Shown: positions 1 through 64,000 of the stretch, in pieces
Position numbering within the stretch: position 1 is the stretch's first letter
Layout: each line of letters opens with the position of its first letter
Sequence record: PP355768.1
Length of the DNA: 64,000 nt
Direction: 5' to 3' (one strand)
Notes under the pieces: model-generated
What the model saw: the letters and a program-made list of their open reading frames with translations, nothing else
Told to the model about the DNA's origin: nothing
Database searches by the model: none
Translations under genes and position numbers: made by a program

Positions 1-3000
1 GTGGAGAGCCAGAAGGAGGAGCGTCTGACCAGTTTACTGGAGCATTCCCAGTAGGTTTAGCAGGTTTAGTTGCAGCTACTTGGAACCTCAGGGAGGTATA
101 CTTACCATCAGCACCAACCTGTCCATCCTCACCAACTGCACGAATTGCAGAAGACCACACACCGTTAACTTGCTGACGCATGTAAATGTCGCCAGTAGCA
201 TAGGTGGTATGCCAGTCACTAGCGTTGCCAGTCTTAGACCACTGAACACCTACTGAAGCACCTGCAGGACCTTGAGGACCTTGAGGACCAGTATCCCCTT
301 TGTTACCTTGCGGACCAGTAGCACCAGTGTTCCCCTGTGGACCTTGTGGTCCTGTAGCCCCATCCGCCCCATCCATAGACAGATCTTCGAAGTGTATGTC
401 AGCAACAAGCATATAGCCTAGTGAAGCTCCAGTTGTTTTGTTATCTAACTGGAACCACGGCCAGGCAATCCCCTCATCAGCAGAGCCTAGAGTTAACTCT
501 TGATCAAAGTAAGCCCAGGAACTATTTGATGCTGGTCCGGTAAGCACGGTTCTTGAAGGATATCCTCTATTACCATCCTTACGATGAACGATAAACCCTA
601 CTCTAAAGTGGGCTTCCTCCAATCCTATTGGGTTGTACCAGAACCGGATACGAACTTTTTGTCCACCTACTACTGGAATGGTGTTTCTACCTTCCAGGTT
701 ATCCCTTGACGAGATACGTAGTGCCTTGGAGATACCCTGGTTAGTTGGCCCAGAAACGTCCTGTAAAGACCCCGGCCATGAACCTTTATTACCGTTTTCG
801 AAGGTGTTAGTGATAACCATCTCGTAACTTTTGGCCAGGAACACCTTAGTTACCGCAAAACGCTTGGTAATTGCTCCATATTTTGGATGAGTAGCCTTAA
901 CGTCCACCCAACCTTCAGTAACATCGGTTCCGTCTGACATACCAGTAACGGAGTAGTTTCCATTCGAAGAGTTGATGCTAGGAGTTACGTTACTTCTTCC
1001 GCCCTCAGAGAAAGTGCACTGACCAGTAACATCGGTGCTTCCGTACCAAACTCTCATCTGACCTTTGGCGTTTTCGTAGCTCTGGCAATACCCGGAGTAG
1101 TTAGCAAGTACCGTAGCCGCCTCATTTGTCATAACAGCGGTCAACACGTTCTCGCCGTCCTGCAAACGAACCACCGTAATCTGATCAGACAAACCATCAC
1201 AGGTTGCTGTTACCGTAACCCACTTAGAAGTGCCGAAGTTCGCAGCGGTTAGCTGACGGTTATCTCCGGAGTTCATCAGTGTTACTGCAGCTCCCTTATC
1301 GTTTACAGCACTCCACGTGATCCCTGCAGTGGTATTCTGTTTTAGTCCCTTGAACAGAATAGTAGAGGCAGATTTAATGTCCCCAACAGTATCGTACACA
1401 AATGACTGGTAATCTGACGTTAGAGCGAACCCTTTAGCGTTCTCTCCCGCGTTACCTTTCGGACCTTGTGGACCTTGTGGGCCAGTAGCACCAGTATCCC
1501 CTTTGTTACCCTGAGGACCCTGAGAACCAGTGGCACCAGTAGCACCAGTGTTACCCTGTGGACCTTGTGGACCAGTAGCACCATCTTTACCCATAGCATC
1601 GCTAGGATGAATAACGTAGGCCGTAACGTATGCTCCCAGCTCAAGTTTACCACGGCTTAACACGTTGGTGGAGTTGGCTGCGTTGACAGACCAGCGTAGT
1701 GAAATATGGGTTGTGGCAGCACCGGTGGTGATAGTCAAGCTCTGGCGTCCTGCCGTAGAGGTCATCACACTATTAGTTCTAGCGAAGTTTGCCCCATTAC
1801 CATTGTCGAACTGCATAACAAACAGTCTAGTAGGAACAGCCGTTTCAAGGTCAAACGATACTGTATACTTAGTATTTGGCTGCACTTCGATGAAGTGAGT
1901 ACCAGTACCTTGATACGGGTTGGTGTATCCGTCTGTAGAACCCGTAGTGGTAATACGGAAGCGCATTTGCTCCTCGTTTTTACTCATAGAGGAACCCGTC
2001 CCATTGATACCAATTATGGAACGCATCCATTCCTTGAACGCCCAGAAGTTTTCACCAACACCAGAGGCATCGATACGAACTGGATCGGACCAAGTACCAA
2101 TGATAGCGTTAGTATCCCCGTTAAACGTTGCTGTTGCCATCCAAAGAGGAGAACCGTCAGGTGGAGCATCAAACCAATCCGTAGGTTTATTACCTGTAGG
2201 TTTAGCAGGTTTAGTATCCGAAATACGGAAGATGATATTGGTGTAGTTACCTTTCTTACCGTCAGGCCCAATCTCACCTTTCTCACCGATAGCACGAATT
2301 GCAGGACCCCAAACACCGTCAACGTTCTGACGCATGAACAAGTCACCTGTCTGGAAGGTATCATGCCAGTTACTAGCGGAGCTATCCTTAGACCACTGTA
2401 CTAGAACTGATTTACCTACTATACCGATACTGTCTGAGTATTCTACTTGATACTCAGTTTTCTCTCCACCTTCTTCCAGCTTGATCTTGCTCCATGTAGT
2501 AGCTACATTAAGGGTTAGCGCGGATGGGCGTAGAGTTAAGTAGTTCATACCCGTAGGAACTACGAAAGTACGCTTAACTTTGATTGATGTTCCAGTATTC
2601 AGCTCTTCCACGAATGTGGACTGTGCTGAGTCTGGAGTGGCCTGCCAGAAGATTATATCCCTAGTCTGAACTTCACTCGCCGCATCAATATTATATGTTA
2701 AGGTATACCGCTTGCCTGGGGTTACCGGATGAGAGAACGCACCGGGACCAATATAAGGAGTAGCGTAACAACCTGGAGCCGTATTAGTAGTCCCTGAAGT
2801 ACGAGTCAAGGTATGCGTTAGCTTCTCGATATCGTTCTTCGATGTGCCGGCTTCCGTACCAGTCATCCCTGCCATCCACTTACGAACTGCGAACAGGTTA
2901 GGGTTGATAGTCCCGTCTAGGCGGACCGGATTAGACCACGTACCCTGCAGTTGACCGCTAGCATTCATAGTGCCCTTAGTCATCCATAAAGGGCTACCAA

Positions 3001-5119
3001 CTGGAGGAGCATCACTCCAGCTACCTGGGTTGTTACCAGTAGGTGTGCCAGGTTTAGTATCCTGAACAATAAACTTCATTGAAATGTAGTCACCGTCAGT
3101 ACCATCAGCACCATTTTTACCATCTTCGCCAACTGCGCGAATGGCGCCACCCCAAACCCCGTTAACCTGCTGACGCATAAAAATGTCGCCAGTCTGGAAG
3201 CCAGCGTGCCAGTTAGTAGACCCATCCTTAGACCACTGGACGTTTACAGAGTTACCTGAAGGACCTTGAGCACCAGTTGCACCGGTATCGCCTTTGTCCC
3301 CTTTGTTACCCTGCGGACCTTGTGGGCCTTGAGAACCAGTAGCACCCGTGCTACCCTGCGGACCCTGAGAACCCGTAGCACCATCCATCTCAAGAGCGAA
3401 CATGTGGATATCAGTAATATAGACTTTACCTAAATCGGTACCTGAAGCCCCGCCCATCTGAATCCATGGTGTTGCCATACCCGTGTTAGCGCTATCAACG
3501 GTAAATTCCTTTTCTATGTAAGACCAGCCACCGGCCACTTGCGTACCTTGGGCTATTATAAGGACTCCCTGCCAAGCAACAGCTCCAGTACCTGCTCTTA
3601 CGATTCGCATTCCCATGCTGATATTGACCTTAGACTCACTGGCCATTACCCACATACCTAGTTTATACTTCTGCCCTGCTACTACAGGGAAGGAGTTAGA
3701 CTCCTCCGTACAGTCTCTAGAGGAGAGTACTAGGGCCTTACTAAAGCCTGCTGCGACAATAGTGGCTCCAGATACATCCTGAATGCTGCCACTAGACCAA
3801 GATCCCTTGTTTCCGTTCTCGAAAGACGTGGTGATGATGCGATCGTACCCCTTTGCAAGGATAGATTTAGTAGTTGCTACTCTACGAACCACAGCACCAT
3901 ACGTGGGGTGGGCCGCGCGTAAATCAACCCAACCATTGATAACATCAGTACCTGCCGGCATACCTTTTAGGGTATATTTACCTGCTGAGGTGATATCTGC
4001 ATCAAGGTTGTATTTCTCCATCGTGCTGAAGGTACACTCGGCAGTAATATCCCGCGCTCCGTAGAACACTTTGAAGTCACCCGAGCCCGTACTATAATTC
4101 TGTACGTAACCAGCATAGTTTGCTAGGATAGTTGAACCCTCATTAGTCAGAAGTCCTACGAGAGCGTTAGAACCATCATCTAAGCGAACAACCGTAATCT
4201 GGTCAGTGATACCATCACAGACAGCTGTAACCGTCACAGACTTCGACGTTTTGAAGTTGGCAGCGGTTAATGTGGTGCCCGTATTACTACTTCCCGTCAG
4301 AGTAATATTTCCACCTTTCTCGTCTTTGGCAGACCACGTTACGTTGGCCGTAGTGTTCTGTCGAAACGCCTGAAACAGGATGGATGCATCAGACTTCAGT
4401 TTACCGTCGGCGTCATAAGTAAACGTCTGGCCAAGTGAAGAAATGCTGAACCCTTTCGCATTATCACCTTTGGCACCTTGTGGGCCTTGGTTACCCTGAG
4501 GACCTTGATTACCCTGTGGTCCTTGTGGACCCTGAGCACCGTCATCCCCAATGGTATCATACTCATTGCGGATAAAAGCGGTCGCGAACACGCCCTCTTC
4601 TAACTTTATCTTACCTATAGTGTTTTCTTTGCCAGCAGCGTTTACAGAGAAACGAATGGCGATTCGGTCCACACCAGTTGGAGCCGTGAAGGTAAGCGTA
4701 GTTAAACCTGCAGTAGTAGAGATAGCGGTGGCAAATACAGAAGAACTGTTAGCCCCTGCCTGAACTAAGAATAGGTGGGTCCTAACTTCTATGGCAGTAT
4801 CTGTTTCAAATGAGAACGTATACTTTTTACCTGCTGTAACAGGTGCGAAGTACGTTCCGTTGCCGCCTGATGGCACAGTGTATGCATCGTTAGTGGTCCC
4901 AGCAATGATTTTTAGTCTCAGATCGATAGGGTTCTTAACGATGGACGCCCCGTTTCCGTTGGTACCGGTTAGAGACTCTAGCCATTTCTTGGTAGACACT
5001 AAGTTTTGGTTAACCGTATCACCATCAATACGAACTGGCTCAGACCACGTCCCTACTAGGGCATTAGTCTGTCCATTGAACTCAGCCTTAGACATCCATA
5101 AAGGACTGCCTTGAGGTGG
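1..5119 (-). CDS. pb4: Distal continuation of the giant central straight tail fibre (pb4-like); ~1706 open codons running off the window edge, split from the N-terminal part by a 1-nt frameshift near 5120-5127
   Basis: Manual translation of the minus frame from 5119 to 2 shows no stop. It contains the same [26 protein letters not shown] and Gly-X-Y collagen modules as the upstream ORF. It is absent from the ORF track, probably because there is no stop inside the window. Confidence 0.85.
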
Positions 5120-7308
5120 AGCGCGTCCCAGCCTGCGGGGGTCTGCCCAGTAGGGGTTGACGGCTTCTCCGCAGCTACACGGAAGCGCAGTCCTATGTAG
5201 TTCCCTTTTGAACCAGGGGTACCGTTTGTACCGTCCTCCCCAATTGCGCGGATCGCTGAACTCCAACCACCAGTACCTACACGCTGACGCATGAATATAT
5301 CACCAGCGGTAAAGGTCGAATGCCAGTTGGTGGTGCCATCTTTAGACCACTGAACTTCTACTGAGCCACCAGCAGGTCCTTGTGGGCCCTGCGGTCCAGT
5401 TGCACCAGTTGCACCAGTTGCACCTTTCTCACCATCCACTCGGATCGGGTCTGACCAACCCTCAACAGTTAGAGCGTTAGTATCGCCATTGAATCTACCA
5501 GAACACATCCAAAGAGGGGTTCCAGTCGGTGGGGTACGACTCCAACCACTAGGGTCATTGATATTGCCTGGTTTCGTGGGCTTACTAGCACTGATCTGGT
5601 AAATCTGAACGGTGTAATCACCGTTAGAACCATCAGTACCGCCAGTACCTGGGACACCAGACCACTGGGATGCAGCTGAGTAGTTGGTACCGTCTACTAG
5701 AGCAGGAGGACTCTTCTTAGGATCCAGAGTACCCTGCACAACGTACACGTTCTGATTCTGAGCAGTGCGGTTAGGCGGGAATGCGGACCATCCAGCTGGT
5801 GGATAAACTTGGTCAAGCGGGCGACTTGGCAGAGATGTACCAAGTTTATAAGCAAATACAGTCTGCTTACCCTGCATACCGGTTTCAAGGTCTACATCGC
5901 CTCCAGGAGTACCGATTACAACGTTACCAGAAATGCGAAGAGTATCACCGTCCCAGCGCACATACTGAGTGTTATTACCTAGGTCAAATTTGGCCTTACC
6001 GTCAACGTTGTCAACACCCATCCAGACACCACCTGCGTTATTACCGTACTTCTTACCCTGAGTGAAGATTGCCGGGTTATCTTTACCGGTCAGGTTAGTA
6101 AGAATTACGTTAGCAGCATTAATGTCTTTAGTGATAACTTTACCATCGACGTTTACAATCTTATTAACAGGGTCGAATGAAATCGGCGCTTTACCATTTT
6201 CATCGAGTGTACCAAGAACTACTGCACCTGTAGCAGCATCGACTAAGAAAGTCTGCTCCCACTGTTTGGTGTTAGAGTTCCAGAGTTTACCTTTGATACC
6301 TGCGTAGGTCATTTCTACACCGGTCTCGTTAATGAATGCATTGTCGAAAGTGGTGCTCTCGTCTATAATATAAGTAACCTCGTTAGAGTTAGTTATAGAC
6401 TGAGTATCTGGGCCCCAAGCAACCGATAGTACACGGAAGCGGTGGCGGATTTTGTAAGGGAAGCTAGTGATAGTACCAGCTTTAGCTGCACCCACGTTTA
6501 GCTTGTTGGCCTTAGTCCATCCAGTTTTTGCAAACTCATCGTTACTAATATACTGGATGATAAATTCACGAACGTTAGCACCCGTACCACGAGTCCAATC
6601 CCATTCCAGGCGAACGTCAAAACGCTCCATACCATCTTGGATGTGGGCAGTTTTGAAACGCAGGTTAGTTGGGGCAGACGGTGGAGTGAAGTTGTAGGTC
6701 AGGTTAAACAGTGATGGCCAGGTATCATACCCAGAAACGTCCACAGTAACACCGTCCGGCATAGTAACAACACCAGATACCCGAATATTGTATCTGCCAA
6801 CCGGAACACCACCAAAGATGATCTGCTCAGTGATTGGCCCACGGTAGTACTTAGTCCAGGTACTAGAACCTTCAGGTTTCATTTCGATGGTAACGTATTC
6901 GGCCTCACCAGAAAGCTCTACGACAACCATAGGAGCACCAACACCTACGTCAACAGATTCTGCAAAAGAAGACACCTTGGTGATCTTCGGAGCAGTTTTC
7001 ATCTTGAAGTTAACGGTGCTAGAGAGGTTCATGCCTACTTTAGCAGCCATCAGCTCCGCATCGACCATTGAGTCGTAGAAAGCACCCTGAGCAGAGTAGG
7101 TAGCGCCAGCGGTTAAATTGTTAATTGTAGCGATGAAGGTATCAACGCCGGTAAAGTCCCTACGGGTAGTTACTCCACCCGTAGTTAGCCAGAAAGTTCT
7201 ACCAATTACATCGTAATCGGAAAAGATTGAGTGCTGAATACTCGCAATCGTGTAACCGGTCACGATATTCTGCAGTACCATTTTAGCTGGTGCTATGTTT
7301 GAAATCAT
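5056..7308 (-). CDS. pb4: Central straight tail fibre pb4-like, N-terminal 727 aa, then an out-of-frame tail to a premature stop
   Basis: [33 protein letters not shown] matches the T5 pb4 N-terminus; lies directly after pb3. Confidence 0.9.
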
Positions 7309-10155
7309 TTAGATATATGCCCATGCAACCGACTTCTCGCCCTTTGGTCCCTCCGCCTGAATTCTTGGCTGAAGTGCTCTGTAAATCCCCAAAGTATTCG
7401 AGTTGTTGGCCTTGTAGTCGAGCTTATTGTAGCCCAACAGGTAGCTGTAGTTATATAAACTGGTGATCTTCGCGGATCTAAGCAGTTTATTAGTGTTGTC
7501 CCTTATTTCAAGCGTGTAGAAAATCCCTGAAATCAGCCCCTCTTCCTGCAGCTTATCCCATCCTAACTCTAAGTCAGGTCCTACCCATTCAGCAGGGTCA
7601 GGAGCAAGGTTAAGCACCCGGAAGTTTTCCACCATACTAAGGTTCTTAGCTGAGTTCAAATCTACAGAAATTGTTACTGGAGAGCTACGACGACCATTGA
7701 TATCAACAGCGCGGATCTCGAAAATAGTCAGTCCAGCAGGCTCACCCACGATATCTTGGAACATCCTAACGTTAGGTGTGAAAGCAGTCTGCTGCACAAT
7801 ATAAGGATCCACACGGTCCGATTTACGTATTGAGTAATAGACTACGTTAGGTGTCAAGCTAGGAAGCCATGAAAGCTCTCCGTTTTTGCCAACATCACCT
7901 ACCATTCCACCAGGTGTAGGGGTATACTTAAAGTCTCTTGGTGGCAGGACGTTATTGGATATTTCAGGAACGACCTCGCTACTGTTATCCACCTGCGTTG
8001 AGTTAATAAATACATCCTCACCATACTCCTGAAGAGTTACGTTTATCTTACCATCCCTTGTGTTCTCCACCTCATCTACTAGGAAGAACTTCTTATTCCA
8101 ACCATAACGATCGTAGGTGAATACTACAGGATCATTAGGTTCTATACCAAGGAATTTGTAAGGTAAAGAGAAACTCAGAGAGCGAGAGTAACGAGACTTC
8201 TTAAGCTCTCTATCTGCCAAGCTTCTAGCAGTGTAGTAGTTGGTTATGTTAGCAAAAGAAAGTTGAAGTTTCTTGTCAACTCCACGATCTTCATTCTTAA
8301 ACTTAGAATTATAGAACGTTATAGAGTTGGTTTTCCAGTTCAGGGTAGGATCAATCAGAGATGCCTGAACTGAGTTGTACTTATTACGGCCTGTAGTATC
8401 TGAGAGATCCAGGTCCCCGTAAGTATCTAGGAAATTAAGTTCTAGAGGAGTTTTTGAATCTTTCTCTACGGTGATGCGGAAGATACCTGATAGGTTATTC
8501 AACGCCCCCTGGAAGGATTCTAATAGCTCCTGCACGTTTTTGAACACAGAGTTGGAGTTATCCAGGATTGTGTTCATTTGCATTATTTGTCTGTTTTCGG
8601 CTGTCCAGCTCTCCCATCCAACGTATCTCCAGAAAGGTTGCCAACTAGTTTGATAAGAGGTGTCTATAATGTTTAATAGATCGGCCTCTTTTCTCCAGTC
8701 ACCAATCACCATTCTGTCTATCGGGATACTTGCACCAAAGGTAGTGGAGGTTAAGTAGTCAAATGTTTGCCATACACCATTTTGGCTGGTTTTATCTGTT
8801 CTAACAGAGCCATCTGCCTGGTATACTTTTACTTTACGTCCGCTTAATTCTGCTGATACTTCAGGAATATCAGTTCTGTTCTCCGTGATAGTGAAGCGTA
8901 TGACAGCGTATGCGGTGTCTAATAACTTGTACCTAGAATCCCAGTACTCCGGACCATTACCGTTCTCTCCTTGAAGGAAGAAATTGTTAGCAGCAGCAAT
9001 ATCTCTTAGTACCGTAGCTACCGTCTGGTCTGGCTTACCGTGGAATGTCCAGATTCGTATATCCCCGTTACCGTCATTGTACTTGTATTCTTGACCATGC
9101 TCTGAGAGAGATGTTGACGGAAGTCCTGTGGAAATTCTTGCCATAGTATCTCCCGACACCCTTTTTTGTCCAAAGCACGTACGAGAGGTACTGTCAGTTT
9201 GATCAGTACAGATCATAGGGGCATCCCCAAACTGGAAGTCGAGGAATCCTTCAATCTCACCCTCACAAAACGCGTAAACCACATACACAACGTTTGGATT
9301 GTTTCTTTCTGTATCCGCGAAAACCGGAATACCAGGAACTTTTTGAGTACCATATACTACAGGAATAAACTTGGCCGCAAGGTTGAAGTCCAGGTCTACT
9401 TCTTTAGTAACAGTCTCGTAATACTTTTTAAGGCTGTAGCTCTTGGAGAGACCGAATAATTTCTTCTTAGATTCTAGCTTGTATCGTTCTTCTTTTACTT
9501 GATATTTAGCTAGGAAGTTAACGCTCTTGTTGGCGTGGAAGAATCCGTAGTCCTCTTGGTATTCCGGTCGTTTGGCACCGTGAGAAGGTAGTAATTCTCC
9601 ATTTACAATCTCAAGTCCTCGGTGGGAGGCGTCGTCTGTGAAGCGTCCAGCAACTCGCTCAAAATCGTAGAATTCGTTAGAACAGTTCCAAGTTATAACA
9701 GAAGTACCAACTCCGGATACTGTATTGCTTTCCTTGATACCACCACCCACGATCTTACCCCTGAAGAAGAGTAATGGGCCATTAGTATCTGGGTCCACCG
9801 GAAGGATTTCCCCATTGTCGTCGATGATCGCCTGATATATAGAAATAGAACGATCTAAAAATGATACGCCACTTTGCACTAACTTAATGACTTCGTTGGC
9901 ATCCGTACCAGTAACACTGAAGTTCAAACTACCGACGGTTAACGTACGATTTTGTTTGTGACTGCTGATTGTTTTTATTTTCCCTGATTGGAAGAGTATA
10001 CCACCGTAGTTGATATCTCTCATATAGTCCGTCATATAAGCGTAAACAGCATTATTACCCGTGGACCCCGGGAGTTCGATAGAGACAAGATACGCTAATC
10101 GTATCTTGTCATTGTTGGCAAGGTAGGCTTTCGCAGAAGGAAGGATCTGTCTCAT
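7309..10155 (-). CDS. pb3: Baseplate hub / tail tip protein pb3
   Basis: 948 aa (T5 pb3 is ~949 aa); sequence recognisable; between pb9 and pb4. Confidence 0.92.
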   Translation of the reverse strand: MRQILPSAKAYLANNDKIRLAYLVSIELPGSTGNNAVYAYMTDYMRDINYGGILFQSGKIKTISSHKQNRTLTVGSLNFSVTGTDANEVIKLVQSGVSFLDRSISIYQAIIDDNGEILPVDPDTNGPLLFFRGKIVGGGIKESNTVSGVGTSVITWNCSNEFYDFERVAGRFTDDASHRGLEIVNGELLPSHGAKRPEYQEDYGFFHANKSVNFLAKYQVKEERYKLESKKKLFGLSKSYSLKKYYETVTKEVDLDFNLAAKFIPVVYGTQKVPGIPVFADTERNNPNVVYVVYAFCEGEIEGFLDFQFGDAPMICTDQTDSTSRTCFGQKRVSGDTMARISTGLPSTSLSEHGQEYKYNDGNGDIRIWTFHGKPDQTVATVLRDIAAANNFFLQGENGNGPEYWDSRYKLLDTAYAVIRFTITENRTDIPEVSAELSGRKVKVYQADGSVRTDKTSQNGVWQTFDYLTSTTFGASIPIDRMVIGDWRKEADLLNIIDTSYQTSWQPFWRYVGWESWTAENRQIMQMNTILDNSNSVFKNVQELLESFQGALNNLSGIFRITVEKDSKTPLELNFLDTYGDLDLSDTTGRNKYNSVQASLIDPTLNWKTNSITFYNSKFKNEDRGVDKKLQLSFANITNYYTARSLADRELKKSRYSRSLSFSLPYKFLGIEPNDPVVFTYDRYGWNKKFFLVDEVENTRDGKINVTLQEYGEDVFINSTQVDNSSEVVPEISNNVLPPRDFKYTPTPGGMVGDVGKNGELSWLPSLTPNVVYYSIRKSDRVDPYIVQQTAFTPNVRMFQDIVGEPAGLTIFEIRAVDINGRRSSPVTISVDLNSAKNLSMVENFRVLNLAPDPAEWVGPDLELGWDKLQEEGLISGIFYTLEIRDNTNKLLRSAKITSLYNYSYLLGYNKLDYKANNSNTLGIYRALQPRIQAEGPKGEKSVAWAYI

Positions 10156-10766
10156 AGACTTTCTCTCAAAACTAGGTTAACCCCATCGTATACACCATCA
10201 ACTGTGATTTCTTCGCTGAATGAATCTCCGTTCATTAACTTAGTTTGGAAGAGAATCCCATTGAAACGTGGTCTCTCGGAGCCGTTGGTAGTGAGCAACA
10301 GATCAGGGTATAGATTAAGCGTCCATACTCCTGCTACGTTTTTAAAAGATGTAATCTTGTACACCTTTGGATGTGTGGTTAACTGGAACAAATCACCCGG
10401 TTTTGGTTCCCCTACTAGAGAGCCTGTATTGGTGATAACCAGTGTGGAGCCTTTTTGTCCGGCGGCAATGCGACAGTTGTTCGCATCTCCCCTTACTCGG
10501 TAAGACTCATAATGTGGAAGCATAACGTCGAGGTAGCCTCTGGTACGTTTATACTCTAAAATTGCTGACGAAAGTACAGCATACTCATCGGGAAACATCA
10601 CAGGATAACTAATGTTAAGACCCCAATACTGAGTGGCTGTTTTAACTTCGTTAACCTTGCCGTTTGGTAGCTCGTCTCTGATCACTGGATCGTTATCGAT
10701 CAGTGTAGCTTTATCAAACCCAAGGCCGTTATACTGAGGATGTGTAAAGGGATCTGGTAATCTCAT
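10152..10766 (-). CDS. pb9: Distal tail protein (Dit) pb9
   Basis: 204 aa, MRLPDPFT..YNGLGF as in T5 pb9; synteny. Confidence 0.92.
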   Translation of the reverse strand: MRLPDPFTHPQYNGLGFDKATLIDNDPVIRDELPNGKVNEVKTATQYWGLNISYPVMFPDEYAVLSSAILEYKRTRGYLDVMLPHYESYRVRGDANNCRIAAGQKGSTLVITNTGSLVGEPKPGDLFQLTTHPKVYKITSFKNVAGVWTLNLYPDLLLTTNGSERPRFNGILFQTKLMNGDSFSEEITVDGVYDGVNLVLRESL

Positions 10767-10792
10767 GTTTTGTTTTCTCCTCTCAATGTTAA

Positions 10793-10822
10793 TATTATAG
10801 TCATATCAAGAAAATTTTTCAA
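10793..10822 (-). promoter_or_regulatory. Sigma70-type promoter upstream of pb9
   Basis: TTGAAA-18-TATAAT on the minus strand. Confidence 0.6.
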
Positions 10823-10842
10823 GATAATTTTATAAATTCCAA

Positions 10843-10872
10843 AAAGAAGGGAGGACAATTACGTCCTCCCTT
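10843..10872 (-). terminator. Intrinsic terminator after pb2
   Basis: GGGAGGAC-6-GTCCTCCC stem followed by a T-rich tract on the minus strand. Confidence 0.75.
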
Positions 10873-10880
10873 TAGTTTAG

Positions 10881-13800
10881 TTAATTCAGGTTCTTTAAGC
10901 TCAGCCCTTGTTCATTCAAGGCTAACTCTACAGCTGCCTGGAATGCCGCAGGATTTTCCAATGCGTACTCCATAAAGCTCTTAGCATCCATCGCCTGGAT
11001 ATTCAGCTGAACAGGTCTTCCAGTACTGCCAGAAGAAGTTCCAGAGGCTACCTCATCCGACGGAGTTACCTTGGTAGGTACCATAGGAGTTGCAACTTCT
11101 GTACCATGTTCCCCCATTTTGTAGGAGACACCTGGATAGGTATTACCGCCTTCTGCACGAGGAATGAATCCGTTAGCACTTCCTATGCCTTTGTCACCGC
11201 GAACGTAGGACAGTTCACCTGAGCTTGCACCCATGCTAACGTCTACGTTCTTCTGGCGCTCACCTAAAGTCAGGTAAGAAGCGGTGTCACCTCCAGACCC
11301 CGCGATATCGGTCATTCCAGTAGCACTAGATGCTTGTGCTAGAGATAAAGCACCTGCAAGTCCAGCCGCGATCATCAGAGGGATAGAGAATGGGTACGGA
11401 ACAGCTGTTGCTGCCTGCATTACCGCTACTGCTGTCTGGATAATGATTTGCTTCTTAGCAGATTCCTGCTGAAGTTTAATCTTCTCCGCTTCCATCTTCT
11501 TGATCTTGTTCTTAGACTGCTCAGATTTACCATCACGCTTCTGCTCTGCCGCGATGGCTGCATCAATTGCCGAAATCTGCTGGTTAGTACCGTAGCTGAT
11601 CATCTGACTAACTGTCTGCATGCCTGCTGCAATCATGGACGTAGTATCCAGAGATCCCTGAGAGAACTGGATCATAGCGTTAGCTAAGTTCCCCATACTT
11701 TGAGCTGTAGCAGTGGCCTCCGAGTTTAGCTGAGAGAGCTTACTGATAGCTGTATCGTACGACGCCATCTGGTTTTCCATATCGGCAAATTTCTTATCCT
11801 CTCCTTCCAGACCCGTAGTAGGCGTATAGTCTGCGCCCACTGACTGTCCTACGCGATCCATCATCTGTGCGTTACGCTGAGACTTGAGAGCTGCCATTTG
11901 AGCAGTAGTGTTGGCAATCTCCTTACTCCAACGCGCCTGTTCATCAGCGTTACCTTTCGTGAATTCCTTCATTTCTTGGTAGAACGCTAGCTGCTCCTGC
12001 ATTTTCTGTGACTCTCCCATTAGAGGCTTCATGCTTTGATTGCGCTCGAATTCTTCTTTACGCATCTCAGCAGTTTTAGCGTTACGATCTAACTGCTCTT
12101 TCCAGATCTCTCTTTCAACTGCCCCGTCTAACGCTGCGTTGTCAAATGTGTATAATCCATTACTTGCTTCAACGTTCTGTGCAATATTGAGTTTTCCTGC
12201 CAGTTCTGGGTTTTCCTTTTGAGCCTTAGATAGAGCGGAATCCCTAGCATCTTTCCATTTTTGAATAGCTCCCGCAGAGTCTGCTAACTCCTGCTGTAAC
12301 ATATACGCCTGTCTACGCATATCTGCAGTCTGTTGTGTAAACTCTTTGTTAGCTTTAGAGGCTCCTAAGGTAAGCAGGTTACCGAACCCACTATAGTTGG
12401 CAGCTGTGGCTAGTGTGGTGGACATATCCATCTTCGCCTCTCTATCCATTATCTCCTTATTAAGAGCTGCCAGCTTATTTTTTACTTCCTCTTTCGCCTT
12501 AACTGCTTCATCCAAGCCTTTCTGGGAAGCCTCAAGGTTCATAACCACTGCGTTAGAGTCTTTACCGTCCATCTGCTTAATCGACTCTTGCTGGGCAGTA
12601 GCTGCCTCTGCAGATACCGAAGCCTTAGATGTGTAAAACGCCGCGTTTATAGACGCAATAACTGGACCGAGATATTTAGCCGCCGCTTGTTGAACCTTGC
12701 GTAATGCAGAATCCGCGTTAGCCGCAAATTGCTCCCAAGGGGTTGCTCTTAGCACTTCGTCAAGGTAGCCGAAACGTTTAGTAGATTCCGCTACTACCGC
12801 ATTAGCATACGCCTGCTGCTTCTGGAAGGAAGTTAGGCCCTGGATATTATACGTTATACCAGTGTTAGCCGCATTAAGTATCTTAACGTATTCGGCATAC
12901 GCATCGTTTAAACGGATGGTTACACCTAATTCGTCTAGAAGTTCAATTTCCTGCTTGGACACACCCTTGATTACACGGTTGAGTGCATCGGTCATATCAA
13001 CTCCGAGAGTAGCCGCGGCCCTACGTGCAACTAGAGCAAACTCGCTGATCTGTTTGGCATCGAAACCGTAAGCTGCCGCAGTAGATGCCTGGCGCATTGC
13101 CTCCTCAAAGGATACCGCGTGGCCGGTAGCTTCCTGCAGTGCCACAGCAAGGGACTGAATAGGTGTACCTGTCTTCGCCCCTACGATAGAGCCAAACTGT
13201 TCTAAGCGGTTCAGCTGGTCTCCAAGTTTTAGCTGATCAAACGCTGCCTTAAGCACGTATACGTTAGAGGCTATAGCACCGTAGATAAGAGGCATAGGGC
13301 CAGTCACCATAGCTAGTGCTGCGAAGTTCCTAGTAGCCCCACGAGCAGATCCTGAAGTATTTCCCAACGCTCTAGACGCCCTATTAGCAGCGCTACCTGT
13401 ACCCGTTAACGTTGAGTTCAGCCCACCTAAACCAGTATTAACATCACGAATACCTGCGTTCAGATCTGTTAATTTGTCGGATACCTTGTCCGTACTACGT
13501 GCCATATCGGCCATGGTGGTGTTCATTTTGTTGCCCATAGCTTCAATGGAGGTTACAATCCTGTTCATTTCCGCCACTAAGGCACCCATATTGAACGCTG
13601 CAGGGTTACCACCTCCCCCAGCTTGTCCGAGGCGTATACGTTTGGCTATTAACTTATCTATCGCAGCAGCAGAACGTATCGCAGCAGCTTCAATAGCATT
13701 GAGCTCCGGTACCACTTTCTGGAAGTTGTTAATCATTCTCGTAGATGACGAGGTTGATTTAGACGCCATATCCTGAAATCCCTTGGAGAACCCGCGTTCT

Positions 13801-14951
13801 AGTATTTGAGACGTAGAGGCCAGTTTAGTCTCCAAGGCATTTAATGAGGCCGTTGCGGCATTGAATTGCGCGGGTAATTGAAGTACTCCCCTACCAGCCT
13901 GTATTTTTGACAGTGCGGAGTTAACCTGTACGGCGGCCTTAGCCAGCTGAGTGAGTGACGGTACCATACCTCTGATTGAGTTGCCCAGTGGGTTTAGGTT
14001 TCCTGTACCACCCATAGTGGCGAAAGCCCTAGATAGGTCATTTAGACTCTTCTCGATACCAGTTACAGACCCTTCTAATTGCGTGCGCAACTGCGTCATT
14101 GAGGTACCTATCTTCCCAACAACTGTAGGTACAGCAGAAAGATTTGCCCCTGCTTTAATGCTTTGTAGTGCTTTTCCTGCTGCCACAGCATCTGTGTTAA
14201 GTTGTTTTAAAGAGGCTGTTACTCTAGAGATATCCGAGGTAGAAGCTGCAGCTGCTGTGGATATCTCTGAGATTAGCTTACTCAGACCGCTTCCGGTTCC
14301 TACGGTTTTCATTGATGCTGCAGCTGTAGAGGTGGTGGATATTAAAGATGTAAGGGCTGCCTTAATCTTAGATATCTCGGCTACCGAGGTATTGGCTGCA
14401 GTGGCTAAGCTAGTATTAATCTTCTGGATTTCAGTCCCCAGACTACTCAGTTTGGTTCCTGGAGCAATATTTGCTATAGATTTACTCGCTAAATCAGCTT
14501 TTACTGCCAGCTCAAGAAGTAGTTTGTTTAGCTTATTCACCTCCTCGCCCATGGAAGATACAGCTACGGAAATCCCAGATGCCGCCTTGCTTAGATGCTC
14601 TCCAGTAGCCACTAATGGGTCAGCTTTCAATCCCTGAAGAGACTTGAGTACTGATTTGGCTAAATCAGCCTCGAATGTGGTAAATTTGCCACTTAGCATA
14701 CCAATAGAGGAAGCTAAGGTTGTTAAACTAGTAGTTGACGCCAGTTTCTCCAGAGATTTCTGAGTCCTAGATACCGAACGCTCCACTGAGGTGAACGTTG
14801 CAGGAAGCTTGCCCAGACTCTGGTTGAGACCCTCAGAACTCTGAGTGGCTCCGTCTAAAGCAGCTTCAACATCCCTGATTTGTTTAGCGGCTTTGGATCC
14901 ACCACGCTGCTTGATATCTACAAGTAACTCTCGTATTAGTCTATCTGTCAT
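10881..14951 (-). CDS. pb2: Tape measure protein pb2, with an N-terminal expansion and an in-frame internal deletion relative to T5
   Basis: MTDRLIRELL.D.KQ.G start, GDQLNRLE and AAAKYLGPVI core and ELALNE.G end match T5 pb2; start placed at ATG 14951. Confidence 0.92.
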   Translation of the reverse strand: MTDRLIRELLVDIKQRGGSKAAKQIRDVEAALDGATQSSEGLNQSLGKLPATFTSVERSVSRTQKSLEKLASTTSLTTLASSIGMLSGKFTTFEADLAKSVLKSLQGLKADPLVATGEHLSKAASGISVAVSSMGEEVNKLNKLLLELAVKADLASKSIANIAPGTKLSSLGTEIQKINTSLATAANTSVAEISKIKAALTSLISTTSTAAASMKTVGTGSGLSKLISEISTAAAASTSDISRVTASLKQLNTDAVAAGKALQSIKAGANLSAVPTVVGKIGTSMTQLRTQLEGSVTGIEKSLNDLSRAFATMGGTGNLNPLGNSIRGMVPSLTQLAKAAVQVNSALSKIQAGRGVLQLPAQFNAATASLNALETKLASTSQILERGFSKGFQDMASKSTSSSTRMINNFQKVVPELNAIEAAAIRSAAAIDKLIAKRIRLGQAGGGGNPAAFNMGALVAEMNRIVTSIEAMGNKMNTTMADMARSTDKVSDKLTDLNAGIRDVNTGLGGLNSTLTGTGSAANRASRALGNTSGSARGATRNFAALAMVTGPMPLIYGAIASNVYVLKAAFDQLKLGDQLNRLEQFGSIVGAKTGTPIQSLAVALQEATGHAVSFEEAMRQASTAAAYGFDAKQISEFALVARRAAATLGVDMTDALNRVIKGVSKQEIELLDELGVTIRLNDAYAEYVKILNAANTGITYNIQGLTSFQKQQAYANAVVAESTKRFGYLDEVLRATPWEQFAANADSALRKVQQAAAKYLGPVIASINAAFYTSKASVSAEAATAQQESIKQMDGKDSNAVVMNLEASQKGLDEAVKAKEEVKNKLAALNKEIMDREAKMDMSTTLATAANYSGFGNLLTLGASKANKEFTQQTADMRRQAYMLQQELADSAGAIQKWKDARDSALSKAQKENPELAGKLNIAQNVEASNGLYTFDNAALDGAVEREIWKEQLDRNAKTAEMRKEEFERNQSMKPLMGESQKMQEQLAFYQEMKEFTKGNADEQARWSKEIANTTAQMAALKSQRNAQMMDRVGQSVGADYTPTTGLEGEDKKFADMENQMASYDTAISKLSQLNSEATATAQSMGNLANAMIQFSQGSLDTTSMIAAGMQTVSQMISYGTNQQISAIDAAIAAEQKRDGKSEQSKNKIKKMEAEKIKLQQESAKKQIIIQTAVAVMQAATAVPYPFSIPLMIAAGLAGALSLAQASSATGMTDIAGSGGDTASYLTLGERQKNVDVSMGASSGELSYVRGDKGIGSANGFIPRAEGGNTYPGVSYKMGEHGTEVATPMVPTKVTPSDEVASGTSSGSTGRPVQLNIQAMDAKSFMEYALENPAAFQAAVELALNEQGLSLKNLN

Positions 14952-14962
14952 GATTTTTTCCA

Positions 14963-14996
14963 ATAAAAAAGGCCTAGGGCATTAACCCTAGGCCAA
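14963..14996 (-). terminator. Hairpin/terminator between chaperone genes and pb2
   Basis: GGCCTAGGG-6-CCCTAGGCC stem plus T6 on the minus strand. Confidence 0.7.
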
Positions 14997-15035
14997 GCCT
15001 CACGTGGAACGCCCGTTGGAGGAAATTGAAACTCA

Positions 15036-15476
15036 CTACCTGTTAGAAGACTTCATCTTAGACTTCTTAATAGCTGCCTCAACGCGTTTGCGTGATGCCG
15101 CCACAGCATGTGAGTCGAATATGTTAATGATTTGGAGTATCAGACTCTTCTCATCAGCGTCTTCAACTCCGTAAACATCGAAGAAAACTAAAAGGGCACT
15201 CTTATCTTTACCTAAGTAGGTTGGGTAGTCTCCTGGAATATAGTTATCAGATAAGTTATTATATATTGTCAGAGCAGTTTGAGCGATTTCAGGAAAGTCG
15301 TGTATCTCCACGAACCGTTTGAGAACCTCGGGGTTGGGTTCCTCCCCCAATGATTCACACATCGTTAAATACTGCTCTCTTGTTATTTTGGAGTCTCCTC
15401 CTTTAACACATCGTTCTGCGAAGGCATCAATCTCCTTAAGCAGTCGGTTCCGGTTTTGAGTCACGAAAAGTGTCAA
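15036..15476 (-). CDS. Tail assembly chaperone, second ORF (lambda T-like, T5 p138-like), probably reached by a frameshift
   Basis: Overlaps the end of the upstream chaperone in the +1 frame; no upstream ATG; T5 position before the tape measure gene. Confidence 0.75.
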   Translation of the reverse strand: MTLFVTQNRNRLLKEIDAFAERCVKGGDSKITREQYLTMCESLGEEPNPEVLKRFVEIHDFPEIAQTALTIYNNLSDNYIPGDYPTYLGKDKSALLVFFDVYGVEDADEKSLILQIINIFDSHAVAASRKRVEAAIKKSKMKSSNR

Positions 15477-15858
15477 GGTGGAAGACGGTACTATTCATCC
15501 AGGTTTCGAAGGCGCTAGAGTTACGCACTAGCATCACAGCGTTATCGATGCTGAACTCTACTTTATCGCCCAGTCGATCTTCTGGCACGTCGATAAGCAT
15601 CAGTTTTTCAACATCCGCTACTGTCAGGCCTTCCCAACCTTCGATTGCTACCTTGACGAACTCTTCTGCGAATTTATCGTCATTCTGAACCTTTACAGCA
15701 ATACCATTAACAAACTGGGTTTCCTGCGCAGCCTCCAGAATTTTCTTAGACAGCTTACGAGAAACGTAGTTTACCTTCAGTTTGAAGTGTGGCAGCCCTG
15801 GGTACGCAACAGTAATCTGTTTGGTGTCTAGTGCAATATCTTTTAAGTTAATACTCAT
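15436..15858 (-). CDS. Tail assembly chaperone (lambda G-like, T5 p139-like)
   Basis: 140 aa; position between p140 and the tape measure gene. Confidence 0.8.
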   Translation of the reverse strand: MSINLKDIALDTKQITVAYPGLPHFKLKVNYVSRKLSKKILEAAQETQFVNGIAVKVQNDDKFAEEFVKVAIEGWEGLTVADVEKLMLIDVPEDRLGDKVEFSIDNAVMLVRNSSAFETWMNSTVFHLDTFRDSKPEPTA

Positions 15859-15861
15859 TTG

Positions 15862-16749
15862 TTATTCTCCAATTAGCTTTATTCGGACAGGGTCTGATTG
15901 TTCAGTAGGAATTACATCATAGTCGACCTTGTACACGTCGGTTAAGTCTAGGCGTTTTGTGATTCGAGTGGAAGGAAAGTCCACCACAATATATTTATTT
16001 CTGATTTGTACCGGTAGGCCAACATCAGGCTTAATGTTATGCGTAGAATCTATCTGGAGACTCTTTGCATAATACATCGATATCAAAGCGGATGAGTTCA
16101 ATTCGTTAACGATTGCCCTCCTATTATTATAAATCTTATTGATATCGAATAAACTTCTGTCACCACGCCATTCACATTGTTGCTGGAATGACATACCGGC
16201 TGACATAAGCCCTGGGAGCACTCTCCCATTCGAAGATACCTGAGGTAATGAAAATGGTAGCACCTCACCTTGATCAAGCGTATAGCTATTGAGTGGGTGG
16301 CCTACTTCCTCAAAGTATCCCGACTCGATACCAACGTTTAGCACCGGGACACTTTTATCTAGAGAAAAGTCGCAGGTGGTAGCAAAACAGTTATCGAAAC
16401 GTAAGCTCGTGTTCTTGTTAATAATATATACGGAGAACATTTTAGGCTCAATATTATTACTGAACAAGGGCATCTGATACATTCCGTCTATCTCTATAAA
16501 CCCCATCAACTCGAAAAATAGACCCTCGAGAGCATTACTAGAGAAGTTAAGAGTTAGAGAAATTGAAGAAGGAGACTGAGCAGTTATCTTCGAATAGGCG
16601 TAGTTACTGCGTCTGTGAATCGTCCTACGATTTGCCTTAAACTCTTCGTAGGACGTTCCAGCAGTGTAATCAGACAGGGCGTCGAATCCGTACGCCCTGC
16701 CATCGTACTCGATGACTACTCTAGACTCCCGCATTAGGGAGTATAGCAT
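15862..16749 (-). CDS. Baseplate tube / minor tail protein (T5 p140-like)
   Basis: 295 aa, MLYSLMRES.V.IEYDGR; synteny after pb6. Confidence 0.85.
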   Translation of the reverse strand: MLYSLMRESRVVIEYDGRAYGFDALSDYTAGTSYEEFKANRRTIHRRSNYAYSKITAQSPSSISLTLNFSSNALEGLFFELMGFIEIDGMYQMPLFSNNIEPKMFSVYIINKNTSLRFDNCFATTCDFSLDKSVPVLNVGIESGYFEEVGHPLNSYTLDQGEVLPFSLPQVSSNGRVLPGLMSAGMSFQQQCEWRGDRSLFDINKIYNNRRAIVNELNSSALISMYYAKSLQIDSTHNIKPDVGLPVQIRNKYIVVDFPSTRITKRLDLTDVYKVDYDVIPTEQSDPVRIKLIGE

Positions 16750-16758
16750 TAGTTATCC

Positions 16759-17886
16759 TTATGGAGTGACTGGGTTACCGTCACCAGAACTGATTAGCTT
16801 CGCGATTGAAGTCTTGGTGTACTTAGAAGAGAAACCTAAGTAACCCTCGTCCCCTGCGTCCATCTGAGTAGGAATAGCTTTGAACTCAATAGATACACCA
16901 AGCACATCATCAGTTTCGATTGACGGGATATTCAGGTTAGCGTGTTTAGCCACCAGAACAGCTGCCGGACGAGCAGTGTCATATTCCCCACCTAAGATGA
17001 TTGCAACTTCGAAGTCGTTCACAGCTTTCAGGTCAGATACCAGATCTTTATATAGCTGGATAGAACCGTTGGCAGCATCATTCATGTATGCAGTCAGAGA
17101 ACCGGTAAGCTCGAAGGAACCAGTAAATGAGCCGATCGGAACATCAACACGTGACATGATGTTAGGCGTCAGGTACGTTACGTTGTTGTTCATAGTGAAG
17201 GAACCCCCGGTGATCGGGATGTTATAAGTCTTACCACCAACAGCGTTGTTCTTCAGCTTAAGGATAGTCAGCTTGTTCTTGATATAAGAACTCTGAAGTT
17301 TAGCATACAGAGTATCGTCAATCCCAATGGTGTTAGGGGCAAATGGCTGCGTAGATAAGGTCTCCAGACGGGTACCATTGCCCGACCAGGTTACACGACC
17401 AATGTCGTCGATATCCACGTTAACTTCTGCCTGCCCAACCTGGCAGTTCTTGATCACAGACCAAGCATTGTCAGTCAGAATGTAGATATGCAGCATGGCC
17501 AGTTCGTGGTATGCGTTATCCTTGAAGTTGACAACAAGGTTGGTATCGTTCTGGAAGACACCAGTAGCGCTTGCTAAGTTCACAGCGGCGCCAGTTGACA
17601 GCCCGTGCCACAGTAGGTAGTCCGGTAGAATCTGTTTACCTGCGTCGTCATACGGCAGGATATAAGTGGAGAAGCTCCACTCAGCAGCGTTCAATGAATC
17701 GTTAAAGCGCTGCGAACCGCGGGTCGGCTTAGGACCAGCCTCATTTAGGGTAATATCAGTGGAGTTACTGTCCTGGCTCCAGGAGACATCATCCTGAACT
17801 AGGATCTCCTGAGTGTTGGCCTTAGTGAACCCCGTAGTAACGGTTGACACGAAGATTCGTGTATTACGTAATAGTTGTACAGACAT
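16759..17886 (-). CDS. pb6: Major tail tube protein pb6, without the C-terminal Ig domain
   Basis: MSVQLLRNTRIFVSTV matches the T5 pb6 tube domain; 375 aa. Confidence 0.93.
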   Translation of the reverse strand: MSVQLLRNTRIFVSTVTTGFTKANTQEILVQDDVSWSQDSNSTDITLNEAGPKPTRGSQRFNDSLNAAEWSFSTYILPYDDAGKQILPDYLLWHGLSTGAAVNLASATGVFQNDTNLVVNFKDNAYHELAMLHIYILTDNAWSVIKNCQVGQAEVNVDIDDIGRVTWSGNGTRLETLSTQPFAPNTIGIDDTLYAKLQSSYIKNKLTILKLKNNAVGGKTYNIPITGGSFTMNNNVTYLTPNIMSRVDVPIGSFTGSFELTGSLTAYMNDAANGSIQLYKDLVSDLKAVNDFEVAIILGGEYDTARPAAVLVAKHANLNIPSIETDDVLGVSIEFKAIPTQMDAGDEGYLGFSSKYTKTSIAKLISSGDGNPVTP

Positions 17887-17909
17887 TTAAATTTCTCCTG
17901 AGCTGTAAC

Positions 17910-18395
17910 TTATCTATCCAGCGCTCTTCTCAGAGGCATATACCGGACTGTTACGTTAACTTGAGCAAAACCAAACGGGGACAGTATACCCTCGTCTGTG
18001 GACACCGACGTGATCTGCATGTCAGTGGCTTCAGAATCGATAGTTGAACCATCAGGTTTCATTATAGTATATTGTAAATTTCCTCCAGTGTCAATAGAGG
18101 TTTTTACATCCGCTATGAGTTTCTCAAGTTGCATGTTAATATCATCCTTTTCTTTATCATAGATAAGAATAGGAATTTCAAGGTAAACCCACTGCTGTGC
18201 AGACGGCAGGTAGTTTCCAGTTTCGGTACCCACATGGACTGCTATGTAAGGGAACTCATTGATCTGCTCAAACGAATAAGTCTGGCGGGATACGTTCCCA
18301 TACATATTAGTAAAGAACTCTGTGGGATTACTCCCGTCCATGTCCTTCTTCAGTCGTTCCACTAGGGCATCAGCAATACTTGTTCTGTAATTCAT
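17910..18395 (-). CDS. Tail terminator protein (T5 p142-like)
   Basis: 161 aa; synteny. Confidence 0.85.
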   Translation of the reverse strand: MNYRTSIADALVERLKKDMDGSNPTEFFTNMYGNVSRQTYSFEQINEFPYIAVHVGTETGNYLPSAQQWVYLEIPILIYDKEKDDINMQLEKLIADVKTSIDTGGNLQYTIMKPDGSTIDSEATDMQITSVSTDEGILSPFGFAQVNVTVRYMPLRRALDR

Positions 18396-19156
18396 TATGT
18401 ACCCTGATTTACTCTTATCCGGTATCTAGAATGGATAAGGTCTCTTGCAGCCTTAGCGATTGCCTCGCCGATCAGCTTCTGCGGGTTCCTAGCACCAGGG
18501 AAAGGCCGTAAGGAAAGTCCGCGGTAGGTAGAGACGGCAGGATTGAACACAGAGTAAGGCTTAAGCATGTAGTTATACGTGATGTTGAGGTCAGGATTCT
18601 TTGCCCCCGCGTCTTCTCTTAACAGCACGTCTTTAATTTTCAAGGAGTTAGCGAAACGCCCCGTTCTAAATTTAAGGGGTGCCCCAGCTTTTTTCATATC
18701 CTTGACTAAGTATTCTTTCGCTACGAGTTCAAGTAACGCTCTAAGGTTTGTGTTTGAGACGAAACGCCCAGAAGCGCCAGAAATAGCACCAGCGTAACCG
18801 TTGTCAGCATCTGAAGGATCTCCAAAGTTAACCTCTACCCTACCGGTAGATCGTTTTCTTCCTATCGTGGATTTTTTACCAGTGATACTATTTAGAAGGT
18901 TATCGATAACACCAACGTCGCCTTCTAAGTTAAGTGACGACGAGACAGCTTTTAAAATAGAGGACGTCCGAACATTCAGTAAGTCCTCCGATACCGGCTT
19001 GGTAAATCGGAAGGATACCTTGCCTATGGTGCCATCTTTGTGGTTATCCATAGTTTCCGCGGTATATACCACGGTGTTCTTAGTGGAGTGGCTGCCACCA
19101 CTCATAATGTCCAGCTGTTCTTTAACTATCTGTCGAGCTAGATCGCCTAACGCCAC
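18395..19156 (-). CDS. Tail completion protein (T5 p143-like)
   Basis: 253 aa, FRTGRFANSL motif; synteny. Confidence 0.85.
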   Translation of the reverse strand: MALGDLARQIVKEQLDIMSGGSHSTKNTVVYTAETMDNHKDGTIGKVSFRFTKPVSEDLLNVRTSSILKAVSSSLNLEGDVGVIDNLLNSITGKKSTIGRKRSTGRVEVNFGDPSDADNGYAGAISGASGRFVSNTNLRALLELVAKEYLVKDMKKAGAPLKFRTGRFANSLKIKDVLLREDAGAKNPDLNITYNYMLKPYSVFNPAVSTYRGLSLRPFPGARNPQKLIGEAIAKAARDLIHSRYRIRVNQGT

Positions 19157-19668
19157 TACAGCCTCCGGTACACTTCGATTATAGTACGGATGTGTTCCGG
19201 TACGCCAGATTTAGTAGTATTGAAAGTAACGGTTTCTCCGCCAAATGTACGAGACTCGCGGTAGTCTTTCTTAACCCAATGATCAACTAGGAAGCATGCT
19301 GCTAGTACCAAGTCATCAGGGATAGAGGTAAAGCCGGTCTGAGTAAACTCTACTTCCATATACCCCTCTGGAGGAGAGAATTTCAGCAAGAGCGTACCAT
19401 CCGGGTAGTTCTTATATTGCGACTTATCGATCTCCTGATCGTTAATCGTAATTTTAGTGATCGTGCTAGGCACGGGAGAAGATAGGAAGTACTTTTTGCG
19501 TGCTGGTTTAGTAGGCAGAACGTCTACAACGTTAGCAGTGTCGTCAATACCTAGAAGCTGAGTAATCAGAGCATTAGCCGCTTTGATTAACATTGGGATA
19601 TTTGACTCTAAGTCAGGACGTTTAAGGCCTCCATATGTTCTCCAATCAGAATCTGTCATGAATTGCAT
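19156..19668 (-). CDS. Head completion protein (T5 p144-like)
   Basis: 170 aa; directly after the major capsid gene. Confidence 0.85.
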   Translation of the reverse strand: MQFMTDSDWRTYGGLKRPDLESNIPMLIKAANALITQLLGIDDTANVVDVLPTKPARKKYFLSSPVPSTITKITINDQEIDKSQYKNYPDGTLLLKFSPPEGYMEVEFTQTGFTSIPDDLVLAACFLVDHWVKKDYRESRTFGGETVTFNTTKSGVPEHIRTIIEVYRRL

Positions 19669-19679
19669 ATTTTACCCAA

Positions 19680-19709
19680 TAAAAAAGGAGAGCCGAAGCT
19701 CTCCTTTAG
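19680..19709 (-). terminator. Intrinsic terminator after the major capsid gene
   Basis: Minus strand reads GGAGAGC-TTCG-GCTCTCC followed by a T tract. Confidence 0.85.
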
Positions 19710-19726
19710 TCGGCAGTATAGCCAAA

Positions 19727-21109
19727 TTAAGCAGCGTAAGCACCAGCAACTACGCCGTTCTCGAAGAAACGCATCAGGTTCAGACGCTGAGTAACGTAGT
19801 ACGCATCGCGCTGACGTTCAGCCTGACGCTCTTTCTCAACGGTGATTGCACGCTGACGAGGAACGATGAAGTTGTCACGGTAAACAACCACACAGAACGC
19901 AGCGCTTGCAGCCTTAGCTGGGAAGAACTCGGAAACCAGTACCGGCAGACCGTAGATGCGGCCAACCTGACCCTGCAGTTTGATAGCGGTGGTAGCGGTA
20001 ACCTGTGCAACGTCCTGGAACTCTTCATCTTCGATCAGATCGTAGTAAGCATCCATCGAAACAACCAGAGCCAGTTTGTTCAGATCCAGACCGTGGCGGC
20101 CCAGTGAACGACGCAGCTTGTGAATTTCTTTAGCGGTAACTTTAACAGAACCGTCAGCTTTAGCAGTGGTAGCAACCACTTTACCATCGTCTTTAGCGAA
20201 CTGGATCAGACCTTTCGGAGTACCAGCAGCACCAGTACCAGTCAGGAACGCTTTTTCGATTGCGATAGCGTGAGCTTCAATCAGGCGACGACGCATGATC
20301 GGCAGCAGAGTGAAGATAGCATCTTCTTCTGTTTCGTCGGTCATATACGCTTTAGCAGCCAGCTTATAGGTTTTGAAGGTGATTTCAGACAGCTTGGTTT
20401 TGTCTTCCGCACCAACAGTAGCAGGAGTACCGTAAGTAGAGGCGTCAACCCAGCTAGCTTCACCAGCTTCCGGCTCAACCATCATGGTCAGCAATTTGCT
20501 AGACATCGGCAGTTCTTCGAACATGGTACCGATAATCAGTTTAGCCTGAATGTCACGCAGGATACGCAGGGAGAAGATGGTTTCGTACGCTTCGGTAGAA
20601 ACTTCGATAGAAGAAGAGCCGTTAACAGCTTTCAGGTGGGCTTCGCCACGCTTAGTACCGAATACATCTTTCTGCATTACATAGGACAGAAGAACCAGTT
20701 TCTCAACTTCGTCTTCGAAATCTTCCTGCTTACCAAACATTGCCTTAGCAACGCCATCAGCTACGAAAGAGCGACTATTTTCACGAGCGGCCAGCAGAGA
20801 TTTGATTTCTTCTTTCAGACCAGTGATTTCTTCCTGCTGGGAGTTCATTGCTTTAACGAACGCTTCAGCGGACTGTTTGGATTTCTCATCCAGGTTTTTT
20901 ACGAGCTCCAGAGCTTCTGCCAGGTTTTTACGGTCTTCACCAGTTGCTTTAGCAACCAGGTCTTCCATACGCTTGAGTTCTTTAGCTTCCTGCTCAGCAG
21001 CAAATTTGCGAGCTTCTTCAGCTTTCTGAGAGGCGGTTAGACCTTTAAGCTGCTCAGCAATGTCACCCAGGCCCAGATCTTTAGACAGTTGTGCGATATC
21101 GTAAGACAT
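19727..21109 (-). CDS. pb8: Major capsid protein pb8 with N-terminal coiled-coil scaffold (delta) domain
   Basis: 460 aa; acidic coiled-coil N-terminus then an HK97-fold sequence recognisable as T5 pb8. Confidence 0.95.
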   Translation of the reverse strand: MSYDIAQLSKDLGLGDIAEQLKGLTASQKAEEARKFAAEQEAKELKRMEDLVAKATGEDRKNLAEALELVKNLDEKSKQSAEAFVKAMNSQQEEITGLKEEIKSLLAARENSRSFVADGVAKAMFGKQEDFEDEVEKLVLLSYVMQKDVFGTKRGEAHLKAVNGSSSIEVSTEAYETIFSLRILRDIQAKLIIGTMFEELPMSSKLLTMMVEPEAGEASWVDASTYGTPATVGAEDKTKLSEITFKTYKLAAKAYMTDETEEDAIFTLLPIMRRRLIEAHAIAIEKAFLTGTGAAGTPKGLIQFAKDDGKVVATTAKADGSVKVTAKEIHKLRRSLGRHGLDLNKLALVVSMDAYYDLIEDEEFQDVAQVTATTAIKLQGQVGRIYGLPVLVSEFFPAKAASAAFCVVVYRDNFIVPRQRAITVEKERQAERQRDAYYVTQRLNLMRFFENGVVAGAYAA

Positions 21110-21122
21110 TATTATTTCTCCA

Positions 21123-21719
21123 TTATCCTTTAGCGTAACCAGCGGCTACTAGGAATTTCTCTAAATTAGAAAGTTCAGGTTGTTCAACAGGCTGGACCTG
21201 CGAAGATTTTACAAAAGACTTACGAAGCTCCATGTAGTCATTATGGTTTACAGACTTCGAAAGGCTAAAAGTGGAGTCTTGGTTGCAGGGAACCGAGACT
21301 ACAGAGATCTCGAGTAACTCCAGATCTTTAATAATGAACGTTTCAGTCATATCGTCCCATTCGGCATCTTTGATATAGAAGCCTACCGAGAACGTTTTAA
21401 GAACCTCATCACGTATTAATGAGTAAATCTGTAGATCAGCAGCACTTACCTCACCCTCAACCATAAGTCCGGACTCGGTTGGTACCAGGTCTAGGATCTT
21501 ACCAATTGGGCGGCTATGGTTATGGCCGAAAAGCATGATCGGGTTCTTCATAAAATTCTTGAGGGCGTTACTGGTAGTCCACGCTTCGGAGAGAATAACG
21601 TCGCCGGCGCGGTCTTTGGTAATCGTGTTAGCATACCCTTTGATTTTTAAAGGAGGATTATCACCCTCACCGACAGCTTTAACAGATTTAATCTCAGCAT
21701 TAAGATTAATATTCTGCAT
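21123..21719 (-). CDS. pb11: Prohead maturation protease pb11
   Basis: HK97-type protease motifs (LFGHNH, FSVGF, EISVVSVPCN); ATG 21719 follows GGAG. Confidence 0.92.
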   Translation of the reverse strand: MQNINLNAEIKSVKAVGEGDNPPLKIKGYANTITKDRAGDVILSEAWTTSNALKNFMKNPIMLFGHNHSRPIGKILDLVPTESGLMVEGEVSAADLQIYSLIRDEVLKTFSVGFYIKDAEWDDMTETFIIKDLELLEISVVSVPCNQDSTFSLSKSVNHNDYMELRKSFVKSSQVQPVEQPELSNLEKFLVAAGYAKG

Positions 21720-21765
21720 CGTTTGCTCCAAACACTTTCGTGTTGTTCCTCAGTTTTCAGATACT

Positions 21766-21794
21766 ATTATTACATACCAAATCGCGAATGTCAA
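21766..21794 (-). promoter_or_regulatory. Promoter for the protease-capsid operon
   Basis: TTGACA followed by a TG-TAATAAT -10-like element. Confidence 0.55.
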
Positions 21795-21878
21795 AAGATA
21801 TTTGAAAATCCCACACGGTGTGTGGAATTAGTGGGCAGTCGAAATTGGTTACACTGAAAATAGTTATGCACTAGTGTA

Positions 21879-21904
21879 GAAAAATGGGGAGCCGAAGCTC
21901 CCCC
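21879..21904 (-). terminator. Intrinsic terminator after the decoration gene
   Basis: GGGGAGC-TTCG-GCTCCCC plus T tract on the minus strand. Confidence 0.8.
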
Positions 21905-21916
21905 AGTTATCAAGTA

Positions 21917-22636
21917 TTATACAGGCGCAGTGGCCGCCTTAACTGTTACTGTAGCAGTGTCGGTCTTATTGCCGTCAGCTGTTTTAACAGTAATAACTAC
22001 GGTACCATCTGCAGCTAAGTTGGAGGGAACAGTTACCGTACCATCCGCAGCTACGGTAGCTTTGGTGGTGTCAGCAGAAGTGTAAGTTACAGACTTATTA
22101 GTTGCGTTAGCTGGGGCTACAGTACCAGTAAGTTTGCCGGTCTTACCTGCTTCGATTGTAATAGTCTTTGGTGACATAGTGACACCCGTAACTGCTACAA
22201 CAGGAGCCTTGACCTGAATAGAGACTTCGTTAGACTTACCACCTGCTGTAGCGGTGATCTTAACTGTACCAGCTTTAGAAAGCGCAGTAACCAGACCTCC
22301 AGTGCTAACGGTAGCTAGAGTAGCGTCACTAGTCTTCCACGTTACAGTTTTATTATCTGCGTTTGTTGGTAGGACAGTTGCGGCAAGCTGTACAGTCTTA
22401 GTATAGTCTAAGGATGCAGGAGCGCCCGTGATACTAACAGAAGCTACCGGTACTGGCTTAGTTGCTTCCGCGTAGGCTTCCTTAAACTGATCCCAGGTTT
22501 TACTGTTAGTAGCAGCGTAACCATACTCCTTACGCAGAATCTGGTAAGTGAGATGTGCCTTAACGGTTGCAAACACGTTATGTGCCTCGGGGAGACCATT
22601 AGGGAATAGTGCTTTTAATGCTTTATAGTCAATCAT
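21917..22636 (-). CDS. pb10: Capsid decoration protein pb10 with two Ig-like (Big2) domains
   Basis: MIDYKALKALFPNGLPE N-domain plus two V.V..V.I/M..TV.P.NA.NK.V..S.D...ATV repeats. Confidence 0.9.
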   Translation of the reverse strand: MIDYKALKALFPNGLPEAHNVFATVKAHLTYQILRKEYGYAATNSKTWDQFKEAYAEATKPVPVASVSITGAPASLDYTKTVQLAATVLPTNADNKTVTWKTSDATLATVSTGGLVTALSKAGTVKITATAGGKSNEVSIQVKAPVVAVTGVTMSPKTITIEAGKTGKLTGTVAPANATNKSVTYTSADTTKATVAADGTVTVPSNLAADGTVVITVKTADGNKTDTATVTVKAATAPV

Positions 22637-23844
22637 TGTTTTTCCTCGTCTTTATTGGGAGCGCCACCTTCTTGTCCACTTACTCCGGTAGCTGATCCAG
22701 CTACGTTGGCAGGGATGCGAATTTTCTTCATCTGCTCGTCAGCCAGTTCCTCATAACCAAGTTCTATACGACCTTCGTTACCGGTAAGGATACCGTTGTT
22801 GACCAGTGCAGTTACGAATTTAGCCTCTTTCTCCTTATCCGGAGTCAGTGCTACTACGTCTTTAGTATTGGGCGTTACTTTAAAACCGAAGAAGAACGTA
22901 AGCGAGCTACATACTTTATTGAGCATAGGCACAATAGTCATGTAGTAGAACAGCTCAATGTTCGGTCGAATATTGGCGTTGTTACCTCCATCGATCAATA
23001 GCTGAGGGACCCCAAGAGCGATACATACGTCTTTATTAAAACGAGCGATATCGTTCTCGAAATCGAGATCTTTAAAGGAGGAGATTTGGGAGTACGGCTT
23101 AGCCTTCATCCCGCCGTCTAGAATGAGCACAGTTGATTGGCCGGTACTAGGGTTATAGTCCAGCTGAAGCTCTTCTTGTTTACGTTCACGGAGCTTTTTA
23201 TTTAGGATTTCATCTGTTTCTAGGATAAGACCAATAACCGTACCGTTGTCCAGGAACTTCTCCTTGAACTCAAGCATTTTCTCGCGCTTAGTAAGCGAGT
23301 TAATCACGGTAGCTACGCGAGACTGGCCTGTGATCTGGGAGTTAATACCACCATTCTGGCCATTATCTTTGATGAAAATAATTTCATCAACGCGATAGTC
23401 GATCATATTATTAAAGACGAATTTGTTAACGAATTTTTTGTCATCTGCTTTCACTTCCATCAGGGCAGCAGGCAGATGATACAGAGACGAACCGTCCCAA
23501 TGGATATACGCACACCCTTCGAATAGAAGGTCAGACACTATTAAGCGTCTAAAAGTACTGGAGTCCATGTACGGGTTAGGGCGAACATTAAGCAGCGTCT
23601 CAAGAGTTTTACTCCTGATAGTGCCATAGGTTGTTATTGTTTTATACTGTTCACCTACGGTGTAGGAGCACTCAGCGGCGCTGTCAATTACCATGTTCGC
23701 GGATCTATTAAGGATCTCAATAGACGAATAGGCTTTGCCAGTCGTGAATGGTTTGACGTTAGTACGGTGACTAACATCCTCCAAGTCCCTGATTATGCGT
23801 TGTCCGCGGTTTAGTTTAGTAACTAACCAGTCACGAATAGCCAT
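22633..23844 (-). CDS. pb7: Portal protein pb7
   Basis: 403 aa; HK97-type portal motifs; T5 synteny. Confidence 0.93.
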   Translation of the reverse strand: MAIRDWLVTKLNRGQRIIRDLEDVSHRTNVKPFTTGKAYSSIEILNRSANMVIDSAAECSYTVGEQYKTITTYGTIRSKTLETLLNVRPNPYMDSSTFRRLIVSDLLFEGCAYIHWDGSSLYHLPAALMEVKADDKKFVNKFVFNNMIDYRVDEIIFIKDNGQNGGINSQITGQSRVATVINSLTKREKMLEFKEKFLDNGTVIGLILETDEILNKKLRERKQEELQLDYNPSTGQSTVLILDGGMKAKPYSQISSFKDLDFENDIARFNKDVCIALGVPQLLIDGGNNANIRPNIELFYYMTIVPMLNKVCSSLTFFFGFKVTPNTKDVVALTPDKEKEAKFVTALVNNGILTGNEGRIELGYEELADEQMKKIRIPANVAGSATGVSGQEGGAPNKDEEKQ

Positions 23845-24326
23845 TATAGGAACCTTGCGAATCCTGATTTCTCAGTCTTGACGTCAGTCGGAAGCCACTT
23901 CGCAAAGCCTGATCTTTCGCCAGTGTTGCTTGTACGAGGTGCTTCTGGATTCATACATCTTTCACGTTGTTTCTCAACCCAAATCTTCTGTTTGTTAGCT
24001 GAAAACAACGGCGGTTCTTTCGTATAGACCTTGTGCAGGGTCTGATGATGAAAGACACATAAGGTGACCGTGTCCTCTACTAGCTCATGCCAATAATGTT
24101 TATAGAACTTATCCCGATTACTTAGGACGACTTCTGAGTCAGTGAAATCCAGTTGGAATTCTTTAGCAAAGTTTTTAACTAGTAAGGCCACAGTCGAGTA
24201 GTGGTGTAGCTCCAGGTTTTCCTGTGAGTCACAAATGGCGCAACAGGTGCCTCTTTTGTATTGGGCTTTGATTCCGTCACGCATTATGGAGATTGCATCT
24301 CTCTTATATTTTACATTGGAAGCCAA
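23844..24326 (-). CDS. Putative nicking HNH endonuclease (T5 p150-like), TTG start
   Basis: CAIC..LELHH..VTLC..HH motif; TTG at 24326 preceded by AAGAGGAG. Confidence 0.85.
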   Translation of the reverse strand: MASNVKYKRDAISIMRDGIKAQYKRGTCCAICDSQENLELHHYSTVALLVKNFAKEFQLDFTDSEVVLSNRDKFYKHYWHELVEDTVTLCVFHHQTLHKVYTKEPPLFSANKQKIWVEKQRERCMNPEAPRTSNTGERSGFAKWLPTDVKTEKSGFARFL

Positions 24327-24428
24327 AGTGTTTCTCCTCTTAGTCGGGAAAATACTACTTCGGGTACAGCAATTAAATATTCCTCTCATTCACCCTGATG
24401 TCTATGAGATCTCTCAAGGTATGAATAT

Positions 24429-24457
24429 ATTATAACTGCCACACACGAAATTGTAAA
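24429..24457 (-). promoter_or_regulatory. Promoter upstream of the HNH-portal genes
   Basis: TTTACA-17-TATAAT. Confidence 0.7.
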
Positions 24458-24517
24458 GTGAATTTTATAAAGTTGGAACGGAATTTGTACTCACTGCTAT
24501 CCGTTCCAACTCAGCTC

Positions 24518-25834
24518 TTATTTGCCACGGGAAATCGAGTAGATGCCGTAACGCAGTGCGTCACATAAGTGAGAGTTGGCATCATGACGAGGTTTCTCTC
24601 TGGAGAGCTTTTCCTCCCCTTCCTGGAAGTCCCACTTGTAGTTCTGGAGTGCGTGAATTAACGCAGTACATGAGGCATCAACAATTATCTTACCCTGCTG
24701 GAATAAAGCAGCTAGGCATGCCAGGCCGTCCAGGACAGATTTCTTAGCAGGGGCAGAAGATATTTCATGCTCGTATGCTAAGTCCTGTCGGAACTGTGCG
24801 GCTGCGGAGTCAACGAAGATACGGTCTACGTTATACCGGTCTATACAGTGTTGTATGTACATGGCATGCTGTGCTGTAGTCTTCTCTGCCTGCTGATATT
24901 CCTCAAGGATATAGTAAATGTCCTGATCATAGTGGTACTTAATAGTCAGTACTGCTGTCGGGTCTCTGTAACCAACGTCGATACCTAGAATGGTTTCGAA
25001 CTCGTGGTCTGCTGCAAAGAAGTGACCCATACCTGCGAGATCCTGTACATGCTCGGAAACGCTAAAGGTATCGTAGATCTGACCTTCGAATACGGAGAAG
25101 TCCGCCTCATATTCTTGTTTGAAATAGTTCTTAGATACAGTCTTACGTGCTTCTTCGATATCTGCAAGAGATACGCGAGGGTTATCTCGGTAGGTACCGT
25201 GGATTGATACCCACTGCGGAAGATCTTCTCGGAACCCCTGCTCGTAGAAGCGTTTGAACCAGTTACCACCACGAGGAGTAGAGATAAACAGGGCTTTAGA
25301 GTTAGGTTTGTCCAGTGTAGGACGGAGCTGGATATCAAAAGCGTCACCACCAACGTCGGAGATTGCTGCCTCATCAAAGATAATAAAGTCGTATGAACGA
25401 CCAACCGCGGAGTCAGCCTGTGCAGCAGAAGCCAGCTTAAAGAGCGAACCATTAGCAAGTTCAATTTCTTTATCTTTGGCGTTCTCACGCTCAGTTTGAA
25501 GGCCATATTTCTTAATCAGACCTTTGATCTGCGCCCACCCGATGTTTGCCAGGGAGTAGTTCGGAGCTACTACGAGTACCTTAACGTTCGGCTCTAGGAG
25601 TTTAAGGAAGCCTAGAGTATACGCAATGAACGACTTGCCAACACGACGTGATACGCATGCTGTAACGAAACGGTGACGTGGGTCTTCCAGTGCGTTTATG
25701 ATTGCGCACTGCGGGCCGTTTGGAACGATCCCCTCGGTGGCCAGCAAGCCGGACACCGGGAATTTAAAGAATCGTTTATCAACGCCAAAATCCACCACGT
25801 CAGTCGTATTAATATAACTACGTGAGATTTCCAT
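24518..25834 (-). CDS. terL: Terminase large subunit
   Basis: 438 aa; Walker A SRRVGKS, Walker B IIFDE, ISTP, nuclease GIDVG and HLCDALRY. Confidence 0.95.
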   Translation of the reverse strand: MEISRSYINTTDVVDFGVDKRFFKFPVSGLLATEGIVPNGPQCAIINALEDPRHRFVTACVSRRVGKSFIAYTLGFLKLLEPNVKVLVVAPNYSLANIGWAQIKGLIKKYGLQTERENAKDKEIELANGSLFKLASAAQADSAVGRSYDFIIFDEAAISDVGGDAFDIQLRPTLDKPNSKALFISTPRGGNWFKRFYEQGFREDLPQWVSIHGTYRDNPRVSLADIEEARKTVSKNYFKQEYEADFSVFEGQIYDTFSVSEHVQDLAGMGHFFAADHEFETILGIDVGYRDPTAVLTIKYHYDQDIYYILEEYQQAEKTTAQHAMYIQHCIDRYNVDRIFVDSAAAQFRQDLAYEHEISSAPAKKSVLDGLACLAALFQQGKIIVDASCTALIHALQNYKWDFQEGEEKLSREKPRHDANSHLCDALRYGIYSISRGK

Positions 25835-26307
25835 TACTTACCTGCCCCCACAATGCGTGACAGAAGGTCAGTATAATTAGAGTCGTGACCACCTGCCAAG
25901 TTGATCTGAGTATTAGTCTGGTGTACAGGAGCTTTAGCCTGTTTCACCTTCTCATACTCGATCTGCATCTTCATCTCATCCATCTTCATCTTGTGCATGA
26001 GTTTGAGGATATCCATGATATCCATCTCGGAACCCATTCCAGTCTCATCCAGTTCTTCCATCTTCATGGTTAGAACAGTATCTAGAATGCCAAAGAATTT
26101 ATCACGGTTACGGAAACCAGACTCCATGAAGATATCAGTAAGATACGCTTTGACCTCAGGTTTACGCATAATCTCCCGGAATTTAGGTTCCTCCATGCCA
26201 ACAGCTAACGCTGCTTTCGCAACGTCGCTGCCAGACTCCAGGTAGGCTTCGATAACTAGCATGCCTTCCGGAGACATTGTATCTGGTACAATTAAATCAT
26301 TGCTCAT
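25834..26307 (-). CDS. terS: Terminase small subunit
   Basis: [21 protein letters not shown] as in T5; AAAGGAGG RBS before ATG 26307. Confidence 0.9.
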
Positions 26308-26317
26308 ATTGCCTCCT

Positions 26318-28294
26318 TTAGGCAAGCCTTTGCACAGCAATCCTAACCTCAGGAAGAATTACTCGCATATTCATGATATTGCTCATCTCAACGTTAACCC
26401 AAACTTCAACACTACCGTCAGCCCTAGCTATCAGCCAATAGATAATGGCATAATCGCCTTGAGTAGCAGAGTTAGTAGTAGCAGGTGCCCACATAGCCTT
26501 CATTTGCATGGCGTTGTTCCCAGGAATAACTCCACACTGGGTTACGGTTCCGCGTATAAAGTGGAACGGCACACACATGTTAACTGGAAGACACATGATT
26601 TGATGCACACGTTTCTGGAAGTGATTTCCGAAAATTCTCAGCCTACTATCTACCTCGCTCCACTGGGTAAGATCTTCTAGAGGGTTATAACATCCAATCC
26701 CTGCAGCAGCAATCCACTCATCGTTTTTCCAGTCTAGAGTGACGACGCAAGCCCCATTTCGGGAGTTATTAACCCCTAACCACAAGGTAGCCAGGTGGTG
26801 ACTAGCATTACCGCTAGTACGTAAGTTCCCTCCAATATCAGCAGAGCCGGTACCGCCCACTAGGCGGAGAGGTCGAGTTGCTTCGGACCATACTGGACCC
26901 CACTGGTTTCCGATTTCTGGTGGGTTAGATTTTACATACCACTGCGCATCAGATCTAAAATTGTAAACTCCTACAGTGGTTACATGCATCTCACTTATGT
27001 TACCTTGCCCAAATTCCGCACCATTATCTGGTCGAGTTAGAGGCTGATTGAAGTGAACATATCCATTATTACCAACAGTAGGGTTGCCACTAAATCTAGC
27101 AACATTGGTCGCAATAACTCGGATATCAGGCCTATTACCTGGGCTGTAGTTTATATTGTTCTGGTTTATGAACTTCCACCCAGTGTTCATTAGGTTTATA
27201 CCGTTTACAATGAACTCTCTAGGGCTGATTTTAATCTCCTGGTTGCGGGAGCCAAATACGTTCTCTGCGTAGAACCCCTGCCCATTGTATTTCATGTTAG
27301 TAATATACCAGCGAACACGTTTAGGAACCCGGAAGTTATTGTCACGGTAAATGGCATTGTTACCCCAACCACTACCAGCATTGTTGTTATCTGTGTTCTC
27401 CCACCCCATAAAGTTATTGGGCGGACCACGGAAGAAACCTGCCTTATACTCAATTTCCTGGTATGACTCGGTCTGGATATTATGAGCATATGGCCCGCCT
27501 ACCGGGTTAGAGCTTTTACCATATCTAGGGCCCATGTGTCCATACATGTTACGATTGAGAGTTTCCCCACGTAAGCATATACTGTTAACACCAGTATTAC
27601 GCATCCATGGGTGGCGCATAGCATCAACACCAATAGTAAGTGGTCTATTAGGCGGAGACACAGAACCGGCTATATTGCCACTAAAAGCCCCCCTATAGAG
27701 TACCCAACCGGCTTTAATAATTGTTTGAAAGTTAGGAGGTATAGGAGCTCCAACCGGCGGCCCAGGCCCCCTGTCCCCCCATTCTGAGTTAACGCCCCAG
27801 GTGTACATACACCCAGTACCATCTCGTAGCTTCTCATTAATAGTACCTGGCGTCTCTTCGAAATAGAAACTAATATCCATGTGTAAGTCTGCAGAAGCAC
27901 AAACGTTAGTCTTCATACTAGCCATAGTACCTGCAGAAACCTGGGAACCGACAGTATTACTAAAGTAAGCGTTATACGCCTTGGCGCCCACACCCAGGGA
28001 TGTACCGTAAATGAAACGTCTAGTACCATCCTCAAACTCAACCTCAGTTAAGACAACCCTGTCGTAGTCTGCGGACAGTACCTGAATAATCCTATCGGGC
28101 ATACGCGAACAGCGATACCAATCACCACCGTCCCAGAGTGTAACCTCATGGGTCTCTAAGATGACGACGTGTGGCATGTCGCTATGGAATATGGTATCCC
28201 AACCATTATTTAAGTGGTTGTTAATATCCTTGTTATTGCCCGAGGTTAGGGAGAGAACCTTCTTCCCTCCTATGCGACCTGCAAAAAAGCCCAT
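26318..28294 (-). CDS. pb5: Receptor-binding protein, pb5 (oad) family
   Basis: [20 protein letters not shown]-terminus matches the pb5 family; 658 aa; next to terS. Confidence 0.88.
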
Positions 28295-28313
28295 AAAAAC
28301 CTCAAAATCTCAC

Positions 28314-28374
28314 TTGCTAACAAGTGACTTTTATAATATAATATTATTATAAATTAAATCAACCGCCAAGTAAA
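28314..28374. promoter_or_regulatory. Overlapping divergent promoters
   Basis: Plus: TTGCTA-17-TATAAT (28314-28342). Minus: TTTACT-17-TATAAT (28374-28346), towards pb5. Confidence 0.75.
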
Positions 28375-28407
28375 CCAGATTTTTTAAAACCATCTAGGAG
28401 GACCACT

Positions 28408-28632
28408 ATGGAAGTAGTTATAGGAGCACTTATCTTGCTCTCAATCGTACTATTTGTCATTACCGTAAAGCAAGGTAAGACAATCAAACAGCTAGAACGC
28501 ACTAACGGAGTGTTGCAGAAGTCTTATGACAACCAAACCCGTTTGCTGCATAAGGCACAGTTAAACCTGTCTGAATGCAAAGCGGAACTAGAATCAGCAA
28601 ACAAAATCTACATTACTAAGGGTATGGCTTAG
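28408..28632 (+). CDS. Small membrane-anchored coiled-coil protein
   Basis: AGGAGG RBS; hydrophobic N-terminal 19 aa then a heptad-like segment; no lipobox. Confidence 0.75.
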   Translation: MEVVIGALILLSIVLFVITVKQGKTIKQLERTNGVLQKSYDNQTRLLHKAQLNLSECKAELESANKIYITKGMA

Positions 28633-28691
28633 AGGGTCGGGATGTTCTTTCTAATTGGGGGGTGGTATGGTAGTCCGATTACCCCCCTAGC

Positions 28692-28735
28692 TAACTATTA
28701 GTACCCTAACTATTTCGCTAGGGTACTATTAGCTT
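28692..28735. terminator. Hairpin between the convergent 28408 ORF and dmp
   Basis: AGTACCCTA-9-TAGGGTACT stem. Confidence 0.6.
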
Positions 28736-28737
28736 TC

Positions 28738-29454
28738 TTATGATGCGATGGCTAACGATTGAATGAATTGTTGTGGCTTAATTCCGTAGTCGCTTCTTTC
28801 TTCTTCGGTCATACCTTCCCAGCAATGAGCTAAACGCTCGCAAAGATATTGATAATCATTATCATCATCCAGCGCTTCATCTATGAATGACTCACCCGCA
28901 AGGCGCACACCAATAGATAGAATATCGTTGATTGCGGTAGCGTCCATCGTTTGAAGGCCAGCAGCAGCAGCAGCAGCCAACACGCCTTTATTATCGTCAA
29001 TCATAGTGATAGTAGAGTTCGGATATTCAGCTTTAAGCATTTCGAAATAATGCGTTTTATAGATACCATCTTTTGCATAGTACACCTCTTTGTAATCAGC
29101 ATCGCCAATATATCGGTGCAATACATCGCGGGATAGTATCTGGATATTACCACCGCGCCCCGCCCTGATACGTTGTTTCCGTAGGAAATAGTAATCGCTT
29201 TTGCTCATATAACGAGCGGTAACAACGATGTTTAATACAGTGGGATCATTAAGCGATGCCCGCATATATTCAACCAGCGGTAAAAGAGTGTCGGTCATAA
29301 TTGCATCATGAACGCAAGCCTTTTCCCGGTACATGTTTAAATCTAAGTTACCTTTCTCATCCATACACGGGAACACACGGGCGAAGGAATTAATAACAGT
29401 CCCGTCTAAATCCCATAACTTAATTGCCTTAATTGCCAGTTTATTAAAAGCCAT
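28738..29454 (-). CDS. dmp: Deoxynucleoside-5'-monophosphatase (HAD family)
   Basis: WDLDGT motif I and MIDDN motif; first gene of the T5 terminal repeat. Confidence 0.9.
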   Translation of the reverse strand: MAFNKLAIKAIKLWDLDGTVINSFARVFPCMDEKGNLDLNMYREKACVHDAIMTDTLLPLVEYMRASLNDPTVLNIVVTARYMSKSDYYFLRKQRIRAGRGGNIQILSRDVLHRYIGDADYKEVYYAKDGIYKTHYFEMLKAEYPNSTITMIDDNKGVLAAAAAAGLQTMDATAINDILSIGVRLAGESFIDEALDDDNDYQYLCERLAHCWEGMTEEERSDYGIKPQQFIQSLAIAS

Positions 29455-29527
29455 TTTTCATTTCTCCGGTTTCGGGGTTGTTGGTAATTAATCAAGCGAG
29501 CTATATTATAACTCGCTTTGTTAATTA

Positions 29528-29989
29528 TCAGAAGAATAAAGTTAAAGCATCAGCCAATTCAGCCGGTTTAATCCGGGTAGCCATTACCGGGACAATTGCC
29601 AGCGGCGGCGTATATTCGCTAGAAGAATATTCCCCGTAGTTCATCACGTCGCCAAGTAAATAGGTATCATCATAATCGTTTTCACTTACGACGATAAACA
29701 TAAGGCCAGCGGCTACGGCGTCAATCTCCACGGTTTCACAAATATCAGCCTCATAGAGAATCGAATCAGCGGCTACCAATTGGGAGATAATGCCCGACTC
29801 TTTAAAATCAGCGGGGCGCGGGAGAATATCGGTCACGGCTTTTAATACAGTGGCGCCGTCAACGGTAATGATTTTTTGATAGCTAACATGCGGGCGCCCT
29901 TCGCTATCGCGGGAAACAACAAGGCTGTTTTCTACGACGTTGGACGCGGTGAAAGATTTACGATTGTTATAGATGAAAGTAAGTTTCAT
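29528..29989 (-). CDS. Pre-early hypothetical protein
   Basis: 153 aa; GGAG RBS; between A1 and dmp as in T5. Confidence 0.75.
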   Translation of the reverse strand: MKLTFIYNNRKSFTASNVVENSLVVSRDSEGRPHVSYQKIITVDGATVLKAVTDILPRPADFKESGIISQLVAADSILYEADICETVEIDAVAAGLMFIVVSENDYDDTYLLGDVMNYGEYSSSEYTPPLAIVPVMATRIKPAELADALTLFF

Positions 29990-30017
29990 TTGTTTCTCCA
30001 GCTTATTTATTTAGGGG

Positions 30018-30305
30018 TTATTTTGATTCAATACTAGCAACGAAAATTAAATCTGTCTCATTCCATAAATCGGGAATATCATCTTCCCGCAAATATTCTA
30101 GCGCATCGCTAGAGTTCTGGAATGAAACAAAACTATCATGGGATCGGACTATATGAAATACTCCGCTCCACTCGCTTTGCATTAAATATATGTTGGGATC
30201 GCCAGCGTTTCGATATACAGTCTCGTACATAACGCGCTGCAATGTTACGCTATCGGAATCGTTAACCATCTTCGGGAGTCTGGTTTTAACAGCCATTTTA
30301 ATCAC
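30018..30305 (-). CDS. Pre-early hypothetical protein
   Basis: 95 aa; operon position after A1. Confidence 0.7.
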   Translation of the reverse strand: MIKMAVKTRLPKMVNDSDSVTLQRVMYETVYRNAGDPNIYLMQSEWSGVFHIVRSHDSFVSFQNSSDALEYLREDDIPDLWNETDLIFVASIESK

Positions 30306-30340
30306 CTTTAATTAGCCGGGGCAAATACCCCGGCTTTTTA

Positions 30341-32023
30341 TTATGCAAAGAAAACGCCGTCTTTAAAGTCAATCAAGGTACGTTGACCGTTTTCATAGGT
30401 GATCAAATGCGTTTGTGACCAGCTAGACGCGCCAATGTTATAGCCCATATCCAGCGAGCCAGCGACGCCAGCAGTATAAACGCCGCCGTAAATGCTGGGC
30501 GTGTGCGTGTGGCCAGTGTTCATCTTACCCAGCTTACGGAATCCTTTCGGGTTGCCACGAGCGCCGTTAATGCCGTTGTGACCGTGGGAACCGCATTCGA
30601 TGCCCGCGATTTTCATCGATTCGTCTGTAGTTAAGAAGATCGCAGCAAAATCGCAGCCAGCAACATTGCGCAGGGCGTAATCCAGCACGTTAAAAGTATC
30701 GTCTTTGTTTTCGATTGCCTCATAAATCGCAGCATTCAGGCGATAATAAAGATGAGCATTCGCCGGGTCTTGCTGAATGTTAGCCTTGCTATCATCCAGC
30801 CAGCGAGAAAGCGCAAGATCGTGGTTCGATTCAACGATCACCGTTTGGCTAAATTCACGTTCCATTTGCTCCAGCACGCGCCCCGTATCGATCAGGTCGT
30901 CAATTACCTTGTCACGTCCGGCGGCATATTGTTTCGCAAGGAAAACACCACTAGCGCGGTTGTGATGGTTGCGCGACGTGAAATCATGCACATCATGCAC
31001 AATCTGGTAACGAGGGCGCAGGATATCTACTAGCGCGGTTCCGCTAGGGTTATATTCCCAGCTTGCCGCCGCGACAGCGTGATCCAGCTTTTCGGCGTGA
31101 ATGTCACCATATTGCAGCGCGGCAACGTGGCCCGTTACTTCTTCGCCACCGTTAACAGTAAATTTATGATTAAGATCGTAAAACATCCCGCTTTCGTCCA
31201 TCGTTTCAAGCTGGCGAGCAAAGAAGTTGCCGTTGTCGTCGATCTCTACCAGCAAAGCGCCGTAATTATGCAGCGCTTCGGCTTTTTGGCCCGCTTTTTG
31301 CTGAATATAATTTTTCAGCGTCGCCGTGCCCGTTGAATACATACGGCGCACCGTGTCGCCCTTCATTGCCGGGACACTTTCGGCGGTGATTTTAGCGTGA
31401 CCAATAGCCAGCCCTTTCAGGCCGTAGGCGGTCGCAGTCTCGCCAAAGCCGGACAGCGGAAAATCAGCAGTCGGCAGAATGTTAATTTCTGCCATGAATG
31501 CAAAGCCTGTTTCACGGTTGCCCAAAAACACGTTTTCATCACAAATGAAATCTGAGAAAGCATCATCATATTTCAGATCATCATTGCCCTGCCCATTCTG
31601 GAAGCCCTTTTTATTGTAAGCATATTTGCTTACTAATAGAGTAGCACCGAGATATTTCGCGGCCTCCTGTAAGGTTTTCCAGAAATTAGCATGAGGGAAG
31701 GTATTATTCTGAATCGACGTTAACAGAAAACGCTTACCCGGAATTACCTTCCAGCTTTCGACGCTAGAATTAAGCTGACCAGCGGCAACGGGGCGGGAAT
31801 CTTCCACCGCAACACGTTGGGCGCGTTTTTCAGCAGCAGGTTTAACAGGCTTGTTATTATCCAGCCAATCGCAAATTTCGCTAGAGTGTTTCGCCGTGCC
31901 GTAATGCTCTTTGCTCAATTCGTCGCAGATCTCCAGCTTTTTAGCGCGCAGACGTTTACCCCAAAAATTGAGGTTATTTGCGGCGGTTAAAATAGCTTTT
32001 TGTTTCTCAATTGCAATGATCAT
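30341..32023 (-). CDS. A1: A1 protein (host DNA degradation and second-step transfer; metallophosphoesterase-fold nuclease)
   Basis: 560 aa; YGDIH, HD..D, SNHD, HGH and GHTH motifs; T5 A1-like N-terminus. Confidence 0.93.
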   Translation of the reverse strand: MIIAIEKQKAILTAANNLNFWGKRLRAKKLEICDELSKEHYGTAKHSSEICDWLDNNKPVKPAAEKRAQRVAVEDSRPVAAGQLNSSVESWKVIPGKRFLLTSIQNNTFPHANFWKTLQEAAKYLGATLLVSKYAYNKKGFQNGQGNDDLKYDDAFSDFICDENVFLGNRETGFAFMAEINILPTADFPLSGFGETATAYGLKGLAIGHAKITAESVPAMKGDTVRRMYSTGTATLKNYIQQKAGQKAEALHNYGALLVEIDDNGNFFARQLETMDESGMFYDLNHKFTVNGGEEVTGHVAALQYGDIHAEKLDHAVAAASWEYNPSGTALVDILRPRYQIVHDVHDFTSRNHHNRASGVFLAKQYAAGRDKVIDDLIDTGRVLEQMEREFSQTVIVESNHDLALSRWLDDSKANIQQDPANAHLYYRLNAAIYEAIENKDDTFNVLDYALRNVAGCDFAAIFLTTDESMKIAGIECGSHGHNGINGARGNPKGFRKLGKMNTGHTHTPSIYGGVYTAGVAGSLDMGYNIGASSWSQTHLITYENGQRTLIDFKDGVFFA

Positions 32024-32106
32024 TATCTAAATTCTCCAGTTAATGGGATATAGGCAAAATTGCCAAATATAACGCCGTGTTGCTAGTGGCGTTATAATTT
32101 GCGACT

Positions 32107-32334
32107 TTAAACTATTGCGGGAATAATGCTGGCGGATATTCCAAAGGCTACGGCTAGAATAATAAAGATTATTGACCAGCGGCGGCAAATATTCGCTTTC
32201 TTAAACCAGAAGTCACGGCGGAATAAATCCATTTGTTCACTGCCTATTTCCATGAAATTATAATAACCATAGAGACAAGCGGCGGCGAAAAAGCCAGCGA
32301 TAAGAATTAAGGATTCAGTAGGGAAAAAGATCAT
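32107..32334 (-). CDS. Small two-TM membrane protein
   Basis: 75 aa with two hydrophobic segments; between A2 and A1. Confidence 0.75.
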   Translation of the reverse strand: MIFFPTESLILIAGFFAAACLYGYYNFMEIGSEQMDLFRRDFWFKKANICRRWSIIFIILAVAFGISASIIPAIV

Positions 32335-32600
32335 TTTACAACCTCCTTTTCTTCTACGCTGAAAGCGTAATTAAGAAGGTAAATTTCGCGGGAAGATAAT
32401 TCCAACATTTCCGGCTTAAATACTTCGCGGTTAATAGCCATACCGTAAGTATCCGCATCAGGGTTAACCCACAAAACAATATATTCAGGTACTTTAACGC
32501 TTGGGGGCGTCATAACCTTATTATCCTGATAACCCGTCTGGATTAATTCATCCACAACGGTTCCCGTTAATTTAATAACGGAGCCTCTAATTAAAGCCAT
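32331..32600 (-). CDS. Pre-early hypothetical protein
   Basis: 89 aa; GGAG RBS; ATGA coupling to the next ORF. Confidence 0.7.
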   Translation of the reverse strand: MALIRGSVIKLTGTVVDELIQTGYQDNKVMTPPSVKVPEYIVLWVNPDADTYGMAINREVFKPEMLELSSREIYLLNYAFSVEEKEVVK

Positions 32601-32666
32601 TTTATTTCTCCAGTTATGGGGGACAAAATATTTAATTATGCGCCCCGCTAGGGAGGCGCATTATAA

Positions 32667-33071
32667 TTATTCTGCCGACTCTTTTACTTCATCCTGAACG
32701 CCAACCATACGGGCGATAACGTCCAGTTGATCCAGCTTCATTTGTTCCAAACTTGCCAGGCCGTCGGCATCTTCGATCAGGCCGTCAGCAATGGCGTGCT
32801 GAGTGAGAACGCGCACATAGTGAGCCTTACGCAGGGAGGAACCGCCGCCGACTTTGCGCGGCTTATCGGACTTCTGATACACCTTTGCGCTAACCAGTTT
32901 AGAGCGCACTTTAACATGCGATTCAGCACCGACAGCCTTTGCAATATCGATAAGACCTTGCGAGTTAGCCACCTCCAGACCTTCGGCGGCAATAATGCCT
33001 TCATACATAGAAATCGCAGTTGCGGCGTTTGTTTCGTTCCATGCAAATTTTTCGGTTTTAGTAGCAGTCAT
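32667..33071 (-). CDS. A2: A2 protein (second-step DNA transfer, DNA-binding)
   Basis: 134 aa; VRSKLVSAKVYQKS..RKVGGGSS.RKAHYVR as in T5 A2. Confidence 0.92.
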   Translation of the reverse strand: MTATKTEKFAWNETNAATAISMYEGIIAAEGLEVANSQGLIDIAKAVGAESHVKVRSKLVSAKVYQKSDKPRKVGGGSSLRKAHYVRVLTQHAIADGLIEDADGLASLEQMKLDQLDVIARMVGVQDEVKESAE

Positions 33072-33365
33072 GATATATCTCCAGTTTTATTTAAGGGTTA
33101 AGGCTAGAATGTTATTCCTAATAAGCTGTTAATAATAGCGGTTAACCTCATCACCGTAATATTCCGGCACTATCGTTAAAAGTATTATACAGCTTATTCA
33201 GAAAACACTTTAAAGCTATTTCTTTCAAAATATATTAGCGCATTATTCGTCGCTTTATTTTGCCGCTCTTAATTGCCGCGGTAGCATGATATGTACCGTC
33301 GAAAGGATATATTATAAATATACCGAATCGCCGGGTGAGGCGGTTTAATTAATACCATTTAGCCG

Positions 33366-33626
33366 TTAAGCGACGGCTAACCATTTATCATCTTTGCGAA
33401 TAACCTTTACAACGTCGCCGGAATCGACCCGGACGCTATAAAGTTTTAAATCACTGTTTTTTGCTTTTTCCGTTTCGGCGTATACCGCGTTGATTTTATC
33501 AAACGGGATCATAGCCGCCCCTTTGATATATCCGATTTTTTCATTTTCGCCCGGCTTACTTACGTCGCCAGTAACAAAAGGAATAAAAACGGAATCACCG
33601 ATCATTGGGGTTTTAACGTTCTGCAT
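33366..33626 (-). CDS. Pre-early hypothetical protein
   Basis: 86 aa; GGAG RBS. Confidence 0.72.
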   Translation of the reverse strand: MQNVKTPMIGDSVFIPFVTGDVSKPGENEKIGYIKGAAMIPFDKINAVYAETEKAKNSDLKLYSVRVDSGDVVKVIRKDDKWLAVA

Positions 33627-33732
33627 GTTTCTTACTCCAGTTTAGTTTATTGGGTTATCCGGTTAACACTCTTTTACTGCTAGAGTGTTAACAGAAAACT
33701 CAATTACCCTTACTGAGAGAATCGACTTTTCC

Positions 33733-33797
33733 AAATTTTTAAAGAGCGGTGTTGCTTATTGAGATTCTATAATAAAGCGTTATCGGCAGATTGTCAA
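33733..33797 (-). promoter_or_regulatory. Pre-early promoter followed by a boxA-like site
   Basis: TTGACA (33797-33792)-17-TATTAT (33774-33769); CGCTCTTTAAAAATTT at 33748-33733. Confidence 0.75.
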
Positions 33798-33982
33798 ACG
33801 TTATTTTGTAAAGATTTTAGATAACGCATCATGTTATCCCAAATCATCGGCAAGCCTTGCTGACCTCCGCGCTGATAAGAGCGGTAACGCCGTTTTATAT
33901 CGCGCTGCATTTTGACCAATTCCGAGCCTGCCATTTTGTTCAATTTTGCTGCCGGTTTAGATGATATTACAAATCGTTTCAT
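33794..33982 (-). CDS. Small basic pre-early protein
   Basis: 62 aa Lys/Arg-rich; AAAGG RBS. Confidence 0.65.
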   Translation of the reverse strand: MKRFVISSKPAAKLNKMAGSELVKMQRDIKRRYRSYQRGGQQGLPMIWDNMMRYLKSLQNNV

Positions 33983-33997
33983 GTTGTCAACCTTTAA

Positions 33998-34123
33998 TTA
34001 GTGGAGTGTATGATTTCGTTTCTTTTCCATAAAGATGTTCCCATCTTTATGTTGGAAATAAACTTCTGTATCATACACCTCTAAATACTGCTTTATGAAT
34101 TCTTCAACTTCTTCAACGGTCAT
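33998..34123 (-). CDS. Small acidic ORF (41 aa); its natural start at 34158 appears frameshifted
   Basis: MTVEEVEEFIKQYLEVY...; the upstream ATG AAT T|AAA ATC AAT CGA would extend it in another frame. Confidence 0.4.
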   Translation of the reverse strand: MTVEEVEEFIKQYLEVYDTEVYFQHKDGNIFMEKKRNHTLH

Positions 34124-34212
34124 AGCAGCCGCTACATTTCGATTGATTTTAATTCATGTTTTCGGTTCCCTTATAAAGTAAAGAAAGCCGATAACGCTTT
34201 TTATAGAATCCC

Positions 34213-34228
34213 AAATTGTTAAAGAGCA
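34213..34228 (-). promoter_or_regulatory. rrn-type boxA antitermination element
   Basis: TGCTCTTTAACAATTT, identical to the E. coli rrn leader boxA. Confidence 0.75.
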
Positions 34229-34230
34229 GT

Positions 34231-34359
34231 GTAGGGCGGGGGCAGACTATACTTGTTTCGGCCTTTCCGTTCGGGGTAGTCGGGGCTATGTTACCGCCTC
34301 CTGATACCTGACTACTAGTGAAACGCTTTCGTGTTTCCCGTTTCGTCTTGCCGCCCTAC
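34231..34359 (-). ncRNA. Candidate structured 5' leader RNA (129 nt)
   Basis: GTAGGGCGG/CCGCCCTAC closing stem, internal GTAGTC/GACTAC stem and GAAA-capped hairpin; starts at the predicted TSS. Confidence 0.6.
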
Positions 34360-34366
34360 GAGATAA

Positions 34367-34394
34367 ATAATAACACAATGACGTTTAGCCGCAA
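34367..34394 (-). promoter_or_regulatory. Pre-early promoter driving the leader and A2-A1-dmp direction
   Basis: TTGCGG-16-TATTAT with an extended TG. Confidence 0.6.
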
Positions 34395-34590
34395 GCGGAG
34401 AATTGTAAAGAAGCGTAAAGAGAAAACAGGCCCACGATAGATAGGAAGCGCGCGCACGTGACACAATATTTAAAGAAAGTCAACGAATATTTTTACTATT
34501 TTTCTTCAAAAGGGGTTGACAAAAGCTATTTCACACGAGGTGAGGAGATCGCCTCATACCCGGTATGATTCATCGGCTTTTATCTAAAAC

Positions 34591-34911
34591 CGCTTAGAAT
34601 CGATTCTAGAGCGTTTTAGACCCTGTTAATAACTTATACAAAAAGCAAAAATGAAATTTAATTAGTTATCCACTAGACAAATGATTATTTTTATGAAAAC
34701 GCAAAATAATGCTTGCGTTTATTTTATGCTGTACTCCTGTTTTCCGGGCAAGTTATCCACAGCACAAAATAACTTGACAAGCTGAGAAGCGGTATAACGA
34801 GATATCCCCAGACTTATCCACAGGTTATCCTACTGTATATTTATACAGTATATTCCAGCAGCGGTAATACTCTAATATACCCCTAGAACGCTCTATAACG
34901 CATTCTGAGCG
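34591..34911. repeat. Non-coding block: inverted 29-bp motif pair flanking DnaA-box-like sites and a LexA box
   Basis: CGCTTAGAATCGATTCTAGAGCGTTTTAG (34591-34619) and an inverted copy (34883-34911); TTATCCACA at 34753-34761 and 34814-34822. Confidence 0.75.
34831..34850. promoter_or_regulatory. LexA (SOS) box
   Basis: TACTGTATATTTATACAGTA, 1 mismatch to the consensus TACTGTATATATATACAGTA. Confidence 0.75.
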
Positions 34912-34959
34912 CTTTAAATTTAGAAGCCATATTAAAGGCCATTGCTAGAGGGGCGCAGA

Positions 34960-34995
34960 AAAACAAAAAGCCCGCTCATTATAAGCAGGCTTATT
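34960..34995 (-). terminator. Terminator after the leftward pre-early operon
   Basis: Minus strand AAGCCTGCT..AGCGGGCTT followed by TTTGTTTTT. Confidence 0.65.
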
Positions 34996-35011
34996 ATTAG
35001 TTAGCTAACTA

Positions 35012-35359
35012 TTAGCGGAATACCGTTTCAATTGTTTCGCCGCTAGAGCATACCGACCCGCCGCGATAAAACAGGCGTTCGGTTTTATATTTGGTTAGCA
35101 GATCATAGAGATCCAGATCATCGGAAAGCGGGTAAGATTCCCCCAGCGCGGAAACGGAAACAGGTTTACCCGCCACCAGATCACGGCAAATCAGAATCAG
35201 CAAAGGCCAACTAATATTGATAGCATCGCCCCGCAATCCAATTTTGAGGGTAGCCACTTCGTCAATATGACGCGCATTCTGGCGGCTAACGTATTGAATC
35301 ACAGATTCCATCGTTTTATAGTGAGCCAGAAAATATTTGTTGACATAGATATAAATCAT
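35012..35359 (-). CDS. Pre-early hypothetical protein
   Basis: 115 aa; ATGA coupling. Confidence 0.72.
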   Translation of the reverse strand: MIYIYVNKYFLAHYKTMESVIQYVSRQNARHIDEVATLKIGLRGDAINISWPLLILICRDLVAGKPVSVSALGESYPLSDDLDLYDLLTKYKTERLFYRGGSVCSSGETIETVFR

Positions 35360-35880
35360 AGGTATACGACCCCGCTAACCTTCCAACCGGATTTTAAACC
35401 TTCCTCAATATGAAGAATAGTTTCAGCATCCGGGATATAGATAAACGTTTTCAATTCGCGCAGATTAATGACCGCCTTTCCGTCAACTATCTGGATATAG
35501 CCCAAATAGATTGCCCGCTCTAGAACGGAATGAAGGGGCGAACCACCATTAACGAGGTTGCAGGAATGACCGGGCCAGTACATATAAAACGACCCTTCTA
35601 CCCCAGCATTACAGTATTTTTCGTCGTCGTCTTCTTCCCAATCATCCTCGCCTAACATACTTTCAGCATGTTCGCAAGCCTTTTCCCAGGAAAGGGAATC
35701 GACGTCAATTCCACGACCTAAAAAATGAAGGTCAGTCCAGCCAGTACCGCAAAGGTTAGTATCACATTTGAGGACAGCGGCGACTTCCTGAGACTCAATT
35801 CGCCCGCCCTCTAAATATAAACCTTCTTCCGCTTCTACCGTACAATTAATGCCCGGTACGCAAGATTTCATATGAAACAT
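35356..35880 (-). CDS. Pre-early hypothetical protein, acidic
   Basis: ATG 35880 after GGAG; GEDDWEEDDDE patch. Confidence 0.72.
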   Translation of the reverse strand: MFHMKSCVPGINCTVEAEEGLYLEGGRIESQEVAAVLKCDTNLCGTGWTDLHFLGRGIDVDSLSWEKACEHAESMLGEDDWEEDDDEKYCNAGVEGSFYMYWPGHSCNLVNGGSPLHSVLERAIYLGYIQIVDGKAVINLRELKTFIYIPDAETILHIEEGLKSGWKVSGVVYL

Positions 35881-35933
35881 GGTTTTCTCCAATAATGGGG
35901 GCGGCTAGAGATTCAGCCGCCGGGAAGGGGATT

Positions 35934-36431
35934 TTACAGCTTATCGCGGAAAGTATCAAGCCGGTTGTTTAGCTCTTTAATCGCGTCGGCATGGATTTCG
36001 TCATACGTTGACACGATATCCGCCAGCTCATCCATAGTTAGCGCGCTAACATTAATATCAGTTTTCACGGTTAGCTTTTCCGGTTCCGGGGCGGCTGGTG
36101 GTTCCGTGGAGAAGCTGAGAGATTCCGGGCGAACTAGGAAAATCTCTAGTTCGGTTGCACCGTTTTCACAGTCAACCTCATACGTATTTTCCCCAATGTA
36201 AACATCAAAACCGTAACCGTAAACTCCACCAACACGCAACGCCATTCCGGTGATTTCGTCGTGATCGGGGTAACAATCGCGGCGGTCAATTTGTTGCGCC
36301 AAAGCCTTAACGTTATCTTTTGCAACAATAATTGCAAAGCGTTCGCACCGCTCGTCTGCGTTGCGCAAATAGCGGAAAGCCTCGGCAAGCGTCATCTTTT
36401 TACCTTCAAAAGTAGCGGTTAACCGTTCCAT
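35934..36431 (-). CDS. Pre-early hypothetical protein
   Basis: 165 aa; GGAG RBS. Confidence 0.72.
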   Translation of the reverse strand: MERLTATFEGKKMTLAEAFRYLRNADERCERFAIIVAKDNVKALAQQIDRRDCYPDHDEITGMALRVGGVYGYGFDVYIGENTYEVDCENGATELEIFLVRPESLSFSTEPPAAPEPEKLTVKTDINVSALTMDELADIVSTYDEIHADAIKELNNRLDTFRDKL

Positions 36432-36496
36432 TTTTGTCTCCAGTTAGTTAGCAGGGTAATTATTATAGCGCCCCATTATAGAGGCGCTGGATATAA

Positions 36497-37459
36497 TTAC
36501 TCTGATTCGTTTTCAATCAGGCTAGAAAGATTGACGCCTTTCAATACTTCGTCAATCATTTCGCCTACATTGAAACTTTGTACCAGTTCCAACATGGCGG
36601 CTTGCATTGCAGCGTCAGCCGCAATCACCGCTTTGCGGTTGTTCGGCGCATACTGGCTAACCGCAAAATTCAGCAGGTTAGCAATTACCACACGACCTAC
36701 CGCCGTGTCAACATAACCGCGAACCATAAACGGCGCTTTGCTGGCGGCGATGCCGGAAACTTTTTTCAGGACGATGGAACCAGCTTCCAGTTTGGCAGCG
36801 TTTACGGCAGCGTTTTTGTTAGCGGCAACGATAGCGGTAGCGGTAGATTTGATAGTATTCATTTGTAATGCTCCAGTCTCAAAATTATTAGGGTTAACTA
36901 CATTTTCAGTAACAGCCGGGGCGACTTCTTCTAGCTCGCCATCATAACGATAATTTCCAGTCCTTGCCCCTTCTTCGATTTCGATATCGTAGAAGTTACA
37001 TGGTAACAGGATACTACCGTCCTTGTCAAGCACAAAAATCATCATTTCGCTAGAGATTCGTGCTGGTGGTAGTTCCAGATGATCACAAAGATTTTTAATC
37101 CATGCGCGGGCATCGGTGAAAGCAAGCAGTTCGCTTTCATGGTAGCAAAAACGTCTCGACGCTTGCTTACCCTCGGACGCCTTATACAAATAAGCGTCCG
37201 TAGTAGTAGACACTATCAGATCAATAGGCTGGCTGTCAACCAAATATTGATCATCGTGATAAATAACAATCGCCGCGCCGGGGTTGGCTAGAGCGTAGTC
37301 ACGGCAATGCTCAAAGGCATAGCCGGATCTACTTTCCATATTTGCGCGATAAACGGCCAAAATATGACCAATAGAGGCGCACTTACTGCCGTCTAACAGG
37401 TTGCGAGCGCCACCGCGAACCATAGGCAAATTAGCAACGGGGGTAAACTTCTGTAACAT
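36497..37459 (-). CDS. Pre-early hypothetical protein with an Ala-rich amphipathic C-terminal half
   Basis: 320 aa; first gene after a promoter; AAAGGAG RBS. Confidence 0.78.
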   Translation of the reverse strand: MLQKFTPVANLPMVRGGARNLLDGSKCASIGHILAVYRANMESRSGYAFEHCRDYALANPGAAIVIYHDDQYLVDSQPIDLIVSTTTDAYLYKASEGKQASRRFCYHESELLAFTDARAWIKNLCDHLELPPARISSEMMIFVLDKDGSILLPCNFYDIEIEEGARTGNYRYDGELEEVAPAVTENVVNPNNFETGALQMNTIKSTATAIVAANKNAAVNAAKLEAGSIVLKKVSGIAASKAPFMVRGYVDTAVGRVVIANLLNFAVSQYAPNNRKAVIAADAAMQAAMLELVQSFNVGEMIDEVLKGVNLSSLIENESE

Positions 37460-37491
37460 TTTCTGTTACTCCTTTGTTTGGCTGAGAATCT

Positions 37492-37634
37492 ATTATAGCA
37501 AGATTCCCAGCTTTTTAGCAAGCACTATTTTCTCTAGGCTTGTTCCCGTTCAGGAGATCGCATTATGGCGGAATCGGATTTGATTGTCTACTACTAAAAA
37601 TAGTAGTTGCTTCCCGCTAGAGTTATGTTATTAT
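37492..37634. promoter_or_regulatory. Divergent pre-early promoters
   Basis: Minus: TTGCTA-18-TATAAT (37521-37492). Plus: TTGCTT-16-TG.TATTAT (37607-37634). Confidence 0.65.
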
Positions 37635-37662
37635 TATGACTCCAAACAAAGGAGATCGAAAA

Positions 37663-37776
37663 ATGGCTTTTTCAATGTTGGCGCTCGGTTTAGTCGGTTC
37701 TATGATGGTTTTGGGCTTTATCGCTTTTTGCGGCTATGCCCTCTATGATACCTTGTTTAATAAGGAGGCTTTTTAA
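37663..37776 (+). CDS. 37-aa single-pass membrane peptide
   Basis: AAAGGAG RBS; MAFSMLALGLVGSMMVLGFIAFCGYALYDTLFNKEAF. Confidence 0.6.
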   Translation: MAFSMLALGLVGSMMVLGFIAFCGYALYDTLFNKEAF

Positions 37777-37876
37777 TGAGAACTTTACGCGGTGGTAGTT
37801 CCTAGAGACTAAATGGATTGCTATTTCTGCAATTATTAGCTTGCTAATCTTATGGGTAGCGGAGGTATTTTTATGA
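37776..37876 (+). pseudogene. Broken paralogue of the next gene
   Basis: MRTLRGGSS resembles MSRSLRGGSP; the hydrophobic tail KWIAISAIISLLILWVAEVFL is in another frame. Confidence 0.45.
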
Positions 37877-38052
37877 GTAGATCATTACGGGGCGGTAGCC
37901 CAAAAAGCCGGGGACACGGGATTTACCACGTCCGGCAGTCTAACGATCGTTTTCGCCAGGAAATACGCTCCAGCGAAAAAGTTAAGGGCGTGCAATGGCC
38001 TTGGGTTGTTATCCTGATAATCGTTCTCATTATCATTGGGTCGGCTTTATGA
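37873..38052 (+). CDS. Small basic protein with a C-terminal TM anchor
   Basis: GGAGG RBS before ATG 37873; WPWVVILIIVLIIIGSAL tail. Confidence 0.65.
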   Translation: MSRSLRGGSPKSRGHGIYHVRQSNDRFRQEIRSSEKVKGVQWPWVVILIIVLIIIGSAL

Positions 38053-38192
38053 TGCTTACAATCCTATTTATTAGCCTGCTATGTATTCTGCCCGGCCTGG
38101 TGGCGCTAGAGGTCTGGTCACGATCACCGGTTGACGCGGAGCGCGAATTAGAGCGCGAAAAAGCAAAGCGTGACGGCTGCCCGTTGCTATAG
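38049..38192 (+). CDS. 47-aa membrane protein
   Basis: ATGA-coupled; MMLTILFISLLCILPGLVALEVW then a charged tail. Confidence 0.6.
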   Translation: MMLTILFISLLCILPGLVALEVWSRSPVDAERELEREKAKRDGCPLL

Positions 38193-38200
38193 GTCGGCTT

Positions 38201-38299
38201 TATGATACTTTTGATAATAGTTAGCATAGTAATTATTACACTGGCAATAGTTTCGGTCGTAAACTATTTTTGGCCTGAATGTTTTCACGGCGATATGTA
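38201..38299 (+). CDS. 32-aa membrane peptide
   Basis: MILLIIVSIVIITLAIVSVVNYFWPECFHGDM; shares the GGTCGGCTTTATGAT start context with the previous ORF. Confidence 0.55.
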
Positions 38300-38362
38300 A
38301 GAGTGTCGCCGCCCTCCTCCACCGCGTGACCCCTTACTAAAATACCCCCACGAAAATTAAAT

Positions 38363-38470
38363 CGCTTAGAACGCTTCCTAGAGCGCTTAAAATCGATATC
38401 AGCAGAAAGTGTTGCTGGGAAATACTGTATAAATATACAGTAGGATAACCTGTTGATAAGTCTGTTGATA
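38363..38470. repeat. Inverted copy of the 34803-34911 module (29-bp motif, LexA box, DnaA-like boxes)
   Basis: Reverse complement of 38413-38470 aligns to 34803-34860 with an identical ~30-bp core. Confidence 0.8.
38423..38442. promoter_or_regulatory. LexA (SOS) box
   Basis: TACTGTATAAATATACAGTA, exact reverse complement of the box at 34831. Confidence 0.75.
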
Positions 38471-38565
38471 ACTCGCTACCGATCGATTGAGGCGTCAAGC
38501 TAATTTACAATTTTGTATAACTCTGGGGATAACTTAAATGATAGTGTTTCTCACTTCCTTTTTGA

Positions 38566-38660
38566 AATGCGAATCATTCTCATTCGCATTCAGCTCGGTA
38601 AACGCAAATCATTCTCATTCGCATTCAACTTCTCAAATGCGAATCGTTCTCATTCGTATT
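38566..38660. repeat. Three 25-bp palindromic repeats at 35-bp period, Fur-box-like
   Basis: AATGCGAATCATTCTCATTCGCATT and variants at 38566, 38601, 38636. Confidence 0.85.
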
Positions 38661-38692
38661 TGCATTTCCGACCCCCCGGCCCTTCCTGCGCT

Positions 38693-38904
38693 TATGTGCG
38701 AATCCGACAATTTGTCAAGCAAAATATTACGTGAGGCTGCTAGGGTATGTGCAAATCCGATGAAAATTTATTTTTACCGCCCTGGGGGTTGGCGTGAGTT
38801 GGTGGAAGTATGTGCAAATCCGACACAGCTAGTAAATATAGCAGCGCGCAGTTTGCTGCGGCGCAGCGGTGGGCGCGAGTTTGGGGAAGTATGTGCAAAT
38901 CCGA
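38693..38904 (+). repeat. Four direct 15-bp repeats in the putative injection-stop region
   Basis: TATGTGC(A/G)AATCCGA at 38693, 38746, 38809, 38890. Confidence 0.9.
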
Positions 38905-39080
38905 CGGGTATTTTTTAGGGGAGGGATAAACGGGGTTAATTGGGGCAATTCGGGGATGATGGGGGCAGGGGGCAGATAAGGGAAAATATTATGAGTTAAA
39001 TGAGGGTAAAGGGGTTGACACAGAAAAAATTCCTGTGGCTCATCTATCTATTTAATCTAACTTTTTTATCTTATAGAGTT

Positions 39081-39109
39081 ATTCTAACATACATCTCAAA
39101 TAATGTCAA
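39081..39109 (-). promoter_or_regulatory. Strong promoter pointing into the repeat region
   Basis: A-tract UP element then TTGACA-17-TAGAAT. Confidence 0.75.
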
Positions 39110-39130
39110 GAATTTTTACGAGAGTGTTTG

Positions 39131-39163
39131 AAAAAGTGTCACGGGGTAGATGTTTACCCCGTG
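39131..39163 (-). terminator. Terminator ending the leftward early operon
   Basis: CACGGGGTA-6-TACCCCGTG plus T5 on the minus strand. Confidence 0.75.
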
Positions 39164-39173
39164 AACTCGTAGA

Positions 39174-39515
39174 CTACAGTTGAGAACGTAGGTTCTCTAA
39201 CTCAGTGAGGAAGGCAGGATTCGTTTGATCGAAATCCTTAATGAGGAGGTGCTGATCAAAGGAGAATTCGTAGTCTTCTCCGTACAGCTTAATGAAGAGA
39301 TCTGGATGTTCACGCTTCAACACAACATGCGCTACGATACTCGGGGTGATACCACCATCTCCTTTGTGGTAATCGAATAACTGTAGAGTTTCATGCCTAG
39401 CTTCTGGTTTAGCTGGTTCTTCTTTCTCGATACCCCAAGGAGTAACAAACTTAGGATCACCACCTGGGAAGACAGATGCTCGCATCTTATAAACATAAGA
39501 ACTGAGATCTTTCAT
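39174..39515 (-). CDS. Early hypothetical protein
   Basis: 113 aa; last gene of the leftward operon. Confidence 0.7.
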   Translation of the reverse strand: MKDLSSYVYKMRASVFPGGDPKFVTPWGIEKEEPAKPEARHETLQLFDYHKGDGGITPSIVAHVVLKREHPDLFIKLYGEDYEFSFDQHLLIKDFDQTNPAFLTELENLRSQL

Positions 39516-39584
39516 CGCTTTACTTCCTTGCCAAACTGCAAAGATCTCATGTTTACCTTCAGACGCTCTGACTGGTATTTAACT

Positions 39585-39899
39585 TTATTCACTCCACCTA
39601 GAATGTGAAAACGGCTCTCTACCTGTCAAGCGTTCAATCATCCTCCGGTGCTCCCGCTCTCTGTGTTCCTTAAACACCTGAAGAGCGGCGAAACTGTCCA
39701 CTGGCGTGTACGGCACGCCGTTAACTTTGAGGATATCCTCGCCTCTGATCTTGAATAGCGGGTTGTCCTGCTGGGCCTTAGCGTGGCATTCGCTCAAGTA
39801 TTCTGAGAAAGTTGTGCCATCTTCCCGAGTACACAGGGTGCGGAGAAGATAGCTACAGTTCTCACCAACCGGAGTCCATACTTCATATTTCTCATTCAT
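39585..39899 (-). CDS. Early hypothetical protein
   Basis: 104 aa; AGAGG RBS. Confidence 0.72.
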   Translation of the reverse strand: MNEKYEVWTPVGENCSYLLRTLCTREDGTTFSEYLSECHAKAQQDNPLFKIRGEDILKVNGVPYTPVDSFAALQVFKEHREREHRRMIERLTGREPFSHSRWSE

Positions 39900-39911
39900 T
39901 GTATTATCCTC

Positions 39912-40421
39912 TTACATAAAGAAATCTTCATCGGATTCAGCTATTTCTTTATAAAAGCCGTGGTATGCGGCAACTGCCTCGCTAGGTGCTGCCATGTCGT
40001 ATAGGCGTGCTCTTTGTTTTAATTCTGCTTTATTTTGGCACTGCCTAATCATTTCTTCTACTTCTTGCTGCAAGCGTGCATCTACACGAACCACCAGCTC
40101 ACCGTCATGAATAGCTCCAACTTTGTACGTCAACATCGTGAGATAGCCCGGGTGCTGTCGAGATTTTTTGAGAACCACGTTAGTATACGCTGTTAACTCA
40201 TGGACGAATACTGCACCTGGGAATGCGTAAGGAGTTAGCTTCTTACGAGCTTTTACTGCCCTAATATCTATTAAATGAAAGAAGTCTTTCGGAGTCTTGG
40301 ATATGTCGTCCGGTACTTCTACTTGGAACTGATTCCAGAGGATACGTACTTTGTTCTCCGACATGCCATAGACAATGTACGTTTCGTTAGCTTCTTCAAA
40401 ATCAACTGTACAGAATAACAT
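39912..40421 (-). CDS. Early hypothetical protein
   Basis: 169 aa; operon packing. Confidence 0.72.
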   Translation of the reverse strand: MLFCTVDFEEANETYIVYGMSENKVRILWNQFQVEVPDDISKTPKDFFHLIDIRAVKARKKLTPYAFPGAVFVHELTAYTNVVLKKSRQHPGYLTMLTYKVGAIHDGELVVRVDARLQQEVEEMIRQCQNKAELKQRARLYDMAAPSEAVAAYHGFYKEIAESDEDFFM

Positions 40422-40433
40422 ATCCTAGCCCTC

Positions 40434-40835
40434 TTACTTGTTGTAGAACTCTGTAGCATTATCCCATTTTATGAGACTCTCGACATGGGCTTGATCCCAG
40501 ATATTTCTGGAGTTAGTCAATGCAGAAACATGCGGCTGAATAAGTTCGAACTTGCCCACGGTAGCACCGCTAGTGAGCAGTAACGAGGTTAATGCTTCGA
40601 ACTTAACGGTATCGCTACCGGACAGCTCGCTTACTGCTTTAACCTTGTCAATTATAGAGATCATCTTAGCTTCTTCACCTACGAACGTAAAGCGCAGATT
40701 GCGGAAGCGGAAGGAGATAGCTGCTACACTCGGCTTGCTAGAGTCCGGGGAGTAGTTTGGATGGAACTTGATCTCAGAGACTGACTGGTCAGTCAGATAG
40801 TTGGTACTAGGATTATTCAGGGAATCGTATTTCAT
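40434..40835 (-). CDS. Early hypothetical protein
   Basis: 133 aa; GGAGG RBS; own promoter TTGACG-17-TATAAT at 40901-40873 inside the upstream gene. Confidence 0.75.
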   Translation of the reverse strand: MKYDSLNNPSTNYLTDQSVSEIKFHPNYSPDSSKPSVAAISFRFRNLRFTFVGEEAKMISIIDKVKAVSELSGSDTVKFEALTSLLLTSGATVGKFELIQPHVSALTNSRNIWDQAHVESLIKWDNATEFYNK

Positions 40836-41289
40836 CTTTAACCTCCAAAGGTTTTATCAATTTACTGGAGTTATTATACCAAATAATGGAGTCTCCGTCA
40901 ATTGAAAATTTGTGATAGTATGCTGGCACGGTGTAACTTCCATAATCCGTAACTCTGGTAACCATGCGGTGTCTGCATTTTTGGCAACCGTTACCCTCAA
41001 GGTGGCTTCTAGCAGTTTGCATAAAGTAATCTTGATGGTCTGGACACCATATTTCCACCAGCTGATTTAGGCTGTGGAACACTAGCTTCTCATATCCGAA
41101 GAATACTCCATGAGCGTCTAGAGCACGGTTAATAAAGATGAGGTTCTTAGCATCTTGCCTGAAATCTGGCCTTAGCTGCTTTATCTTATTATGGTTGATC
41201 GAACCGTCGCGTTTAAGGAACTGATTAATGGGGAAAGATTTAGCTTCCCATACTAGCTCTTGATTTATCTTCTGTCTTAATTCTTCCAT
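40813..41289 (-). CDS. Hypothetical protein with a CPxH..CxxC zinc-finger (DUF723-like)
   Basis: EIWCPDHQDYFMQTARSHLEGNGCQKC; start at the internal ATG 41289 is inferred. Confidence 0.7.
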   Translation of the reverse strand: MEELRQKINQELVWEAKSFPINQFLKRDGSINHNKIKQLRPDFRQDAKNLIFINRALDAHGVFFGYEKLVFHSLNQLVEIWCPDHQDYFMQTARSHLEGNGCQKCRHRMVTRVTDYGSYTVPAYYHKFSIDGDSIIWYNNSSKLIKPLEVKDEIRFPE

Positions 41290-41334
41290 AGTTGAAACCA
41301 CGAAAGGCCAGAGCAATTAGCCCTGGCCTCTTTG

Positions 41335-41622
41335 TTAGGTGAACAGATCCAGAAACTCCTCTGGATAATCGGAAGGATCTCCAAAGTCGATGTGATCTGC
41401 GTTAATCGGGTAGCCTTCCTTCGTCTTGATGCCCTGAAGAACATGGGCCAGCACGTCAAAGTCAACGCTGCTGTTGTCGCAACAGGTAGCCCAGGCTTCC
41501 TGACGGTGGACGCATTTGCCATCCACCATAACCTCAACACCGTAGCCAGTATTCCAGCAACCGTATTCGCAATCCCCAGAATCTTCCTCTAGGAAGTTTA
41601 CCACAACGCGTTTCTTAGCCAT
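41335..41622 (-). CDS. Acidic, Cys-rich early protein
   Basis: 95 aa; AGAGGG RBS. Confidence 0.72.
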   Translation of the reverse strand: MAKKRVVVNFLEEDSGDCEYGCWNTGYGVEVMVDGKCVHRQEAWATCCDNSSVDFDVLAHVLQGIKTKEGYPINADHIDFGDPSDYPEEFLDLFT

Positions 41623-41633
41623 TTGTCACCCTC

Positions 41634-42023
41634 TTAGTGAATTGTACCGTCGATGCCTTCCACATGGATATCAATTGCCATTTTCAGCATCGACTCCGAT
41701 TTATCGAACTCTTTCTTAGAAGCCAGGAGTGCTTCACCACGAGCTTTACCATACTCTGCAATAGCGTTAAGAGTATGTTTCAGGATATCGTCGGCAGATA
41801 AACCCTCTGCTTGCCAATGGATCTGAGCTGTAGCAATGTTCACCATAAACTTACTCAGCTCAACACGCTCTTTGTCGAGCGCCTGCATTACATGCGTTTT
41901 GCAGTTATAGAAGGAGTTCAGACAAATGTCTTCTTCGGTCAGACCTTCAACCAGAAGCATCTTCTCTACTTGCGCCAGGCGATCAAGCCACGGATTTTGG
42001 AGCATCAAATTTTTCACTTGCAT
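41634..42023 (-). CDS. Early hypothetical protein
   Basis: Helical ORF; start at ATG 42023 inferred. Confidence 0.68.
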   Translation of the reverse strand: MQVKNLMLQNPWLDRLAQVEKMLLVEGLTEEDICLNSFYNCKTHVMQALDKERVELSKFMVNIATAQIHWQAEGLSADDILKHTLNAIAEYGKARGEALLASKKEFDKSESMLKMAIDIHVEGIDGTIH

Positions 42024-42450
42024 GGTATAAGTTCCCGTCGTTAATTGGTGCGAATGATTTTGCGTTGCGTTCAGGACGTTGTTTAGCAATCCAGCCCAGC
42101 ATCATTTGTCGAGGTAAGACAACTGCTGTGTTCAGCAGCACTTCGTAGATCCAGTAGCGTGCGTTCTGATACTTACCAAACTCATACGCTTTCTTGAACA
42201 AGCCCCAAACTACGCTAAGCTCTAGCGTCTCTGCATTTGCAGTCTGCCGGAATGGTATCACTTTGGAGCCAATGAGTTCTTTCAGAGCGGAGTTGATATC
42301 CTGATGGCTGAACGTGGTCTCATGGAACTCGTTGAAGAAACGATAATCCAGGGCGTTATTAGCGTTGACAAACATCTGGATGAACAGATCGCTGAACTCT
42401 TGGTGCTCACGATTAAAATATTGATTTAAAACTTCAGTTGAAGCGGCCAT
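41983..42450 (-). CDS. Early hypothetical protein
   Basis: 155 aa; operon packing. Confidence 0.7.
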   Translation of the reverse strand: MAASTEVLNQYFNREHQEFSDLFIQMFVNANNALDYRFFNEFHETTFSHQDINSALKELIGSKVIPFRQTANAETLELSVVWGLFKKAYEFGKYQNARYWIYEVLLNTAVVLPRQMMLGWIAKQRPERNAKSFAPINDGNLYHASEKFDAPKSVA

Positions 42451-42661
42451 CTTTCCACCCGTTAATTGCTACGAGATACATCTCGTAAATGAATACAGTG
42501 ACTGGTTGAATTGCTTCCATGTAGAACGTCGCCGGGACGTTATGGAAGACTGAAACCACCATGGAGAGGAACAGTGCCCAACCTAGGAAACGGCTGGGAA
42601 GTTCTCGCCATACCTGGAAGTTGCAATCCAGGAAGTTATAGATTCGAAGCTGATTAAGCAT
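42434..42661 (-). CDS. Early membrane protein
   Basis: 75 aa with a hydrophobic core; ATGA-type coupling. Confidence 0.65.
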   Translation of the reverse strand: MLNQLRIYNFLDCNFQVWRELPSRFLGWALFLSMVVSVFHNVPATFYMEAIQPVTVFIYEMYLVAINGWKDGRFN

Positions 42662-42995
42662 TGGTCAGTCTCCAGTAATAGTGACGAGTATTAAACTCGA
42701 AAGGTTCGTCGGTGATCTTAGTGTGCAGCGTGATGATATCCGGGGAGTAGGACTTTGCCAGATCTTTGCGAACCATCACAGTGTTAAACGGAGCGCCATC
42801 AGCACGCTGAACCACAATTGCCAAGCCTAGAGGAGGAAGCTCACACAAAGGACGCCATGAGTCCTTTTCAGCAAGCTCAATCTTGGCGATTAGGGCAATT
42901 GACTCAACGATATCTTCATCACAAAGCAAATCGTGGTCTACTACCTGACGCAGAGCATCTACTAACACTTGGCGTTCTTTAGAGTTAAGATTCAT
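42654..42995 (-). CDS. Early hypothetical protein
   Basis: 113 aa; coupled. Confidence 0.7.
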   Translation of the reverse strand: MNLNSKERQVLVDALRQVVDHDLLCDEDIVESIALIAKIELAEKDSWRPLCELPPLGLAIVVQRADGAPFNTVMVRKDLAKSYSPDIITLHTKITDEPFEFNTRHYYWRLTNA

Positions 42996-43240
42996 TTTTC
43001 TTCCTTCTTAATGGTATTTTCAATATCGTCCAGCAATGCTGTGCAGTTATCGTAGTTAACTTTGCCCCGGCCAAAGATTCTCAAAACACAGGCGTAGTAC
43101 CCGGTTAACAGAAGTGCCAGAGGATACAGAGGAACCAGCATTGCTGCCTTGATAGTACCTTTTAAACCGAAGCTGTGGTACTTCCCGGACAGGTAGCCAA
43201 CAACTACCAAGTAGAGTGCTGCAATAATAGGTGAGATCAT
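42992..43240 (-). CDS. Early membrane protein
   Basis: 82 aa; two hydrophobic segments. Confidence 0.7.
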   Translation of the reverse strand: MISPIIAALYLVVVGYLSGKYHSFGLKGTIKAAMLVPLYPLALLLTGYYACVLRIFGRGKVNYDNCTALLDDIENTIKKEEK

Positions 43241-43518
43241 TTCTTAATCTCCGTGATCAACCGCATTTTGGTTGTCTTCGACATTGTGGAATCCTGACCG
43301 ATAATCTCTTCAATCTTAGCCAGGCGAACTAAGAGTCGTTCAGCCGCAGCAGAGAATTCATCAGCGTCTCGTACTTGATCCATCAACTTTTCGTGGAGTC
43401 CGTTATTGGTCAATCTCATCCTGCGGTTAGCTTCCCGCAGTATTGATACCCAAACCGCCAGACCCGTTCCAGTTACGAGGGCTGCTATTAACAGCCCGGA
43501 GAGAATTTCTAGTACCAT
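43237..43518 (-). CDS. Membrane-anchored coiled-coil early protein
   Basis: 93 aa; N-terminal TM. Confidence 0.7.
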   Translation of the reverse strand: MVLEILSGLLIAALVTGTGLAVWVSILREANRRMRLTNNGLHEKLMDQVRDADEFSAAAERLLVRLAKIEEIIGQDSTMSKTTKMRLITEIKK

Positions 43519-43823
43519 TACTTTTTCTTCGCCTTTTCACGTTTCAGGTCACGTTCGAAGCTCTCAGCACGACGTTCAGCAACCTGCTGGTGTTCTTTGG
43601 CCCAGCGCGCTTCATTTTTAGCGAGGTTGTAGGCCGCAGCGTTTTTGTTAGTACCTTCGTACAGAGCACGAAGTGCCGGGAGAGACAGTTTTGCAAGCTG
43701 ACCTTCGAACCCATCCATATCCAGCAGGATTACCAGTACCGCAACCATTTCGTCTTTGGTCAGGGTGTTAGCTTGTTCGTCAGCAGTTTTACCAGTGGTG
43801 TAAGAGATAGTGTTCTTAGCCAT
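43518..43823 (-). CDS. Early hypothetical protein
   Basis: 101 aa; promoter TTGCTA-17-TATAAT at 43887-43859. Confidence 0.75.
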   Translation of the reverse strand: MAKNTISYTTGKTADEQANTLTKDEMVAVLVILLDMDGFEGQLAKLSLPALRALYEGTNKNAAAYNLAKNEARWAKEHQQVAERRAESFERDLKREKAKKK

Positions 43824-43904
43824 AATGATTTCCGTCCGTTTCGTTAATTTATGCGTATATTATACCGAAATTCTAACTACTTAGCAAGTGAATTTTTAAA
43901 CTTT

Positions 43905-44333
43905 TTACCAATCGATCCGGTAAGCGTAAACTTCAGAATGAATGTGTTCTTCCACCAGTTTCTTAATCTCTGGCCAGTTCTTTTGAATCTCGTCTAGAAC
44001 ATAGTCGTTCGAAGCGTCTTCCCATTCGTCAGGAGTGCGCATGAAAGAGTTCGCATACTCCAGCACACTCTCCAGAACATCGGTCAGGTAAACTATTTCC
44101 CCACGATTGCAGTATGCGTGTTGATAATCCCGGCGATCTTCATTAAATGGGGAGTCGCTGAGATAATCTCCCATATGAAGGAGTTCATCGGCGAACTCCT
44201 CAAATGCCTTGACACGAGCAGACAGCGGTATGCTTTCATCACGCATCAGCAGGTTAAAAGAAGCACGGGCGGTGTTAACTGCGTGGCGAAGGGATTCCAT
44301 ATTTGCATTCAGTTCGATCATTGCGTTTTTCAT
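43905..44333 (-). CDS. Early hypothetical protein
   Basis: 142 aa; promoter TTGCTT-17-TATAAT at 44390-44362; GAGG RBS. Confidence 0.75.
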   Translation of the reverse strand: MKNAMIELNANMESLRHAVNTARASFNLLMRDESIPLSARVKAFEEFADELLHMGDYLSDSPFNEDRRDYQHAYCNRGEIVYLTDVLESVLEYANSFMRTPDEWEDASNDYVLDEIQKNWPEIKKLVEEHIHSEVYAYRIDW

Positions 44334-44396
44334 ATTTGCTTCCTCATCAATTTATAAAGCTATTATACAGAAAAATTGGCTCGGAAGCAACTGAAT

Positions 44397-44516
44397 TTAA
44401 AATACAAATGCTACGAGCGCCCAGATTCCGCCTACAATTGCTGCACCGACTAACGCAGCCAGGATTAAAAGGCCAATAAACATCTTGGCCATATCATTTC
44501 CCATTCCAGTATACAT
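44397..44516 (-). CDS. 39-aa membrane peptide
   Basis: MYTGMGNDMAKMFIGLLILAALVGAAIVGGIWALVAFVF; follows GGAGGA. Confidence 0.6.
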   Translation of the reverse strand: MYTGMGNDMAKMFIGLLILAALVGAAIVGGIWALVAFVF

Positions 44517-44518
44517 GG

Positions 44519-44887
44519 TTATTCCTCCACTACCAATCTTCTCATGTAGTCGTTCCACCCTGCACAGAAGGGAGAGACACCCCGGAGTAGTTCGGTAGAC
44601 TGATGCTGCTTATAGTGATCTTCTGCAGCCTTAGCCCCACGTTTCTTCTCTGCCCTTTTATTAAACTCTTCCAGCACGATACGTCCTTCTAGGGCTTCTT
44701 TAGCGATAGGATACTCCGGCCAATCCTCCTCTAGAACGAGGTAGTTTGGAAACCCTACCTTACCGTCAGCTTCCCGACCTTTAAAGATCAGAGATAAGCT
44801 GTCGTTTATCTCCCGAATAGCAGTGCTGGTTAGATACTTAGCGGCATCTGACTGCTTAAATACAATATAGCGAGATTCGAGTTTCAT
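44519..44887 (-). CDS. Early hypothetical protein
   Basis: 122 aa; GAGG RBS. Confidence 0.72.
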   Translation of the reverse strand: MKLESRYIVFKQSDAAKYLTSTAIREINDSLSLIFKGREADGKVGFPNYLVLEEDWPEYPIAKEALEGRIVLEEFNKRAEKKRGAKAAEDHYKQHQSTELLRGVSPFCAGWNDYMRRLVVEE

Positions 44888-44895
44888 GATTTACC

Positions 44896-45129
44896 TCAGG
44901 CAGTGAATAGGATGTCGTCCAGTAGGTCGTCCATTGGGCGATCTTTATGGATCTCCCAGAACTCTTCCGGTTCCCAGGTTTCAGTGTCCGGGGCAACCAG
45001 AACCGAGATATTCGCGTCGTCTGTAAACACGGAGTTGCCGTTGTCCAGCATTGCGACACATTTCTGCAACTCGAAACCACCAGCAACTACGAATACTTCA
45101 CCTTCTTCCAAATCTTTGAAAAGTTTCAT
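44896..45129 (-). CDS. Early hypothetical protein, acidic
   Basis: 77 aa; AGGTGA RBS. Confidence 0.7.
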   Translation of the reverse strand: MKLFKDLEEGEVFVVAGGFELQKCVAMLDNGNSVFTDDANISVLVAPDTETWEPEEFWEIHKDRPMDDLLDDILFTA

Positions 45130-45139
45130 GCTTCACCTA

Positions 45140-45970
45140 TTAAATAATGTCAGCGGAACCACAGGGATCATCACGATCTGTGGTGAATGTGTATAATTGA
45201 CCTAGAACCGGCGACGCCACGGTCATACGACCGTTAAAGGTGCCACCTGTGTCCAGATAGACACGGTTCTTCCAGCGAAGTGGGAACGGGACACCAGTAT
45301 GGCCATGAAACGTGTAGTCTACTCCCATGATTTCAGGCACATCGACTGCGCACTCCTTGGAGAAGCTAGAGTAGCGATCGAAGTACGGATGCTTTTCCCC
45401 ACTACGATACAGGTTAAACCCAACTTCCTGGATTACATCACGATCCCACAGCAGTACACCCAGACGACGTAAATCTGGTGTAGATTCGTGTTCGTGTACA
45501 ATATCATCCCACACCGGGACGGTTACACCCATACCCTGAGCCTGATAGCGCAGAGGGATACCAGCATGGACTACCCCGTAACGCTTGCCACGGTGCTCGA
45601 CTGTCATCATGTAAGGCATTTTGCTGTCCATGTCTTCCGCGATGCCTTTCAGGGTGTCCGTATCGAAACCTTCCGTGATAGTCCAGCTGCCACCGTTATA
45701 CATCCAGTTGGCATAGTCGTCTTGAATCATGAACTCGTCATGATTACCACGAACGGAGCGGAATTTCGGGTTGTACAGGAACTTCGCTAGAACCTGTAAG
45801 TTTTTCGGGCCACGGTCGATAAGATCCCCTACGCAGAACACGTAGTCACGACCTTCTTCATACCCAGCAAGTTTCAGGGCATCCATCATCATATCGTACT
45901 CGCCATGAATATCCCCAATGAAGAAGATATTAGCATTGTCGGGCACGGTAACTGTTTCATGAACGTTCAT
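45140..45970 (-). CDS. Ser/Thr protein phosphatase (calcineurin-like metallophosphoesterase)
   Basis: GDIHG, GDLIDRG, RGNHD and HGHT motifs. Confidence 0.92.
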   Translation of the reverse strand: MNVHETVTVPDNANIFFIGDIHGEYDMMMDALKLAGYEEGRDYVFCVGDLIDRGPKNLQVLAKFLYNPKFRSVRGNHDEFMIQDDYANWMYNGGSWTITEGFDTDTLKGIAEDMDSKMPYMMTVEHRGKRYGVVHAGIPLRYQAQGMGVTVPVWDDIVHEHESTPDLRRLGVLLWDRDVIQEVGFNLYRSGEKHPYFDRYSSFSKECAVDVPEIMGVDYTFHGHTGVPFPLRWKNRVYLDTGGTFNGRMTVASPVLGQLYTFTTDRDDPCGSADII

Positions 45971-46320
45971 TAATACCTCGTCTCTTCTTTAGGTTGTGTA
46001 GGTTCGCTCTTTGTGGTAAGGTTTCTATATGAGCCGTTTATTTTGTCGTAGAACTTACTCTTAGTAAATCCGTCATACTCCCAGAAAATAATAATTCGGT
46101 TATCAGTGGCTTTTGCCAGCTCAAAGCCTCTTTCTTTAGCCCAACGAATACAAGAATAGTCCAGCTCACCTACTTTAACCGTAATCCCTGACAGTCCCTC
46201 TTCTACGTTGGAGACTATTGCTTTTATCAGTTCAGGTATCTGAGCTTTTTTAATGCTGTATGTATGGGCGCGGTTTTTACAGGCCATTTTTGTTGCCCAC
46301 CTTCTGTTTACGTAATCCAT
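45970..46320 (-). CDS. Early hypothetical protein, AT-rich
   Basis: 116 aa, abutting both neighbours. Confidence 0.6.
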   Translation of the reverse strand: MDYVNRRWATKMACKNRAHTYSIKKAQIPELIKAIVSNVEEGLSGITVKVGELDYSCIRWAKERGFELAKATDNRIIIFWEYDGFTKSKFYDKINGSYRNLTTKSEPTQPKEETRY

Positions 46321-46722
46321 TTAGCACTCCACATCGTCGTGTTCATAGCCATAGTTGGTGCAGGTGTTAGCTTCATCATCGTCCTTACAGAACGCAACGT
46401 AGCAGTCAACAACTTCCCAGAACGCTTCGTTGATCAAAGCATTTTGGTGGGTTAGGTCTAACTCATCCCACTCTTCTTCGCTCTGGAAGTCTGTATGTAC
46501 ATGAGCATCACAGCCTACAGCGCCTAGAGATACGACAATAACTAACTCGTCCTCTACCATTTCCACGTAAGCCTCTGCATACTCCCAGGCGGCTTCGTTA
46601 ACAAGCTGATTCTTCTGGGCAGCATCGAGAGCTTGCCACTCTTCTTTTGTGTACCCCAGATCAACGAAGGTAGTGCCGACCGCAAAACCATTATTCAGGA
46701 TAAGATATGCTTGCTTAGTCAT
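46321..46722 (-). CDS. Acidic early protein built from two tandem repeat domains
   Basis: EEW..LD...N.L.NEA.WE occurs twice; ATG 46722 after GAGAGGA. Confidence 0.72.
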   Translation of the reverse strand: MTKQAYLILNNGFAVGTTFVDLGYTKEEWQALDAAQKNQLVNEAAWEYAEAYVEMVEDELVIVVSLGAVGCDAHVHTDFQSEEEWDELDLTHQNALINEAFWEVVDCYVAFCKDDDEANTCTNYGYEHDDVEC

Positions 46723-46759
46723 TATGTAATCCTCTCTCAATTCAATATAAATATTATAT

Positions 46760-46790
46760 CAAAGACACTGACCATGGTATTGATTTTGAT
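46760..46790. other. Junction between T5-like and T4-like genomes
   Basis: The T5-type promoter keeps its -10 (TATAAT 46758-46753) but has no -35; a T4-type gene fragment starts immediately on the other strand. Confidence 0.85.
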
Positions 46791-46915
46791 ACTTCGAACC
46801 AGTATATGAAATTGGTAGTGAAATCAAACCTGGTCCTACTCGCTTGGACTTGATCGTTACCCCAGAAAATGCAGAAGAAATGATTGACTTGATCAAAAAA
46901 GTTTTCAAAAAGTAG
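46790..46915 (+). pseudogene. 3' fragment of a T4 frd.2-like gene
   Basis: LDLIVTPENAEEMIDLIKKVFKK* resembles the T4 frd.2 C-terminus; no start. Confidence 0.6.
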
Positions 46916-46944
46916 TTTACAAGGAGCTATGCTTGTGATAGTAT
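46915..46944 (+). promoter_or_regulatory. T4-type early promoter
   Basis: A-tract, GTTTACA-17-TAGTAT. Confidence 0.75.
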
Positions 46945-46971
46945 AGCTCCATAATCTACTGGAGAATAAAA

Positions 46972-47250
46972 ATGAAACTTCAACGTCAAAGCATCAAACT
47001 TGGTTCTGAATATCGTGGTAAATGGAATTTCTGCATTTGCGACAAAAACCCAGAAGAATTAGAGCGTGTTGAAGAAGTACTGTGCCAAATGGAAGCTCCA
47101 TTCACTATGGGTGGTGAAACTGTTTATTGGAATGATTATTGTGATAACTGCCCATGCTATGAAGATGGGTATGGCTCAGGCTTCTGGATTCCCGTTGAAG
47201 ATGTTGAAGAATTCAAAAAAGCATTTAAACTCGCTAAGGCCAAGAAATGA
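46972..47250 (+). CDS. frd.1: T4 frd.1-like conserved hypothetical protein
   Basis: MKLQRQSIK..E.RGKW and C..CP.YEDG..GFWI. Confidence 0.82.
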   Translation: MKLQRQSIKLGSEYRGKWNFCICDKNPEELERVEEVLCQMEAPFTMGGETVYWNDYCDNCPCYEDGYGSGFWIPVEDVEEFKKAFKLAKAKK

Positions 47251-47298
47251 TTGAGGCTGAATTAGCAGTTTTGTTAATTTCTGTTACTTGAGGTTTAA

Positions 47299-47898
47299 AT
47301 GATTCAAATAGTTTATGCCTTTGCTCCTACAAAAACTGTAGACGGCAAAAATGAAAATGCTTTCGGTTTAGGCGATGGTCTTCCATGGAAACATATTTCC
47401 CAGGACATGAAAAACTTTGCTAATCGTACTCGAGATACTATCTTGATTTGCGGAGCAAAGACTTTTATGAGTTTTCCTAAACCTCTTCCTGGTCGTAAGA
47501 CAATCGTTGTCCAAGACATGAGTCGTGCGTTAGCAACTGCTAAAAATGGCTTCTTTGCAGATGCTTATGTAAGTGAATTAGAATTTATCGGTTTCTTGGG
47601 TGGTGACATTATGGCCGCTCATACTTCTTACAACAGTACTATCACTTTTAATAGAGACCTTAATTATTCTATCATAGGTGGTGCCGGAATCATCCAGAAG
47701 GCATATCCATACGCGGATAGGGTTATCCAAACAACCATCAGAAAAAGTCATAGAGTGAATTCTGATGTCACTCTACCTGCTGAATTTGTAGCAGCTCCTA
47801 CTTGGCCAGAATCAGGATTCATTACTAAAGAAAATCACTGGTATCATATTGATGAAGTGACTAACATTTCAGAGGTGGTCTATGAGCGCAAACTATGA
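47299..47898 (+). CDS. frd: Dihydrofolate reductase
   Basis: AFG..DGLPW, GAKTF.S, LPGR and IIGGA motifs; T4 position. Confidence 0.93.
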   Translation: MIQIVYAFAPTKTVDGKNENAFGLGDGLPWKHISQDMKNFANRTRDTILICGAKTFMSFPKPLPGRKTIVVQDMSRALATAKNGFFADAYVSELEFIGFLGGDIMAAHTSYNSTITFNRDLNYSIIGGAGIIQKAYPYADRVIQTTIRKSHRVNSDVTLPAEFVAAPTWPESGFITKENHWYHIDEVTNISEVVYERKL

Positions 47899-48199
47899 TA
47901 TCACTCAGCTATCAGAAGATAAAGTCCAAAAGAAGTGGAAAGGATTTCCATTTAAGCATGGTATTCATCTTCTAGTTTTTAGTTATAATGGTCTTAGCAC
48001 TTATAACGGTTCAACTACAGTATATAACCGAAATGGAAATATACCTATTGAAATTGAACGTGATTATAAGAAGATGTTCATCGGAATGTCACACGGCAAT
48101 GTGATGGTCAAAGATGATGTAGTGTCTATTATTGGGCGATTTGAAAAGCGTGGTAATCAGCTTTTCTTTACACCTCTTCAGGAAAAATTTAATGCGTGA
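47882..48199 (+). CDS. Conserved hypothetical protein between frd and td
   Basis: 105 aa overlapping both neighbours. Confidence 0.7.
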   Translation: MSANYDITQLSEDKVQKKWKGFPFKHGIHLLVFSYNGLSTYNGSTTVYNRNGNIPIEIERDYKKMFIGMSHGNVMVKDDVVSIIGRFEKRGNQLFFTPLQEKFNA

Positions 48200-49067
48200 A
48201 TACCAAGAATTAATTAAAGACATTTTTGAAAACGGCTATGAGACGGATGACCGTACTGGTACTGGCACTATTGCGAAGTTTGGTACCCAGCTACGGTTTG
48301 ATTTACAAAAAGGGTTTCCTGCTGTAACTACCAAGCGTCTTGCATGGAAAGCGTGTATTGCAGAGCTGATTTGGTTCTTGCAGGGGTCTACTAATGTCCA
48401 TGAATTGCGTCTTATTCAGCATGGTTCATTACTAGAAGGTAAAACTGTTTGGGACGACAACTACGAAAACCAGGCAAAAGACATGGGGTATTCCGGTGGT
48501 GAGCTAGGACCCGTGTATGGAAAGCAATGGCGTGATTTCATGGGCGTTGACCAACTAAAACTAGTCATTGACCGTATTAAGCAATTGCCAACTGATCGTC
48601 GTCAGATTGTAACTGCTTGGAACCCGATTGATTTGGACAAAATGGCATTACCACCATGTCATCTGCTTTATCAGTTCAACGTTCGTAACGGATATTTGGA
48701 CCTCCAGTGGTATCAGCGTTCTGTAGATGTATTCCTTGGTCTACCCTTCAATATTGCGTCATATGCAGCACTAGTTCATATCATTGCTAAAATGACCAAT
48801 CTTAAACCTGGGCATTTGGTATTCACTGGTGGTAACACTCACATTTATCTGAACCATATTGAACAGTGTAAAGAAATCTTGCGTCGAGAGCCAAAAGAGC
48901 TGTGTGAACTTGAAATTAATTATTGGCCTCCAGTAAAAGATAAAGAATTTCATGAATTAGCAACAGAAGAACAATTAGCTTGGGTTACAGGAATGATGAA
49001 ACCATCTGACTTTGTTCTTAAAGGATATGAATCTCACCCAACAATTAAAGGAAAGATGGCGATATGA
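48192..49067 (+). CDS. td: Thymidylate synthase, intron-less
   Basis: DRTGTGT, MALPPCH, YQRSVD.FLGLPFNIASY; ATG 48192. Confidence 0.96.
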   Translation: MREYQELIKDIFENGYETDDRTGTGTIAKFGTQLRFDLQKGFPAVTTKRLAWKACIAELIWFLQGSTNVHELRLIQHGSLLEGKTVWDDNYENQAKDMGYSGGELGPVYGKQWRDFMGVDQLKLVIDRIKQLPTDRRQIVTAWNPIDLDKMALPPCHLLYQFNVRNGYLDLQWYQRSVDVFLGLPFNIASYAALVHIIAKMTNLKPGHLVFTGGNTHIYLNHIEQCKEILRREPKELCELEINYWPPVKDKEFHELATEEQLAWVTGMMKPSDFVLKGYESHPTIKGKMAI

Positions 49068-49270
49068 ATATTCGATTTGTTCGTAAAGGACACCAGTCTA
49101 AAACAATATTAGGCGAGATGTGTGATGCATTCTCTAGTGATTTGCCTGAAGTTAATGACAAGATAGTTTTTGACGGGACCGAACAAAGGGTTCTGTCTAT
49201 TGTTAAATCATATGAATGGTCTATAGGTAAAACACAATTAATCTGTTGGTTTGAAGTTGATATAACATGA
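49064..49270 (+). CDS. Hypothetical protein at the nrdA.2 position
   Basis: 68 aa; ATGA coupling. Confidence 0.65.
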   Translation: MNIRFVRKGHQSKTILGEMCDAFSSDLPEVNDKIVFDGTEQRVLSIVKSYEWSIGKTQLICWFEVDIT

Positions 49271-49572
49271 AGATATGTCGGGTGGTTAATAAATACCATT
49301 CCGACTTCGATGTAAATATCCAACGCGGAACAATGTGGGGAAATTACGTCGGTAAAGATTGCGATAATCGTCCTGATGCTATTGCTGCGTTTAAGGACGA
49401 TTTTATTGCTAAGATTCGGAACGGAGAAATAAAGCGAGAGCACTTAGAAACTTTAAGAGGAATGAGATTAGGATGCACCTGCAAACCGCTTCCTTGCCAT
49501 GGTGATATAATAGCTCTTGTAGTGAATAAACTTTTTAAAGATACATTTGAATTAGAGGACTTATGCAAGTAA
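49267..49572 (+). CDS. nrdA.1: nrdA.1-like (DUF4326-type) protein
   Basis: RG..WGN and LRGMRLGC.CKP.PCHGD. Confidence 0.82.
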   Translation: MKICRVVNKYHSDFDVNIQRGTMWGNYVGKDCDNRPDAIAAFKDDFIAKIRNGEIKREHLETLRGMRLGCTCKPLPCHGDIIALVVNKLFKDTFELEDLCK

Positions 49573-51101
49573 TTAAGAGCTCAGGTGTTAGTCAAGAATT
49601 TGACATGCAGAAAATCATTAAAGTCCTCGAATGGGCGTGCGAAGGAACTAAAGTAGACCCATACGAGTTATATGAAATTATTAAATCCCATCTGCGTGAT
49701 GGCATGAGCACTGCAGATATCCAGAAGACTATCGTTAAGGTAGCGGCGAATAGCATTTCTATTGATGAACCGGATTATCAATATGTGGCATCCAATGCAG
49801 CAATGTTTGAAATCCGTAAACGTGTTTATGGACAGTTTGAACCGCCTGCATTTATTGACCACATTTCCCGATGCGTCAACGCAAATAAGTACGATAAAGA
49901 AATTCTAAGTAAATGGTCAGCAGAAGAAATTACTTTGCTTGATTCTTATATTAAGCATGAGCGTGATTTCACTATGACCTATGCTGGAACAATGCAGCTT
50001 ATCGAGAAGTATCTCGTAAAAGACCGTCACACTGGTGAATTGTATGAAACTCCACAGTTTGCCTTTATGCTGATCGGTATGTGCTTGCACCAAGACGATG
50101 GAGAAAATCGTTTAGCAAACGTTATTCGTTTCTATGATGCAGTTTCTACTAAAAAGATTTCATTGCCAACTCCAATTATGTCTGGTGTTCGTACTCCGAC
50201 ACGCCAATTCAGTTCATGCGTGGTTATTGAAGGTGGTGATAGTCTTAATTCAATTAACGAAGCTGCTGCGTCAATTACGAAATACATCAGTAAGCGTGAA
50301 CTGTTTGAGTTGTTCCTTACTGAACGTGCTGGTACTGCTCGAATTTACCCGTACATGGTAGATAACGTTGGTGAATATGGTCCTTTTATTCGTGATGTGG
50401 CTACGGTTAAGCAATCAAACCTCTGCCTCGAAATTGCGTTACCAACTTCGGATGTTGGCCAAGAAGATGGCGAAATCGCGCTCTGCACACTCGCAGCATT
50501 CGTGCTCGACAACTTCAACTGGCAAGACCAAGAAGAAGTCAACGAAATCGCAGAAGTAATGGTAAGGGCTTTGGATAACCTTTTGGATTACCAAGATTAT
50601 CCAGTAGACAAAGCGTTAAAAGCTAAAGACCGTCGAGCACTAGGTGTTGGCATTACTAACTATGCAGCTTGGTTAGCAAGTAACTTTGCTTCATACGCAG
50701 ATGCTAATGATATTACTCACGAAATGATGGAACGTATTCAATATGCACTCATCAAAGCCTCTGTTAAACTTGCTAGCGAAAAAGGTCCATGCACGCTTTA
50801 CAAAGAAACACGATACGGACGTGGTGAACTGCCTATTGACTGGTACAACGAAAGAATTGACCAACTCGCAGCTCCAAACTATGTCTGTGACTGGGAACTC
50901 CTGCGAGAAGACCTCAAGCGATACGGTATCCGAAATTCAACGTTATCTGCGCTTATGCCATGCGAATCGTCTAGCCAGGTATCAAACTCTACCAACGGTA
51001 TTGAACCACCACGTGGACCAGTGTCAGTTAAAGAATCAAAAGAAGGAAGCTTCAACCAAGTCGTTCCAAATAGACCACGGATGGTTAACACCACAGAATA
51101 G
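49563..51101 (+). pseudogene. nrdA: Aerobic ribonucleotide reductase alpha, with an in-frame internal deletion and lost C-terminus
   Basis: ATP cone, RQFSSC, QSNLCLEI and MPCESSS present; ISKR joined directly to ELFELFLTER; ends after FNQVVPN. Confidence 0.88.
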
Positions 51102-51109
51102 GAAATAGA

Positions 51110-51812
51110 ATGAGTACAGTTTTTAATACCAAGCAAGTAGATATCATGACCGAACCGATGTTCTTTGGTTCTGGTCTAGGAATTGCACGCTATGATATTC
51201 AGCGTCATAAAGTATTCGAGGAACTCATTGAGAAGCAATTGAGTTTCTTTTGGCGTCCTGAAGAAGTTAACGTTATGATGGACCGTGGTCAGTTTGAAAA
51301 ACTCCCAGAACATCAGCGTAATATCTTCACTGATAACTTGAAGTACCAATCTCTTCTTGATTCAATTCAAGGACGAGCTCCAGCAGCAGTTTTATCTGCA
51401 CTTATTTCTGACCCAAGCCTAGATACTTGGAACCAGACTTGGACGTTCAGTGAAACTATTCACAGCCGTTCGTACACGCATATCATGCGTAACCTGTATG
51501 TAGACCCAGCTAAAATCTTTGATGAAATCGTTCTTGACGAAGCAATCATGAAACGCGCTGAGTCAATTGGTGTTTACTATGCTTCATGACTTCATTGACT
51601 ATCTGACTGTATCTCGCATGCGTAGCTGTGGTCTGCCGTGCCCAATCACTGATGCACCAACTCGACATCCTATTCCTTGGATTCGCGAATATCTTAACTC
51701 TGACGCAGTCCAATCTGCTCCTCAGGAAGTTGAGATAAGTTCTTATCTGGTAGCTCAGATTGACAATGATGTCACTGATGATGTTCTAATTGGATTTAAA
51801 AAGTACTTATAA
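51110..51812 (+). pseudogene. nrdB: Ribonucleotide reductase beta with an internal deletion and frameshift
   Basis: N-terminal 156 aa ([15 protein letters not shown]), then the C-terminal HPIPW..SAPQEVEISSY in another frame. Confidence 0.88.
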
Positions 51813-51829
51813 GGAAAGGGGCTTCGGCC

Positions 51830-52012
51830 AAGATTTTTGAAGCACTAATGGCTGGCAAAAAAGTAGAGTTCTATGCTCGTCAGTGTTTTAATCTTTTGAT
51901 TAATAATGAACTTGGCGAGATGTCAATATCCACTATGGACTTGGAAGAACCGATGTTTATTAAAAAGTTCAATCCTCCATGGAACACACAACATAAGGTA
52001 AAGAAATGTTAG
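51830..52012 (+). pseudogene. denA: 3' fragment of endonuclease II
   Basis: KVEFYARQCFNL..NELG....DLEEP.FIK.FNPPWN matches the T4 DenA C-terminus; joined to half of a UUCG terminator. Confidence 0.85.
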
Positions 52013-52655
52013 AGCTATATAAAAATTTAATGAATCTGTGTGAAAGCTCAGAAGTTGCAAAATTCTTTTATAAAGATTTTACCGGTCCTATGGATGGTAA
52101 GTTCAGAGTGTTTTCATACCACTATGCAAGCTACAGCGAGTGGTTAAAACCCGATGCTCTTGAGTGCCGCGGTATCATGTTTGAGATGGATGGCGATACC
52201 CCAATTCGAATTGCTTCTCGTCCGATGGAAAAATTCTTCAATTTGAATGAAAACCCAATGACAATGGGAATTGATATTAGCGATGTAGAATACATTATGG
52301 ATAAGGCTGATGGCTCTCTAGTGTCATCTTATGTTGATGATGGGTATCTATATCTTAAATCAAAAACCTCTCTTTACAGTGACCAGGCGAGAAGGTCTTC
52401 TGCCCTGCTTAATAGCGAAGAATATTCTTCACTTCATCAAGTCGTTCTTGAGTTAACGCTAGATGGTTATACGGTAAACATGGAATTTGTTTCACCTGAT
52501 AATCGTGTTGTTCTTGCATACTCAGAAAGCAACGGTTAATCAGCGCCATCTTTTTGGTGTTATCATGAACATGTACGAAGGAACTGTAGATGTGGATAAA
52601 CTGCTTAAAGACCTCGAAAAGGTGTTCTTGAAGTACTGGGCAGGATATGTTCCGT
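52006..52655 (+). pseudogene. rnlA: RNA ligase 1, centre deleted and frameshifted
   Basis: KADGS adenylation motif in the N-terminal 172 aa; C-terminal-like remnant in another frame. Confidence 0.87.
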
Positions 52656-52956
52656 AGATGAAATGATTGATTTCCTAGATAATCATCTCGCGAAGTATGG
52701 TGCAGAGGTGTTCAAGAACATCACCCAGCCAAACGTTCATGCTAACGGATGCAAATGCTATGTAATTGTTGACCCGATTTATGGCAAGCATCGTCTTGGC
52801 ATTATGCATCGCGAGCTGAATTATTCTGAGATGGCAGAATATGTAGAAGCTTGCTTCAAGTGTTCTCCTTCGGAAAGTTCTGATCGTCACATCCTCATTT
52901 CGGGATTATCCCGTGATGATATCGTAGAGGTTATCCTTAAATTATGCTCAAAATAA
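52653..52956 (+). pseudogene. alc: C-terminal ~100 aa of Alc (cytosine-DNA transcription terminator)
   Basis: TQPNVH.N.CKCY.IV.P..GKHRLGI and VEACFK match T4 Alc; N-terminal ~70 aa absent. Confidence 0.85.
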
Positions 52957-53297
52957 ACACAACTTGGTTGATGATTGGAGTGTTAGCATTATCCGCAGGC
53001 GGATTGAAATATCTTTCGTGGCGGGTAGAAAATCTTAAAGCTGACCTCAAAGTCGTCCAAGATGAATCTGATCGACAAGCAAAAGAAATAGAAAATATCG
53101 GTGTTTCTATAAAAAATCTGCAGACAACATATAAAGGCTATCAGGAAAACCGAGCAGCTCGTGATACTTCTAACGCTAAGATGAATAAAGATTCTAAGCG
53201 CGGAAACGTAGTTGCAGCTAAACCTGGGTTAGTTGAAAAACAGATTAATGCAAGCTTCAATAAGTTTGCAGAAGATATCCAGGAGGCTACCAGATGA
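52944..53297 (+). CDS. pseT.3: Inner-membrane spanin
   Basis: 117 aa; TM plus coiled coil; VVAAKPGLVE. Confidence 0.88.
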   Translation: MLKINTTWLMIGVLALSAGGLKYLSWRVENLKADLKVVQDESDRQAKEIENIGVSIKNLQTTYKGYQENRAARDTSNAKMNKDSKRGNVVAAKPGLVEKQINASFNKFAEDIQEATR

Positions 53298-53581
53298 AAC
53301 GAAGTCTATTAGCCATGGGTATTATCAGCTTACTTGCTGGATGCTCTTCTAGTGCACCGGATGTCCCGGTTTTGCATCCTGAGTGGCCAGACCCAATTCA
53401 AAAATGGGAAGGACATTGGGAAGTAAAAGTAATTGACGGTAAAGCCTGGGTTGGTATGCCGTTTGAAGAGTCTCAAGAGTATCGCATCTGGATGAATGAC
53501 ATTTTACGTTATACTAAAGATGCTAATGGAATGATATGTTATTATCGTTCTGAACTTAAAGAACCACGGTGTATTAAGTGA
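53294..53581 (+). CDS. pseT.2: Outer-membrane lipoprotein spanin
   Basis: Lipobox LLAGC; Pro-rich; follows the i-spanin. Confidence 0.88.
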   Translation: MKRSLLAMGIISLLAGCSSSAPDVPVLHPEWPDPIQKWEGHWEVKVIDGKAWVGMPFEESQEYRIWMNDILRYTKDANGMICYYRSELKEPRCIK

Positions 53582-53591
53582 TGGCATTATA

Positions 53592-54038
53592 ATGAACCAA
53601 AAACAGTATGAAACACTTAAAGGGTTAATTGCTGAAAATGAATTAGCGTGCATTGATACTAACCTTAATCCAACGACTATCAAGAAGTGGCAAGAGTTGG
53701 CATATGAAATTGATGATGTCAAGTGGGAAATTAAACGCTTTGACGTTCCTTGGACTGAATTGCTTAATGAATGGCGCGAATGCTATTGAATTGACCTTGA
53801 CGGCACGTTAGCAGATAACAATCATCGTTCTCCTTATGACTTGGCCAAATGTGGTAAAGACCATCCAAAGGAAATGGTAATTGAATTTCTTAAAATGCTT
53901 CGTAACAAAGGATATAAAATTCTTACTGTTTCCGGCAGAGAGTCTGGTACTAAAGAAGACCCTACCGTTTATCAACGCATTACGAAGAAAGAGCAATCAA
54001 CATACTCAATTGGCTTTAACCGGAACAGGCCAAGTTGA
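53592..54038 (+). pseudogene. pseT: Fused remnants of pseT.1 and polynucleotide kinase/phosphatase
   Basis: DTNLNP and FDVPWTEL (kinase) and DLDGT, VSGRESGTKEDPT (phosphatase) present; P-loop and C-terminus missing; in-frame stop at 53787. Confidence 0.85.
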
Positions 54039-54065
54039 AATGACTAACATTTTAGGACATATCTA

Positions 54066-54410
54066 ATGACTTTACGTGAAGCGGTAGAAGCTCTTTTAAT
54101 TGAACATGCTCGTGGCATTAAAGCAGAAATTAGCCAAAATGGTATTCGTCTAATTAATGCTGTTATTGGTTCTGACCAAGGTGTTTGGTCAATTCCACGC
54201 GAAGAATATGATGCTATTTTGTACAGTAACGTTGATGTTAAGGAAGGCCAACCTCTTTATGGCTATGTCTTTTCCGATGTTCTTGAACGAGGAAATCATC
54301 CGTTTCCAGATGGTACAGGCATTCGTACTTCTCGAGTAGAGAGTTTTGCTTCTCCTACCGACGAGTTAAAATTGGTTAAAACAAATAACACAACTTATCT
54401 GGTGATTTAA
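54066..54410 (+). CDS. Hypothetical protein at the cd.1 position
   Basis: 114 aa immediately before cd. Confidence 0.72.
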   Translation: MTLREAVEALLIEHARGIKAEISQNGIRLINAVIGSDQGVWSIPREEYDAILYSNVDVKEGQPLYGYVFSDVLERGNHPFPDGTGIRTSRVESFASPTDELKLVKTNNTTYLVI

Positions 54411-54980
54411 ATGAAAGCGTCGACAGTACTACAAATTGCGTATCTCGTATCTCAAGAGTCAAAATGCTGCTCGTGGAAAGTCGGCGCAGTAATTGAAAAG
54501 AATGGACGAATTATTTCTACTGGCTATAACGGTTCACCTTCTGGTGGTGTGAACTGTTGTGACCATGCAGCAGAACAAGGTTGGATTGGTGAAATTCCTT
54601 ACAAATCTACGGGATTGCGTCAAGACGGATTCCAAGTCAAAAAAGTCGGATTGCTCAAAGAACATCGAGCAGCCCACTCTGCATGGTCTAAAGTCAATGA
54701 AATCCATGCTGAGCTTAATGCTATTCTTTTTGCTGCCCGGAACGGCAGTAGTATTGATGGAGCAACAATGTATGTCACACTGTCTCCATGTCCAGATTGC
54801 GCAAAAGCCATCGCTCAGTCTGGTATTAAAAAATTAGTATACTGTGAAACATACGACAAGAACGAACCTGGCTGGGACGATATTCTTCGTTCGGCTGGAA
54901 TTGAGGTGTTCAATGTTCCAAAACGCAATTTGGACAAGTTGAACTGGTATAACATTAAAGAATTCTGTGGAATTGAATAA
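54411..54980 (+). CDS. cd: dCMP deaminase
   Basis: HAELNA and PCPDC zinc motifs; T4 cd-like. Confidence 0.96.
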   Translation: MKASTVLQIAYLVSQESKCCSWKVGAVIEKNGRIISTGYNGSPSGGVNCCDHAAEQGWIGEIPYKSTGLRQDGFQVKKVGLLKEHRAAHSAWSKVNEIHAELNAILFAARNGSSIDGATMYVTLSPCPDCAKAIAQSGIKKLVYCETYDKNEPGWDDILRSAGIEVFNVPKRNLDKLNWYNIKEFCGIE

Positions 54981-55180
54981 TGAAACTTAGAATTGTTGAA
55001 ATTAATAAACTTAATCTAAGTGGTGATGTTGTTATATCATACTCAGTAGAACGCTGGTATTGGTTTAAATGGAAACCATTAGCAACATTTAAATTTGAAG
55101 ATCAAGCAGTTCGATTATTAAAAGAATTATCCAAGCGCAAATCTGTAATTATCAAAACTATTAAAGAGACATCAAAATGA
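54980..55180 (+). CDS. 31.2-like hypothetical protein
   Basis: 66 aa; position after cd. Confidence 0.65.
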   Translation: MKLRIVEINKLNLSGDVVISYSVERWYWFKWKPLATFKFEDQAVRLLKELSKRKSVIIKTIKETSK

Positions 55181-55251
55181 AACTGACTACTGAACAAAAC
55201 ATCCATATTCGTGAAACTCTGAAGGCTGTGCTGAACATGGTCAAACAATAA
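55177..55251 (+). pseudogene. 31.1: 31.1 remnant
   Basis: MKLTTEQ..IRE.LK matches the T4 31.1 start; 24 aa instead of ~100. Confidence 0.75.
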
Positions 55252-55260
55252 AGGTAACAC

Positions 55261-55584
55261 ATGGAACTTCCAATTAAAGCTCTAGGCGAGTATGTAATTC
55301 TCGTATCTGAACCTGCACAGCAAGGTGATGAAATTGTTTCTCCTTCCGGTATTATTCTTGGAAAAGAAGAACAAGGACAACTGCCGGATATGTGTGAAAT
55401 CTATTCTATCGGTGATGATGTACCGAAAGGATTTGTTGAGGTCGGTGATTTGACTCCGTTGCCTGTTGGTAATATCAGAAACGTACCTCATCCGTTGGTA
55501 GCAGCAGGTGTGAAGAAACCTAAAGAAATCCGGCAGAAGTTTGTGACTTGTCATTATAAGTCCCTGGCGTGCGTATATAAATAA
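55261..55584 (+). CDS. 31: Co-chaperonin (GroES-like) gp31
   Basis: [23 protein letters not shown] and HYK motifs. Confidence 0.95.
55576..55583 (+). promoter_or_regulatory. T4 late promoter
   Basis: TATAAATA upstream of rIII. Confidence 0.75.
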
Positions 55585-55698
55585 TAATATGAATTGGGCG
55601 TCGGAAATTAGTTACCCGAGCAATTCTAAGCGGTGGATGCCCGAGCTAAACCTCGGTTACCGTCCACCAAATTTTAACCTCATTTGAGGAACGATTCA

Positions 55699-55847
55699 AT
55701 GAACAAACAACTTACTAAAGCTCTGGAACTCCAACGTAATGCATGGAATTCCGGTCACGAAAACTACGGGGCTTCAATCGATATCTATGCAGAAGCACTG
55801 GAAGTTCTGAAAGGGTTTAAACACCTTTTGGTAAGCCGAAAGCATAA
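55699..55847 (+). pseudogene. rIII: rIII 5' half joined to the last codons of 30.9
   Basis: LELQRNAWN.GHENYGASID matches rIII; then TTT GGT AAG CCG AAA GCA TAA (FGKPKA*) as at the end of 30.9. Confidence 0.82.
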
Positions 55848-55852
55848 GTTCA

Positions 55853-55878
55853 GGGACTCCTTCGGGAGTCCCTTTTTT
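55853..55878 (+). terminator. UUCG intrinsic terminator
   Basis: GGGACTCC-TTCG-GGAGTCCC-T6. Confidence 0.9.
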
Positions 55879-55902
55879 ATTTTCCACAGAATGAAAAAGG
55901 TT

Positions 55903-55932
55903 GTTTACTTCTAGGTTCAACAAGGTTACTAT
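55903..55932 (+). promoter_or_regulatory. T4-type early promoter
   Basis: GTTTACT-17-TACTAT. Confidence 0.75.
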
Positions 55933-55967
55933 AGACCTGTACCACCCAAACAGAAACGGAGAATAAA

Positions 55968-56336
55968 ATGAATACCATCAACCTGAATGCAACTATCAAG
56001 ACTAAAGACCATGACGGTTACAAAGCTCAAACTGTCCATGAGAAAATGTGGATTTTGTCTAAAGTTCAAGGTGATATCGTTCCATGCATGACACCGGACG
56101 GTCCATCAGATGATTTCTGCTGGCATATCACGCTAACCAATTGGTTCACAGGTTCTGTATATGTTCTGAACACTCCAGTTGTTGGTCGTATTCGTTCTGA
56201 AACTTACACAGATGAAGAAGACGGTTACTCAGAAGATGTAACCTGGTATGAAAATGGTCGTAATCGTGCCGATGCTTTAATTGAGCAAATGAAAAAGGTC
56301 GGTAAATTAAACATGGATAATTGGACTAAACAGTAA
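55968..56336 (+). CDS. 30.8: 30.8-like hypothetical protein
   Basis: M.TINLNA..KTK start and LIE.MKKVGKL.M..W end. Confidence 0.8.
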   Translation: MNTINLNATIKTKDHDGYKAQTVHEKMWILSKVQGDIVPCMTPDGPSDDFCWHITLTNWFTGSVYVLNTPVVGRIRSETYTDEEDGYSEDVTWYENGRNRADALIEQMKKVGKLNMDNWTKQ

Positions 56337-56376
56337 TCTTGACTGGGGCTTCGGCCCCATCTTTGAGGATATCAAA

Positions 56377-56889
56377 ATGAATTACAGCAAAAACCGAGTA
56401 TATTGCATTTCCCCAGAAACTTACCGTAGATGGAAAGACGCTAAGAACACAATTAACTATCTCATTGCCACCGTTGTCGGAGTTCAAGGCTGGACGCCGT
56501 TAGAACTTGATTCGCTGGGCCGGGTTGTTAAGATTAAAACCGAAACTGGTAAAATCATTTCGGCAAAAACCATAGGAGATGAATATGACCGGTCTCTGTC
56601 ATGCTTATTTTCTTCTCATGAGTTAGAAGAAGGACGTGTTGTGCAAATAGGAGCGTTTGAAAACCAAAGCTCTGATGACCGTTATGCAGTTTTTGAAATC
56701 CCATCAACGTTCGTTAAACCTACTCCAGTGGTTAAAGACGGGCGTAGCGTCTTCACTTTAAAGGAAGCAAAAGAAATCATCCTTGAGCTAACCGATATCG
56801 TTCCAGAAACTACCAAGTATGAACTGTTTAAAAGCATCGGATTTGCAGAAGTAAAAACTGTTAAAACTGTAGAGGTGAAAAATGTCTGA
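56377..56889 (+). CDS. Hypothetical protein
   Basis: 170 aa; GAGGA RBS; follows a GGGGC-TTCG-GCCCC hairpin. Confidence 0.72.
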   Translation: MNYSKNRVYCISPETYRRWKDAKNTINYLIATVVGVQGWTPLELDSLGRVVKIKTETGKIISAKTIGDEYDRSLSCLFSSHELEEGRVVQIGAFENQSSDDRYAVFEIPSTFVKPTPVVKDGRSVFTLKEAKEIILELTDIVPETTKYELFKSIGFAEVKTVKTVEVKNV

Positions 56890-57562
56890 AGTTTTTGAAA
56901 TGAATAAAAGCTACCGTTTGACCGAAGCTGCAAAGAATGAGTATCTTTCAACCAGTAGTAACGTTAACAAGCTTATTGCTGAACGGGTTGAATGCATGCC
57001 GTGGACAGTTCATACGTTAACGGAACATGGTAATGTTAAATCAATCAAATTAGAAAGCACCGGTGAAATTCTAAACGCAGATATGCTAGGATTTAGTAAT
57101 TGCATCATGTTTACTAAGTACGAGCTCCGAAGCGGAATGGTAGAAGTTAACGATGACGGCAGCGCACAGTACATCATCGTCGGCGGAAAGAAAGAGAGCG
57201 AATTTGGTATTGTTCGTGGTGATTACAATTCAAACTTGTTCACTCTTGAAAAAGCCAAGAAATATGTAACGAAAGTTATCAACAATGGCACAGTAGCTCA
57301 AATCGATATGTACTGGGAAGATAACTACGTATTCTTCAGCTTTGAAAATGGCCCTACTCTGGATATTCAGTTCAACGGTTCTGAAATCAAAGTTGGTTTC
57401 CATGATGAAGTTCGTAAACGTGATTTATCTTCACATCCGTCTTGGAACACAAATCGTCAACTGCTTGTTAAAATTTATCTGCGCCACATCCTCGGTCGTA
57501 AAACAACCGAAGAACAACGTGAAGCAATCTGGGATATCGTTTCAAACGAAATCAAGTTTTAA
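56882..57562 (+). CDS. Apparent fusion of a hypothetical gene (N-half) with a 30.7 homologue (C-half)
   Basis: The last ~100 aa (RDL..HP.WN.NR.LLVK...RHIL) match T4 30.7, normally ~120 aa. Confidence 0.65.
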   Translation: MSEVFEMNKSYRLTEAAKNEYLSTSSNVNKLIAERVECMPWTVHTLTEHGNVKSIKLESTGEILNADMLGFSNCIMFTKYELRSGMVEVNDDGSAQYIIVGGKKESEFGIVRGDYNSNLFTLEKAKKYVTKVINNGTVAQIDMYWEDNYVFFSFENGPTLDIQFNGSEIKVGFHDEVRKRDLSSHPSWNTNRQLLVKIYLRHILGRKTTEEQREAIWDIVSNEIKF

Positions 57563-57595
57563 CTAACTCGGGGCTTCGGCCCCACTATTGAGGAA

Positions 57596-58087
57596 ATGAT
57601 AATGGAAAAAGGTAAATTCTATAAGCTTAAAAAGACTCCAATCTTGTCTCCAGGCGCTCTTATCAAGGGTGTTTTTGAGCAAATCGGTAATAATCCGATT
57701 AAAATTACCAGAACCTTTAGATATGCGGAAAACATTGGATTAATTGAATTTGAAATCATTAAGCCTGGTGGAGAGCGCGAACGAGTTATAGTAGATGAAC
57801 CCCGCTTTTCTCACATGTGGTGTATTCTTACTAATCAAGAATTTCAACATTATTTTGAAGAAACCACCGACAAAGAACCTGAACCGAAGACCGATGATGA
57901 TGGAAGCAATGATTGGGGCGTTTGGACATCAAATAAAGGAAATGATACCTACAATGGTGGATTGACAAAGGAAGAAGCTGTTAATCTTGCAAAAGTACAA
58001 CGCCTGAATGCAACTAAAGACACAAAAGTTGTAATCATGCAACCTTTTGCTGTCCCTGTGGTTCATGTTAATATTCGTCCGTTTTAA
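57596..58087 (+). CDS. Hypothetical protein
   Basis: 163 aa; GAGGA RBS. Confidence 0.72.
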   Translation: MIMEKGKFYKLKKTPILSPGALIKGVFEQIGNNPIKITRTFRYAENIGLIEFEIIKPGGERERVIVDEPRFSHMWCILTNQEFQHYFEETTDKEPEPKTDDDGSNDWGVWTSNKGNDTYNGGLTKEEAVNLAKVQRLNATKDTKVVIMQPFAVPVVHVNIRPF

Positions 58088-58099
58088 GAGGAAATTGAA

Positions 58100-58378
58100 A
58101 TGATTGTATCAGCTTTCTATGATTCACGAAAGAAAAAAGTTGAAACCATTATCAGCGATACTCGCGATGGTACACCTGCTAATAAAAATGGTGTGAAAGC
58201 ATACATTGATAAGTATTGCCCTCCTGAATTTCGTATGGTTGATGGTGTAGATTCTCTGAGCATTAATGTTATAAATGCTAAAATTGAATTCATTAATGCA
58301 ACTATGCCAATTGGGTATTCTGACAGTGATGGCTCAAATGCCAAAATGCCGAAAGAAAAATTCATAACTAAGTTTTGA
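58100..58378 (+). CDS. 30.6: 30.6-like hypothetical protein
   Basis: D.RK...E and YI..CP.EFR.V.G.D.L. Confidence 0.75.
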   Translation: MIVSAFYDSRKKKVETIISDTRDGTPANKNGVKAYIDKYCPPEFRMVDGVDSLSINVINAKIEFINATMPIGYSDSDGSNAKMPKEKFITKF

Positions 58379-58388
58379 GGAAATTAAA

Positions 58389-58559
58389 ATGATTGTATCC
58401 GTGCCTAAATCTAAAGCTGGTATTTTTTCTTGCAGTTTGAAAAACCACCCAATGGTTGATATCATGTCAGCTGATGTTAAACAACACACCGTTGAGTATG
58501 AAATTGATGCTCCGGATTTCTTTGAATTGCCCGAATGGGCAGTGAGACTTGATGCATGA
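58389..58559 (+). CDS. 56-aa hypothetical protein
   Basis: GAGGA RBS; ATGA overlap with the next ORF. Confidence 0.6.
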   Translation: MIVSVPKSKAGIFSCSLKNHPMVDIMSADVKQHTVEYEIDAPDFFELPEWAVRLDA

Positions 58560-58756
58560 AATATCATATCTTCAGTACAGTAAGATTAGCAAATGGAATT
58601 CCTGGAGTTGTATGTGACACGGCTCCAGCCATTAAAGCCTACTCGGTTGAGCCTTGGTATGAAGTCAACTGGGTTGATGGCAATCGTTCAATTCATGCGG
58701 AATCTGAGCTTTATCCGATTACTCAATTAAGGGCTGCTAACGACGATGTCTATTAA
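58556..58756 (+). CDS. 30.5: 30.5-like hypothetical protein
   Basis: TV.L..GIPG and V.WVDGN motifs. Confidence 0.7.
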   Translation: MKYHIFSTVRLANGIPGVVCDTAPAIKAYSVEPWYEVNWVDGNRSIHAESELYPITQLRAANDDVY

Positions 58757-58955
58757 TCCTCATTTCGGTCATATGGTTGCCCGACGTATCACCAGGGAAA
58801 TGCTAAAGACTGCTGAGTATTATAATATAGAATTAATTGATATAGAACCCTCGGACACTCCAGGGTTAATCTGGTTCAATTTCACCGGTGCCGCAAATAG
58901 CGTTGCCAAATTTAAACAAGCATTGAGGAATTTCCCCGAATGTCAAAGCCAGTAA
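58746..58955 (+). CDS. Hypothetical protein
   Basis: 69 aa; overlapping neighbours. Confidence 0.55.
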   Translation: MSINPHFGHMVARRITREMLKTAEYYNIELIDIEPSDTPGLIWFNFTGAANSVAKFKQALRNFPECQSQ

Positions 58956-59782
58956 TCGCAACCGATGTTGATGGAATCATCGTTAAGTGGCAAAGTGGTC
59001 TGCCTTACTTTGCCCAAAAATATAACCTTCCTGTAGAGCATATCCTTGATATGATGACTACTGAAAAATTCATTAAACCCGCTGAGCTGTTTGATTGTGA
59101 AGAAGAACTAGCTGTTAAGCTGCTTCTGAAGTACAACAACAGCGATTTTATTCGTTATCTTGCTCCGTATGCTGATGCTTTAGCTACAGTTAATAAGCTC
59201 AAAGAAAAATACGATTTTGTCGCTATCACGGCTCTTGGCAACTCAGTAGATGCTAACCTTAATCGTCGTTTCAATCTGAATGCTTTGTTCCCTGATGCAT
59301 TTACAGAAATCATGGTCTGCGATTATGATGAATCTAAAGATGCTTTACTGGAAAAGGCTAAAGTAAAATACGGCGATCGCATCGTCTGTTATGTAGATGA
59401 TTTGCCTAAACATATTGCTGCCGCCAGCAAAGTCTTTGAAGATACTGAAACCCGTGTGTTCTATATGCCTCGTGGTGAGCGAGAAGGTTCAGTGACTGCT
59501 CCTGGAATTATGGTTGAAGATTGGCATCAAATTGTAACTTGCCTGGAATCTCTGAAATCCGTTAAGAAACCTCAGAAGTCTCTTTCCGGATTGTGGGAAG
59601 AAGCTATCAAAGACCAAATTCGTAAAGAGCAACATCCTTTTAATTGGCCTCCACGGCAAGTTCCAGGAGATTGGTGGAAACAACCTATCATTCCGTTTAG
59701 TCCTGGTCCACATGTTCCTCCTGGAAACGACTGGTGGAATAACGGTCGTATTACATGTGATAACCACCAAATTAATTGCTAA
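58940..59782 (+). CDS. 30.2: 30.2-like HAD-superfamily protein
   Basis: TDVDG, WQSGLPYFAQKYNLP and YVDDL; Pro/Trp-rich tail. Confidence 0.88.
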   Translation: MSKPVIATDVDGIIVKWQSGLPYFAQKYNLPVEHILDMMTTEKFIKPAELFDCEEELAVKLLLKYNNSDFIRYLAPYADALATVNKLKEKYDFVAITALGNSVDANLNRRFNLNALFPDAFTEIMVCDYDESKDALLEKAKVKYGDRIVCYVDDLPKHIAAASKVFEDTETRVFYMPRGEREGSVTAPGIMVEDWHQIVTCLESLKSVKKPQKSLSGLWEEAIKDQIRKEQHPFNWPPRQVPGDWWKQPIIPFSPGPHVPPGNDWWNNGRITCDNHQINC

Positions 59783-59802
59783 CAATCTGGGTATGGTATA
59801 AT
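59775..59802 (+). promoter_or_regulatory. Possible middle promoter (degenerate MotA box plus TATAAT)
   Basis: ATTGCTAAC...TATAAT. Confidence 0.35.
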
Positions 59803-59823
59803 AGCCATACCCTAGGAGGAAAT

Positions 59824-60030
59824 ATGTTTGTAGTTCATACTAAGGTTGGTAAACGCTGGTTATCATGTGATTATGGCCATGTTAATCAGTTTTATCGTTG
59901 GAATCCAATTTGGCGTGAAGCAAAGTCGTGCCCGATTTGGAATGAATGCATCAATAACGGGTTTGTTTATATTGATGGATTAACTTATCATCGTAGTGTA
60001 AGCGAACTTTCAAAAGAATTAGGTGAATAA
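59824..60030 (+). CDS. 30.1: 30.1-like hypothetical protein
   Basis: MFVVHT..DYGHVNQF and TYHRS; GGAGG RBS. Confidence 0.8.
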   Translation: MFVVHTKVGKRWLSCDYGHVNQFYRWNPIWREAKSCPIWNECINNGFVYIDGLTYHRSVSELSKELGE

Positions 60031-61502
60031 TGATTTTTGATATCATCAAAGCAATTGAAGATGCTAAGGGTTCTAAAGCCAAAACCCAAATTCTCATTGA
60101 CAATAAAGATAACGTTGATTTAAAGCGAGCTTATCTGCTGGCGTATTCCGGGCGATTTAAATTCTTTATTAAGAAAGTTCCAGAATATACTCCCGTTAAA
60201 TATCCAAATGTTCCTTCAAAGACGTTTTCTGATGGTCTAGATTACCTCCAAGACATTCTGGCAGCACGAGTACTTACTGGTAATATGGCAATCCAGGGGC
60301 TAGTAGATTTGCTCTCTAAGATGAACGAGGGTGATGCTAGTGTACTAGTCCGTGTCCTTCTTAAGGATATGCGTTGCGGCGCTTCAGGTTCTATTGCTAA
60401 TAAGGTATGGAAGAAATTAATTCCTGAGATGCCACAGATGTTAGCATCAGCTTATTCTGAGAAAGCGCTATCGTATATTAAGTTCCCTGCATTTGCTCAG
60501 CTTAAAGCCGATGGAGCTCGATGCTTCGCTGAAATCCGCGGAGATGAATTAGATGATGTAACTCTTCTTACTCGTTCCGGTAATGAATACCTGGGTCTAG
60601 ATAAACTTAAGCGTCAACTTATCGAGATGACCAAAGAAGCCCGAGAACGCCATCCTAACGGTGTGATGATTGACGGCGAGTTGGTATATCATGTCGAAGT
60701 GAAAGAAGAAGAAAACGACCTGTTTGATATGTTTAAAGAGCCTGAGCTTCCTGAGCTAAGTAAAGCTAAGGAATTCCAACAGACGGCTCGTACAGAATCA
60801 AACGGCTTGGCCAATAAGGCTATTAAAGGAACTATCTCTGCTGAAGAAGCAGAAGGTATGAGATTCCAAGTTTGGGATTATGTTCCGCTTGATGTAGTAT
60901 ATTCCGAAGGTAAGGTTCCTGGATTTGCTTATGATGTACGTTTCCGTGCATTGGAATTAATGAGCAAAGGCTATGACAAGATTATTCTAATTGAAAATCA
61001 CGTCGTACACAACATCCATGAAGCTCGGGCTATCTACAAAACATACGTAGACCAAGGTCTCGAAGGTATTATCCTTAAGAATATCGGTGCTTATTGGGAA
61101 GATAAGCGTTCTAAGAACCTCGTTAAATTTAAAGAGGTTATCACCGTAGATTTGAAATGTGTCGGTTCATACGAGCATAGAAAACAACCTGGTAAAATGG
61201 GCGGCTTGATGTTCGTATCAGAATGTGGTCGTATTCGTGTTAACGCTGGGTCAGGTCTTAAAGATAAGCCCGAAGAATTACATGAACTTGATCGTACTCA
61301 TCTATGGAAAAACAGAGATTCTCTTCCAGGAACTATCTGGGAACTTGAATGCAATGGTTGGGTAACTGCTGAAGGCCGTGATGATGGTACAGTAGGGTTA
61401 TTCTTACCTATCATTAAACAGCGTAGATATGATAAAGAAGTGGCTAATACATTCGAAGCCGCGTTTGGTGTTAACTTTACTGAGGCAACAGGAATAAAAT
61501 GA
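60030..61502 (+). CDS. 30: ATP-dependent DNA ligase gp30
   Basis: KADGAR motif I, IDGELV, EGIILK, KFKE; 490 aa. Confidence 0.96.
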   Translation: MIFDIIKAIEDAKGSKAKTQILIDNKDNVDLKRAYLLAYSGRFKFFIKKVPEYTPVKYPNVPSKTFSDGLDYLQDILAARVLTGNMAIQGLVDLLSKMNEGDASVLVRVLLKDMRCGASGSIANKVWKKLIPEMPQMLASAYSEKALSYIKFPAFAQLKADGARCFAEIRGDELDDVTLLTRSGNEYLGLDKLKRQLIEMTKEARERHPNGVMIDGELVYHVEVKEEENDLFDMFKEPELPELSKAKEFQQTARTESNGLANKAIKGTISAEEAEGMRFQVWDYVPLDVVYSEGKVPGFAYDVRFRALELMSKGYDKIILIENHVVHNIHEARAIYKTYVDQGLEGIILKNIGAYWEDKRSKNLVKFKEVITVDLKCVGSYEHRKQPGKMGGLMFVSECGRIRVNAGSGLKDKPEELHELDRTHLWKNRDSLPGTIWELECNGWVTAEGRDDGTVGLFLPIIKQRRYDKEVANTFEAAFGVNFTEATGIK

Positions 61503-61678
61503 AAGTTTTATACGAAGTGATTGCTAAATCTCTTGACGGACGTGGTGGTATTTCTGTTCACACAGAAGTTCTTGAGTTTAATAACATTAACACATTAAGA
61601 AACTTCAAAGAAAACATTGAAGAGTATGAGTCTGTAAATGGACTACAAGTTTGGCGTACAGTAACAATAATTAATTAA
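61499..61678 (+). CDS. 59-aa protein at the alt.1 position
   Basis: ATGA overlap with gene 30; followed by a GGCC-TTCG-GGCC terminator. Confidence 0.6.
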   Translation: MKVLYEVIAKSLDGRGGISVHTEVLEFNNINTLRNFKENIEEYESVNGLQVWRTVTIIN

Positions 61679-61698
61679 GGCCTTCGGGCCTTTTTTCG

Positions 61699-61706
61699 TA
61701 TAAATA
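61699..61706 (+). promoter_or_regulatory. T4 late promoter
   Basis: TATAAATA upstream of alt. Confidence 0.8.
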
Positions 61707-61729
61707 GAATAAACAAACGAGGATATGTC

Positions 61730-63856
61730 ATGGAACTTTTAAATGAAGTTTTCGATGAAGAGAATAGTAAAATCTATCCTGTCGAGAACGTTAAGCCAAA
61801 ACTTAAGGTACCACAGGTCTTTTTGATTAAGGTGCCGGGTAATAACAATTTAATGATTCGGTTAGTACAAGGGTCAGGTCAAGGTGATGCAGTTAAGAAC
61901 ATCAAGATGGGTGATAAATTCATCCAGGTCTATGTTTTCTCTGTGTCGGAAAAAGGTAACATCGGTGCGCTTAAAGGTGGTTTAGGTCAAGACCCGATTG
62001 GTGCTATCAATACCATTTTTGAGACCGTCAACAAAGTAGTTAAGCAAATTAAAGCTGATGCGGTAATGTTCCGCTTTAATCCGAAGAAAATGCAAGGACA
62101 GGATAAAGCCATTCAACGCATTCTTGCTCGGTTGATTACTACTCGCACCGGCGGTCGTTTCAATCTAATGAAAGATATGGCTTACTACAAAGGTAAGTAT
62201 GCTTATTCTATTATGGTTCGTAAAGGTAAGAAACTTGAAGAGATTGAAGGAATTCCTGAAATTTCAGAAGAACTTTACACCAAAGTAGATTCCAAAGTAG
62301 GCGAAGTTTATGTGTCTAAAGAAACCGGCGAAAACGTTACCAAAGCCGAAGCATTGGCTAATTCCATTGGCGAAAAAGAAGACAAGAAATCTGAACTCGC
62401 AGTAATGAGTAAAATGAAAGTGTCTCGAAAAGATTTAATCCGAGCACAGTACGGCAAATTTGTTTCATATGTTGATGAAGATTGGCCAGAAAATAAGCGT
62501 GAACGCTGGTACGAATTAACTACTAACACTCCAGTACTAAACGCAGAAGGCGATACGGTAGACCTCCAAAAGGATATTAAATCCGGGTTAGAAAAATCAA
62601 TTCCTTTTTATGTTGATGATATCAAGCACTATCGCGTTCGTGGCGGATATGGAAGTAATTTTGGCGATGCAGTTGAGAGATTATTTGTAGGCCAAATGTC
62701 GAGAATGCATGACGACTGGAAGGTTTTCATTCCTTCGGGTTCAGACAAAATGAAAATCGCTGAGCAACGAATTTCAGAAGTTGCTGACGTTATTGCTCAA
62801 GCTAAAAATCCTGCATCTATGGAAACGATGCGTAAAATCGTTGAAGTAGCTACTCGTGGATTTGATATGCCTCCGGCTGACGATTTCGGAGCTTTGCGCC
62901 AATACCAAAATCTTGTCAATTATATGATATCCGCTTATGTGTCAATCGTTGGCGATTCTATATCCAAAGCAATTGAATATAACCGTGAAATGCATTCTCG
63001 TTTAAGCGAAGAAGAAAGAGATGCAATACATCATTACTGTGGTTCTGGTTATTCATTTGTTAATAACTATCTTATTGGTATGGAAAGCTTAGGCGATCCG
63101 ATTATTGACAAGAAAATTCGTCCGCTCGATTCTGCCTTTGAAAAAGGTTTGCGTCTTGAACCAGGCACTCTTTTGTATCGTGGTCAGCGAGGAAAATATG
63201 AAGACTTTAAAGATAACATTGAGTCTAAAATGTTTTATTTCCAGAACTATGTTTCTACTTCGTTAAGTCCAATTATCTTTGGTGCTTATTCAAATGCTGG
63301 TGATTCATTAATGCCAGACGCACCTAGTTCTGATTTAGAAAACAAAGAAACAACTATCGATGCGGTATCTTCCGTTATTGGAACAGACAACTTGGAAAGA
63401 GTTGATAGAGGCGAGGAAGTTGCCTATGGCGATGAGTTTAAGTTTGGGTTCATTATTCATGGGGCTGATAAAGTTAAGGTAGTTATCCCGGGTGTCTTAT
63501 CAAGTTTTAGTGATGAGGCTGAAGTTATTCTTCCTCGCGGGTTGGCAATGAAAGTCAACAAAGTATGGGGAACTCCTTTTAGAAATGGAGTTGGTGTAGC
63601 GAATAACAAGACATTCATGGTAGAAATGACGGTAGTTCCGCCAGAGCAAATCGATGAATCGGTTCATCTCTATGATGGTGACATCTTGATGGAACAAGGC
63701 AAAGTGGAACCTCTTGAAGAAAGCAAGTTCAAAGGCTTTTTAAATGAGATTTACTTTTCGCCAGACCGTTCTACAGATAAGGTTAGCTACACACGTACCA
63801 TGGAGCTACTGGCTGGTGCTATCAACCTGGATGGTATCCCAGAAAAACTTGCATAA
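61730..63856 (+). CDS. alt: Alt NAD-protein ADP-ribosyltransferase (packaged; modifies host RNA polymerase)
   Basis: 708 aa; R-S-E motifs LYRG, YVSTSL, DEAEVILPRG; MEL..EVFDE N-terminus. Confidence 0.93.
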   Translation: MELLNEVFDEENSKIYPVENVKPKLKVPQVFLIKVPGNNNLMIRLVQGSGQGDAVKNIKMGDKFIQVYVFSVSEKGNIGALKGGLGQDPIGAINTIFETVNKVVKQIKADAVMFRFNPKKMQGQDKAIQRILARLITTRTGGRFNLMKDMAYYKGKYAYSIMVRKGKKLEEIEGIPEISEELYTKVDSKVGEVYVSKETGENVTKAEALANSIGEKEDKKSELAVMSKMKVSRKDLIRAQYGKFVSYVDEDWPENKRERWYELTTNTPVLNAEGDTVDLQKDIKSGLEKSIPFYVDDIKHYRVRGGYGSNFGDAVERLFVGQMSRMHDDWKVFIPSGSDKMKIAEQRISEVADVIAQAKNPASMETMRKIVEVATRGFDMPPADDFGALRQYQNLVNYMISAYVSIVGDSISKAIEYNREMHSRLSEEERDAIHHYCGSGYSFVNNYLIGMESLGDPIIDKKIRPLDSAFEKGLRLEPGTLLYRGQRGKYEDFKDNIESKMFYFQNYVSTSLSPIIFGAYSNAGDSLMPDAPSSDLENKETTIDAVSSVIGTDNLERVDRGEEVAYGDEFKFGFIIHGADKVKVVIPGVLSSFSDEAEVILPRGLAMKVNKVWGTPFRNGVGVANNKTFMVEMTVVPPEQIDESVHLYDGDILMEQGKVEPLEESKFKGFLNEIYFSPDRSTDKVSYTRTMELLAGAINLDGIPEKLA

Positions 63857-63860
63857 AGTT

Positions 63861-63889
63861 GTTTACTTATCACAAGGACGTGATACTAT
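63861..63889 (+). promoter_or_regulatory. T4-type early promoter
   Basis: GTTTAC-17-TACTAT. Confidence 0.75.
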
Positions 63890-63919
63890 AGACTTACACA
63901 AACCAATGAGGAAATTGAT

Positions 63920-64000
63920 ATGAAACATGTATTCCGCTTTAACGGTATTGAATGGTCTGCTGATGTTAAAGACGCAGAGAAGTTTAACGAAGAAGTGCTT
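63920..64000 (+). CDS. Partial ORF after alt, running off the window
   Basis: GAGGA RBS; MKHVFRFNG... Confidence 0.6.
   Translation, partial: MKHVFRFNGIEWSADVKDAEKFNEEVL

Follow-up and report, generated by a model that had tools for sequence, protein, structure and literature searches.

The window, the whole 64-kb stretch of DNA analysed here, matches PP355768 at 100% and belongs to Klebsiella phage vB_Kpn_AM_K6, a T5-like Sugarlandvirus; the record is chimeric, with the Sugarlandvirus sequence joined to a T4-like genome. The terminal repeat, i.e., the first-step-transfer DNA, is 92% identical to that of Sugarlandvirus IME260, annotated at 1-10277 with dmp, A1 and A2. The left-end homology begins at GTATGGTAGTC (28665) and the right-end homology stops after CTGTGGCTC at 39041, where most relatives lose similarity; the T5 LTR stops after CTGTGGATC.

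28665-39041: terminal repeat of ~10.4 kb (single collapsed copy), from IME260 homology
28738-29454, minus strand: dmp, in the terminal repeat
30341-32023, minus strand: A1, in the terminal repeat
32667-33071, minus strand: A2, in the terminal repeat and followed by the region considered below

The region of the finding is the right half of this repeat. It is the conserved non-coding architecture of the T5-like terminal repeat, equivalent to T5 Repeat Regions 1-3 with the injection-stop signal, that is, an already described element rather than a previously unseen one. The motifs pair one-to-one with the annotated T5 features: the LexA operator with "palindrome D" inside IRD', the DnaA pairs with IRC, IRD, IRD' and IRC', the palindromes with DRC/palE-I, TATGTGCAAATCCGAC with the DRD repeat, CCTGCGC with the 7.9% nick, and CTGTGG(A/C)TC with the LTR end. 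As in T5, the region follows dmp-A1-A2 in a ~10-kb terminal repeat and combines an inverted-repeat pair with DnaA pairs 3 nt apart, palindrome D, DRC-type palindromes, DRD repeats, a nick motif and a repeat-end motif. The only differences are traits of Davison's "Type 3", namely a partial IRC and opposite-strand cargo; Type 3 phages lack part of IRC (10.1101/866236).

Davison (bioRxiv 2020, 10.1101/866236) compared the injection-stop regions of 25 phages, IME260 and Sugarland included, and cites Heusterspreute 1987 and Wang 2005 for that of T5. Conserved DnaA boxes were described, membrane-bound DnaA was proposed to stop injection, and IHF and FIS were mentioned as possible helpers; the DnaA-membrane model is still a proposal (PMC10644984). 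LexA, Fur and boxA have no occurrences in Davison's text, where palindrome D figures only as a possible cleavage site (10.1101/866236), and in our literature search no paper turned up that connects the injection-stop region with LexA or boxA. The initial annotation knew of no description of the region as an integrated system and called for a literature check. For this genus, the repeat architecture, the DnaA boxes and a DnaA-based brake model are already published (10.1101/866236); what is apparently new is confined to two interpretations, that of palindrome D as a consensus LexA operator joined to DnaA boxes and that of the promoter-proximal boxA.

The A2-proximal part of the region carries pre-early promoters and boxA elements. 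Motif enrichment, here and below, was assessed by shuffling the region's non-coding DNA (2212 nt) 500 times with dinucleotides preserved.

33736-33748, minus strand: boxA-1 CGCTCTTTAAAAA, a perfect GYTCTTTAANA ~15-25 nt into the transcript of the next promoter
33769-33797, minus strand: pre-early promoter TTGACA-17-TATTAT, 11/12 in the promoter scan
34216-34228, minus strand: boxA-2 TGCTCTTTAACAA, the same 13-mer as the rrn boxA
34394 to 34367, minus-strand direction: putative extended -10 promoter TTGCGG-16-TGtTATTAT, from sequence

The -10 and spacer of the 33769-33797 promoter form the inverted repeat 33759-33787/34187-34214 (IRA/IRA' of T5). The two boxA elements are the sole matches in the window to the gamma-proteobacterial consensus GYTCTTTAANA (10.1101/091223), as compared with 0.02 in shuffles; this claim of the initial annotation proved stronger than stated. 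Among 36 Demerecviridae-type loci, boxA occurs upstream of A1 57 times in the sense and five times in the antisense orientation, and never downstream. In every genus, and for both of the divergent operons, it follows the -10 of a TTGACA-type promoter by 8-30 nt, an arrangement common to Kamaji, Stubb, id46 and Vibrio phages. The statement that most of the host motifs do not lie over phage promoters consequently applies to the LexA and DnaA sites but not to boxA. Like the boxA of rrn leaders and lambda nut sites, which serves NusB/NusE-dependent antitermination, the phage elements are perfect, on the transcribed strand and a few tens of nucleotides past strong promoters. In contrast to those systems, no N-like protein or boxB was identified in the phage, and the GC-rich hairpin region preceding boxA-2 (34233-34359) folds no better than shuffles (z = -0.03 and -0.48); the boxA function is a candidate one. 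Pre-early transcripts would begin with boxA, most likely recruiting host NusB/NusE, and pre-early transcription would be made termination-resistant at the RNA level.

Further along, two composite modules flank a variable gene cargo.

34666-34674, plus strand: DnaA box TTATCCACT, remnant of T5 "IRC"
34753-34761, plus strand: DnaA box TTATCCACA, remnant of T5 "IRC"
34795-34860, plus strand: left composite module (T5 "IRD"), from inverted-repeat and motif scans; in order, the DnaA-like pair ATATCCCCA-GAC-TTATCCACA (34802-34822), GG, TTATCC and LexA operator TACTGTATATTTATACAGTA (34831-34850)
35012-38192: gene cargo bracketed by the modules, with four ORFs on the minus strand and three small ones on the plus strand
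38413-38478, minus strand: right composite module, equivalent to T5 "IRD'" and its palindrome D and made up of LexA operator TACTGTATAAATATACAGTA (38423-38442) and a DnaA-variant pair
38451-38471, minus strand: the DnaA-variant pair TTATCAACA-GAC-TTATCAACA of the right module
38512-38532, minus strand: second DnaA-variant pair TTATCCCCA-GAG-TTATACAAA (T5 "IRC'"), from motif scan and inverted repeat

Both LexA boxes noted initially are borne out. Each operator matches the 20-nt consensus at 19/20 positions, and the right one has exactly the sequence of T5 9330-9349. No other CTGT-N8-ACAG occurs in the 64-kb window (2 observed, 0.01 in shuffles). The two are not independent, as they sit in both arms of one 66-nt inverted repeat (34795-34860/38413-38478, 89% complementary), each arm fusing one operator to a DnaA-box pair. 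The DnaA-box-like 9-mers are likewise real: six lie within one mismatch of TTATCCACA (0.46 expected), a number reached in 0/500 shuffles, and three pairs (34802-34822, 38451-38471 and 38512-38532) have 3-nt spacing. Clustered high-affinity TTATCCACA boxes of fixed spacing and orientation are also a feature of oriC, datA and DARS. In contrast to datA, one phage copy is insufficient for titration; the replication origins of T5 lie elsewhere, and its replication genes have still to enter the cell at the first step (10.1101/866236).

The sequence analysis establishes the identity with the T5 features, the strength of the motifs, and their family-wide conservation and arrangement. CTGT-N8-ACAG is present upstream of A1 in 36/36 Demerecviridae-type loci, as is sense-strand boxA, and neither occurs downstream: 60 LexA-core sites were found in 356 kb upstream (5.4 expected) and none in 163 kb downstream. 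The module DnaA-3nt-DnaA-GG-TTATCC-TA-CTGTAT-N4-ATACAG is retained by phages of Serratia, Proteus and Vibrio in which A1 identity has dropped to 33-58%, with the CTGT/ACAG and DnaA box cores as the invariant alignment columns. When the alignment is anchored on the DnaA pair instead of the LexA core, the core is kept in 14 of 17 distinct sequences, and two of the other three keep CTG-N10-CAG. All copies derive from one ancestral element, and the conservation counts ~7-8 lineages rather than independent events. LexA, DnaA and boxA motifs are thus kept from Escherichia to Vibrio phages while flanks diverge, where their loss in relatives would have counted against the initial annotation. The CTGT-N8-ACAG LexA motif is common to every known host, and the composite module is phage-specific, with one match in 185,579 bacterial genomes.

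The sites carry the CTGT-N8-ACAG and full TACTGTATAT-ATATACAGTA consensus of SOS operators of gamma-proteobacteria, temperate phages and colicin plasmids. In the classical case, operator and promoter of the regulated gene overlap; the phage sites overlap no convincing promoter and form an inverted pair kilobases apart in a virulent phage. The only promoter-like sequence there is a weak TTATCA/TTATCC-16-TATATT, which raises the question of whether each module is a weak inward promoter, with DnaA box 2 as -35 and the LexA box as -10, whose repression by DnaA and LexA would let cargo or antisense transcription sense the replication and SOS state of the host. The right-arm TTATCA-16-TATATT scores 9/12, and the 16 nt from DnaA box to LexA half-site are fixed by the GG-TTATCC-TA linker in most lineages. 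The left-arm version falls under the scan threshold, a -10-like TATAT is built into any consensus LexA box, one of two inward promoters would always be antisense, and the mapped promoter of the T5 cargo precedes gene 011 at a distance of ~200 nt from the left module. We consider this reading improbable.

On the minus strand, the cargo encodes a DUF7566 protein of 320 aa as well as proteins of 115, 178 and 165 aa. A DnaA box is present in the Tn5 end, and with this parallel the modules might be viewed as the termini of an ancient cassette, invertible or mobile, their host-factor sites serving recombination or transposition instead of injection. The inverted repeats do bracket the most variable part of the terminal repeat, the inter-module distance varies widely, and the cargo of Sugarlandvirus is inverted relative to T5, Kamaji and Stubb. 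No recombinase or transposase was detected among the cargo ORFs, the modules are far better conserved than the cargo and hold a fixed place beside the stop point, and Proteus phage Stubb keeps LexA boxes on both sides although its left DnaA module is missing. A cassette origin of this kind is very unlikely.

The distal part of the region contains the following:

38566-38590, 38601-38625 and 38636-38660: three 25-nt palindromes AATGCGAATCATTCTCATTCGCATT with a period of 35 nt (T5 DRC/palE-palI)
38685-38691, plus strand: CCTGCGC, homologue by sequence comparison of the T5 7.9% major nick site (misc_feature 9661-9668)
38693-38906, plus strand: four direct repeats TATGTGC(A/G)AATCCGA(C/T) (T5 "DRD")
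38907-39012, plus strand: G-rich tract, after the DRD repeats
39014-39041, plus strand: repeat-end motif TTGACA-N19-CTGTGGCTC, also at the T5 LTR end 10114-10139
39081-39109, minus strand: "orphan" promoter TTGACA-17-TAGAAT (TG-extended), from the promoter scan
39139-39164, minus strand: early-operon terminator, with the "orphan" promoter just downstream

The injection stop is predicted at the palindrome array (38566-38660); the calculated T5 shear point, 9618, falls within the homologous array. The DRD repeats and G-rich tract lie at or beyond this point, as does the "orphan" promoter, and all three would be outside the cytoplasm during the pause. The strong "orphan" promoter does exist, but it is not in first-injected DNA because it lies 40-68 nt beyond the repeat end at 39041, in sequence differing from IME260.

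Three to four Fur-box-like palindromes had been noted. They are present and weak as Fur sites: the three palindromes have the forward-forward-x-reverse hexamer layout and AAT/ATT cores of Fur boxes (GATAATGATAATCATTATC, 7-1-7 TGATAAT-N-ATTATCA), yet match the 19-mer at only 13/19 (15-16/19 in T5's own copies) and overlap no promoter. A fourth site, 38016-38034 within the cargo stretch, reaches 16/19. Fur-like matches number 8 versus 0.76 in shuffles, an excess that is mostly overlapping matches within repeats, and the three best of the window (two overlapping, hence two loci) are all inside the terminal repeat. In every copy the palindromes depart from Fur at the same hexamer positions, where T is replaced (GCGAAT/GAGAAT), and the family-wide core is TGAGAAT-N-ATTCTCA, not TGATAAT-N-ATTATCA. 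The only perfect Fur box of the terminal repeat lies inside the dmp coding sequence. The IHF consensus string TATCAACAGGTTA (38446-38458, minus strand) is also present, but at chance level, since 79/500 shuffles hold at least one match. It overlaps the first DnaA-variant box of the right module, consists of this variant plus the next GGTTA, and is missing from the other arm and from T5.

The uniform deviation from Fur argues for a phage ligand. A2 is required for the second step of transfer and may be what actually binds any of these repeats; it is annotated as a DNA-binding protein in PHROG, and the position of the DRD repeats across the repeat end is what terminase recognition arrays would show. 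Extended to all palindromes and repeats, this would make them operators for A2, the A1-A2 complex, a virion nickase, terminase or a tail-plugging internal virion protein, with the likeness to LexA, DnaA and Fur sites an inherited coincidence or mimicry. We regard that wider view as unlikely, although less so than the alternatives above. The pooled LexA-like sites yield TACTGTATA(T/A)(A/T)TATACAGTA, reproducing the full 20-nt LexA consensus with flanks and tolerated variants, and perfect TTATCCACA is among the DnaA boxes; were a phage protein the ligand, nothing would favour keeping both host consensuses. The A2 model (pLDDT 78.8) is all-helical, with neither a LexA-like fold nor a significant PDB match. 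The injection stop needs no phage protein synthesis, which argues against A1/A2 for the stop but not against a virion protein.

The initial annotation raised the possibility that the first-injected DNA is an integrated decoy titrating LexA, Fur, DnaA, IHF and Nus factors, thereby reprogramming SOS, iron, replication and antitermination. The LexA, DnaA and boxA motifs are indeed real, enriched and conserved, and the location of the best Fur-like matches would fit. However, each genome offers two LexA operators, ~8-10 DnaA boxes and 3-4 Fur-like sites, and each of these regulators is present in roughly a thousand or more molecules per cell, which makes titration implausible at normal multiplicity. 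BoxA works in cis as RNA on the transcript and is no DNA landing site. The IHF match and the 13/19 palindromes weigh against the proposal as well, as does the placement of the DRD repeats and "orphan" promoter outside the cell during the pause, and T5-like phages destroy host DNA within minutes, leaving little gain from derepressing host regulons. The decoy is highly improbable; physical brake or sensor variants are possible.

The best reading is cis-acting host-factor binding that holds or organises the DNA and provides antitermination. As a whole, a three-layer explanation, comprising conserved T5-type repeat architecture with boxA antitermination, cis-acting DnaA-LexA modules and phage-protein sites at the stop, is in our judgement rather likely. 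That LexA, DnaA and NusB/E bind, and that the sites contribute to the pause, we infer from the sequences. In the second layer, two inverted composite operators, in each of which a single consensus LexA operator is joined to two or three DnaA boxes, flank a swappable and evolutionarily invertible gene cargo. DnaA and LexA, already in the uninfected cell, would bind the modules during DNA entry and form a nucleoprotein complex, possibly membrane-tethered via DnaA, that holds or organises the first-step DNA beside the stop point and does not titrate host regulators; with proteins bound in the cytoplasm, holding is easier to account for than stopping. In the third layer, the palindrome array, nick site, DRD repeats, G-rich tract and repeat-end motif, at or beyond the stop point, are better candidates for binding by phage proteins (A2/A1, nickase, terminase) than by Fur. 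Against the overall reading, we know of no report of T5 needing recA or lexA functions. The LexA operators and boxA leader signals offer a testable handle on how DNA injection pauses. Davison's DnaA-membrane model likewise places pre-existing host DNA-binding proteins on the entering DNA at both modules, whereas LexA, Fur and boxA are absent from it. We also note that an old report cited by Davison (10.1101/866236) describes two first-step DNA bands near the positions of both modules.

Over its 5.4 kb, the region shows 100% identity to Klebsiella phage vB_Kpn_AM_K6 (PP355768.1). Identity to Sugarlandvirus phages, among them IME260, is about 92%, and in IME260 the match falls within the annotated terminal repeat (1-10277), following dmp, A1 and A2. 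The three genes are located in the window as follows.

28738-29454, minus strand, dmp
30341-32023, minus strand, A1
32667-33071, minus strand, A2

Homology to the left end of IME260 starts at 28665, and similarity to relatives ends at 39041, immediately 3' of CTGTGGCTC; the T5 left terminal repeat likewise ends after CTGTGGATC. The region occupies the right-hand portion of a terminal repeat of ~10 kb that begins with dmp, A1 and A2. The repeat annotation of IME260, the gene order and the match of the repeat end to T5 assign it to the first-step DNA of a T5-like phage, and on these comparisons it is taken to be the right half of that DNA together with 68 nt of unique DNA.

Comparison with the T5 reference annotation (GenBank AY587007) reveals a named counterpart for every element of the Klebsiella phage region. 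T5 “palindrome D” (9330-9349), situated within T5 inverted repeat D', has the same sequence as the right LexA box, and its copy within inverted repeat D (6135-6154) is the counterpart of the left one. The DnaA pairs are the ones present in T5 IRC, IRD, IRD' and IRC', the three palindromes are the counterparts of T5 direct repeat C and palindromes E-I, and TATGTGCAAATCCGAC is T5 direct repeat D. CCTGCGC (38685) matches the T5 7.9% major nick, and TTGACA...CTGTGGCTC matches the T5 repeat end. The overall arrangement is also shared: an inverted-repeat pair (IRC-spacer-IRD / IRD'-spacer-IRC') with DnaA-box pairs 3 nt apart flanks a variable cargo, the modules align with those of T5, and the palindrome array, DRD repeats TGTGCAAATCCGAC, nick motif and repeat-end motif lie to the right of the module. 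The initial annotation had read this DNA as a candidate landing pad for host regulators. Its observations are largely correct, but they rediscover the known injection-stop region of the T5 family, with weak Fur and IHF parts; even if the LexA and boxA readings discussed below fail, the “landing pad” is that region and does not count as a new system.

The T5-type stop of DNA entry at 8% has been an open question for about sixty years. Davison compared these regions in 25 T5-like phages, placed IME260 and Sugarland in “Type 3”, described eight DnaA boxes paired 3 nt apart, argued against an origin role, and proposed membrane-bound DnaA, perhaps assisted by IHF and FIS, as the agent that halts injection (10.1101/866236). 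This is the only current sequence-based model of the stop, and according to a later article it had not been tested (PMC10644984). The preprint lists palindrome D just as a palindrome and possible cleavage site, and LexA, SOS, Fur and boxA are mentioned nowhere in it (10.1101/866236). No paper tying a LexA/SOS box or boxA to T5-like repeats was found in a literature search that left most subscription journals out of reach, which is absence of evidence only. The initial annotation knew of no description of this DNA as an integrated system; the repeat region and the DnaA-box hypothesis already have a published account (10.1101/866236).

The two LexA boxes reported in the initial annotation are confirmed. 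Both agree with the consensus at 19/20 positions, and the 64-kb window has no other CTGT-N8-ACAG site. In the non-coding DNA (2212 nt) the count is 2 versus 0.01 expected from 500 dinucleotide shuffles. The boxes are copies of a single element, being situated in the arms of a 66-nt inverted repeat (34795-34860 / 38413-38478). The CTGT-N8-ACAG motif is valid for gamma-proteobacteria including Vibrio (PMC3323433), and each box is a palindrome near the 20-nt consensus in a phage whose host group uses that LexA motif. The DnaA-box-like 9-mers are also enriched as claimed, with 6 versus 0.46 expected in the same 2212 nt (500 dinucleotide shuffles). Several TTATCCACA-type 9-mers stand in a fixed arrangement, as pairs 3 nt apart, and two of the boxes are perfect. 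The proposed IHF site did not survive this comparison: WATCAANNNNTTR has 1 match, at least one match arises in 79/500 shuffles, which is chance level, and the string is missing from the other module arm and from T5. The string is rejected as an IHF site; it results from a DnaA-box variant with GGTTA next to it.

Conservation was assessed in the A1 neighbourhoods of eight annotated phages and 80 IMG/VR loci, of which 36 loci with full-length A1 (34-100% identity) constitute the Demerecviridae-type set. CTGT-N8-ACAG is present at most 10 kb upstream of A1 in 36/36 of these loci, giving 60 sites in 356 kb versus 5.4 expected, which corresponds to roughly seven or eight lineages and not sixty events because the copies are related by descent; none is found in the 163 kb downstream of A1. 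Contigs of other phage groups with a mere A1 homologue hold 5 sites in 403 kb, a chance number. The latter phages are probably non-gamma-proteobacterial, and all Demerecviridae hosts share the LexA motif. We also note that A1-like metallophosphoesterase genes occur in many unrelated IMG/VR phage contigs (L058-L088; GC 0.34 to 0.67), in which the A1 alignment begins at about residue 75 and the LexA, DnaA and boxA architecture is absent.

Pooling of the distinct sites yields TACTGTATA(T/A)(A/T)TATACAGTA, the LexA consensus. The arrangement DnaA box-3 nt-DnaA box-GG-TTATCC-TA-CTGTAT-N4-ATACAG is also present in Serratia, Proteus and Vibrio phages, and the alignment of 11 modules bears out the expected conservation relative to flanking DNA: the LexA half-sites and the cores of the DnaA boxes make up the invariant columns, and the flanks diverge. 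When the DnaA pair, and not the LexA core, serves as the anchor of the search, the core is kept in 14/17 distinct downstream sequences, and in 2 of the remaining 3 it is altered merely to CTGG...ACAG or CTGT...CCAG. Both variants occur in natural SOS boxes. Proteus phage Stubb is without the left DnaA module, yet LexA boxes flank its cargo on either side. On these alignments, both modules carry a predicted LexA operator fused to DnaA boxes and conserved at least as widely as the DnaA boxes themselves. The apparently new point is the identity of palindrome D as a consensus LexA operator, in this fusion throughout the family.

A host origin of the composite module is rejected, as a single match was obtained among 185,579 bacterial and archaeal genomes, on a 2-kb contig of a metagenome-assembled genome (CALJZR010000013.1, locus L089) that is probably binned phage DNA. 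The modules could also be regarded as an inward promoter repressed by DnaA/LexA, an alternative given lower weight. As to a promoter overlapped or adjoined by the LexA boxes, the promoter scan gave a weak 9/12 promoter-like site in one module arm only, and no strong promoter is present inside the modules in any lineage. The modules are flanked by the motif CTA(A/G)AACGCTCTA, with the related TTAGAATCG and CTAGGACGTTCTAGG, at 34607-34619 (minus strand) and 34883-34895 (plus strand). This type of motif is observed again beside the LexA boxes of Proteus and Vibrio phages (L005 about 7790, L008 about 575), and we know of no binder for it.

The gamma-proteobacterial boxA consensus is GYTCTTTAANA (10.1101/091223). 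Both reported boxA elements, at 33736-33748 and 34216-34228, match it perfectly, are the only matches in the window, and lie on the minus strand, which is the A1 strand. The first, boxA-1, follows an 11/12 promoter at 33797->33769, and the same promoter-then-boxA layout is observed in 7 other lineages. In every lineage a TTGACA-type promoter precedes boxA (CGCTCTTTAACAA or CGCTCTTTAAAAA), with 8-30 nt between its -10 and the element. The element is without exception on the transcribed strand, and lineages with two divergent pre-early operons have it in both. The 36 loci contain 57 sense and 5 antisense copies, and 0 downstream of A1. The second element, boxA-2, has a putative promoter only and comes after a GC-rich leader that starts with TATCTCGTAGGGCGG, a sequence conserved in T5. 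A structured RNA is without support, since the leader (34205-34358) folds no better than shuffles on either strand (z = -0.03 and -0.48). An Rfam scan of 28000-40000 at E<=1 identified no RNA family, giving only sub-threshold Thr/Trp-leader matches over the terminator 34961-35046. NusB/NusE recognise boxA as RNA (PMC3177189, PMC2800207), which makes it a transcript signal acting in cis and not a DNA landing site. That pre-early leaders carry boxA appears to be new; it suggests that pre-early transcription uses the host Nus machinery, which would constitute a new point of host dependence for the T5-like family.

In T5, the calculated shear point (9618) is located within the palindrome array and the nick at 9661-9668. 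By homology to T5 9618, the injection stop, in the T5 type a cis-acting halt of DNA transfer at about 8% of the genome, is predicted near 38640-38690 in the Klebsiella phage. With a stop at this position, both composite modules and the boxA leaders would be inside the cell during the pause and the palindromes would be at the boundary. The DRD repeats and the G-rich tract would not yet have entered, nor would the repeat end and the orphan promoter. The strong orphan promoter (39109->39081) exists as described but is outside the repeat, and this position excludes it from the first-step DNA. The third palindrome is immediately followed by CCTGCGC (38685-38691) and then TTATGTGCGAATCCGAC, the same sequence context as at the T5 7.9% major single-strand nick. 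The repeat-end motif TTGACA-N19-CTGTGG(C/A)TC (39014-39041), common to the T5 LTR end, resembles a -35 hexamer but is more likely an end-processing or packaging signal.

The palindromes had been described as Fur-box-like. Three such palindromes exist (38566-38660) with a 35-nt period, but they match the Fur 19-mer at 13/19 positions only; a Fur-like site at 38016 reaches 16/19, the family-wide palindrome core is TGAGAAT-N-ATTCTCA, and the Fur part of the observation is weak. The palindromes and repeats may alternatively be operators for phage proteins, a reading of lower weight. A2 gave no match as a LexA-like protein in a profile search of PDB sequences, and its AlphaFold model (pLDDT 78.8, all-helical) gave no Foldseek match better than E = 2; with no significant structural match, A2 is neither implicated nor excluded as the ligand. 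Inside dmp, at 28845-28869 and about 190 nt from the left repeat end, there is a perfect Fur 7-1-7 box, TGATAATGATTATCA, which agrees with the 19-mer at 18/19 positions. It encodes DDNDYQ with codons that are the same in T5-like phages while neighbouring synonymous sites vary, and it is absent from Kamaji, Stubb and the Vibrio phages.

The best-supported reading distinguishes three layers. The pre-early leaders would recruit Nus factors; the two modules, bound in cis by DnaA and LexA already present in the cell, would contribute to holding or organising the first-step DNA; and the distal repeats would serve phage proteins (nickase, terminase, A1/A2). Binding of LexA and DnaA to the modules is inferred from motif strength only. 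The T5 injection stop needs no protein synthesis. The second layer is consistent with such a stop and with the two first-step bands near both modules cited by Davison (10.1101/866236). A stronger proposal makes LexA and DnaA a working part of two-step injection in the T5 family. Pre-existing LexA and DnaA would load on both composite modules during entry, and the loaded modules would contribute to keeping the DNA at the stop point, or would block read-through into it, with no new protein synthesis. A1-dependent breakdown of host DNA would then activate RecA, LexA would cleave itself, and the hold would be released, coupling host-DNA destruction to second-step entry, while pre-early transcription would be modified in parallel by boxA/Nus. 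We consider this proposal, taken as a whole, unlikely. The integrated decoy envisaged at the outset, in which the DNA titrates host regulators, is not supported and is rejected on stoichiometric grounds. With its consensus operator, LexA becomes a second host-factor candidate, one open to simple manipulation through lexA(Def), lexA(Ind-) and recA hosts, and the LexA/DnaA fusion and the boxA leaders are cheap to test and bear on the long-standing question of the injection stop.

The cargo between the modules (35012-38192) encodes DUF7566, DUF7177 and DUF7416 proteins and has the opposite orientation to that in T5, Kamaji and Stubb: the DUF7566 homologue points the same way as A1 in the Klebsiella phage and the other way in those three. 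This suggests that the cargo was inverted across the inverted repeats during evolution. The related proposal that the modules are the ends of an invertible cassette is given lower weight than their binding of DnaA and LexA in cis. Finally, the GenBank record PP355768.1 (261 kb, labelled Straboviridae) is a chimeric assembly with its junction at 46789/46790 of the window, about 108790 of the record. The sequence to the left is Sugarlandvirus and that to the right matches T4-like Klebsiella phages at 98-99%, and at the junction GC falls and the strand bias changes.

Follow-up and report, generated by a model that had tools for sequence, protein, structure and literature searches.

The 64,000-nucleotide stretch of DNA that was analysed (the window) comes from Klebsiella phage vB_Kpn_AM_K6 (PP355768), a T5-like phage of the family Demerecviridae. 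The feature under study lies in the first-step-transfer (pre-early) region, the genes of which are located on the minus strand (Table 1). The operon contains homologues of the T5 genes A2, A1 and dmp and spans 5.6 kb from the predicted transcription start (+1) to the stop codon of dmp. Several small open reading frames precede A2, including a homologue of the gene called hdi in bioRxiv 10.64898/2026.04.02.716235. The 41-aa frame is preceded by a three-codon frame (ATG-AAT-TAA), at the position of which relatives start a 55-aa ORF. On the upstream side, the terminator of the preceding gene block isolates the promoter P1 from transcription arriving from upstream, and the 600 nt between this terminator and the feature are non-coding and contain two exact DnaA boxes.

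The first 1.3 kb of the operon include untranslated stretches of 236, 167 and 294 nt, which are long enough for Rho loading. A terminator scan revealed no convincing intrinsic terminator inside the operon on the transcribed strand, so that one part of the original prediction, namely that the leader serves for reading through several internal hairpins, was not borne out.

Table 1. Features of the pre-early region in the window, in the order of transcription (X and X' are the two arms of a long-range RNA helix)
Feature	Position	Strand	Description and evidence
Intrinsic terminator of the upstream gene block	34968..34992	-	Terminator scan; strong
Promoter P1 (predicted)	34367..34394	-	-35 TTGCGG 34394-34389, 16-nt spacer, extended -10 TGtTATTAT 34375-34367
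Structured leader, 129 nt (predicted)	34231..34359	-	Closing stem 34359-34351 (GTAGGGCGG) with 34239-34231 (CCGCCCTAC), 9 bp, perfect
boxA1	34213..34231	-	Consensus match GCTCTTTAACA at 34227-34217
Arm X (5' arm)	34186..34215	-	Begins 1 nt after boxA1
41-aa ORF	33998..34123	-	Inside the X/X' loop
Promoter-like site TTGACA-18-TATCAT	33961..33990	-	11/12 matches; overlaps the hdi start
hdi homologue, 62 aa, DUF7416	33794..33982	-	44% identity to the T5 67-aa ORF (BLASTP) and Pfam match; inside the X/X' loop
Promoter P2, TTGACA-17-TATTAT	33769..33797	-	11/12 matches (promoter scan); homologue of T5 'T5P1' = P_D/E20
Arm X' (3' arm)	33758..33788	-	Overlaps P2 spacer, -10 and start region; ends 10 nt before boxA2
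boxA2	33732..33749	-	CGCTCTTTAAAAATTTGG; about 14 nt past the predicted P2 start; consensus match 33747-33737
DUF7177 ORF, 86 aa	33366..33626	-	Domain match and BLASTP
A2	32667..33071	-	66% identity to T5 A2 (BLASTP); A2 annotation in relatives
A1	30341..32023	-	73% identity to T5 A1 (BLASTP)
dmp	28738..29454	-	61% identity to T5 dmp (BLASTP); last gene counted in the operon

Promoters of the pre-early operon

The sequence elements of the predicted promoter P1 are present as had been proposed: the TG (34375-34374) and the TATTAT (34372-34367) of the extended -10 element are followed by seven nucleotides and then by G34359, which is taken as the predicted +1 of the transcript, two nucleotides from the start at about 34361 that had been expected. 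A simple promoter scan of the window did not report P1, because its -35 hexamer matches the consensus only in TTG, and this weak -35 element counts against the interpretation given below. In 13 representative relatives the -35 motif TTGCnn, the -10 motif TATTAT or TAATAT and the discriminator ttatctc, followed by GTAGGRCGGCAA, are kept, while the spacer of 16-17 nt varies in sequence, a pattern that makes the site promoter-like. Furthermore, the -10 element, the discriminator and the GTAGGGCGGCAA start directly precede open reading frames in unrelated phage contigs of about 150 kb, one of which has the consensus hexamer TTGACA. P1 is thus a predicted promoter, backed by its pattern of conservation and by its recurrence in unrelated contigs. 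Its counterpart carries no promoter annotation in the T5 record AY587007 and is not among the characterised promoters of T5. The assembled contigs of four public RNA libraries that cover the T5 locus are unbroken and flat across the P1 region, which is compatible with a start at this site or with none.

For P2, the RNA data are more informative. In T5, the arm X' sits in the annotated promoter T5P1, which can be equated with the experimentally characterised P_D/E20 from its position relative to hdi; P_D/E20 has been described as a strong promoter (bioRxiv 10.64898/2026.04.02.716235). A contig of the T5 run X11 begins at position 3453 of the T5 locus L013, 8 nt past the P2 -10 element and with the sequencing adapter abutting, and the depth is 489 after the P2 start versus 74 upstream of it. 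The contig end with its adapter and the step in depth therefore support the P2 start in T5. No promoter coordinates were found in the supplement of Klimuk 2020. The additional promoter-like site at the start of hdi may be the counterpart of T5 P_H22.

boxA in the window and in relatives

Two nucleotides (AC) after the closing stem of the leader, TGCTCTTTAACAATTT is found at 34228-34213. In a direct comparison, the longest run that the region has in common with the rrnB leader of E. coli MG1655 comprises 19 nt (CACTGCTCTTTAACAATTT, 34231-34213) and includes the ACU spacer that follows the upstream stem; the identity with an E. coli rrn boxA, as stated in the original prediction, was thus confirmed for rrnB. 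The boxA consensus of gamma-proteobacteria is GYTCTTTAANA (Baniulyte et al. 2017, PMC5725501). It has two matches in the 64-kb window, compared with 0.56 expected, and both are located in this region, on the transcribed strand and each past a promoter. The distance to the next start codon is about 59 nt for boxA1 and about 110 nt for boxA2, and boxA is followed by a ribosome-binding site and an open reading frame.

The module of promoter, leader helices and boxA, described below, is found in all 50 further Demerecviridae loci, which belong to phages of Escherichia, Salmonella, Klebsiella, Pantoea, Enterobacter and Pectobacterium, and the promoter-boxA part is kept in relatives that infect Vibrio and Proteus. 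All forty IMG/VR loci anchored on A2, T5 itself included (L009/L013), contain GCTCTTTAA[A/C]AA about 850 nt upstream of A2, and the same motif occurs in the GenBank records of several Klebsiella phages, Pantoea phage AAS21, Enterobacter phage KKP_3711 and Pectobacterium phage DU_PP_V. In about 40 relatives, for which loci of 8-14 kb were scanned, the consensus is limited to leader positions on the transcribed strand.

A boxA past pre-early promoters is present in T5, in Epseptimavirus-like phages, in Sugarlandvirus, and in Pantoea, Enterobacter, Pectobacterium, Vibrio (three groups) and Proteus phages. In the Vibrio phages D414, X1 and Hades it lies 20-40 nt past these promoters, and Proteus phage 2 has it past four forward promoters as well as a divergent one, always in the direction of transcription. 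A second boxA exists not only in the window but also in other Klebsiella phages, in Pantoea, Enterobacter, Pectobacterium and Epseptimavirus-like phages, in Vibrio X1 and in Proteus phages; it is missing in T5 and its closest relatives, although these have kept X and X'.

Every phage copy fits GYTCTTTAANA, and variation is confined to the N of this published consensus: this tenth position is occupied by C, A or T and differs even between near-identical Klebsiella phages. The mimicry of rRNA operons that had been proposed is partly supported by the comparison. The element belongs to the leader of the A2-A1-dmp operon, is of the rrn type throughout the family and is placed as in rrn operons, but the exact identity with the rrn sequence is not a conserved trait. 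It should also be noted that the motif is not unique to Demerecviridae, since T7 and other phage contigs carry it.

The leader RNA

The elements described for the 129-nt leader were all recovered at their expected places on the minus strand: the perfect closing stem, the pairing of AGAC (34348-34345) with GTCT (34247-34244) inside it, and the segments GTAGTC (34315-34310) and GACTAC (34281-34276). However, the minimum free energy of the window leader alone, -42.7 kcal/mol, does not differ significantly from that of shuffled sequences (z = -1.28), and the evidence for structure comes from the comparison with relatives and not from the fold energy.

Across relatives, the length of the leader ranges from 38 to 132 nt. 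It is 38 nt in Enterobacter phage KKP_3711, 44-46 nt in the T5 types (45 nt in T5) and in Klebsiella phage GlastoCabaret (45 nt), a close relative of the window phage, 58 nt in Pectobacterium phage DU_PP_V, 60 nt in Epseptimavirus-like phages, and 129-132 nt in some Klebsiella phages and in Pantoea phage AAS21. In spite of this variation, 21 of the 22 unique leaders (38-132 nt) combine three traits, namely paired nucleotides 1-4, a stem that ends 1-4 nt before boxA, and a free boxA, and these traits occur jointly in only 0-4% of shuffles. In the longer folds, boxA is only partly unpaired, with variable values of 0.31-0.99. The predicted conserved unit is thus a promoter, a helix that begins at +1, and a helix that ends 1-4 nt before boxA.

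The 129-nt fold, by comparison, appears to be a lineage-specific elaboration of this short module, judging from the 38-60 nt leaders of relatives and from AAS21, in which a different 11-bp hairpin replaces the central hairpin. The closing stem is invariant among the eight sequences of the long form (93% mean identity), in which only three inner pairs show compensatory change, with a covariation term of -0.14 kcal/mol, so that the inner fold is not established in detail. Compensatory change is found in the closing stem of the Pectobacterium phages (GUAGGA/UCCUGC versus GUAGGG/CCCUAC). Rfam gave no match in the whole window at gathering thresholds; with E values up to 10, the region 33600-35000 yielded only the upstream terminator and noise, and nothing on the leader. 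A 12-bp stem enclosing boxA in the T5-type leaders (AAGTTTACCGCC/GGCGGTAAACTT) was discarded as a general element, since it is lost in two loci (L023/L024) and thus lineage-specific.

A long-range helix between successive boxA copies

Directly after boxA1 begins the arm X, which is complementary to the arm X' in front of boxA2. The X/X' duplex of the window has an energy of -41.3 kcal/mol, compared with a mean of -21.4 kcal/mol for shuffles (z -6.6). The same placement is repeated in eight lineages with unrelated arm sequences and recurs in T5, in Epseptimavirus-like, Pantoea, Enterobacter and Pectobacterium phages (in the latter twice in series), in Vibrio X1 and in Proteus phages. Across lineages, X begins +1 to +3 after one boxA, X' stops 1-10 nt short of the boxA that follows (57 nt in Vibrio X1), the duplex energies are -31 to -49 kcal/mol, and the helices comprise 14-35 pairs, a length suitable for RNase III in most lineages. 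The final boxA of each series has no partner arm in the lineages compared. As judged from the sequences, X covaries with X' across lineages.

In 20 unique helices, the mismatches comprise 21 G.U on the sense RNA versus 4 A.C, counts that come from related sequences and do not translate into a clean probability. This bias favours pairing within the P1 transcript over pairing in the DNA or in an antisense RNA. The arms of T5 correspond to 'inverted repeat A/A'' (IRA/IRA') of the AY587007 annotation. An antisense promoter at arm X was considered and rejected: in T5 the -35-like hexamer is only 12 nt from the -10 element, and in the window the -10 element is broken by a 1-nt deletion. In several lineages, X is followed by a hairpin that contains the ribosome-binding site.

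Proposed mechanism and alternatives

Taken together, sequence and computational analyses suggest, with fair but far from full confidence, that the leader acts in cis as a loading site for the Nus factors of the host, independently of phage proteins, and that it would confer resistance to Rho and faster elongation on the polymerase that transcribes the A2-A1-dmp operon. The host sigma-70 RNA polymerase would start at P1, and the nascent RNA would first fold the helix that begins at +1. 5'-terminal stem-loops are known to stabilise mRNAs of E. coli, and this helix would probably shield or stabilise the 5' end in a similar way, while its 3' strand would take the part of the rrn boxB hairpin. boxA would be exposed 2-3 nt past the helix and bound by NusB-S10, which, together with NusA, NusG and SuhB, would turn the polymerase into a termination-resistant, faster complex of the rrn type. 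The modified polymerase could then cross the three untranslated stretches, reach A2 and A1, both of which are essential, and continue to dmp. Transcripts from P2 would load at boxA2 likewise. The untranslated stretches and the lack of a convincing intrinsic terminator on the transcribed strand of the operon make Rho a likelier target than intrinsic hairpins, and independence of phage proteins would fit genes that need to be expressed before any phage protein exists. X would pair with X', as the rrn leader pairs across the 16S rRNA. With boxA tethered to the polymerase, the two arms would pair more readily, and the resulting helix may be cleaved by RNase III.

The incomplete exposure of boxA in the longer folds and the lack of boxA2 in T5 and its closest relatives count against such a role, as do two points from the literature: Singh et al. 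argued that, in the case of rRNA, the Nus complex does not mainly serve antitermination (PMC4807359), and the boxA of suhB represses expression instead of promoting it (PMC5725501). The latter leads to an alternative that we consider unlikely, in which the boxA-bound Nus complex would prevent translation of the small ORF that comes next (the 41-aa ORF or hdi), promote Rho termination and thereby limit a toxic product or provide feedback on pre-early expression. Repression by a boxA in the 5' UTR of an mRNA is known from E. coli and Salmonella (PMC5725501), hdi has been hard to clone (bioRxiv 10.64898/2026.04.02.716235), and the ribosome-binding-site hairpin that follows X in several lineages would fit. 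However, termination would be costly, since A2 and A1, both essential, belong to the distal part of the same transcription unit, the start codons lie beyond the 50-nt window of suhB-type sites for both boxA1 and boxA2, and the Proteus and Vibrio phages have boxA past promoters without a nearby ORF.

Less probable still is a decoy, in which abundant boxA RNA from very strong pre-early promoters would sequester NusB, S10 and SuhB at the expense of the seven rrn operons and would thus aid host shut-off. Although two to five boxA copies stand behind strong promoters, among them P2 with its T5 counterpart P_D/E20 and the step in depth from 74 to 489 in X11, titration would need neither a fixed placement beside helices nor a fixed orientation in the operon. 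It would moreover be compatible with Nus loading and does not exclude it.

An element that acts at the DNA level, with IRA/IRA' and an A/T-rich, boxA-like box as protein-binding or cruciform sites for injection arrest, packaging or replication, is very unlikely. The region does lie within 'Repeat Region 1' of the terminal repeat as defined by Davison, and there are DnaA boxes 400 nt upstream, but boxA is always direct and never inverted, on the transcribed strand and past a promoter, the G.U bias of the X/X' mismatches on the sense strand is unexpected for DNA pairing, and the motif fits an RNA-binding consensus at every specified position.

An independent small RNA of 129 nt that is released and acts in trans, which had been raised in the original prediction, is highly improbable in spite of the compact domain with its 9-bp closing stem and several GAAA-type loops, because no terminator follows the leader or its boxA, a ribosome-binding site and an ORF come next, the T5 RNA-library contigs run through the region, Rfam has no match, and most relatives, including a close Klebsiella relative, lack the 129-nt domain and have leaders of 38-60 nt.

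The proposal of a cis-acting Nus-loading leader can be taken one step further, to a more tentative and rather doubtful model in which the head of the operon would be a miniature rrn operon on an mRNA. The Nus complex would hold boxA1 and X at the polymerase until X' emerges 180-400 nt later, the helix would form co-transcriptionally, RNase III would excise the hdi segment, and boxA2 would reload the complex for A2-A1-dmp. If true, a virulent phage would here, for the first time, be seen to use RNA looping and processing of the rrnTAC type for an mRNA, and the rrn operons of the host might possibly also be drained of Nus factors.

Implications

T5 has served as a model phage for seventy years. 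In the papers covered, no stated mechanism was found for the full and fast transcription of the first 8% of its DNA, across long untranslated stretches, by the unmodified host polymerase, nor was any report linking boxA to T5, T5-like phages or T7 early promoters. The analysis of the T5 region by Davison (2020) mentions neither promoters, Nus nor boxA. The family-wide rrn-type boxA provides a hypothesis that can be tested genetically, with respect to both Nus dependence and protection from Rho, and it suggests a plausible RNA-level role for IRA/IRA' of T5, which had been catalogued without a function. The occurrence of the motif in T7-like phages and in numerous further phage contigs suggests that use of the host's antitermination signal for rRNA is a common early-gene strategy among phages that infect enteric bacteria. 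In engineering and therapy based on T5-like phages, the module would represent a compact expression leader driven by host factors.

Comparison with known systems

The put RNA of phage HK022 is also a cis-acting leader that renders the host polymerase termination-resistant without a phage protein. Its two stem-loops act directly on the polymerase and are not known to require Nus factors or a boxA, and they have no resemblance to the leader described here in either sequence or structure. The 5' UTR of suhB and the other non-rRNA sites of Baniulyte et al. (2017) share with the phage module the consensus and the location of boxA in an mRNA leader, but suhB-type sites lie at most 50 nt from the start codon and repress, whereas the phage copies are further away and the essential genes are distal.

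The nutL and nutR sites of lambda are similar insofar as boxA recruits NusB-S10 to the leader RNA of a phage early operon. In lambda, boxA lies in front of a boxB hairpin to which the phage protein N binds, and it is not a perfect match to the consensus. In the leader described here, the hairpin is upstream of boxA and boxA corresponds to the full host consensus; no boxB-like hairpin of the lambda layout follows boxA, the position after which is taken by arm X of the long-range helix. Unlike lambda N, a phage protein cannot be required, since the genes concerned are the first to be expressed.

T7 is likewise a virulent phage with early genes that are transcribed by the host polymerase from tandem strong promoters (A1-A3). 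It contains GCTCTTTAACAATCTGG at position 813, 63 nt past the A3 start, with a hairpin before it and the R0.3 RNase III hairpin directly after it. T7 differs in having a single boxA that is followed by a local hairpin and not by an arm of a long-range helix. This boxA, which is not annotated in the RefSeq records of T7 and T3, may have been remarked on in the older literature. A scan of IMG/VR for the motif with a TYTGG tail yielded at least 118 stretches, and among the matches listed there are many T7-like or prophage-like contigs with a hairpin before boxA and many T7-like contigs with the motif about 800 nt from the end.

In the E. coli rrn operons, the antitermination regions of leader and spacer have the order boxB-boxA-boxC and act through the rrnTAC, with NusA, NusB, NusE/S10, NusG, SuhB and S4. 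There, SuhB tethers NusB/E, bound to boxA, to the polymerase, which promotes the folding of long-range helices and RNase III processing, and the Nus complex leads to an about twofold faster elongation and, in reporter contexts, to Rho resistance (PMC4807359; bioRxiv 10.64898/2026.03.17.712431). A boxC (UGUGUGGG) is absent after the phage boxA, which is instead followed by UUUGG, UUGGG or UCUGG and then by arm X. Several further differences exist: the rrn helix encloses the 16S rRNA while the phage helix encloses 180-400 nt with small protein-coding ORFs, the phage 3' arm overlaps an internal promoter, the downstream phage genes are mRNAs, and T5 itself has only one boxA where rrn operons have a second. 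The similarities begin with boxA itself, which in the window is identical to that of the rrnB leader, within the 19-nt run, and in the Pantoea phage to that of the E. coli rrnB spacer (GCTCTTTAAAAATCTGG). Both systems have tandem strong promoters upstream and a hairpin whose end lies 2-3 nt in front of boxA, rrnB and the window sharing the stem-ACU-boxA geometry. The 16S processing helix of rrnB has an energy of -57.9 kcal/mol with the spacer, and its 5' arm begins 0 nt after boxA, while the phage arm X begins at +1 to +3; the 16S-23S spacer of rrnB contains a second hairpin and boxA, and a second boxA past the 3' arm is present in the window and several groups of relatives, though not in T5 and its close relatives. 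Thus, while boxA as such is a known kind of element, the resemblance of the phage layout to that of the rrn operons appears to be unusually complete.

Promoter module and upstream region

The core of P1, the predicted pre-early promoter, is not confined to T5-like phages: its -10 element, discriminator and first 14 transcribed nucleotides (TATTAT ttatcNc GTAGGGCGGCAAT) recur in unrelated phages of ~150 kb, where they lie immediately 5' of ordinary ORFs and are not accompanied by a boxA. Cronobacter phage PBES 02 and Klebsiella phage KaOmega are among the phages with this -10/discriminator/start combination, and in L077, one of the matching phage loci, the start folds into a 7-bp hairpin (GGCGGCA/UGCCGCC). 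Judged from these matches, the P1 core looks like a promoter and 5'-end module that is common to unrelated phages.

The non-coding stretch upstream of P1 contains two exact DnaA boxes (TTATCCACA) at a distance of 400-460 nt from the promoter; three exact boxes were observed in the whole window versus 0.5 expected. Davison reported pairs of DnaA boxes in the terminal repeats of T5-like phages, and the two boxes here are their counterparts. An 87-nt block in the same stretch, which includes the hairpin TCTAAAACGC...GCGGTTTTAGA, is 92-94% identical in many T5-like phages of Salmonella and Escherichia, far exceeding its flanks.

It should be noted that PP355768.1 is a 261-kb record classed as Straboviridae, while the part studied here is a Demerecviridae (T5-like) first-step-transfer region. 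The 288-kb sister record AM_K4 (PP355766.1) has the same mismatch of family label and T5-like region, and both records look like assemblies that fuse two different phages.

Features in the window and in other phages
Feature	Location	Strand	Remark
P1-like -10/discriminator/start	L077:841-865; L081:5464-5488		sequence match
Two exact DnaA boxes	window 34753-34761, 34814-34822	+	
87-nt non-coding block	window 34591-34677	-	
Hairpin with ribosome-binding site after arm X	window about 34160-34186; L013 (T5):3177-3222		
GCTCTTTAACAATCTGG in T7	L217 464-480 (T7 813-829)		63 nt downstream of A3 start

The first small ORF

In relatives, the ribosome-binding site in the leader is followed by the start of a 55-aa ORF. 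The window carries ATG AAT TAA (34148-34156) at this point, and a 41-aa ORF does not start until 34123; the first small gene seems to be truncated or reshaped in this phage. In several lineages, the first small ORF has its ribosome-binding site inside a hairpin right behind arm X, the upstream half of the long-range helix X:X'. Because the 5' side of this hairpin overlaps the end of X, X:X' formation might alter translation of the ORF.

The T5 pre-early region is present in several RIP-Seq libraries from 2024-2025 (runs X8-X13), which could bear directly on the leader if their targets are RNA-binding or Nus-type proteins.

Hairpin-boxA units in other phages

In T7, GCTCTTTAACAATCTGG is flanked by a GGUC/GACC hairpin on its 5' side and by the R0.3 RNase III hairpin on its 3' side; neither the T7 nor the T3 RefSeq record carries an annotation for the site. 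Short enterobacterial contigs that resemble prophages form a large group (L103, L106, L112, L117, L124, L128-L131 and at least about 30 others among the matches listed) with a hairpin in common, AAGCGCCC...GGACGCTT, directly followed by GCTCTTTAACAATCTGG. By sequence, this group is a further phage lineage with a putative rrn-style hairpin-boxA unit.

Leaders of T5-like phages, Vibrio phages and T7-like phages (the window, L036, L086, L087, L210 and T7) repeatedly show GAAA-rich loops (CGAAAC, GGAAAC, CGAAAG, CUGAAAGG) on the 5' side of boxA; these loops are reminiscent of the A-rich loop in the boxB hairpin of E. coli rrnB.

Follow-up and report, generated by a model that had tools for sequence, protein, structure and literature searches.

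Our analysis of a 64-kb stretch of DNA (the window) from the Sugarlandvirus-like (T5-like) Klebsiella phage vB_Kpn_AM_K6 revealed two inverted modules, each of which, judged by its sequence, offers two host proteins a composite landing pad, with phased DnaA boxes leading straight into a near-consensus LexA operator. The modules are recognisable as the Sugarlandvirus-type copies of the T5 inverted repeats IRC-spacer-IRD and IRD'-spacer-IRC', and we hold with moderate confidence that these repeats serve host LexA and DnaA complexes at the borders of a variable pre-early cassette and play an architectural role in DNA transfer. The repeats and their DnaA boxes were already known. The searchable literature on these repeats makes no mention of LexA in connection with the palindrome; published descriptions leave palindrome D unexplained or treat it as a possible cleavage site.

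Setting and architecture of the modules

This region of the window matches PP355768.1 at 100% and Klebsiella Sugarlandvirus genomes at 88-95% identity, and its counterpart in IME260 occupies 5.6-10.1 kb within the annotated 10,277-bp terminal repeat. Within the terminal repeat, the modules belong to the first-step-transfer part, with the right module just inside the DNA-entry pause point; it corresponds to the published candidate injection stop signal. Comparison with the annotation and sequence of T5 revealed identical parts in identical order:

34666-34674, plus strand: additional DnaA-like box TTATCCACT on the side of the left module
34753-34761, plus strand: consensus DnaA box TTATCCACA, outer ("IRC") end of the left module, aligning with T5 IRC
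34762-34803: left spacer, with TTGACA at 34775-34780, weakly conserved except for a GTCAAG core
34804-34833, plus strand: left DnaA-type array of three 9-mers, ATATCCCCA, TTATCCACA and TTATCCTAC, phased at 11-12 bp
34831-34850: left LexA-operator-like palindrome TACTGTATATTTATACAGTA, one mismatch to the consensus, 25.6 bits, equivalent of the T5 IRD box
34883-34915, minus strand: three phased YTAGRA units that form the left inner-flank motif (T5 "IRB" type), from repeat analysis and alignment
34851-38422, minus strand: variable pre-early cassette between the modules, with four minus-strand genes and small plus-strand ORFs
38359-38393, plus strand: inner-flank YTAGRA motif of the right module
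38423-38442: right LexA-operator-like palindrome TACTGTATAAATATACAGTA, equal to T5 palindrome D at 20/20 positions (AY587007.1, 9330-9349)
38440-38472, minus strand: right DnaA-type array of three 9-mers, TTATCCTAC, TTATCAACA and TTATCAACA (T5 IRD'), phased at 11-12 bp, 28/30 identical to T5
38473-38511: right spacer, with the GTCAAG core at 38494-38499, as long as in T5 but only 12/40 identical
38512-38552, minus strand: right module, outer ("IRC'") end, containing the DnaA-type box TTATCCCCA at 38524-38532, 34/41 identical to T5 IRC'
38566-38661, plus strand: palindromic repeat of about 25 nt (T5 "DRC/palE-J" type) in three copies, spaced with a period of 35 nt, directly past the right module
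38693-38906, plus strand: four TATGTGCRAATCCGA repeats (T5 "DRD" type), preceded by a match to the T5 7.9% nick site, CTGCGCTT

Both palindromes fall within a 66-nt inverted repeat (34795-34860 and 38413-38478), whose arms are 89% complementary and separated by 3552 nt. Repeats of this kind have long been known and border variable early genes in all T5-like phages. The modules and their DnaA boxes were described in the Wang 2005 annotation and in the Davison 2020 preprint, the latter reporting the repeats with eight DnaA boxes and a constant spacer, also in IME260 and Sugarland. The first-pass annotation of the window had missed this identity with the published T5 repeats; its LexA-operator sequence, its DnaA boxes and its point about promoters held up, while of its proposed functions LexA titration proved implausible and a hairpin formed during entry poorly supported. 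A "29-bp motif" that it placed beside each box at 32 and 31 bp does exist, in three copies (the third at 34587-34619), and its spacing is conserved within 1-2 nt, but not at exactly those values: the distance from motif to box is 32 nt on the left and about 34 nt on the right. The YTAGRA motif likewise accompanies the boxes of T5, Proteus and Vibrio phages.

LexA-type palindromes and DnaA-type boxes

As the first reading had it, TACTGTATAAATATACAGTA is the exact reverse complement of TACTGTATATTTATACAGTA, and each departs from TACTGTATATATATACAGTA at a single position. With up to three mismatches to TACTGTATATATATACAGTA allowed, the window contains two matches, compared to 0.01 expected, a number reached in none of 100 shuffles; the bare CTGT-N8-ACAG pattern alone is not significant in the window (2 seen, 0.86 expected). 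Scored with a matrix derived from 18 published SOS boxes of E. coli, both palindromes reach 25.6 bits and so exceed all 18 E. coli boxes (8.8-23.8 bits, leave-one-out), and the runner-up anywhere in the 64 kb reaches 13.2 bits. By matrix score, the palindrome therefore qualifies as the first-rate LexA operator that had been proposed. Because the repeat is terminal and duplicated, each virion genome carries four such boxes.

The DnaA-like boxes claimed beside both palindromes are present at 34814 on the left and at 38451 and 38463 on the right. Altogether, the plus strand of the left patch carries two copies of TTATCCACA (34753 and 34814) and one of TTATCCACT (34666), and the minus strand of the right patch carries two copies of TTATCAACA (38451 and 38463) and one of TTATCCCCA (38524). 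The strict DnaA consensus is not enriched in the window (7 seen, 6.4 expected); matches with at most one mismatch are (27 compared to 16.9 expected, reached in 0 of 100 shuffles), and six of these 27 sit in the two short, strand-inverted patches. The two kinds of site are physically fused, as the final 9-mer of the left array, TTATCCTAC, shares 3 nt with the start of the LexA box.

Conservation across T5-like phages

In 859 kb of DNA from T5-like phages of Klebsiella, Escherichia/Salmonella, Pectobacterium, Proteus and Vibrio, we found 94 boxes of at least 17 bits, 88 of them beside a DnaA-like box, where shuffles give 1.6. Moreover, all 39 T5-like loci of IMG/VR with enough upstream DNA have two boxes, with scores of 22.2-25.6 bits for the distal and 16.7-25.6 bits for the proximal one. 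Pectobacterium, Proteus and three Vibrio lineages, in which A2 is only 36-61% identical to that of the window, carry boxes of 17.7-24.9 bits beside DnaA boxes, and the architecture of the DnaA array is kept in all lineages compared.

Within the module, the LexA-type box is the most conserved stretch: identity to T5 amounts to 20/20 for the box, 28/30 for the DnaA array, 14/29 for the inner flank and 12/40 for the spacer. Variation among boxes affects the central N8 and the outermost bases, and CTGT and ACAG are almost never altered. The first-pass annotation had named loss of the CTGT-N8-ACAG spacing in relatives as the sign of a phage-protein site; distant relatives retain it, and what varies is the centre. 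The adjacent DRC-type repeats differ between lineages, as expected of phage-protein sites, whereas the LexA and DnaA boxes stay the same. In 596 Gb of bacterial genomes, the composite pattern is all but missing, with three matches, all on short MAG contigs. At least two of the three look like T5-like phage DNA: L051 bears the pattern twice, in inverted orientation and 2.3 kb apart, and L049 codes for a homologue of the 320-aa cassette gene. Taken as a pattern of sequence retention, the arrangement of a DnaA array running into a LexA operator is evidently under strong purifying selection across the whole Demerecviridae.

Possible role of LexA and DnaA at the cassette borders

Once the first 8% of the genome has entered, LexA dimers and DnaA would occupy both modules, and LexA/DnaA nucleoprotein complexes would form at both borders of the variable pre-early cassette. 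Such complexes could act as cis-acting architectural elements of the two-step DNA transfer, by pausing, anchoring or insulation. Looping or bridging between the two arms, which had been suggested earlier, is also conceivable. Because RecA activation destroys LexA, its occupancy could additionally, and speculatively, report the DNA-damage state of the host. The recA strains used in cloning commonly support growth of T5-type phages, and LexA cleavage therefore cannot be essential.

The cassette itself varies in gene content and length between lineages (1.6 to 3.9 kb) and occurs in both orientations, while the modules keep their place. In the window, it is inverted relative to T5-type phages and comprises the following elements:

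35012-35359, 35356-35892, 35934-36431 and 36497-37459, minus strand: cassette genes
37521-37492, minus strand: promoter-like site TTGCTA-18-TATAAT
34992-34968, minus strand: terminator-like hairpin

Alternative explanations

The palindrome could instead be the site of a phage protein, bound or cut by an A2 dimer or an A1/A2 complex, which we consider unlikely. Second-step transfer needs only the A1 and A2 proteins, A2 binds DNA, and Davison suggested that palindromes of the region, among them PalD, are cut in a restriction-like manner so that the paused DNA is released. Moreover, A2 is conserved throughout the family, its S..VR.KL helix being invariant, and its site could be equally conserved. 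This conserved DNA-binding dimer with its SVRSKL helix counts against the LexA reading, as it makes a frozen phage-protein specificity possible; a phage protein of equal palindrome specificity cannot be told from LexA by sequence, and the known hosts are all Gammaproteobacteria sharing one LexA motif, which leaves no host switch from which covariation could be read. However, 19 of the 20 positions of the box agree with the LexA consensus, its score is higher than that of any E. coli SOS box tested, and it stays within the LexA range from Klebsiella to Vibrio hosts; with an unrelated protein, such agreement would be a remarkable coincidence. Furthermore, relative to the DnaA boxes PalD is found on the inner (left) side, whereas the cleavage model needs the right side; the A2 model (pLDDT 78.6) has no significant structural relative, LexA included; and the repeats that look like phage-protein sites (DRC type) vary by lineage, unlike the box.

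More doubtful still is that LexA acts here as an ordinary repressor. Each module would then contain a weak inward-facing sigma-70 promoter shut by DnaA and LexA, whose -35 would fall in a DnaA box and whose -10 would fall in the A+T-rich box centre or, alternatively, whose -35 (TATACA) would fall inside the box, and the copy upstream of the first cassette gene would render variable pre-early expression SOS-responsive. It had been stated that neither box overlaps a clear promoter, and the sole overlap is indeed a 9/12 match, TTATCA-16-TATATT, over the right box (38459-38432, minus strand) and directed towards the minus-strand cassette. T5 has inward-facing matches in its left (TATACA-16-TATTAT) and right (TATACA-16-AATAAT) modules. 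Such weak matches overlapping the boxes count against a non-operator role. The inverted arrangement of the modules means that, in either cassette orientation, the first cassette gene (the T5 gene 011 homologue) always has one inward promoter facing it. A host parallel is the E. coli uvrB control region, in which a LexA site and a DnaA box both act on defined promoters of one gene, to our knowledge the only host case of the two sites in one regulatory region. However, 9/12 promoter matches are common by chance in such regions (17 seen, 11 expected), the box centre flips its orientation between phages and the -10-like hexamer changes with it, and the second copy would yield only antisense RNA. 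The cassette genes have better promoter-like sites ahead of them (in the window, 37521-37492), and in T5 the literature describes an experimentally characterised promoter upstream of gene 011. Strong promoter-like sites lie away from the boxes in both the window and T5, the cassette turns up in either orientation between modules that keep their place, and we infer that the modules are not classical operators of strong pre-early promoters.

It is very unlikely that the boxes serve as a DNA structure (hairpin or cruciform) or as a recombination substrate that inverts or exchanges the cassette. The 20-mer folds into an 8-bp hairpin (z = -5 to -6 compared to shuffles), and the cassette is inverted between lineages with variable content and length. 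However, the folding energy of this hairpin amounts to only -4.6 to -4.9 kcal/mol at 80% A+T, and its arms are conserved as sequence, with near-invariant CTGT/ACAG and no compensatory pairs; since phage DNA enters double-stranded, the proposed hairpin during entry finds little support. Recombination would account for the inversion but not for 20 fixed bases amid drifting neighbours, and no recombinase was recognised among the cassette genes.

Titration of LexA, with induction of SOS or sulA in the infected cell, is hardly credible despite the very high-affinity-looking sites, four per virion genome: a cell contains roughly a thousand LexA molecules, which the two boxes of an injected end, or two to four per infecting genome, cannot deplete, and titration would leave the fixed juxtaposition with DnaA boxes unexplained. 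Moreover, T5-type phages degrade host DNA within minutes according to the literature, and the SOS-regulon genes that derepression would activate are therefore gone.

Comparison with known systems

The repeats of the window and of T5 occupy the same place, with A2 on one side and the end of the terminal repeat on the other, and their parts follow each other in the same order: YTAGRA motif, palindrome, three phased DnaA-type boxes, spacer of equal length, outer DnaA pair, DRC and DRD. They differ in that the left module of the window lacks part of IRC, as reported for the IME260/Sugarland group, and in the inverted cassette.

As in arrays of the oriC type, a consensus 9-mer precedes weaker 9-mers at gaps of 2-3 bp (11-12-bp phasing), and all of them share one orientation and face an A+T-rich segment; in the phage, however, this segment is the LexA operator rather than 13-mer repeats. 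This analysis found no evidence for an origin function of the phage arrays, and the T5 origins have been placed near the middle of the genome.

With the E. coli SOS boxes of umuDC, sulA, recA and istR/tisB, the phage boxes share the 20-bp TACTGTAT-N4-ATACAGTA palindrome. They score equal to or above the best chromosomal ones, and centres such as ATAAATAA and ATATCCAT also occur in the genuine istR2 and sulA operators. Whereas the chromosomal boxes overlap the promoter of the repressed gene, those of the virulent phage lie hundreds of bases from strong promoters, in oppositely oriented pairs fused to DnaA arrays. The use of a host SOS repressor through conserved SOS boxes has a parallel in phage GIL01 with its gp7 (PMC4551915). 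However, in temperate elements such as GIL01 the boxes control a lysogenic or lytic promoter, whereas T5-like phages are strictly virulent and carry their boxes away from any recognisable switch promoter.

Position and anatomy of the inverted modules

Klebsiella phage vB_Kpn_AM_K6 matches the stretch with 100% identity, and Klebsiella Sugarlandvirus genomes do so with 88-95%. In phage IME260, the homologous region occupies 5.6-10.1 kb of the annotated 10,277-bp terminal repeat and is found downstream of dmp, A1 and A2, and the two modules of the window are placed as in T5, between dmp-A1-A2 on their left and the terminal-repeat end on their right. Judged by this position, the region forms the right half of the pre-early (first-step-transfer) DNA in a T5-like phage; its A2 homologue is 66% identical to T5 A2. 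The 261-kb record PP355768.1 is filed under Straboviridae, although the stretch is Sugarlandvirus-like, and positions 200-204 kb of the record match T4-like Klebsiella phages with 99% identity. The record seems to be a chimera assembled from two phages, with a single, collapsed copy of the T5-like terminal repeat.

Features of the region (window coordinates; strand where assigned)
~28.7-33.1 kb: homologues of dmp, A1 and A2
32667-33071, minus strand: A2
34587-34619, 34883-34915 and 38359-38393: copies of the YTAGRA motif (T5 "IRB" type)
34795-34860 and 38413-38478: left and right arms of the inverted repeat
34831-34850: left box, TACTGTATATTTATACAGTA
38423-38442: right box, reverse complement of the left box
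34840-34841 and 38432-38433: central bases of the two boxes
34851-38422: gene cassette enclosed by the modules
36497-37459, minus strand: first cassette gene, 320 aa (PHROG 4263, function unassigned)
37521-37492: promoter-like TTGCTA-18-TATAAT ahead of the first cassette gene
38566-38661: three palindromic repeats of ~25 nt, beyond the right module
38693-38906: four TATGTGCRAATCCGA repeats, preceded by a CTGCGCTT stretch that resembles the T5 7.9% nick site

The positions and sequences of both boxes in the first-pass annotation were correct. The arms are 66 nt long and 89% complementary, with the boxes as their inner ends, and like the IRC/IRD repeats of T5 they form two inverted copies around a variable coding segment, the cassette; among relatives, the two boxes lie 1.6-3.9 kb apart. 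In the T5 record, inverted repeats C and D are annotated at 6022-6152, D' and C' at 9332-9462 and a "palindrome D" at 9330-9349. The right box of the window equals this palindrome D letter for letter, and the left T5 module carries CACTGTATAAATATACAGGG. A preprint by Davison describes the arrangement IRC-spacer-IRD and IRD'-spacer-IRC' in 25 T5-like phages, among them IME260 and Sugarland, with eight DnaA boxes, a constant spacer and a location just left of the shear point. When both window modules, both T5 modules and modules of Proteus and Vibrio phages were aligned, the order of the parts was identical and the spacer showed no net length difference. Identity to T5 was highest in the box (20/20), the DnaA array (28/30) and IRC' (34/41), while the inner flank (14/29) and the spacer (12/40) were less well kept. 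Homology to T5 IRD'/IRC', constant spacer length and paired DnaA boxes thus occur together. Our analysis confirms the observation of paired modules, but the structure itself, including its DnaA boxes, is already known, and by its sequence this phage is one more member of the group.

The DnaA-like boxes noticed earlier were likewise borne out as consensus and near-consensus 9-mers clustered in both modules. With at most one mismatch, 27 DnaA-type 9-mers occur in the window against 16.9 expected, and six of them crowd into the two modules on opposite strands; the strict consensus showed no window-wide enrichment. In each module a consensus DnaA box precedes DnaA-type 9-mers of the same orientation at 2-3 bp gaps, with three 9-mers with 11-12 bp phasing in one orientation, plus an outer box, and the strands of the array are inverted between the left and the right module. 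The last 9-mer of the array overlaps the first three bases of the box; on this geometry, DnaA spreading along the array and LexA on the operator would touch or compete.

On the inner side of both modules lie three phased YTAGRA units (e.g. CTTAGAA, CCTAGAG, TTAAAA). The 29-bp motif reported in the first-pass annotation at conserved spacing corresponds to these units and is real, with three copies in the window, while its distance from the boxes is 32 nt on one side and about 34 nt on the other. The same motif flanks the inner side of LexA-like boxes in T5 and in Pectobacterium, Proteus and Vibrio phages. A further regularity concerns the box centre: in the window and in loci L004-L043, the middle dinucleotide is invariably AA or TT, whereas a perfect palindrome would have AT or TA. 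It switches orientation from phage to phage and also between the two copies, irrespective of the arms.

The conserved box matches the LexA operator consensus

Both boxes match the LexA consensus at 19 of 20 positions, with CTGT-N8-ACAG, an A/T-rich centre and TA flanks. The bare CTGT-N8-ACAG pattern alone is not significant (2 in the window vs 0.86 expected), whereas only 0.01 20-mers within three mismatches of the consensus are expected and two were found. In a symmetrised matrix built from the 18 E. coli SOS boxes listed in PMC3009722, both boxes scored 25.6 bits and the consensus 26.9 bits, and the boxes thereby reach the range of validated operators (8.8-23.8 bits for the 18 E. coli boxes scored leave-one-out). 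The next-best 20-mer of the 64-kb window scored 13.2 bits.

The box is conserved at the orthologous position in relatives. Among 40 IMG/VR loci with an A2 alignment, 39 had enough upstream DNA and all 39 carried two boxes, the distal (injection-stop-signal side) box scoring 22.2-25.6 bits and the proximal box 16.7-25.6 bits. In divergent members whose A2 is 36-61% identical to that of the window (Pectobacterium phages of the DU_PP_V and My1 types, Proteus phages of the RP7 type and three Vibrio lineages), boxes of 17.7-24.9 bits were fused to DnaA boxes. Across 859 kb of T5-like DNA, 88 of the 94 boxes of at least 17 bits stood beside a DnaA-like box (shuffles, 1.6). Furthermore, an anchored comparison of 66 distinct modules identified the box as the best-conserved stretch, with its variation lying in central positions and the outermost bases. 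The centres seen across relatives include ATATCCAT, ATAAATAA, AAAGGTTT, ATATAATT and ACAAATAT, of which the first two resemble genuine E. coli operators, those of sulA (ACATCCAT) and istR2 (ATAAATAA) (PMC3009722).

The composite DnaA-LexA pattern had only three matches in 596 Gb of bacterial genomes, all on short contigs of metagenome-assembled genomes (MAGs) labelled uncultured bacterium, Eubacteriales and Clostridia (L049, L050, L051). Since L051 has a pair of inverted composite copies at a distance of 2.3 kb and L049 codes for a homologue of the 320-aa cassette gene, at least two of these contigs look like T5-like phage DNA, and all three look as if they had been mis-binned into bacterial genomes. 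A host origin of the composite was therefore rejected.

An additional LexA-like box (21-24 bits), without DnaA boxes and preceded by YTAGRA units, was observed 0.5-1.3 kb upstream of A2 in Proteus and Vibrio lineages (L056 at 8702, L057 at 8689, L062 at 9550, L047 at 10971, L045 at 11502). In the Proteus loci and L062 this box directly abuts TTGACA/TTGACT, with a shared TACGCA/TACACG motif 17 nt further on; no canonical -10 element was found near it.

The cassette and its promoters

The cassette occurs in two orientations, inverted as one block from lineage to lineage. Its 320-aa gene, homologous to T5 gene 011 (35-38%), has the orientation of A2 and lies beside the distal module in the window, in IME260 and in DU_PP_V. 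The opposite orientation, beside the proximal module, is found in Tequintavirus- and Epseptimavirus-type loci and in Proteus RP7, where a 178-aa gene follows, so that the order is reversed. Position and polarity of the modules stay constant as the enclosed genes change direction, which fits cis-acting border elements, and the block inversion would fit recombination across the inverted modules. A switch of the Hin/Gin type was rejected, as no invertase was recognised in the cassette: a search of its proteins for recombinase families in PHROGs gave no match, all being of unknown function.

In agreement with the first-pass annotation, no clear promoter overlaps the boxes. Promoter-like sequences overlapping them reached only 9/12 matches and always faced inward, strong promoter-like sites lay elsewhere, and no strong promoter overlapped a box in the window, T5, one Proteus-type locus and one Vibrio-type locus. 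For T5, there is an experimentally characterised promoter upstream of gene 011.

Discussion

Our comparisons support well that the box is kept by selection as a predicted LexA site fused to a DnaA array. In full-text literature searches, we came across no report that connects LexA or SOS boxes with T5-like phages, and the terms "LexA" and "SOS" are absent from the Davison preprint and two recent T5 papers. Provisionally, the LexA-operator identity of the 20 most conserved bases, well supported by these sequence comparisons, is thus apparently unreported so far. The T5 modules are a candidate injection stop signal, which would act in cis to halt DNA transfer at about 8% of the genome, and in the model of the preprint, membrane DnaA retains the DNA at this signal. 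We infer an extension of this model in which LexA and DnaA would assemble together on both borders of the cassette, as part of the machinery for pausing, anchoring or insulation in two-step entry. The two modules may also be bridged to each other.

The main rival, which we consider unlikely, is that A2 or A1/A2, as a phage protein, shares the specificity of LexA. The preprint lists PalD as one of several possible cleavage palindromes, and the relatives found here all infect Gammaproteobacteria with one common LexA motif. The first-pass annotation had named loss of the CTGT-N8-ACAG spacing in relatives as a sign of such a phage-protein site; the spacing is kept even in divergent relatives. The repeats beyond the right module behave differently: the first, palindromic (DRC-type) repeats are swapped for unrelated repeats in two Vibrio lineages, while the LexA and DnaA boxes remain. 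This pattern would be expected if co-evolving phage proteins recognised the DRC repeats, and host proteins whose specificity is fixed recognised the LexA and DnaA boxes. The TATGTGCRAATCCGA repeat type is kept across the family with small changes. The AlphaFold model of A2 is all-helical with seven helices (pLDDT 78.6). The idea that A2 mimics LexA gained no support from searches: a profile search of A2 against PDB sequences gave no match, and Foldseek against the PDB revealed no significant relative among solved structures (best E = 2.9), a LexA-DNA complex ranking 42nd (E = 9). An S..VRSKL helix of A2 is invariant from Klebsiella to Vibrio phages.

Somewhat less probable still is a weak inward promoter within each module that is controlled at the box. 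This explanation is compatible with cassette flipping, since one inward promoter would always face the first cassette gene in either orientation; the candidate promoters are those with only 9/12 matches.

A more far-reaching version of LexA-DnaA assembly, an SOS-gated entry checkpoint, appears very improbable to us. With no more than the first 8% of the genome inside, LexA and DnaA would clamp the two modules, and LexA, jointly with DnaA, would be the host component still missing from the T5 injection stop signal. Breakdown of host DNA, set off by A1, would activate RecA, and the loss of LexA would then help A1/A2 to release the pause, so that prior SOS induction in a damaged host would alter the entry programme. 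T5-type phages commonly lyse recA cloning strains. LexA cleavage therefore cannot be essential, which limits this version.

Titration of LexA, proposed in the first-pass annotation, is unlikely, because two boxes on the injected end, or four per genome as the repeat is terminal, would face roughly a thousand LexA molecules per cell, while host DNA is destroyed within minutes in T5-type infection. A hairpin or cruciform formed during entry, also suggested there, was rejected, the fold being weak (-4.6 to -4.9 kcal/mol) and the arms being conserved as sequence.

How T5 halts once 8% of its DNA has been injected, and how transfer resumes, is a question dating from the 1960s, and DnaA, proposed from boxes in these same repeats, is so far the sole host factor put forward. 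The most conserved 20 bases of these repeats are a top-grade predicted LexA operator, kept from Klebsiella to Vibrio phages. If LexA binds there, a second, easily manipulated host protein would join the injection-stop model, and these phages would be a rare strictly virulent family that keeps SOS boxes outside a lysogeny switch; if it does not, the element is merely the known palindrome D and the finding is ordinary. The LexA reading therefore offers a cheap and direct experimental handle on an old question in standard E. coli K-12 strains.

Among known systems, the modules resemble the DnaA region of oriC in their phased cluster of 9-mers in a single orientation, and the A+T-rich box sits where an unwinding element would, relative to the DnaA array. 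They differ in location, as the literature places the T5 origins in the middle of the genome.

Follow-up and report, generated by a model that had tools for sequence, protein, structure and literature searches.

The stop in T5 DNA entry after 8% of the genome is a question dating from the 1960s, and the elements surrounding it have been annotated in detail. In the T5 record AY587007.1, the annotated order is palindrome D, the inverted repeats D′ and C′ (IRD′ and IRC′), direct repeat C (DRC) copies 1–4 with palindromes E, G, and I, major nick 1 at 7.9% (9661-9668), and then the copies of direct repeat D (DRD). Repeat Region 3 is regarded as the probable seat of the injection stop signal, the T5 inverted repeats carry paired DnaA boxes, and the shear point was estimated at 9618 (Davison, bioRxiv 10.1101/866236), a position that falls inside the annotated DRC copy 4 (9607-9637). 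It is for T5 only, via the shear mapping to about 9618, that a pause of DNA entry at or near the repeat array is established (Davison, bioRxiv 10.1101/866236). The T5 pause is a period of host chromosome degradation and host transcription shut-off, and second-step transfer requires A2, an essential pre-early DNA-binding protein. On the host side, the relevant systems are the clusters of Fur operators in E. coli, for which a 6-bp spacing of sites is typical and 83% of which overlap a promoter (Chen et al. 2007, PMC2189734).

Location and architecture of the array

The DNA analyzed here, referred to as the window, is a stretch of 64,000 nucleotides corresponding to positions 62001-126000 of PP355768.1, such that window base 38000 is base 100000 of the record. 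The 1.2 kb around the array matches Klebsiella phage vB_Kpn_AM_K6 (PP355768.1) at 100% identity, and the gene neighborhood is that of a T5-like phage of the Sugarlandvirus type, with a dmp gene situated beside A1, A2, and the pb5-type gene (Table 1). The bounds of the terminal repeat, which constitutes the first-step-transfer DNA, were estimated by comparison with phage IME260, whose annotated terminal repeat covers positions 1-10277, and both the T5 repeat and the repeat in the window end at the same ‘ttctgtgg’ motif. The repeat is present once in PP355768.1, so that the assembly has collapsed both terminal copies. To the right of the repeat are early genes encoding a Ser/Thr phosphatase, a thymidylate synthase, and a ribonucleotide reductase. 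The record itself has a length of 261,044 bp and is classed as Straboviridae, although the part covered by the window is a T5-like genome; names like thyA_2 and nrdB_2 point to a record in which two different phages are joined. A G-rich stretch (about 38920-39010) is located ahead of the terminal-repeat boundary, while the minus strand just beyond it (39081-39164) bears a strong promoter-like site (TTGACA, 17 nt, TAGAAT with TG; 11/12) and a terminator-like hairpin.

Table 1. Features of the terminal repeat and its surroundings, in window coordinates.
Feature	Position	Strand	Basis or remarks
pb5-type receptor-binding protein	26318-28294	minus	Neighborhood gene
Terminal repeat (first-step-transfer DNA), ~10.4 kb	~28665-39041 (bounds approximate)		Homology to the IME260 repeat; similarity lost after 39041
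A1, DNA transfer protein	30341-32023	minus	phrog_1745; tblastn matches named A1, with roughly 1,100 phage records bearing the gene
A2, pre-early DNA-binding protein, candidate rival binder	32667-33071	minus	phrog_1725 ‘DNA binding protein’; homologues named A2
Palindrome D homologue, ctgtataaatatacag	38423-38441		T5 comparison
IRD′-spacer-IRC′ homologue	38444-38535	plus	Architecture according to Davison
DnaA-type boxes	38451-38459 and 38463-38471 (3 bp apart); 38524-38532	plus	Paired boxes within IRD′-spacer-IRC′
Conserved leader unit, holding the 7-1-7 site	38534-38558		Weakly Fur-like, 7.6 and 4.6 bits
Palindrome copy 1, AATGCGAATCATTCTCATTCGCATT	38566-38590		Predicted Fur sites from 38563 (14.4 bits) and 38569 (13.0 bits)
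Palindrome copy 2	38601-38625		Predicted Fur sites from 38598 (14.7 bits) and 38604 (13.5 bits)
Palindrome copy 3	38636-38660		Predicted Fur sites from 38633 (11.6 bits) and 38639 (9.5 bits)
Homologue of the T5 major nick 1 (7.9%) motif	38684-38691	plus	T5 annotation 9661-9668, aligned sequences
Four DRD repeats	38695-38906 (starts 38695, 38748, 38811, 38892)	plus	Six matches against 1.6 expected

The array is situated approximately 400 bp inside the right edge of the terminal repeat. All three palindrome copies that a preliminary description of this DNA had placed at 38566, 38601, and 38636 are present, with start-to-start distances of 35 and 35 bp. Each copy comprises 25 nt, composed of 9-nt arms and a 7-nt center, and copies 2 and 3 show 2 mismatches each relative to copy 1. 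Tandem Repeats Finder returned a period of 35, 2.7 copies, and a score of 129 for the array. When up to three mismatches were allowed, the 64 kb contained the 25-mer at the three array positions only, and 100 dinucleotide-preserving shuffles of the window did not contain it at all. The same description had pointed to a weaker 7-1-7 site at 38539-38553; the site exists, while its scores on the Fur matrix introduced below are low. The leader unit that holds it is part of the piece with the widest conservation in the region, which is still present in Serratia phage Kamaji and in Proteus phage Stubb. In PP355768.1, the coding sequence vBKpnAMK6_00149 (window 38538-38918) reads through the palindromes and the DRD repeats. 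Since the unit lengths and indels of the relatives are not multiples of three and T5 has no annotated gene there, this coding sequence is probably spurious, and on the same two grounds the array is non-coding. A reading of the array as a promoter gained little from the sigma-70-type matches inside it, which were weak, the best being 9/12 on the minus strand.

Aligned with T5, the three palindromes are recognizable as the Sugarlandvirus-type version of direct repeat C with palindromes E, G, and I of Repeat Region 3. The palindrome units align with the T5 DRC copies, Tequintavirus and Epseptimavirus genomes share 66-76% identity with the region over about 97% of 301 bp, and the order of elements in the window is that of T5, namely palindrome D, the inverted repeat with DnaA boxes, the array, the nick motif, and DRD. 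The array is thus a feature already known and annotated in T5 (AY587007.1), an identity that the preliminary description had missed, and no new element is added here; the earlier placement of the repeats at the injection-stop region agrees with this element order and homology, as they sit in the homologue of the T5 injection-stop region. Among the individual elements, the palindrome D type was also found in Vibrio phage Dax, and no shuffle reached the six matches obtained with the DRD pattern. The nick 8-mer occurs in the window at the frequency expected by chance, so that a search with it is uninformative. In Proteus phage Stubb (locus L023, about 2344), the terminal-repeat boundary predicted by PhageTerm coincides exactly with the conserved nick motif, and the program may have taken the nick for the genome end. 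Additional DnaA-type boxes, two of them exact, are located on the minus strand at 34666-34822, approximately 3.7 kb left of the array, and represent the inverted partners (Davison’s Repeat Region 2) of the boxes at 38451-38532. The organization of the array nevertheless differs between phages: vB_Kpn_AM_K6 has three complete, regularly spaced palindromes, whereas the DRC array of T5 consists of four irregular copies, and DT57C and Gostya9 carry up to about 12 half and full units. The hexamers also vary, being GCGAAT in vB_Kpn_AM_K6 and GAGAAT or GATAAT in the coliphages, and the Fur scores are lower in vB_Kpn_AM_K6.

Likeness of the array to Fur operators

The likeness to Fur had first been put forward as a 13/19 match to the Fur box, a count that is correct on direct comparison and was made against the consensus current in the literature, where it appears together with the term ‘Fur box’ in 50 papers. 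For a quantitative comparison, a symmetric 19-bp matrix was built from 13 footprinted or gel-shifted E. coli K-12 operators, with coordinates taken from the tables of Chen et al. 2007 (PMC2189734) and sequences from NC_000913.3. In leave-one-out scoring, the 13 operators reached 8-22 bits (median about 17 bits), and the palindromes, with the pairs of scores given in Table 1, fall within this range. The best site of each palindrome in the window (11.6-14.7 bits) is weaker than most footprinted operators. Including the leader unit, the Fur-like sites form four pairs offset by 6 bp (38534/38540, 38563/38569, 38598/38604, and 38633/38639). Under a first-order Markov null of the window, 3.7 sites of at least 12 bits would be expected in the 64 kb, compared with four in the 100 bp of the array, and the five sites of at least 10 bits were reached in 0 of 2000 Markov-1 resamples of the array composition. 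The scores changed little when ryhB, fepB, and fecI were left out of the matrix; the 17-nt run AATCATTCTCATTCGCA from the core of copies 1 and 2 also occurs in the ryhB operator of E. coli.

The comparison was also carried out in the opposite direction, with a matrix derived from phage units only and applied to 21.9 kb of E. coli DNA, 3.4% of whose positions are footprinted. In this reciprocal scan, 12 of the 13 E. coli Fur operators were the top 12 non-overlapping matches, and the thirteenth appeared at rank 15. For a test by columns, the units were anchored on the phage-derived pattern AATGNNAAT and only the twelve unanchored columns were scored; their base shares track the Fur matrix (r = 0.58, permutation P = 0.003, i.e., 0.3% of column permutations were as good). 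Counted without reference to Fur, the commonest 8-mers in 39 distinct arrays were AATGAGAA, ATGAGAAT, AATGATAA, ATGCGAAT, and AATGCGAA. By sequence, the array motif and the Fur operator motif are the same for practical purposes, with specificity against other AT-rich operators addressed through the reciprocal scan. Taken with the matrix scores, the resampling, and the relatives described below, the Fur-box likeness that had been claimed proves strong, specific, and conserved, beyond a loose AT-rich resemblance. A literature search returned no paper linking T5-type repeats to Fur and no Fur binding data for them, and Fur is not mentioned in Davison’s text (bioRxiv 10.1101/866236).

When compared to the E. 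coli Fur operator clusters of ryhB, fhuF, entC, and iucA (PMC2189734), the phage array shows the same score range, the same 6-bp pairs, and likewise several sites over about 100 bp. In contrast to those clusters, where the pairs are contiguous, the pairs of the phage array are spread at 35 bp, and the array, composed of predicted sites only, has no recognizable strong promoter and regulates no obvious gene.

Fur-like sites were also observed elsewhere in the terminal repeat. The 3′ part of dmp contains a near-consensus pair at 28845-28869 (25.2 and 18.7 bits; matching the Fur box at 18/19), about 180 bp away from the left end of the genome. This pair is kept in IME260, T5, and a 108.9-kb relative, and in two other relatives a Fur-like site is situated 20 bp from their left end; the pair may be no more than a by-product of the coding sequence. 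Two further sites, at 38016-38034 (19.8 bits) and 38213-38231 (11.6 bits), are located in small plus-strand open reading frames (37852-38052, 37995-38192, and 38202-38300) that encode membrane peptides rich in Ile, Leu, and Val, and their hexamer pattern arises because of the Ile codons. Given that the other strong matches in the repeat fall in coding DNA, the idea that the first-step DNA as a whole is enriched in functional Fur sites was rejected. The coding by-product explanation cannot account for the array itself.

Conservation and turnover among T5-like phages

The DNA extending from the last DnaA box to the first DRD was compared across 12 named phages and 39 distinct arrays in all. The arrays measured 154-346 bp and contained from three to about 12 units, some of them full palindromes and others half units in either orientation, at spacings of about 23 to 58 bp; in Kpn13-P3, the second unit is shortened. 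Because the unit spacing varies among relatives, the 35-bp period is a feature of the Klebsiella lineage and not of the whole family. Despite this heavy turnover of units, the Fur likeness is conserved. The 12 named T5-like phages each had 4-12 sites of at least 10 bits per array, with best scores of 15-22 bits, and DT57C was among the strongest (10 such sites, best 21.9). About 40 other T5-like arrays also scored 15-22 bits, and in about 40 IMG/VR loci with an A1 at least 61% identical, the densest Fur-like cluster in 13-21 kb was always situated directly before the first DRD. A 124-bp array query matched 512 phage records, all apparently T5-like, whose hosts are Salmonella, Escherichia, Klebsiella, Shigella, Citrobacter, Yersinia, and Pectobacterium. 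The same query gave no match at E ≤ 1e-5 in 5,426 E. coli genomes, and a recent capture of the array from the host was discarded on this result.

The free variation in copy number and spacing (three to about 12 units), together with the replacement of the units in two lineages, is what would be expected if the array were a slippage-prone repeat relic with no sequence-specific function. This explanation is very unlikely, given that the motif has been kept throughout the 512 records, including at least phages of Klebsiella, Escherichia, Salmonella, Shigella, Yersinia, and Pectobacterium, whereas the coding DNA left of the array is poorly conserved (Davison, bioRxiv 10.1101/866236), and that the match to an independent host operator model goes far beyond chance.

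Outside this group, the parts of the region behave differently. In Proteus phage Stubb, the Fur-like units number two or three (12-15 bits), the array position of Serratia phage Kamaji is occupied by two unrelated units with no site above 7 bits, and Vibrio phage Dax bears unrelated 8-bp-periodic repeats in place of the array. The DnaA boxes are kept in all three phages, and clear DRD repeats are kept in Kamaji and Dax (loci L022, 1809-2575, and L024, 61-347; in the window, 38695-38906). As the array is missing in Kamaji and Dax, Fur recruitment is not a family-wide requirement of two-step transfer and, if real, is an addition in enterobacterial lineages.

The different units of Kamaji at the same position are also what a co-evolving, phage-specific binder would produce, and they bear on the proposal that the palindromes are operators for a phage pre-early protein acting to release the pause. 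The obvious candidate is A2, alone or with A1, in which case the Fur likeness would be incidental or would serve to compete with Fur. In favor of A2, second-step transfer requires this DNA-binding protein, its gene is carried by the terminal repeat that also contains the array, and a 25-nt palindrome fits a dimeric binder. We nevertheless regard this proposal as rather unlikely. Although the array motif is not the same in vB_Kpn_AM_K6, Kamaji, Stubb, and Vibrio phage Dax, the basic core of A2 is invariant between these phages; it is DRD, and not the array, that is conserved together with A2 across these phages, which makes DRD the likelier A2 site. An incidental likeness would, moreover, not explain why 12 of the 13 Fur operators were retrieved by the reciprocal scan. 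A model of A2 obtained from 26 homologues (pLDDT 86) shows a conserved basic linker between two helical parts and gave no significant fold match and no Fur-type domain when compared with the PDB, and the A2 sequence had no Pfam or PDB match; the possibility that A2 is a mimic of Fur was rejected on these results.

A possible role for Fur at the transfer pause

From the position of the array, its homology to T5, its non-coding status, and its conserved equivalence to the operator, we infer Fur binding and an effect of it. The reading that we prefer, tentatively and as something just short of probable, is that the palindromes load host holo-Fur onto the last-entering first-step DNA, and that the resulting complex helps to mark or hold the DNA at the pause or couples the step to iron status. 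The untranslated stretch of Repeat Region 3 would be where first-step transfer pauses, and the DNA of the array, flanked immediately by the DnaA-box cluster on its left and by the nick-1 motif and the DRD repeats on its right, would be the final 130 bp to reach the cytoplasm ahead of the pause. Each palindrome offers two overlapping 19-bp predicted Fur sites, 6 bp apart, so that about six holo-Fur dimers could be loaded on the array, a number that the weak leader unit would raise to eight. Fur alongside DnaA might form a host-protein complex with a part in marking the DNA or holding it at the pause, or might make the step iron-dependent. The weakest step of this proposal is that, once DNA has entered, a soluble cytoplasmic protein bound to it does not, on its own, account for the stop of the DNA that follows. 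The lack of a fixed unit spacing also argues against a precisely phased complex.

The Fur reading has in common with the DnaA-box stop model of Davison the idea that host-protein sites are clustered at the trailing end of the DNA transferred in the first step, and the DnaA boxes of that model are also present in the window, approximately 30-115 bp left of the array. The two differ in the host protein and in the element of the region on which it would act, and Fur is not known to be membrane-associated. A wider claim, according to which enterobacterial T5-like phages use iron-loaded host Fur together with DnaA on the trailing first-step DNA, and the pause or its release is iron-dependent, is doubtful.

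Two other roles had been suggested for the array. One, that of an iron-state sensor, is possible. The other is a Fur sponge, whose sites would titrate Fur and thereby de-repress host iron-uptake genes, including the receptor. The sites are indeed Fur-like, and the many genome copies present late in infection would raise their number, but at the first-step stage a repeat would offer about six to eight predicted dimer sites. A cell contains thousands of Fur molecules, and six to eight dimer sites are too few to deplete such an abundant regulator. As host DNA is degraded and host expression is off during the pause, the de-repression of host genes, which could not respond, cannot be the purpose at that stage. 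The connection with a Fur-repressed receptor likewise fails, since DT57C recognizes BtuB and yet carries one of the strongest arrays. We consequently consider the sponge extremely unlikely.

The surroundings of the array also bring to mind processes other than the pause, in which it would act as DNA, i.e., as an accessory site for genome-end formation or packaging, as an origin-like module, or through hairpins on the nicked strand. The array lies within about 400 bp of the right boundary of the repeat and adjoins the conserved nick motif and the DnaA-box cluster, the region resembles oriC (Davison, bioRxiv 10.1101/866236), DnaA boxes and repeats are present in the window as in iteron-type origins, and the palindromes, when single-stranded, fold far better than shuffles (z = -6). 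Extrusion from duplex DNA would be unlikely because the arms have only 9 bp and are AT-rich, and what is conserved is the motif rather than arm complementarity or spacing. In addition, the T5 replication origins are near the genome center (Davison, bioRxiv 10.1101/866236), and a role of this kind leaves the identity with the Fur operator unexplained. We consider it improbable.

Returning to Fur, what is new here is that a candidate host protein can be named for one conserved repeat family, by means of a quantitative sequence argument running in both directions between phage and host. The comparison also divides the region by conservation, the DnaA boxes, the nick motif, and DRD being family-wide and the Fur-like array lineage-specific, and this difference leaves fewer candidates for the part that is essential to the pause. 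The Fur likeness provides a testable lead on how two-step injection works. If the proposal is true, the DNA-entry pause of T5-like phages, or its release, would hinge on a host metalloregulator and on the iron state of the cell.
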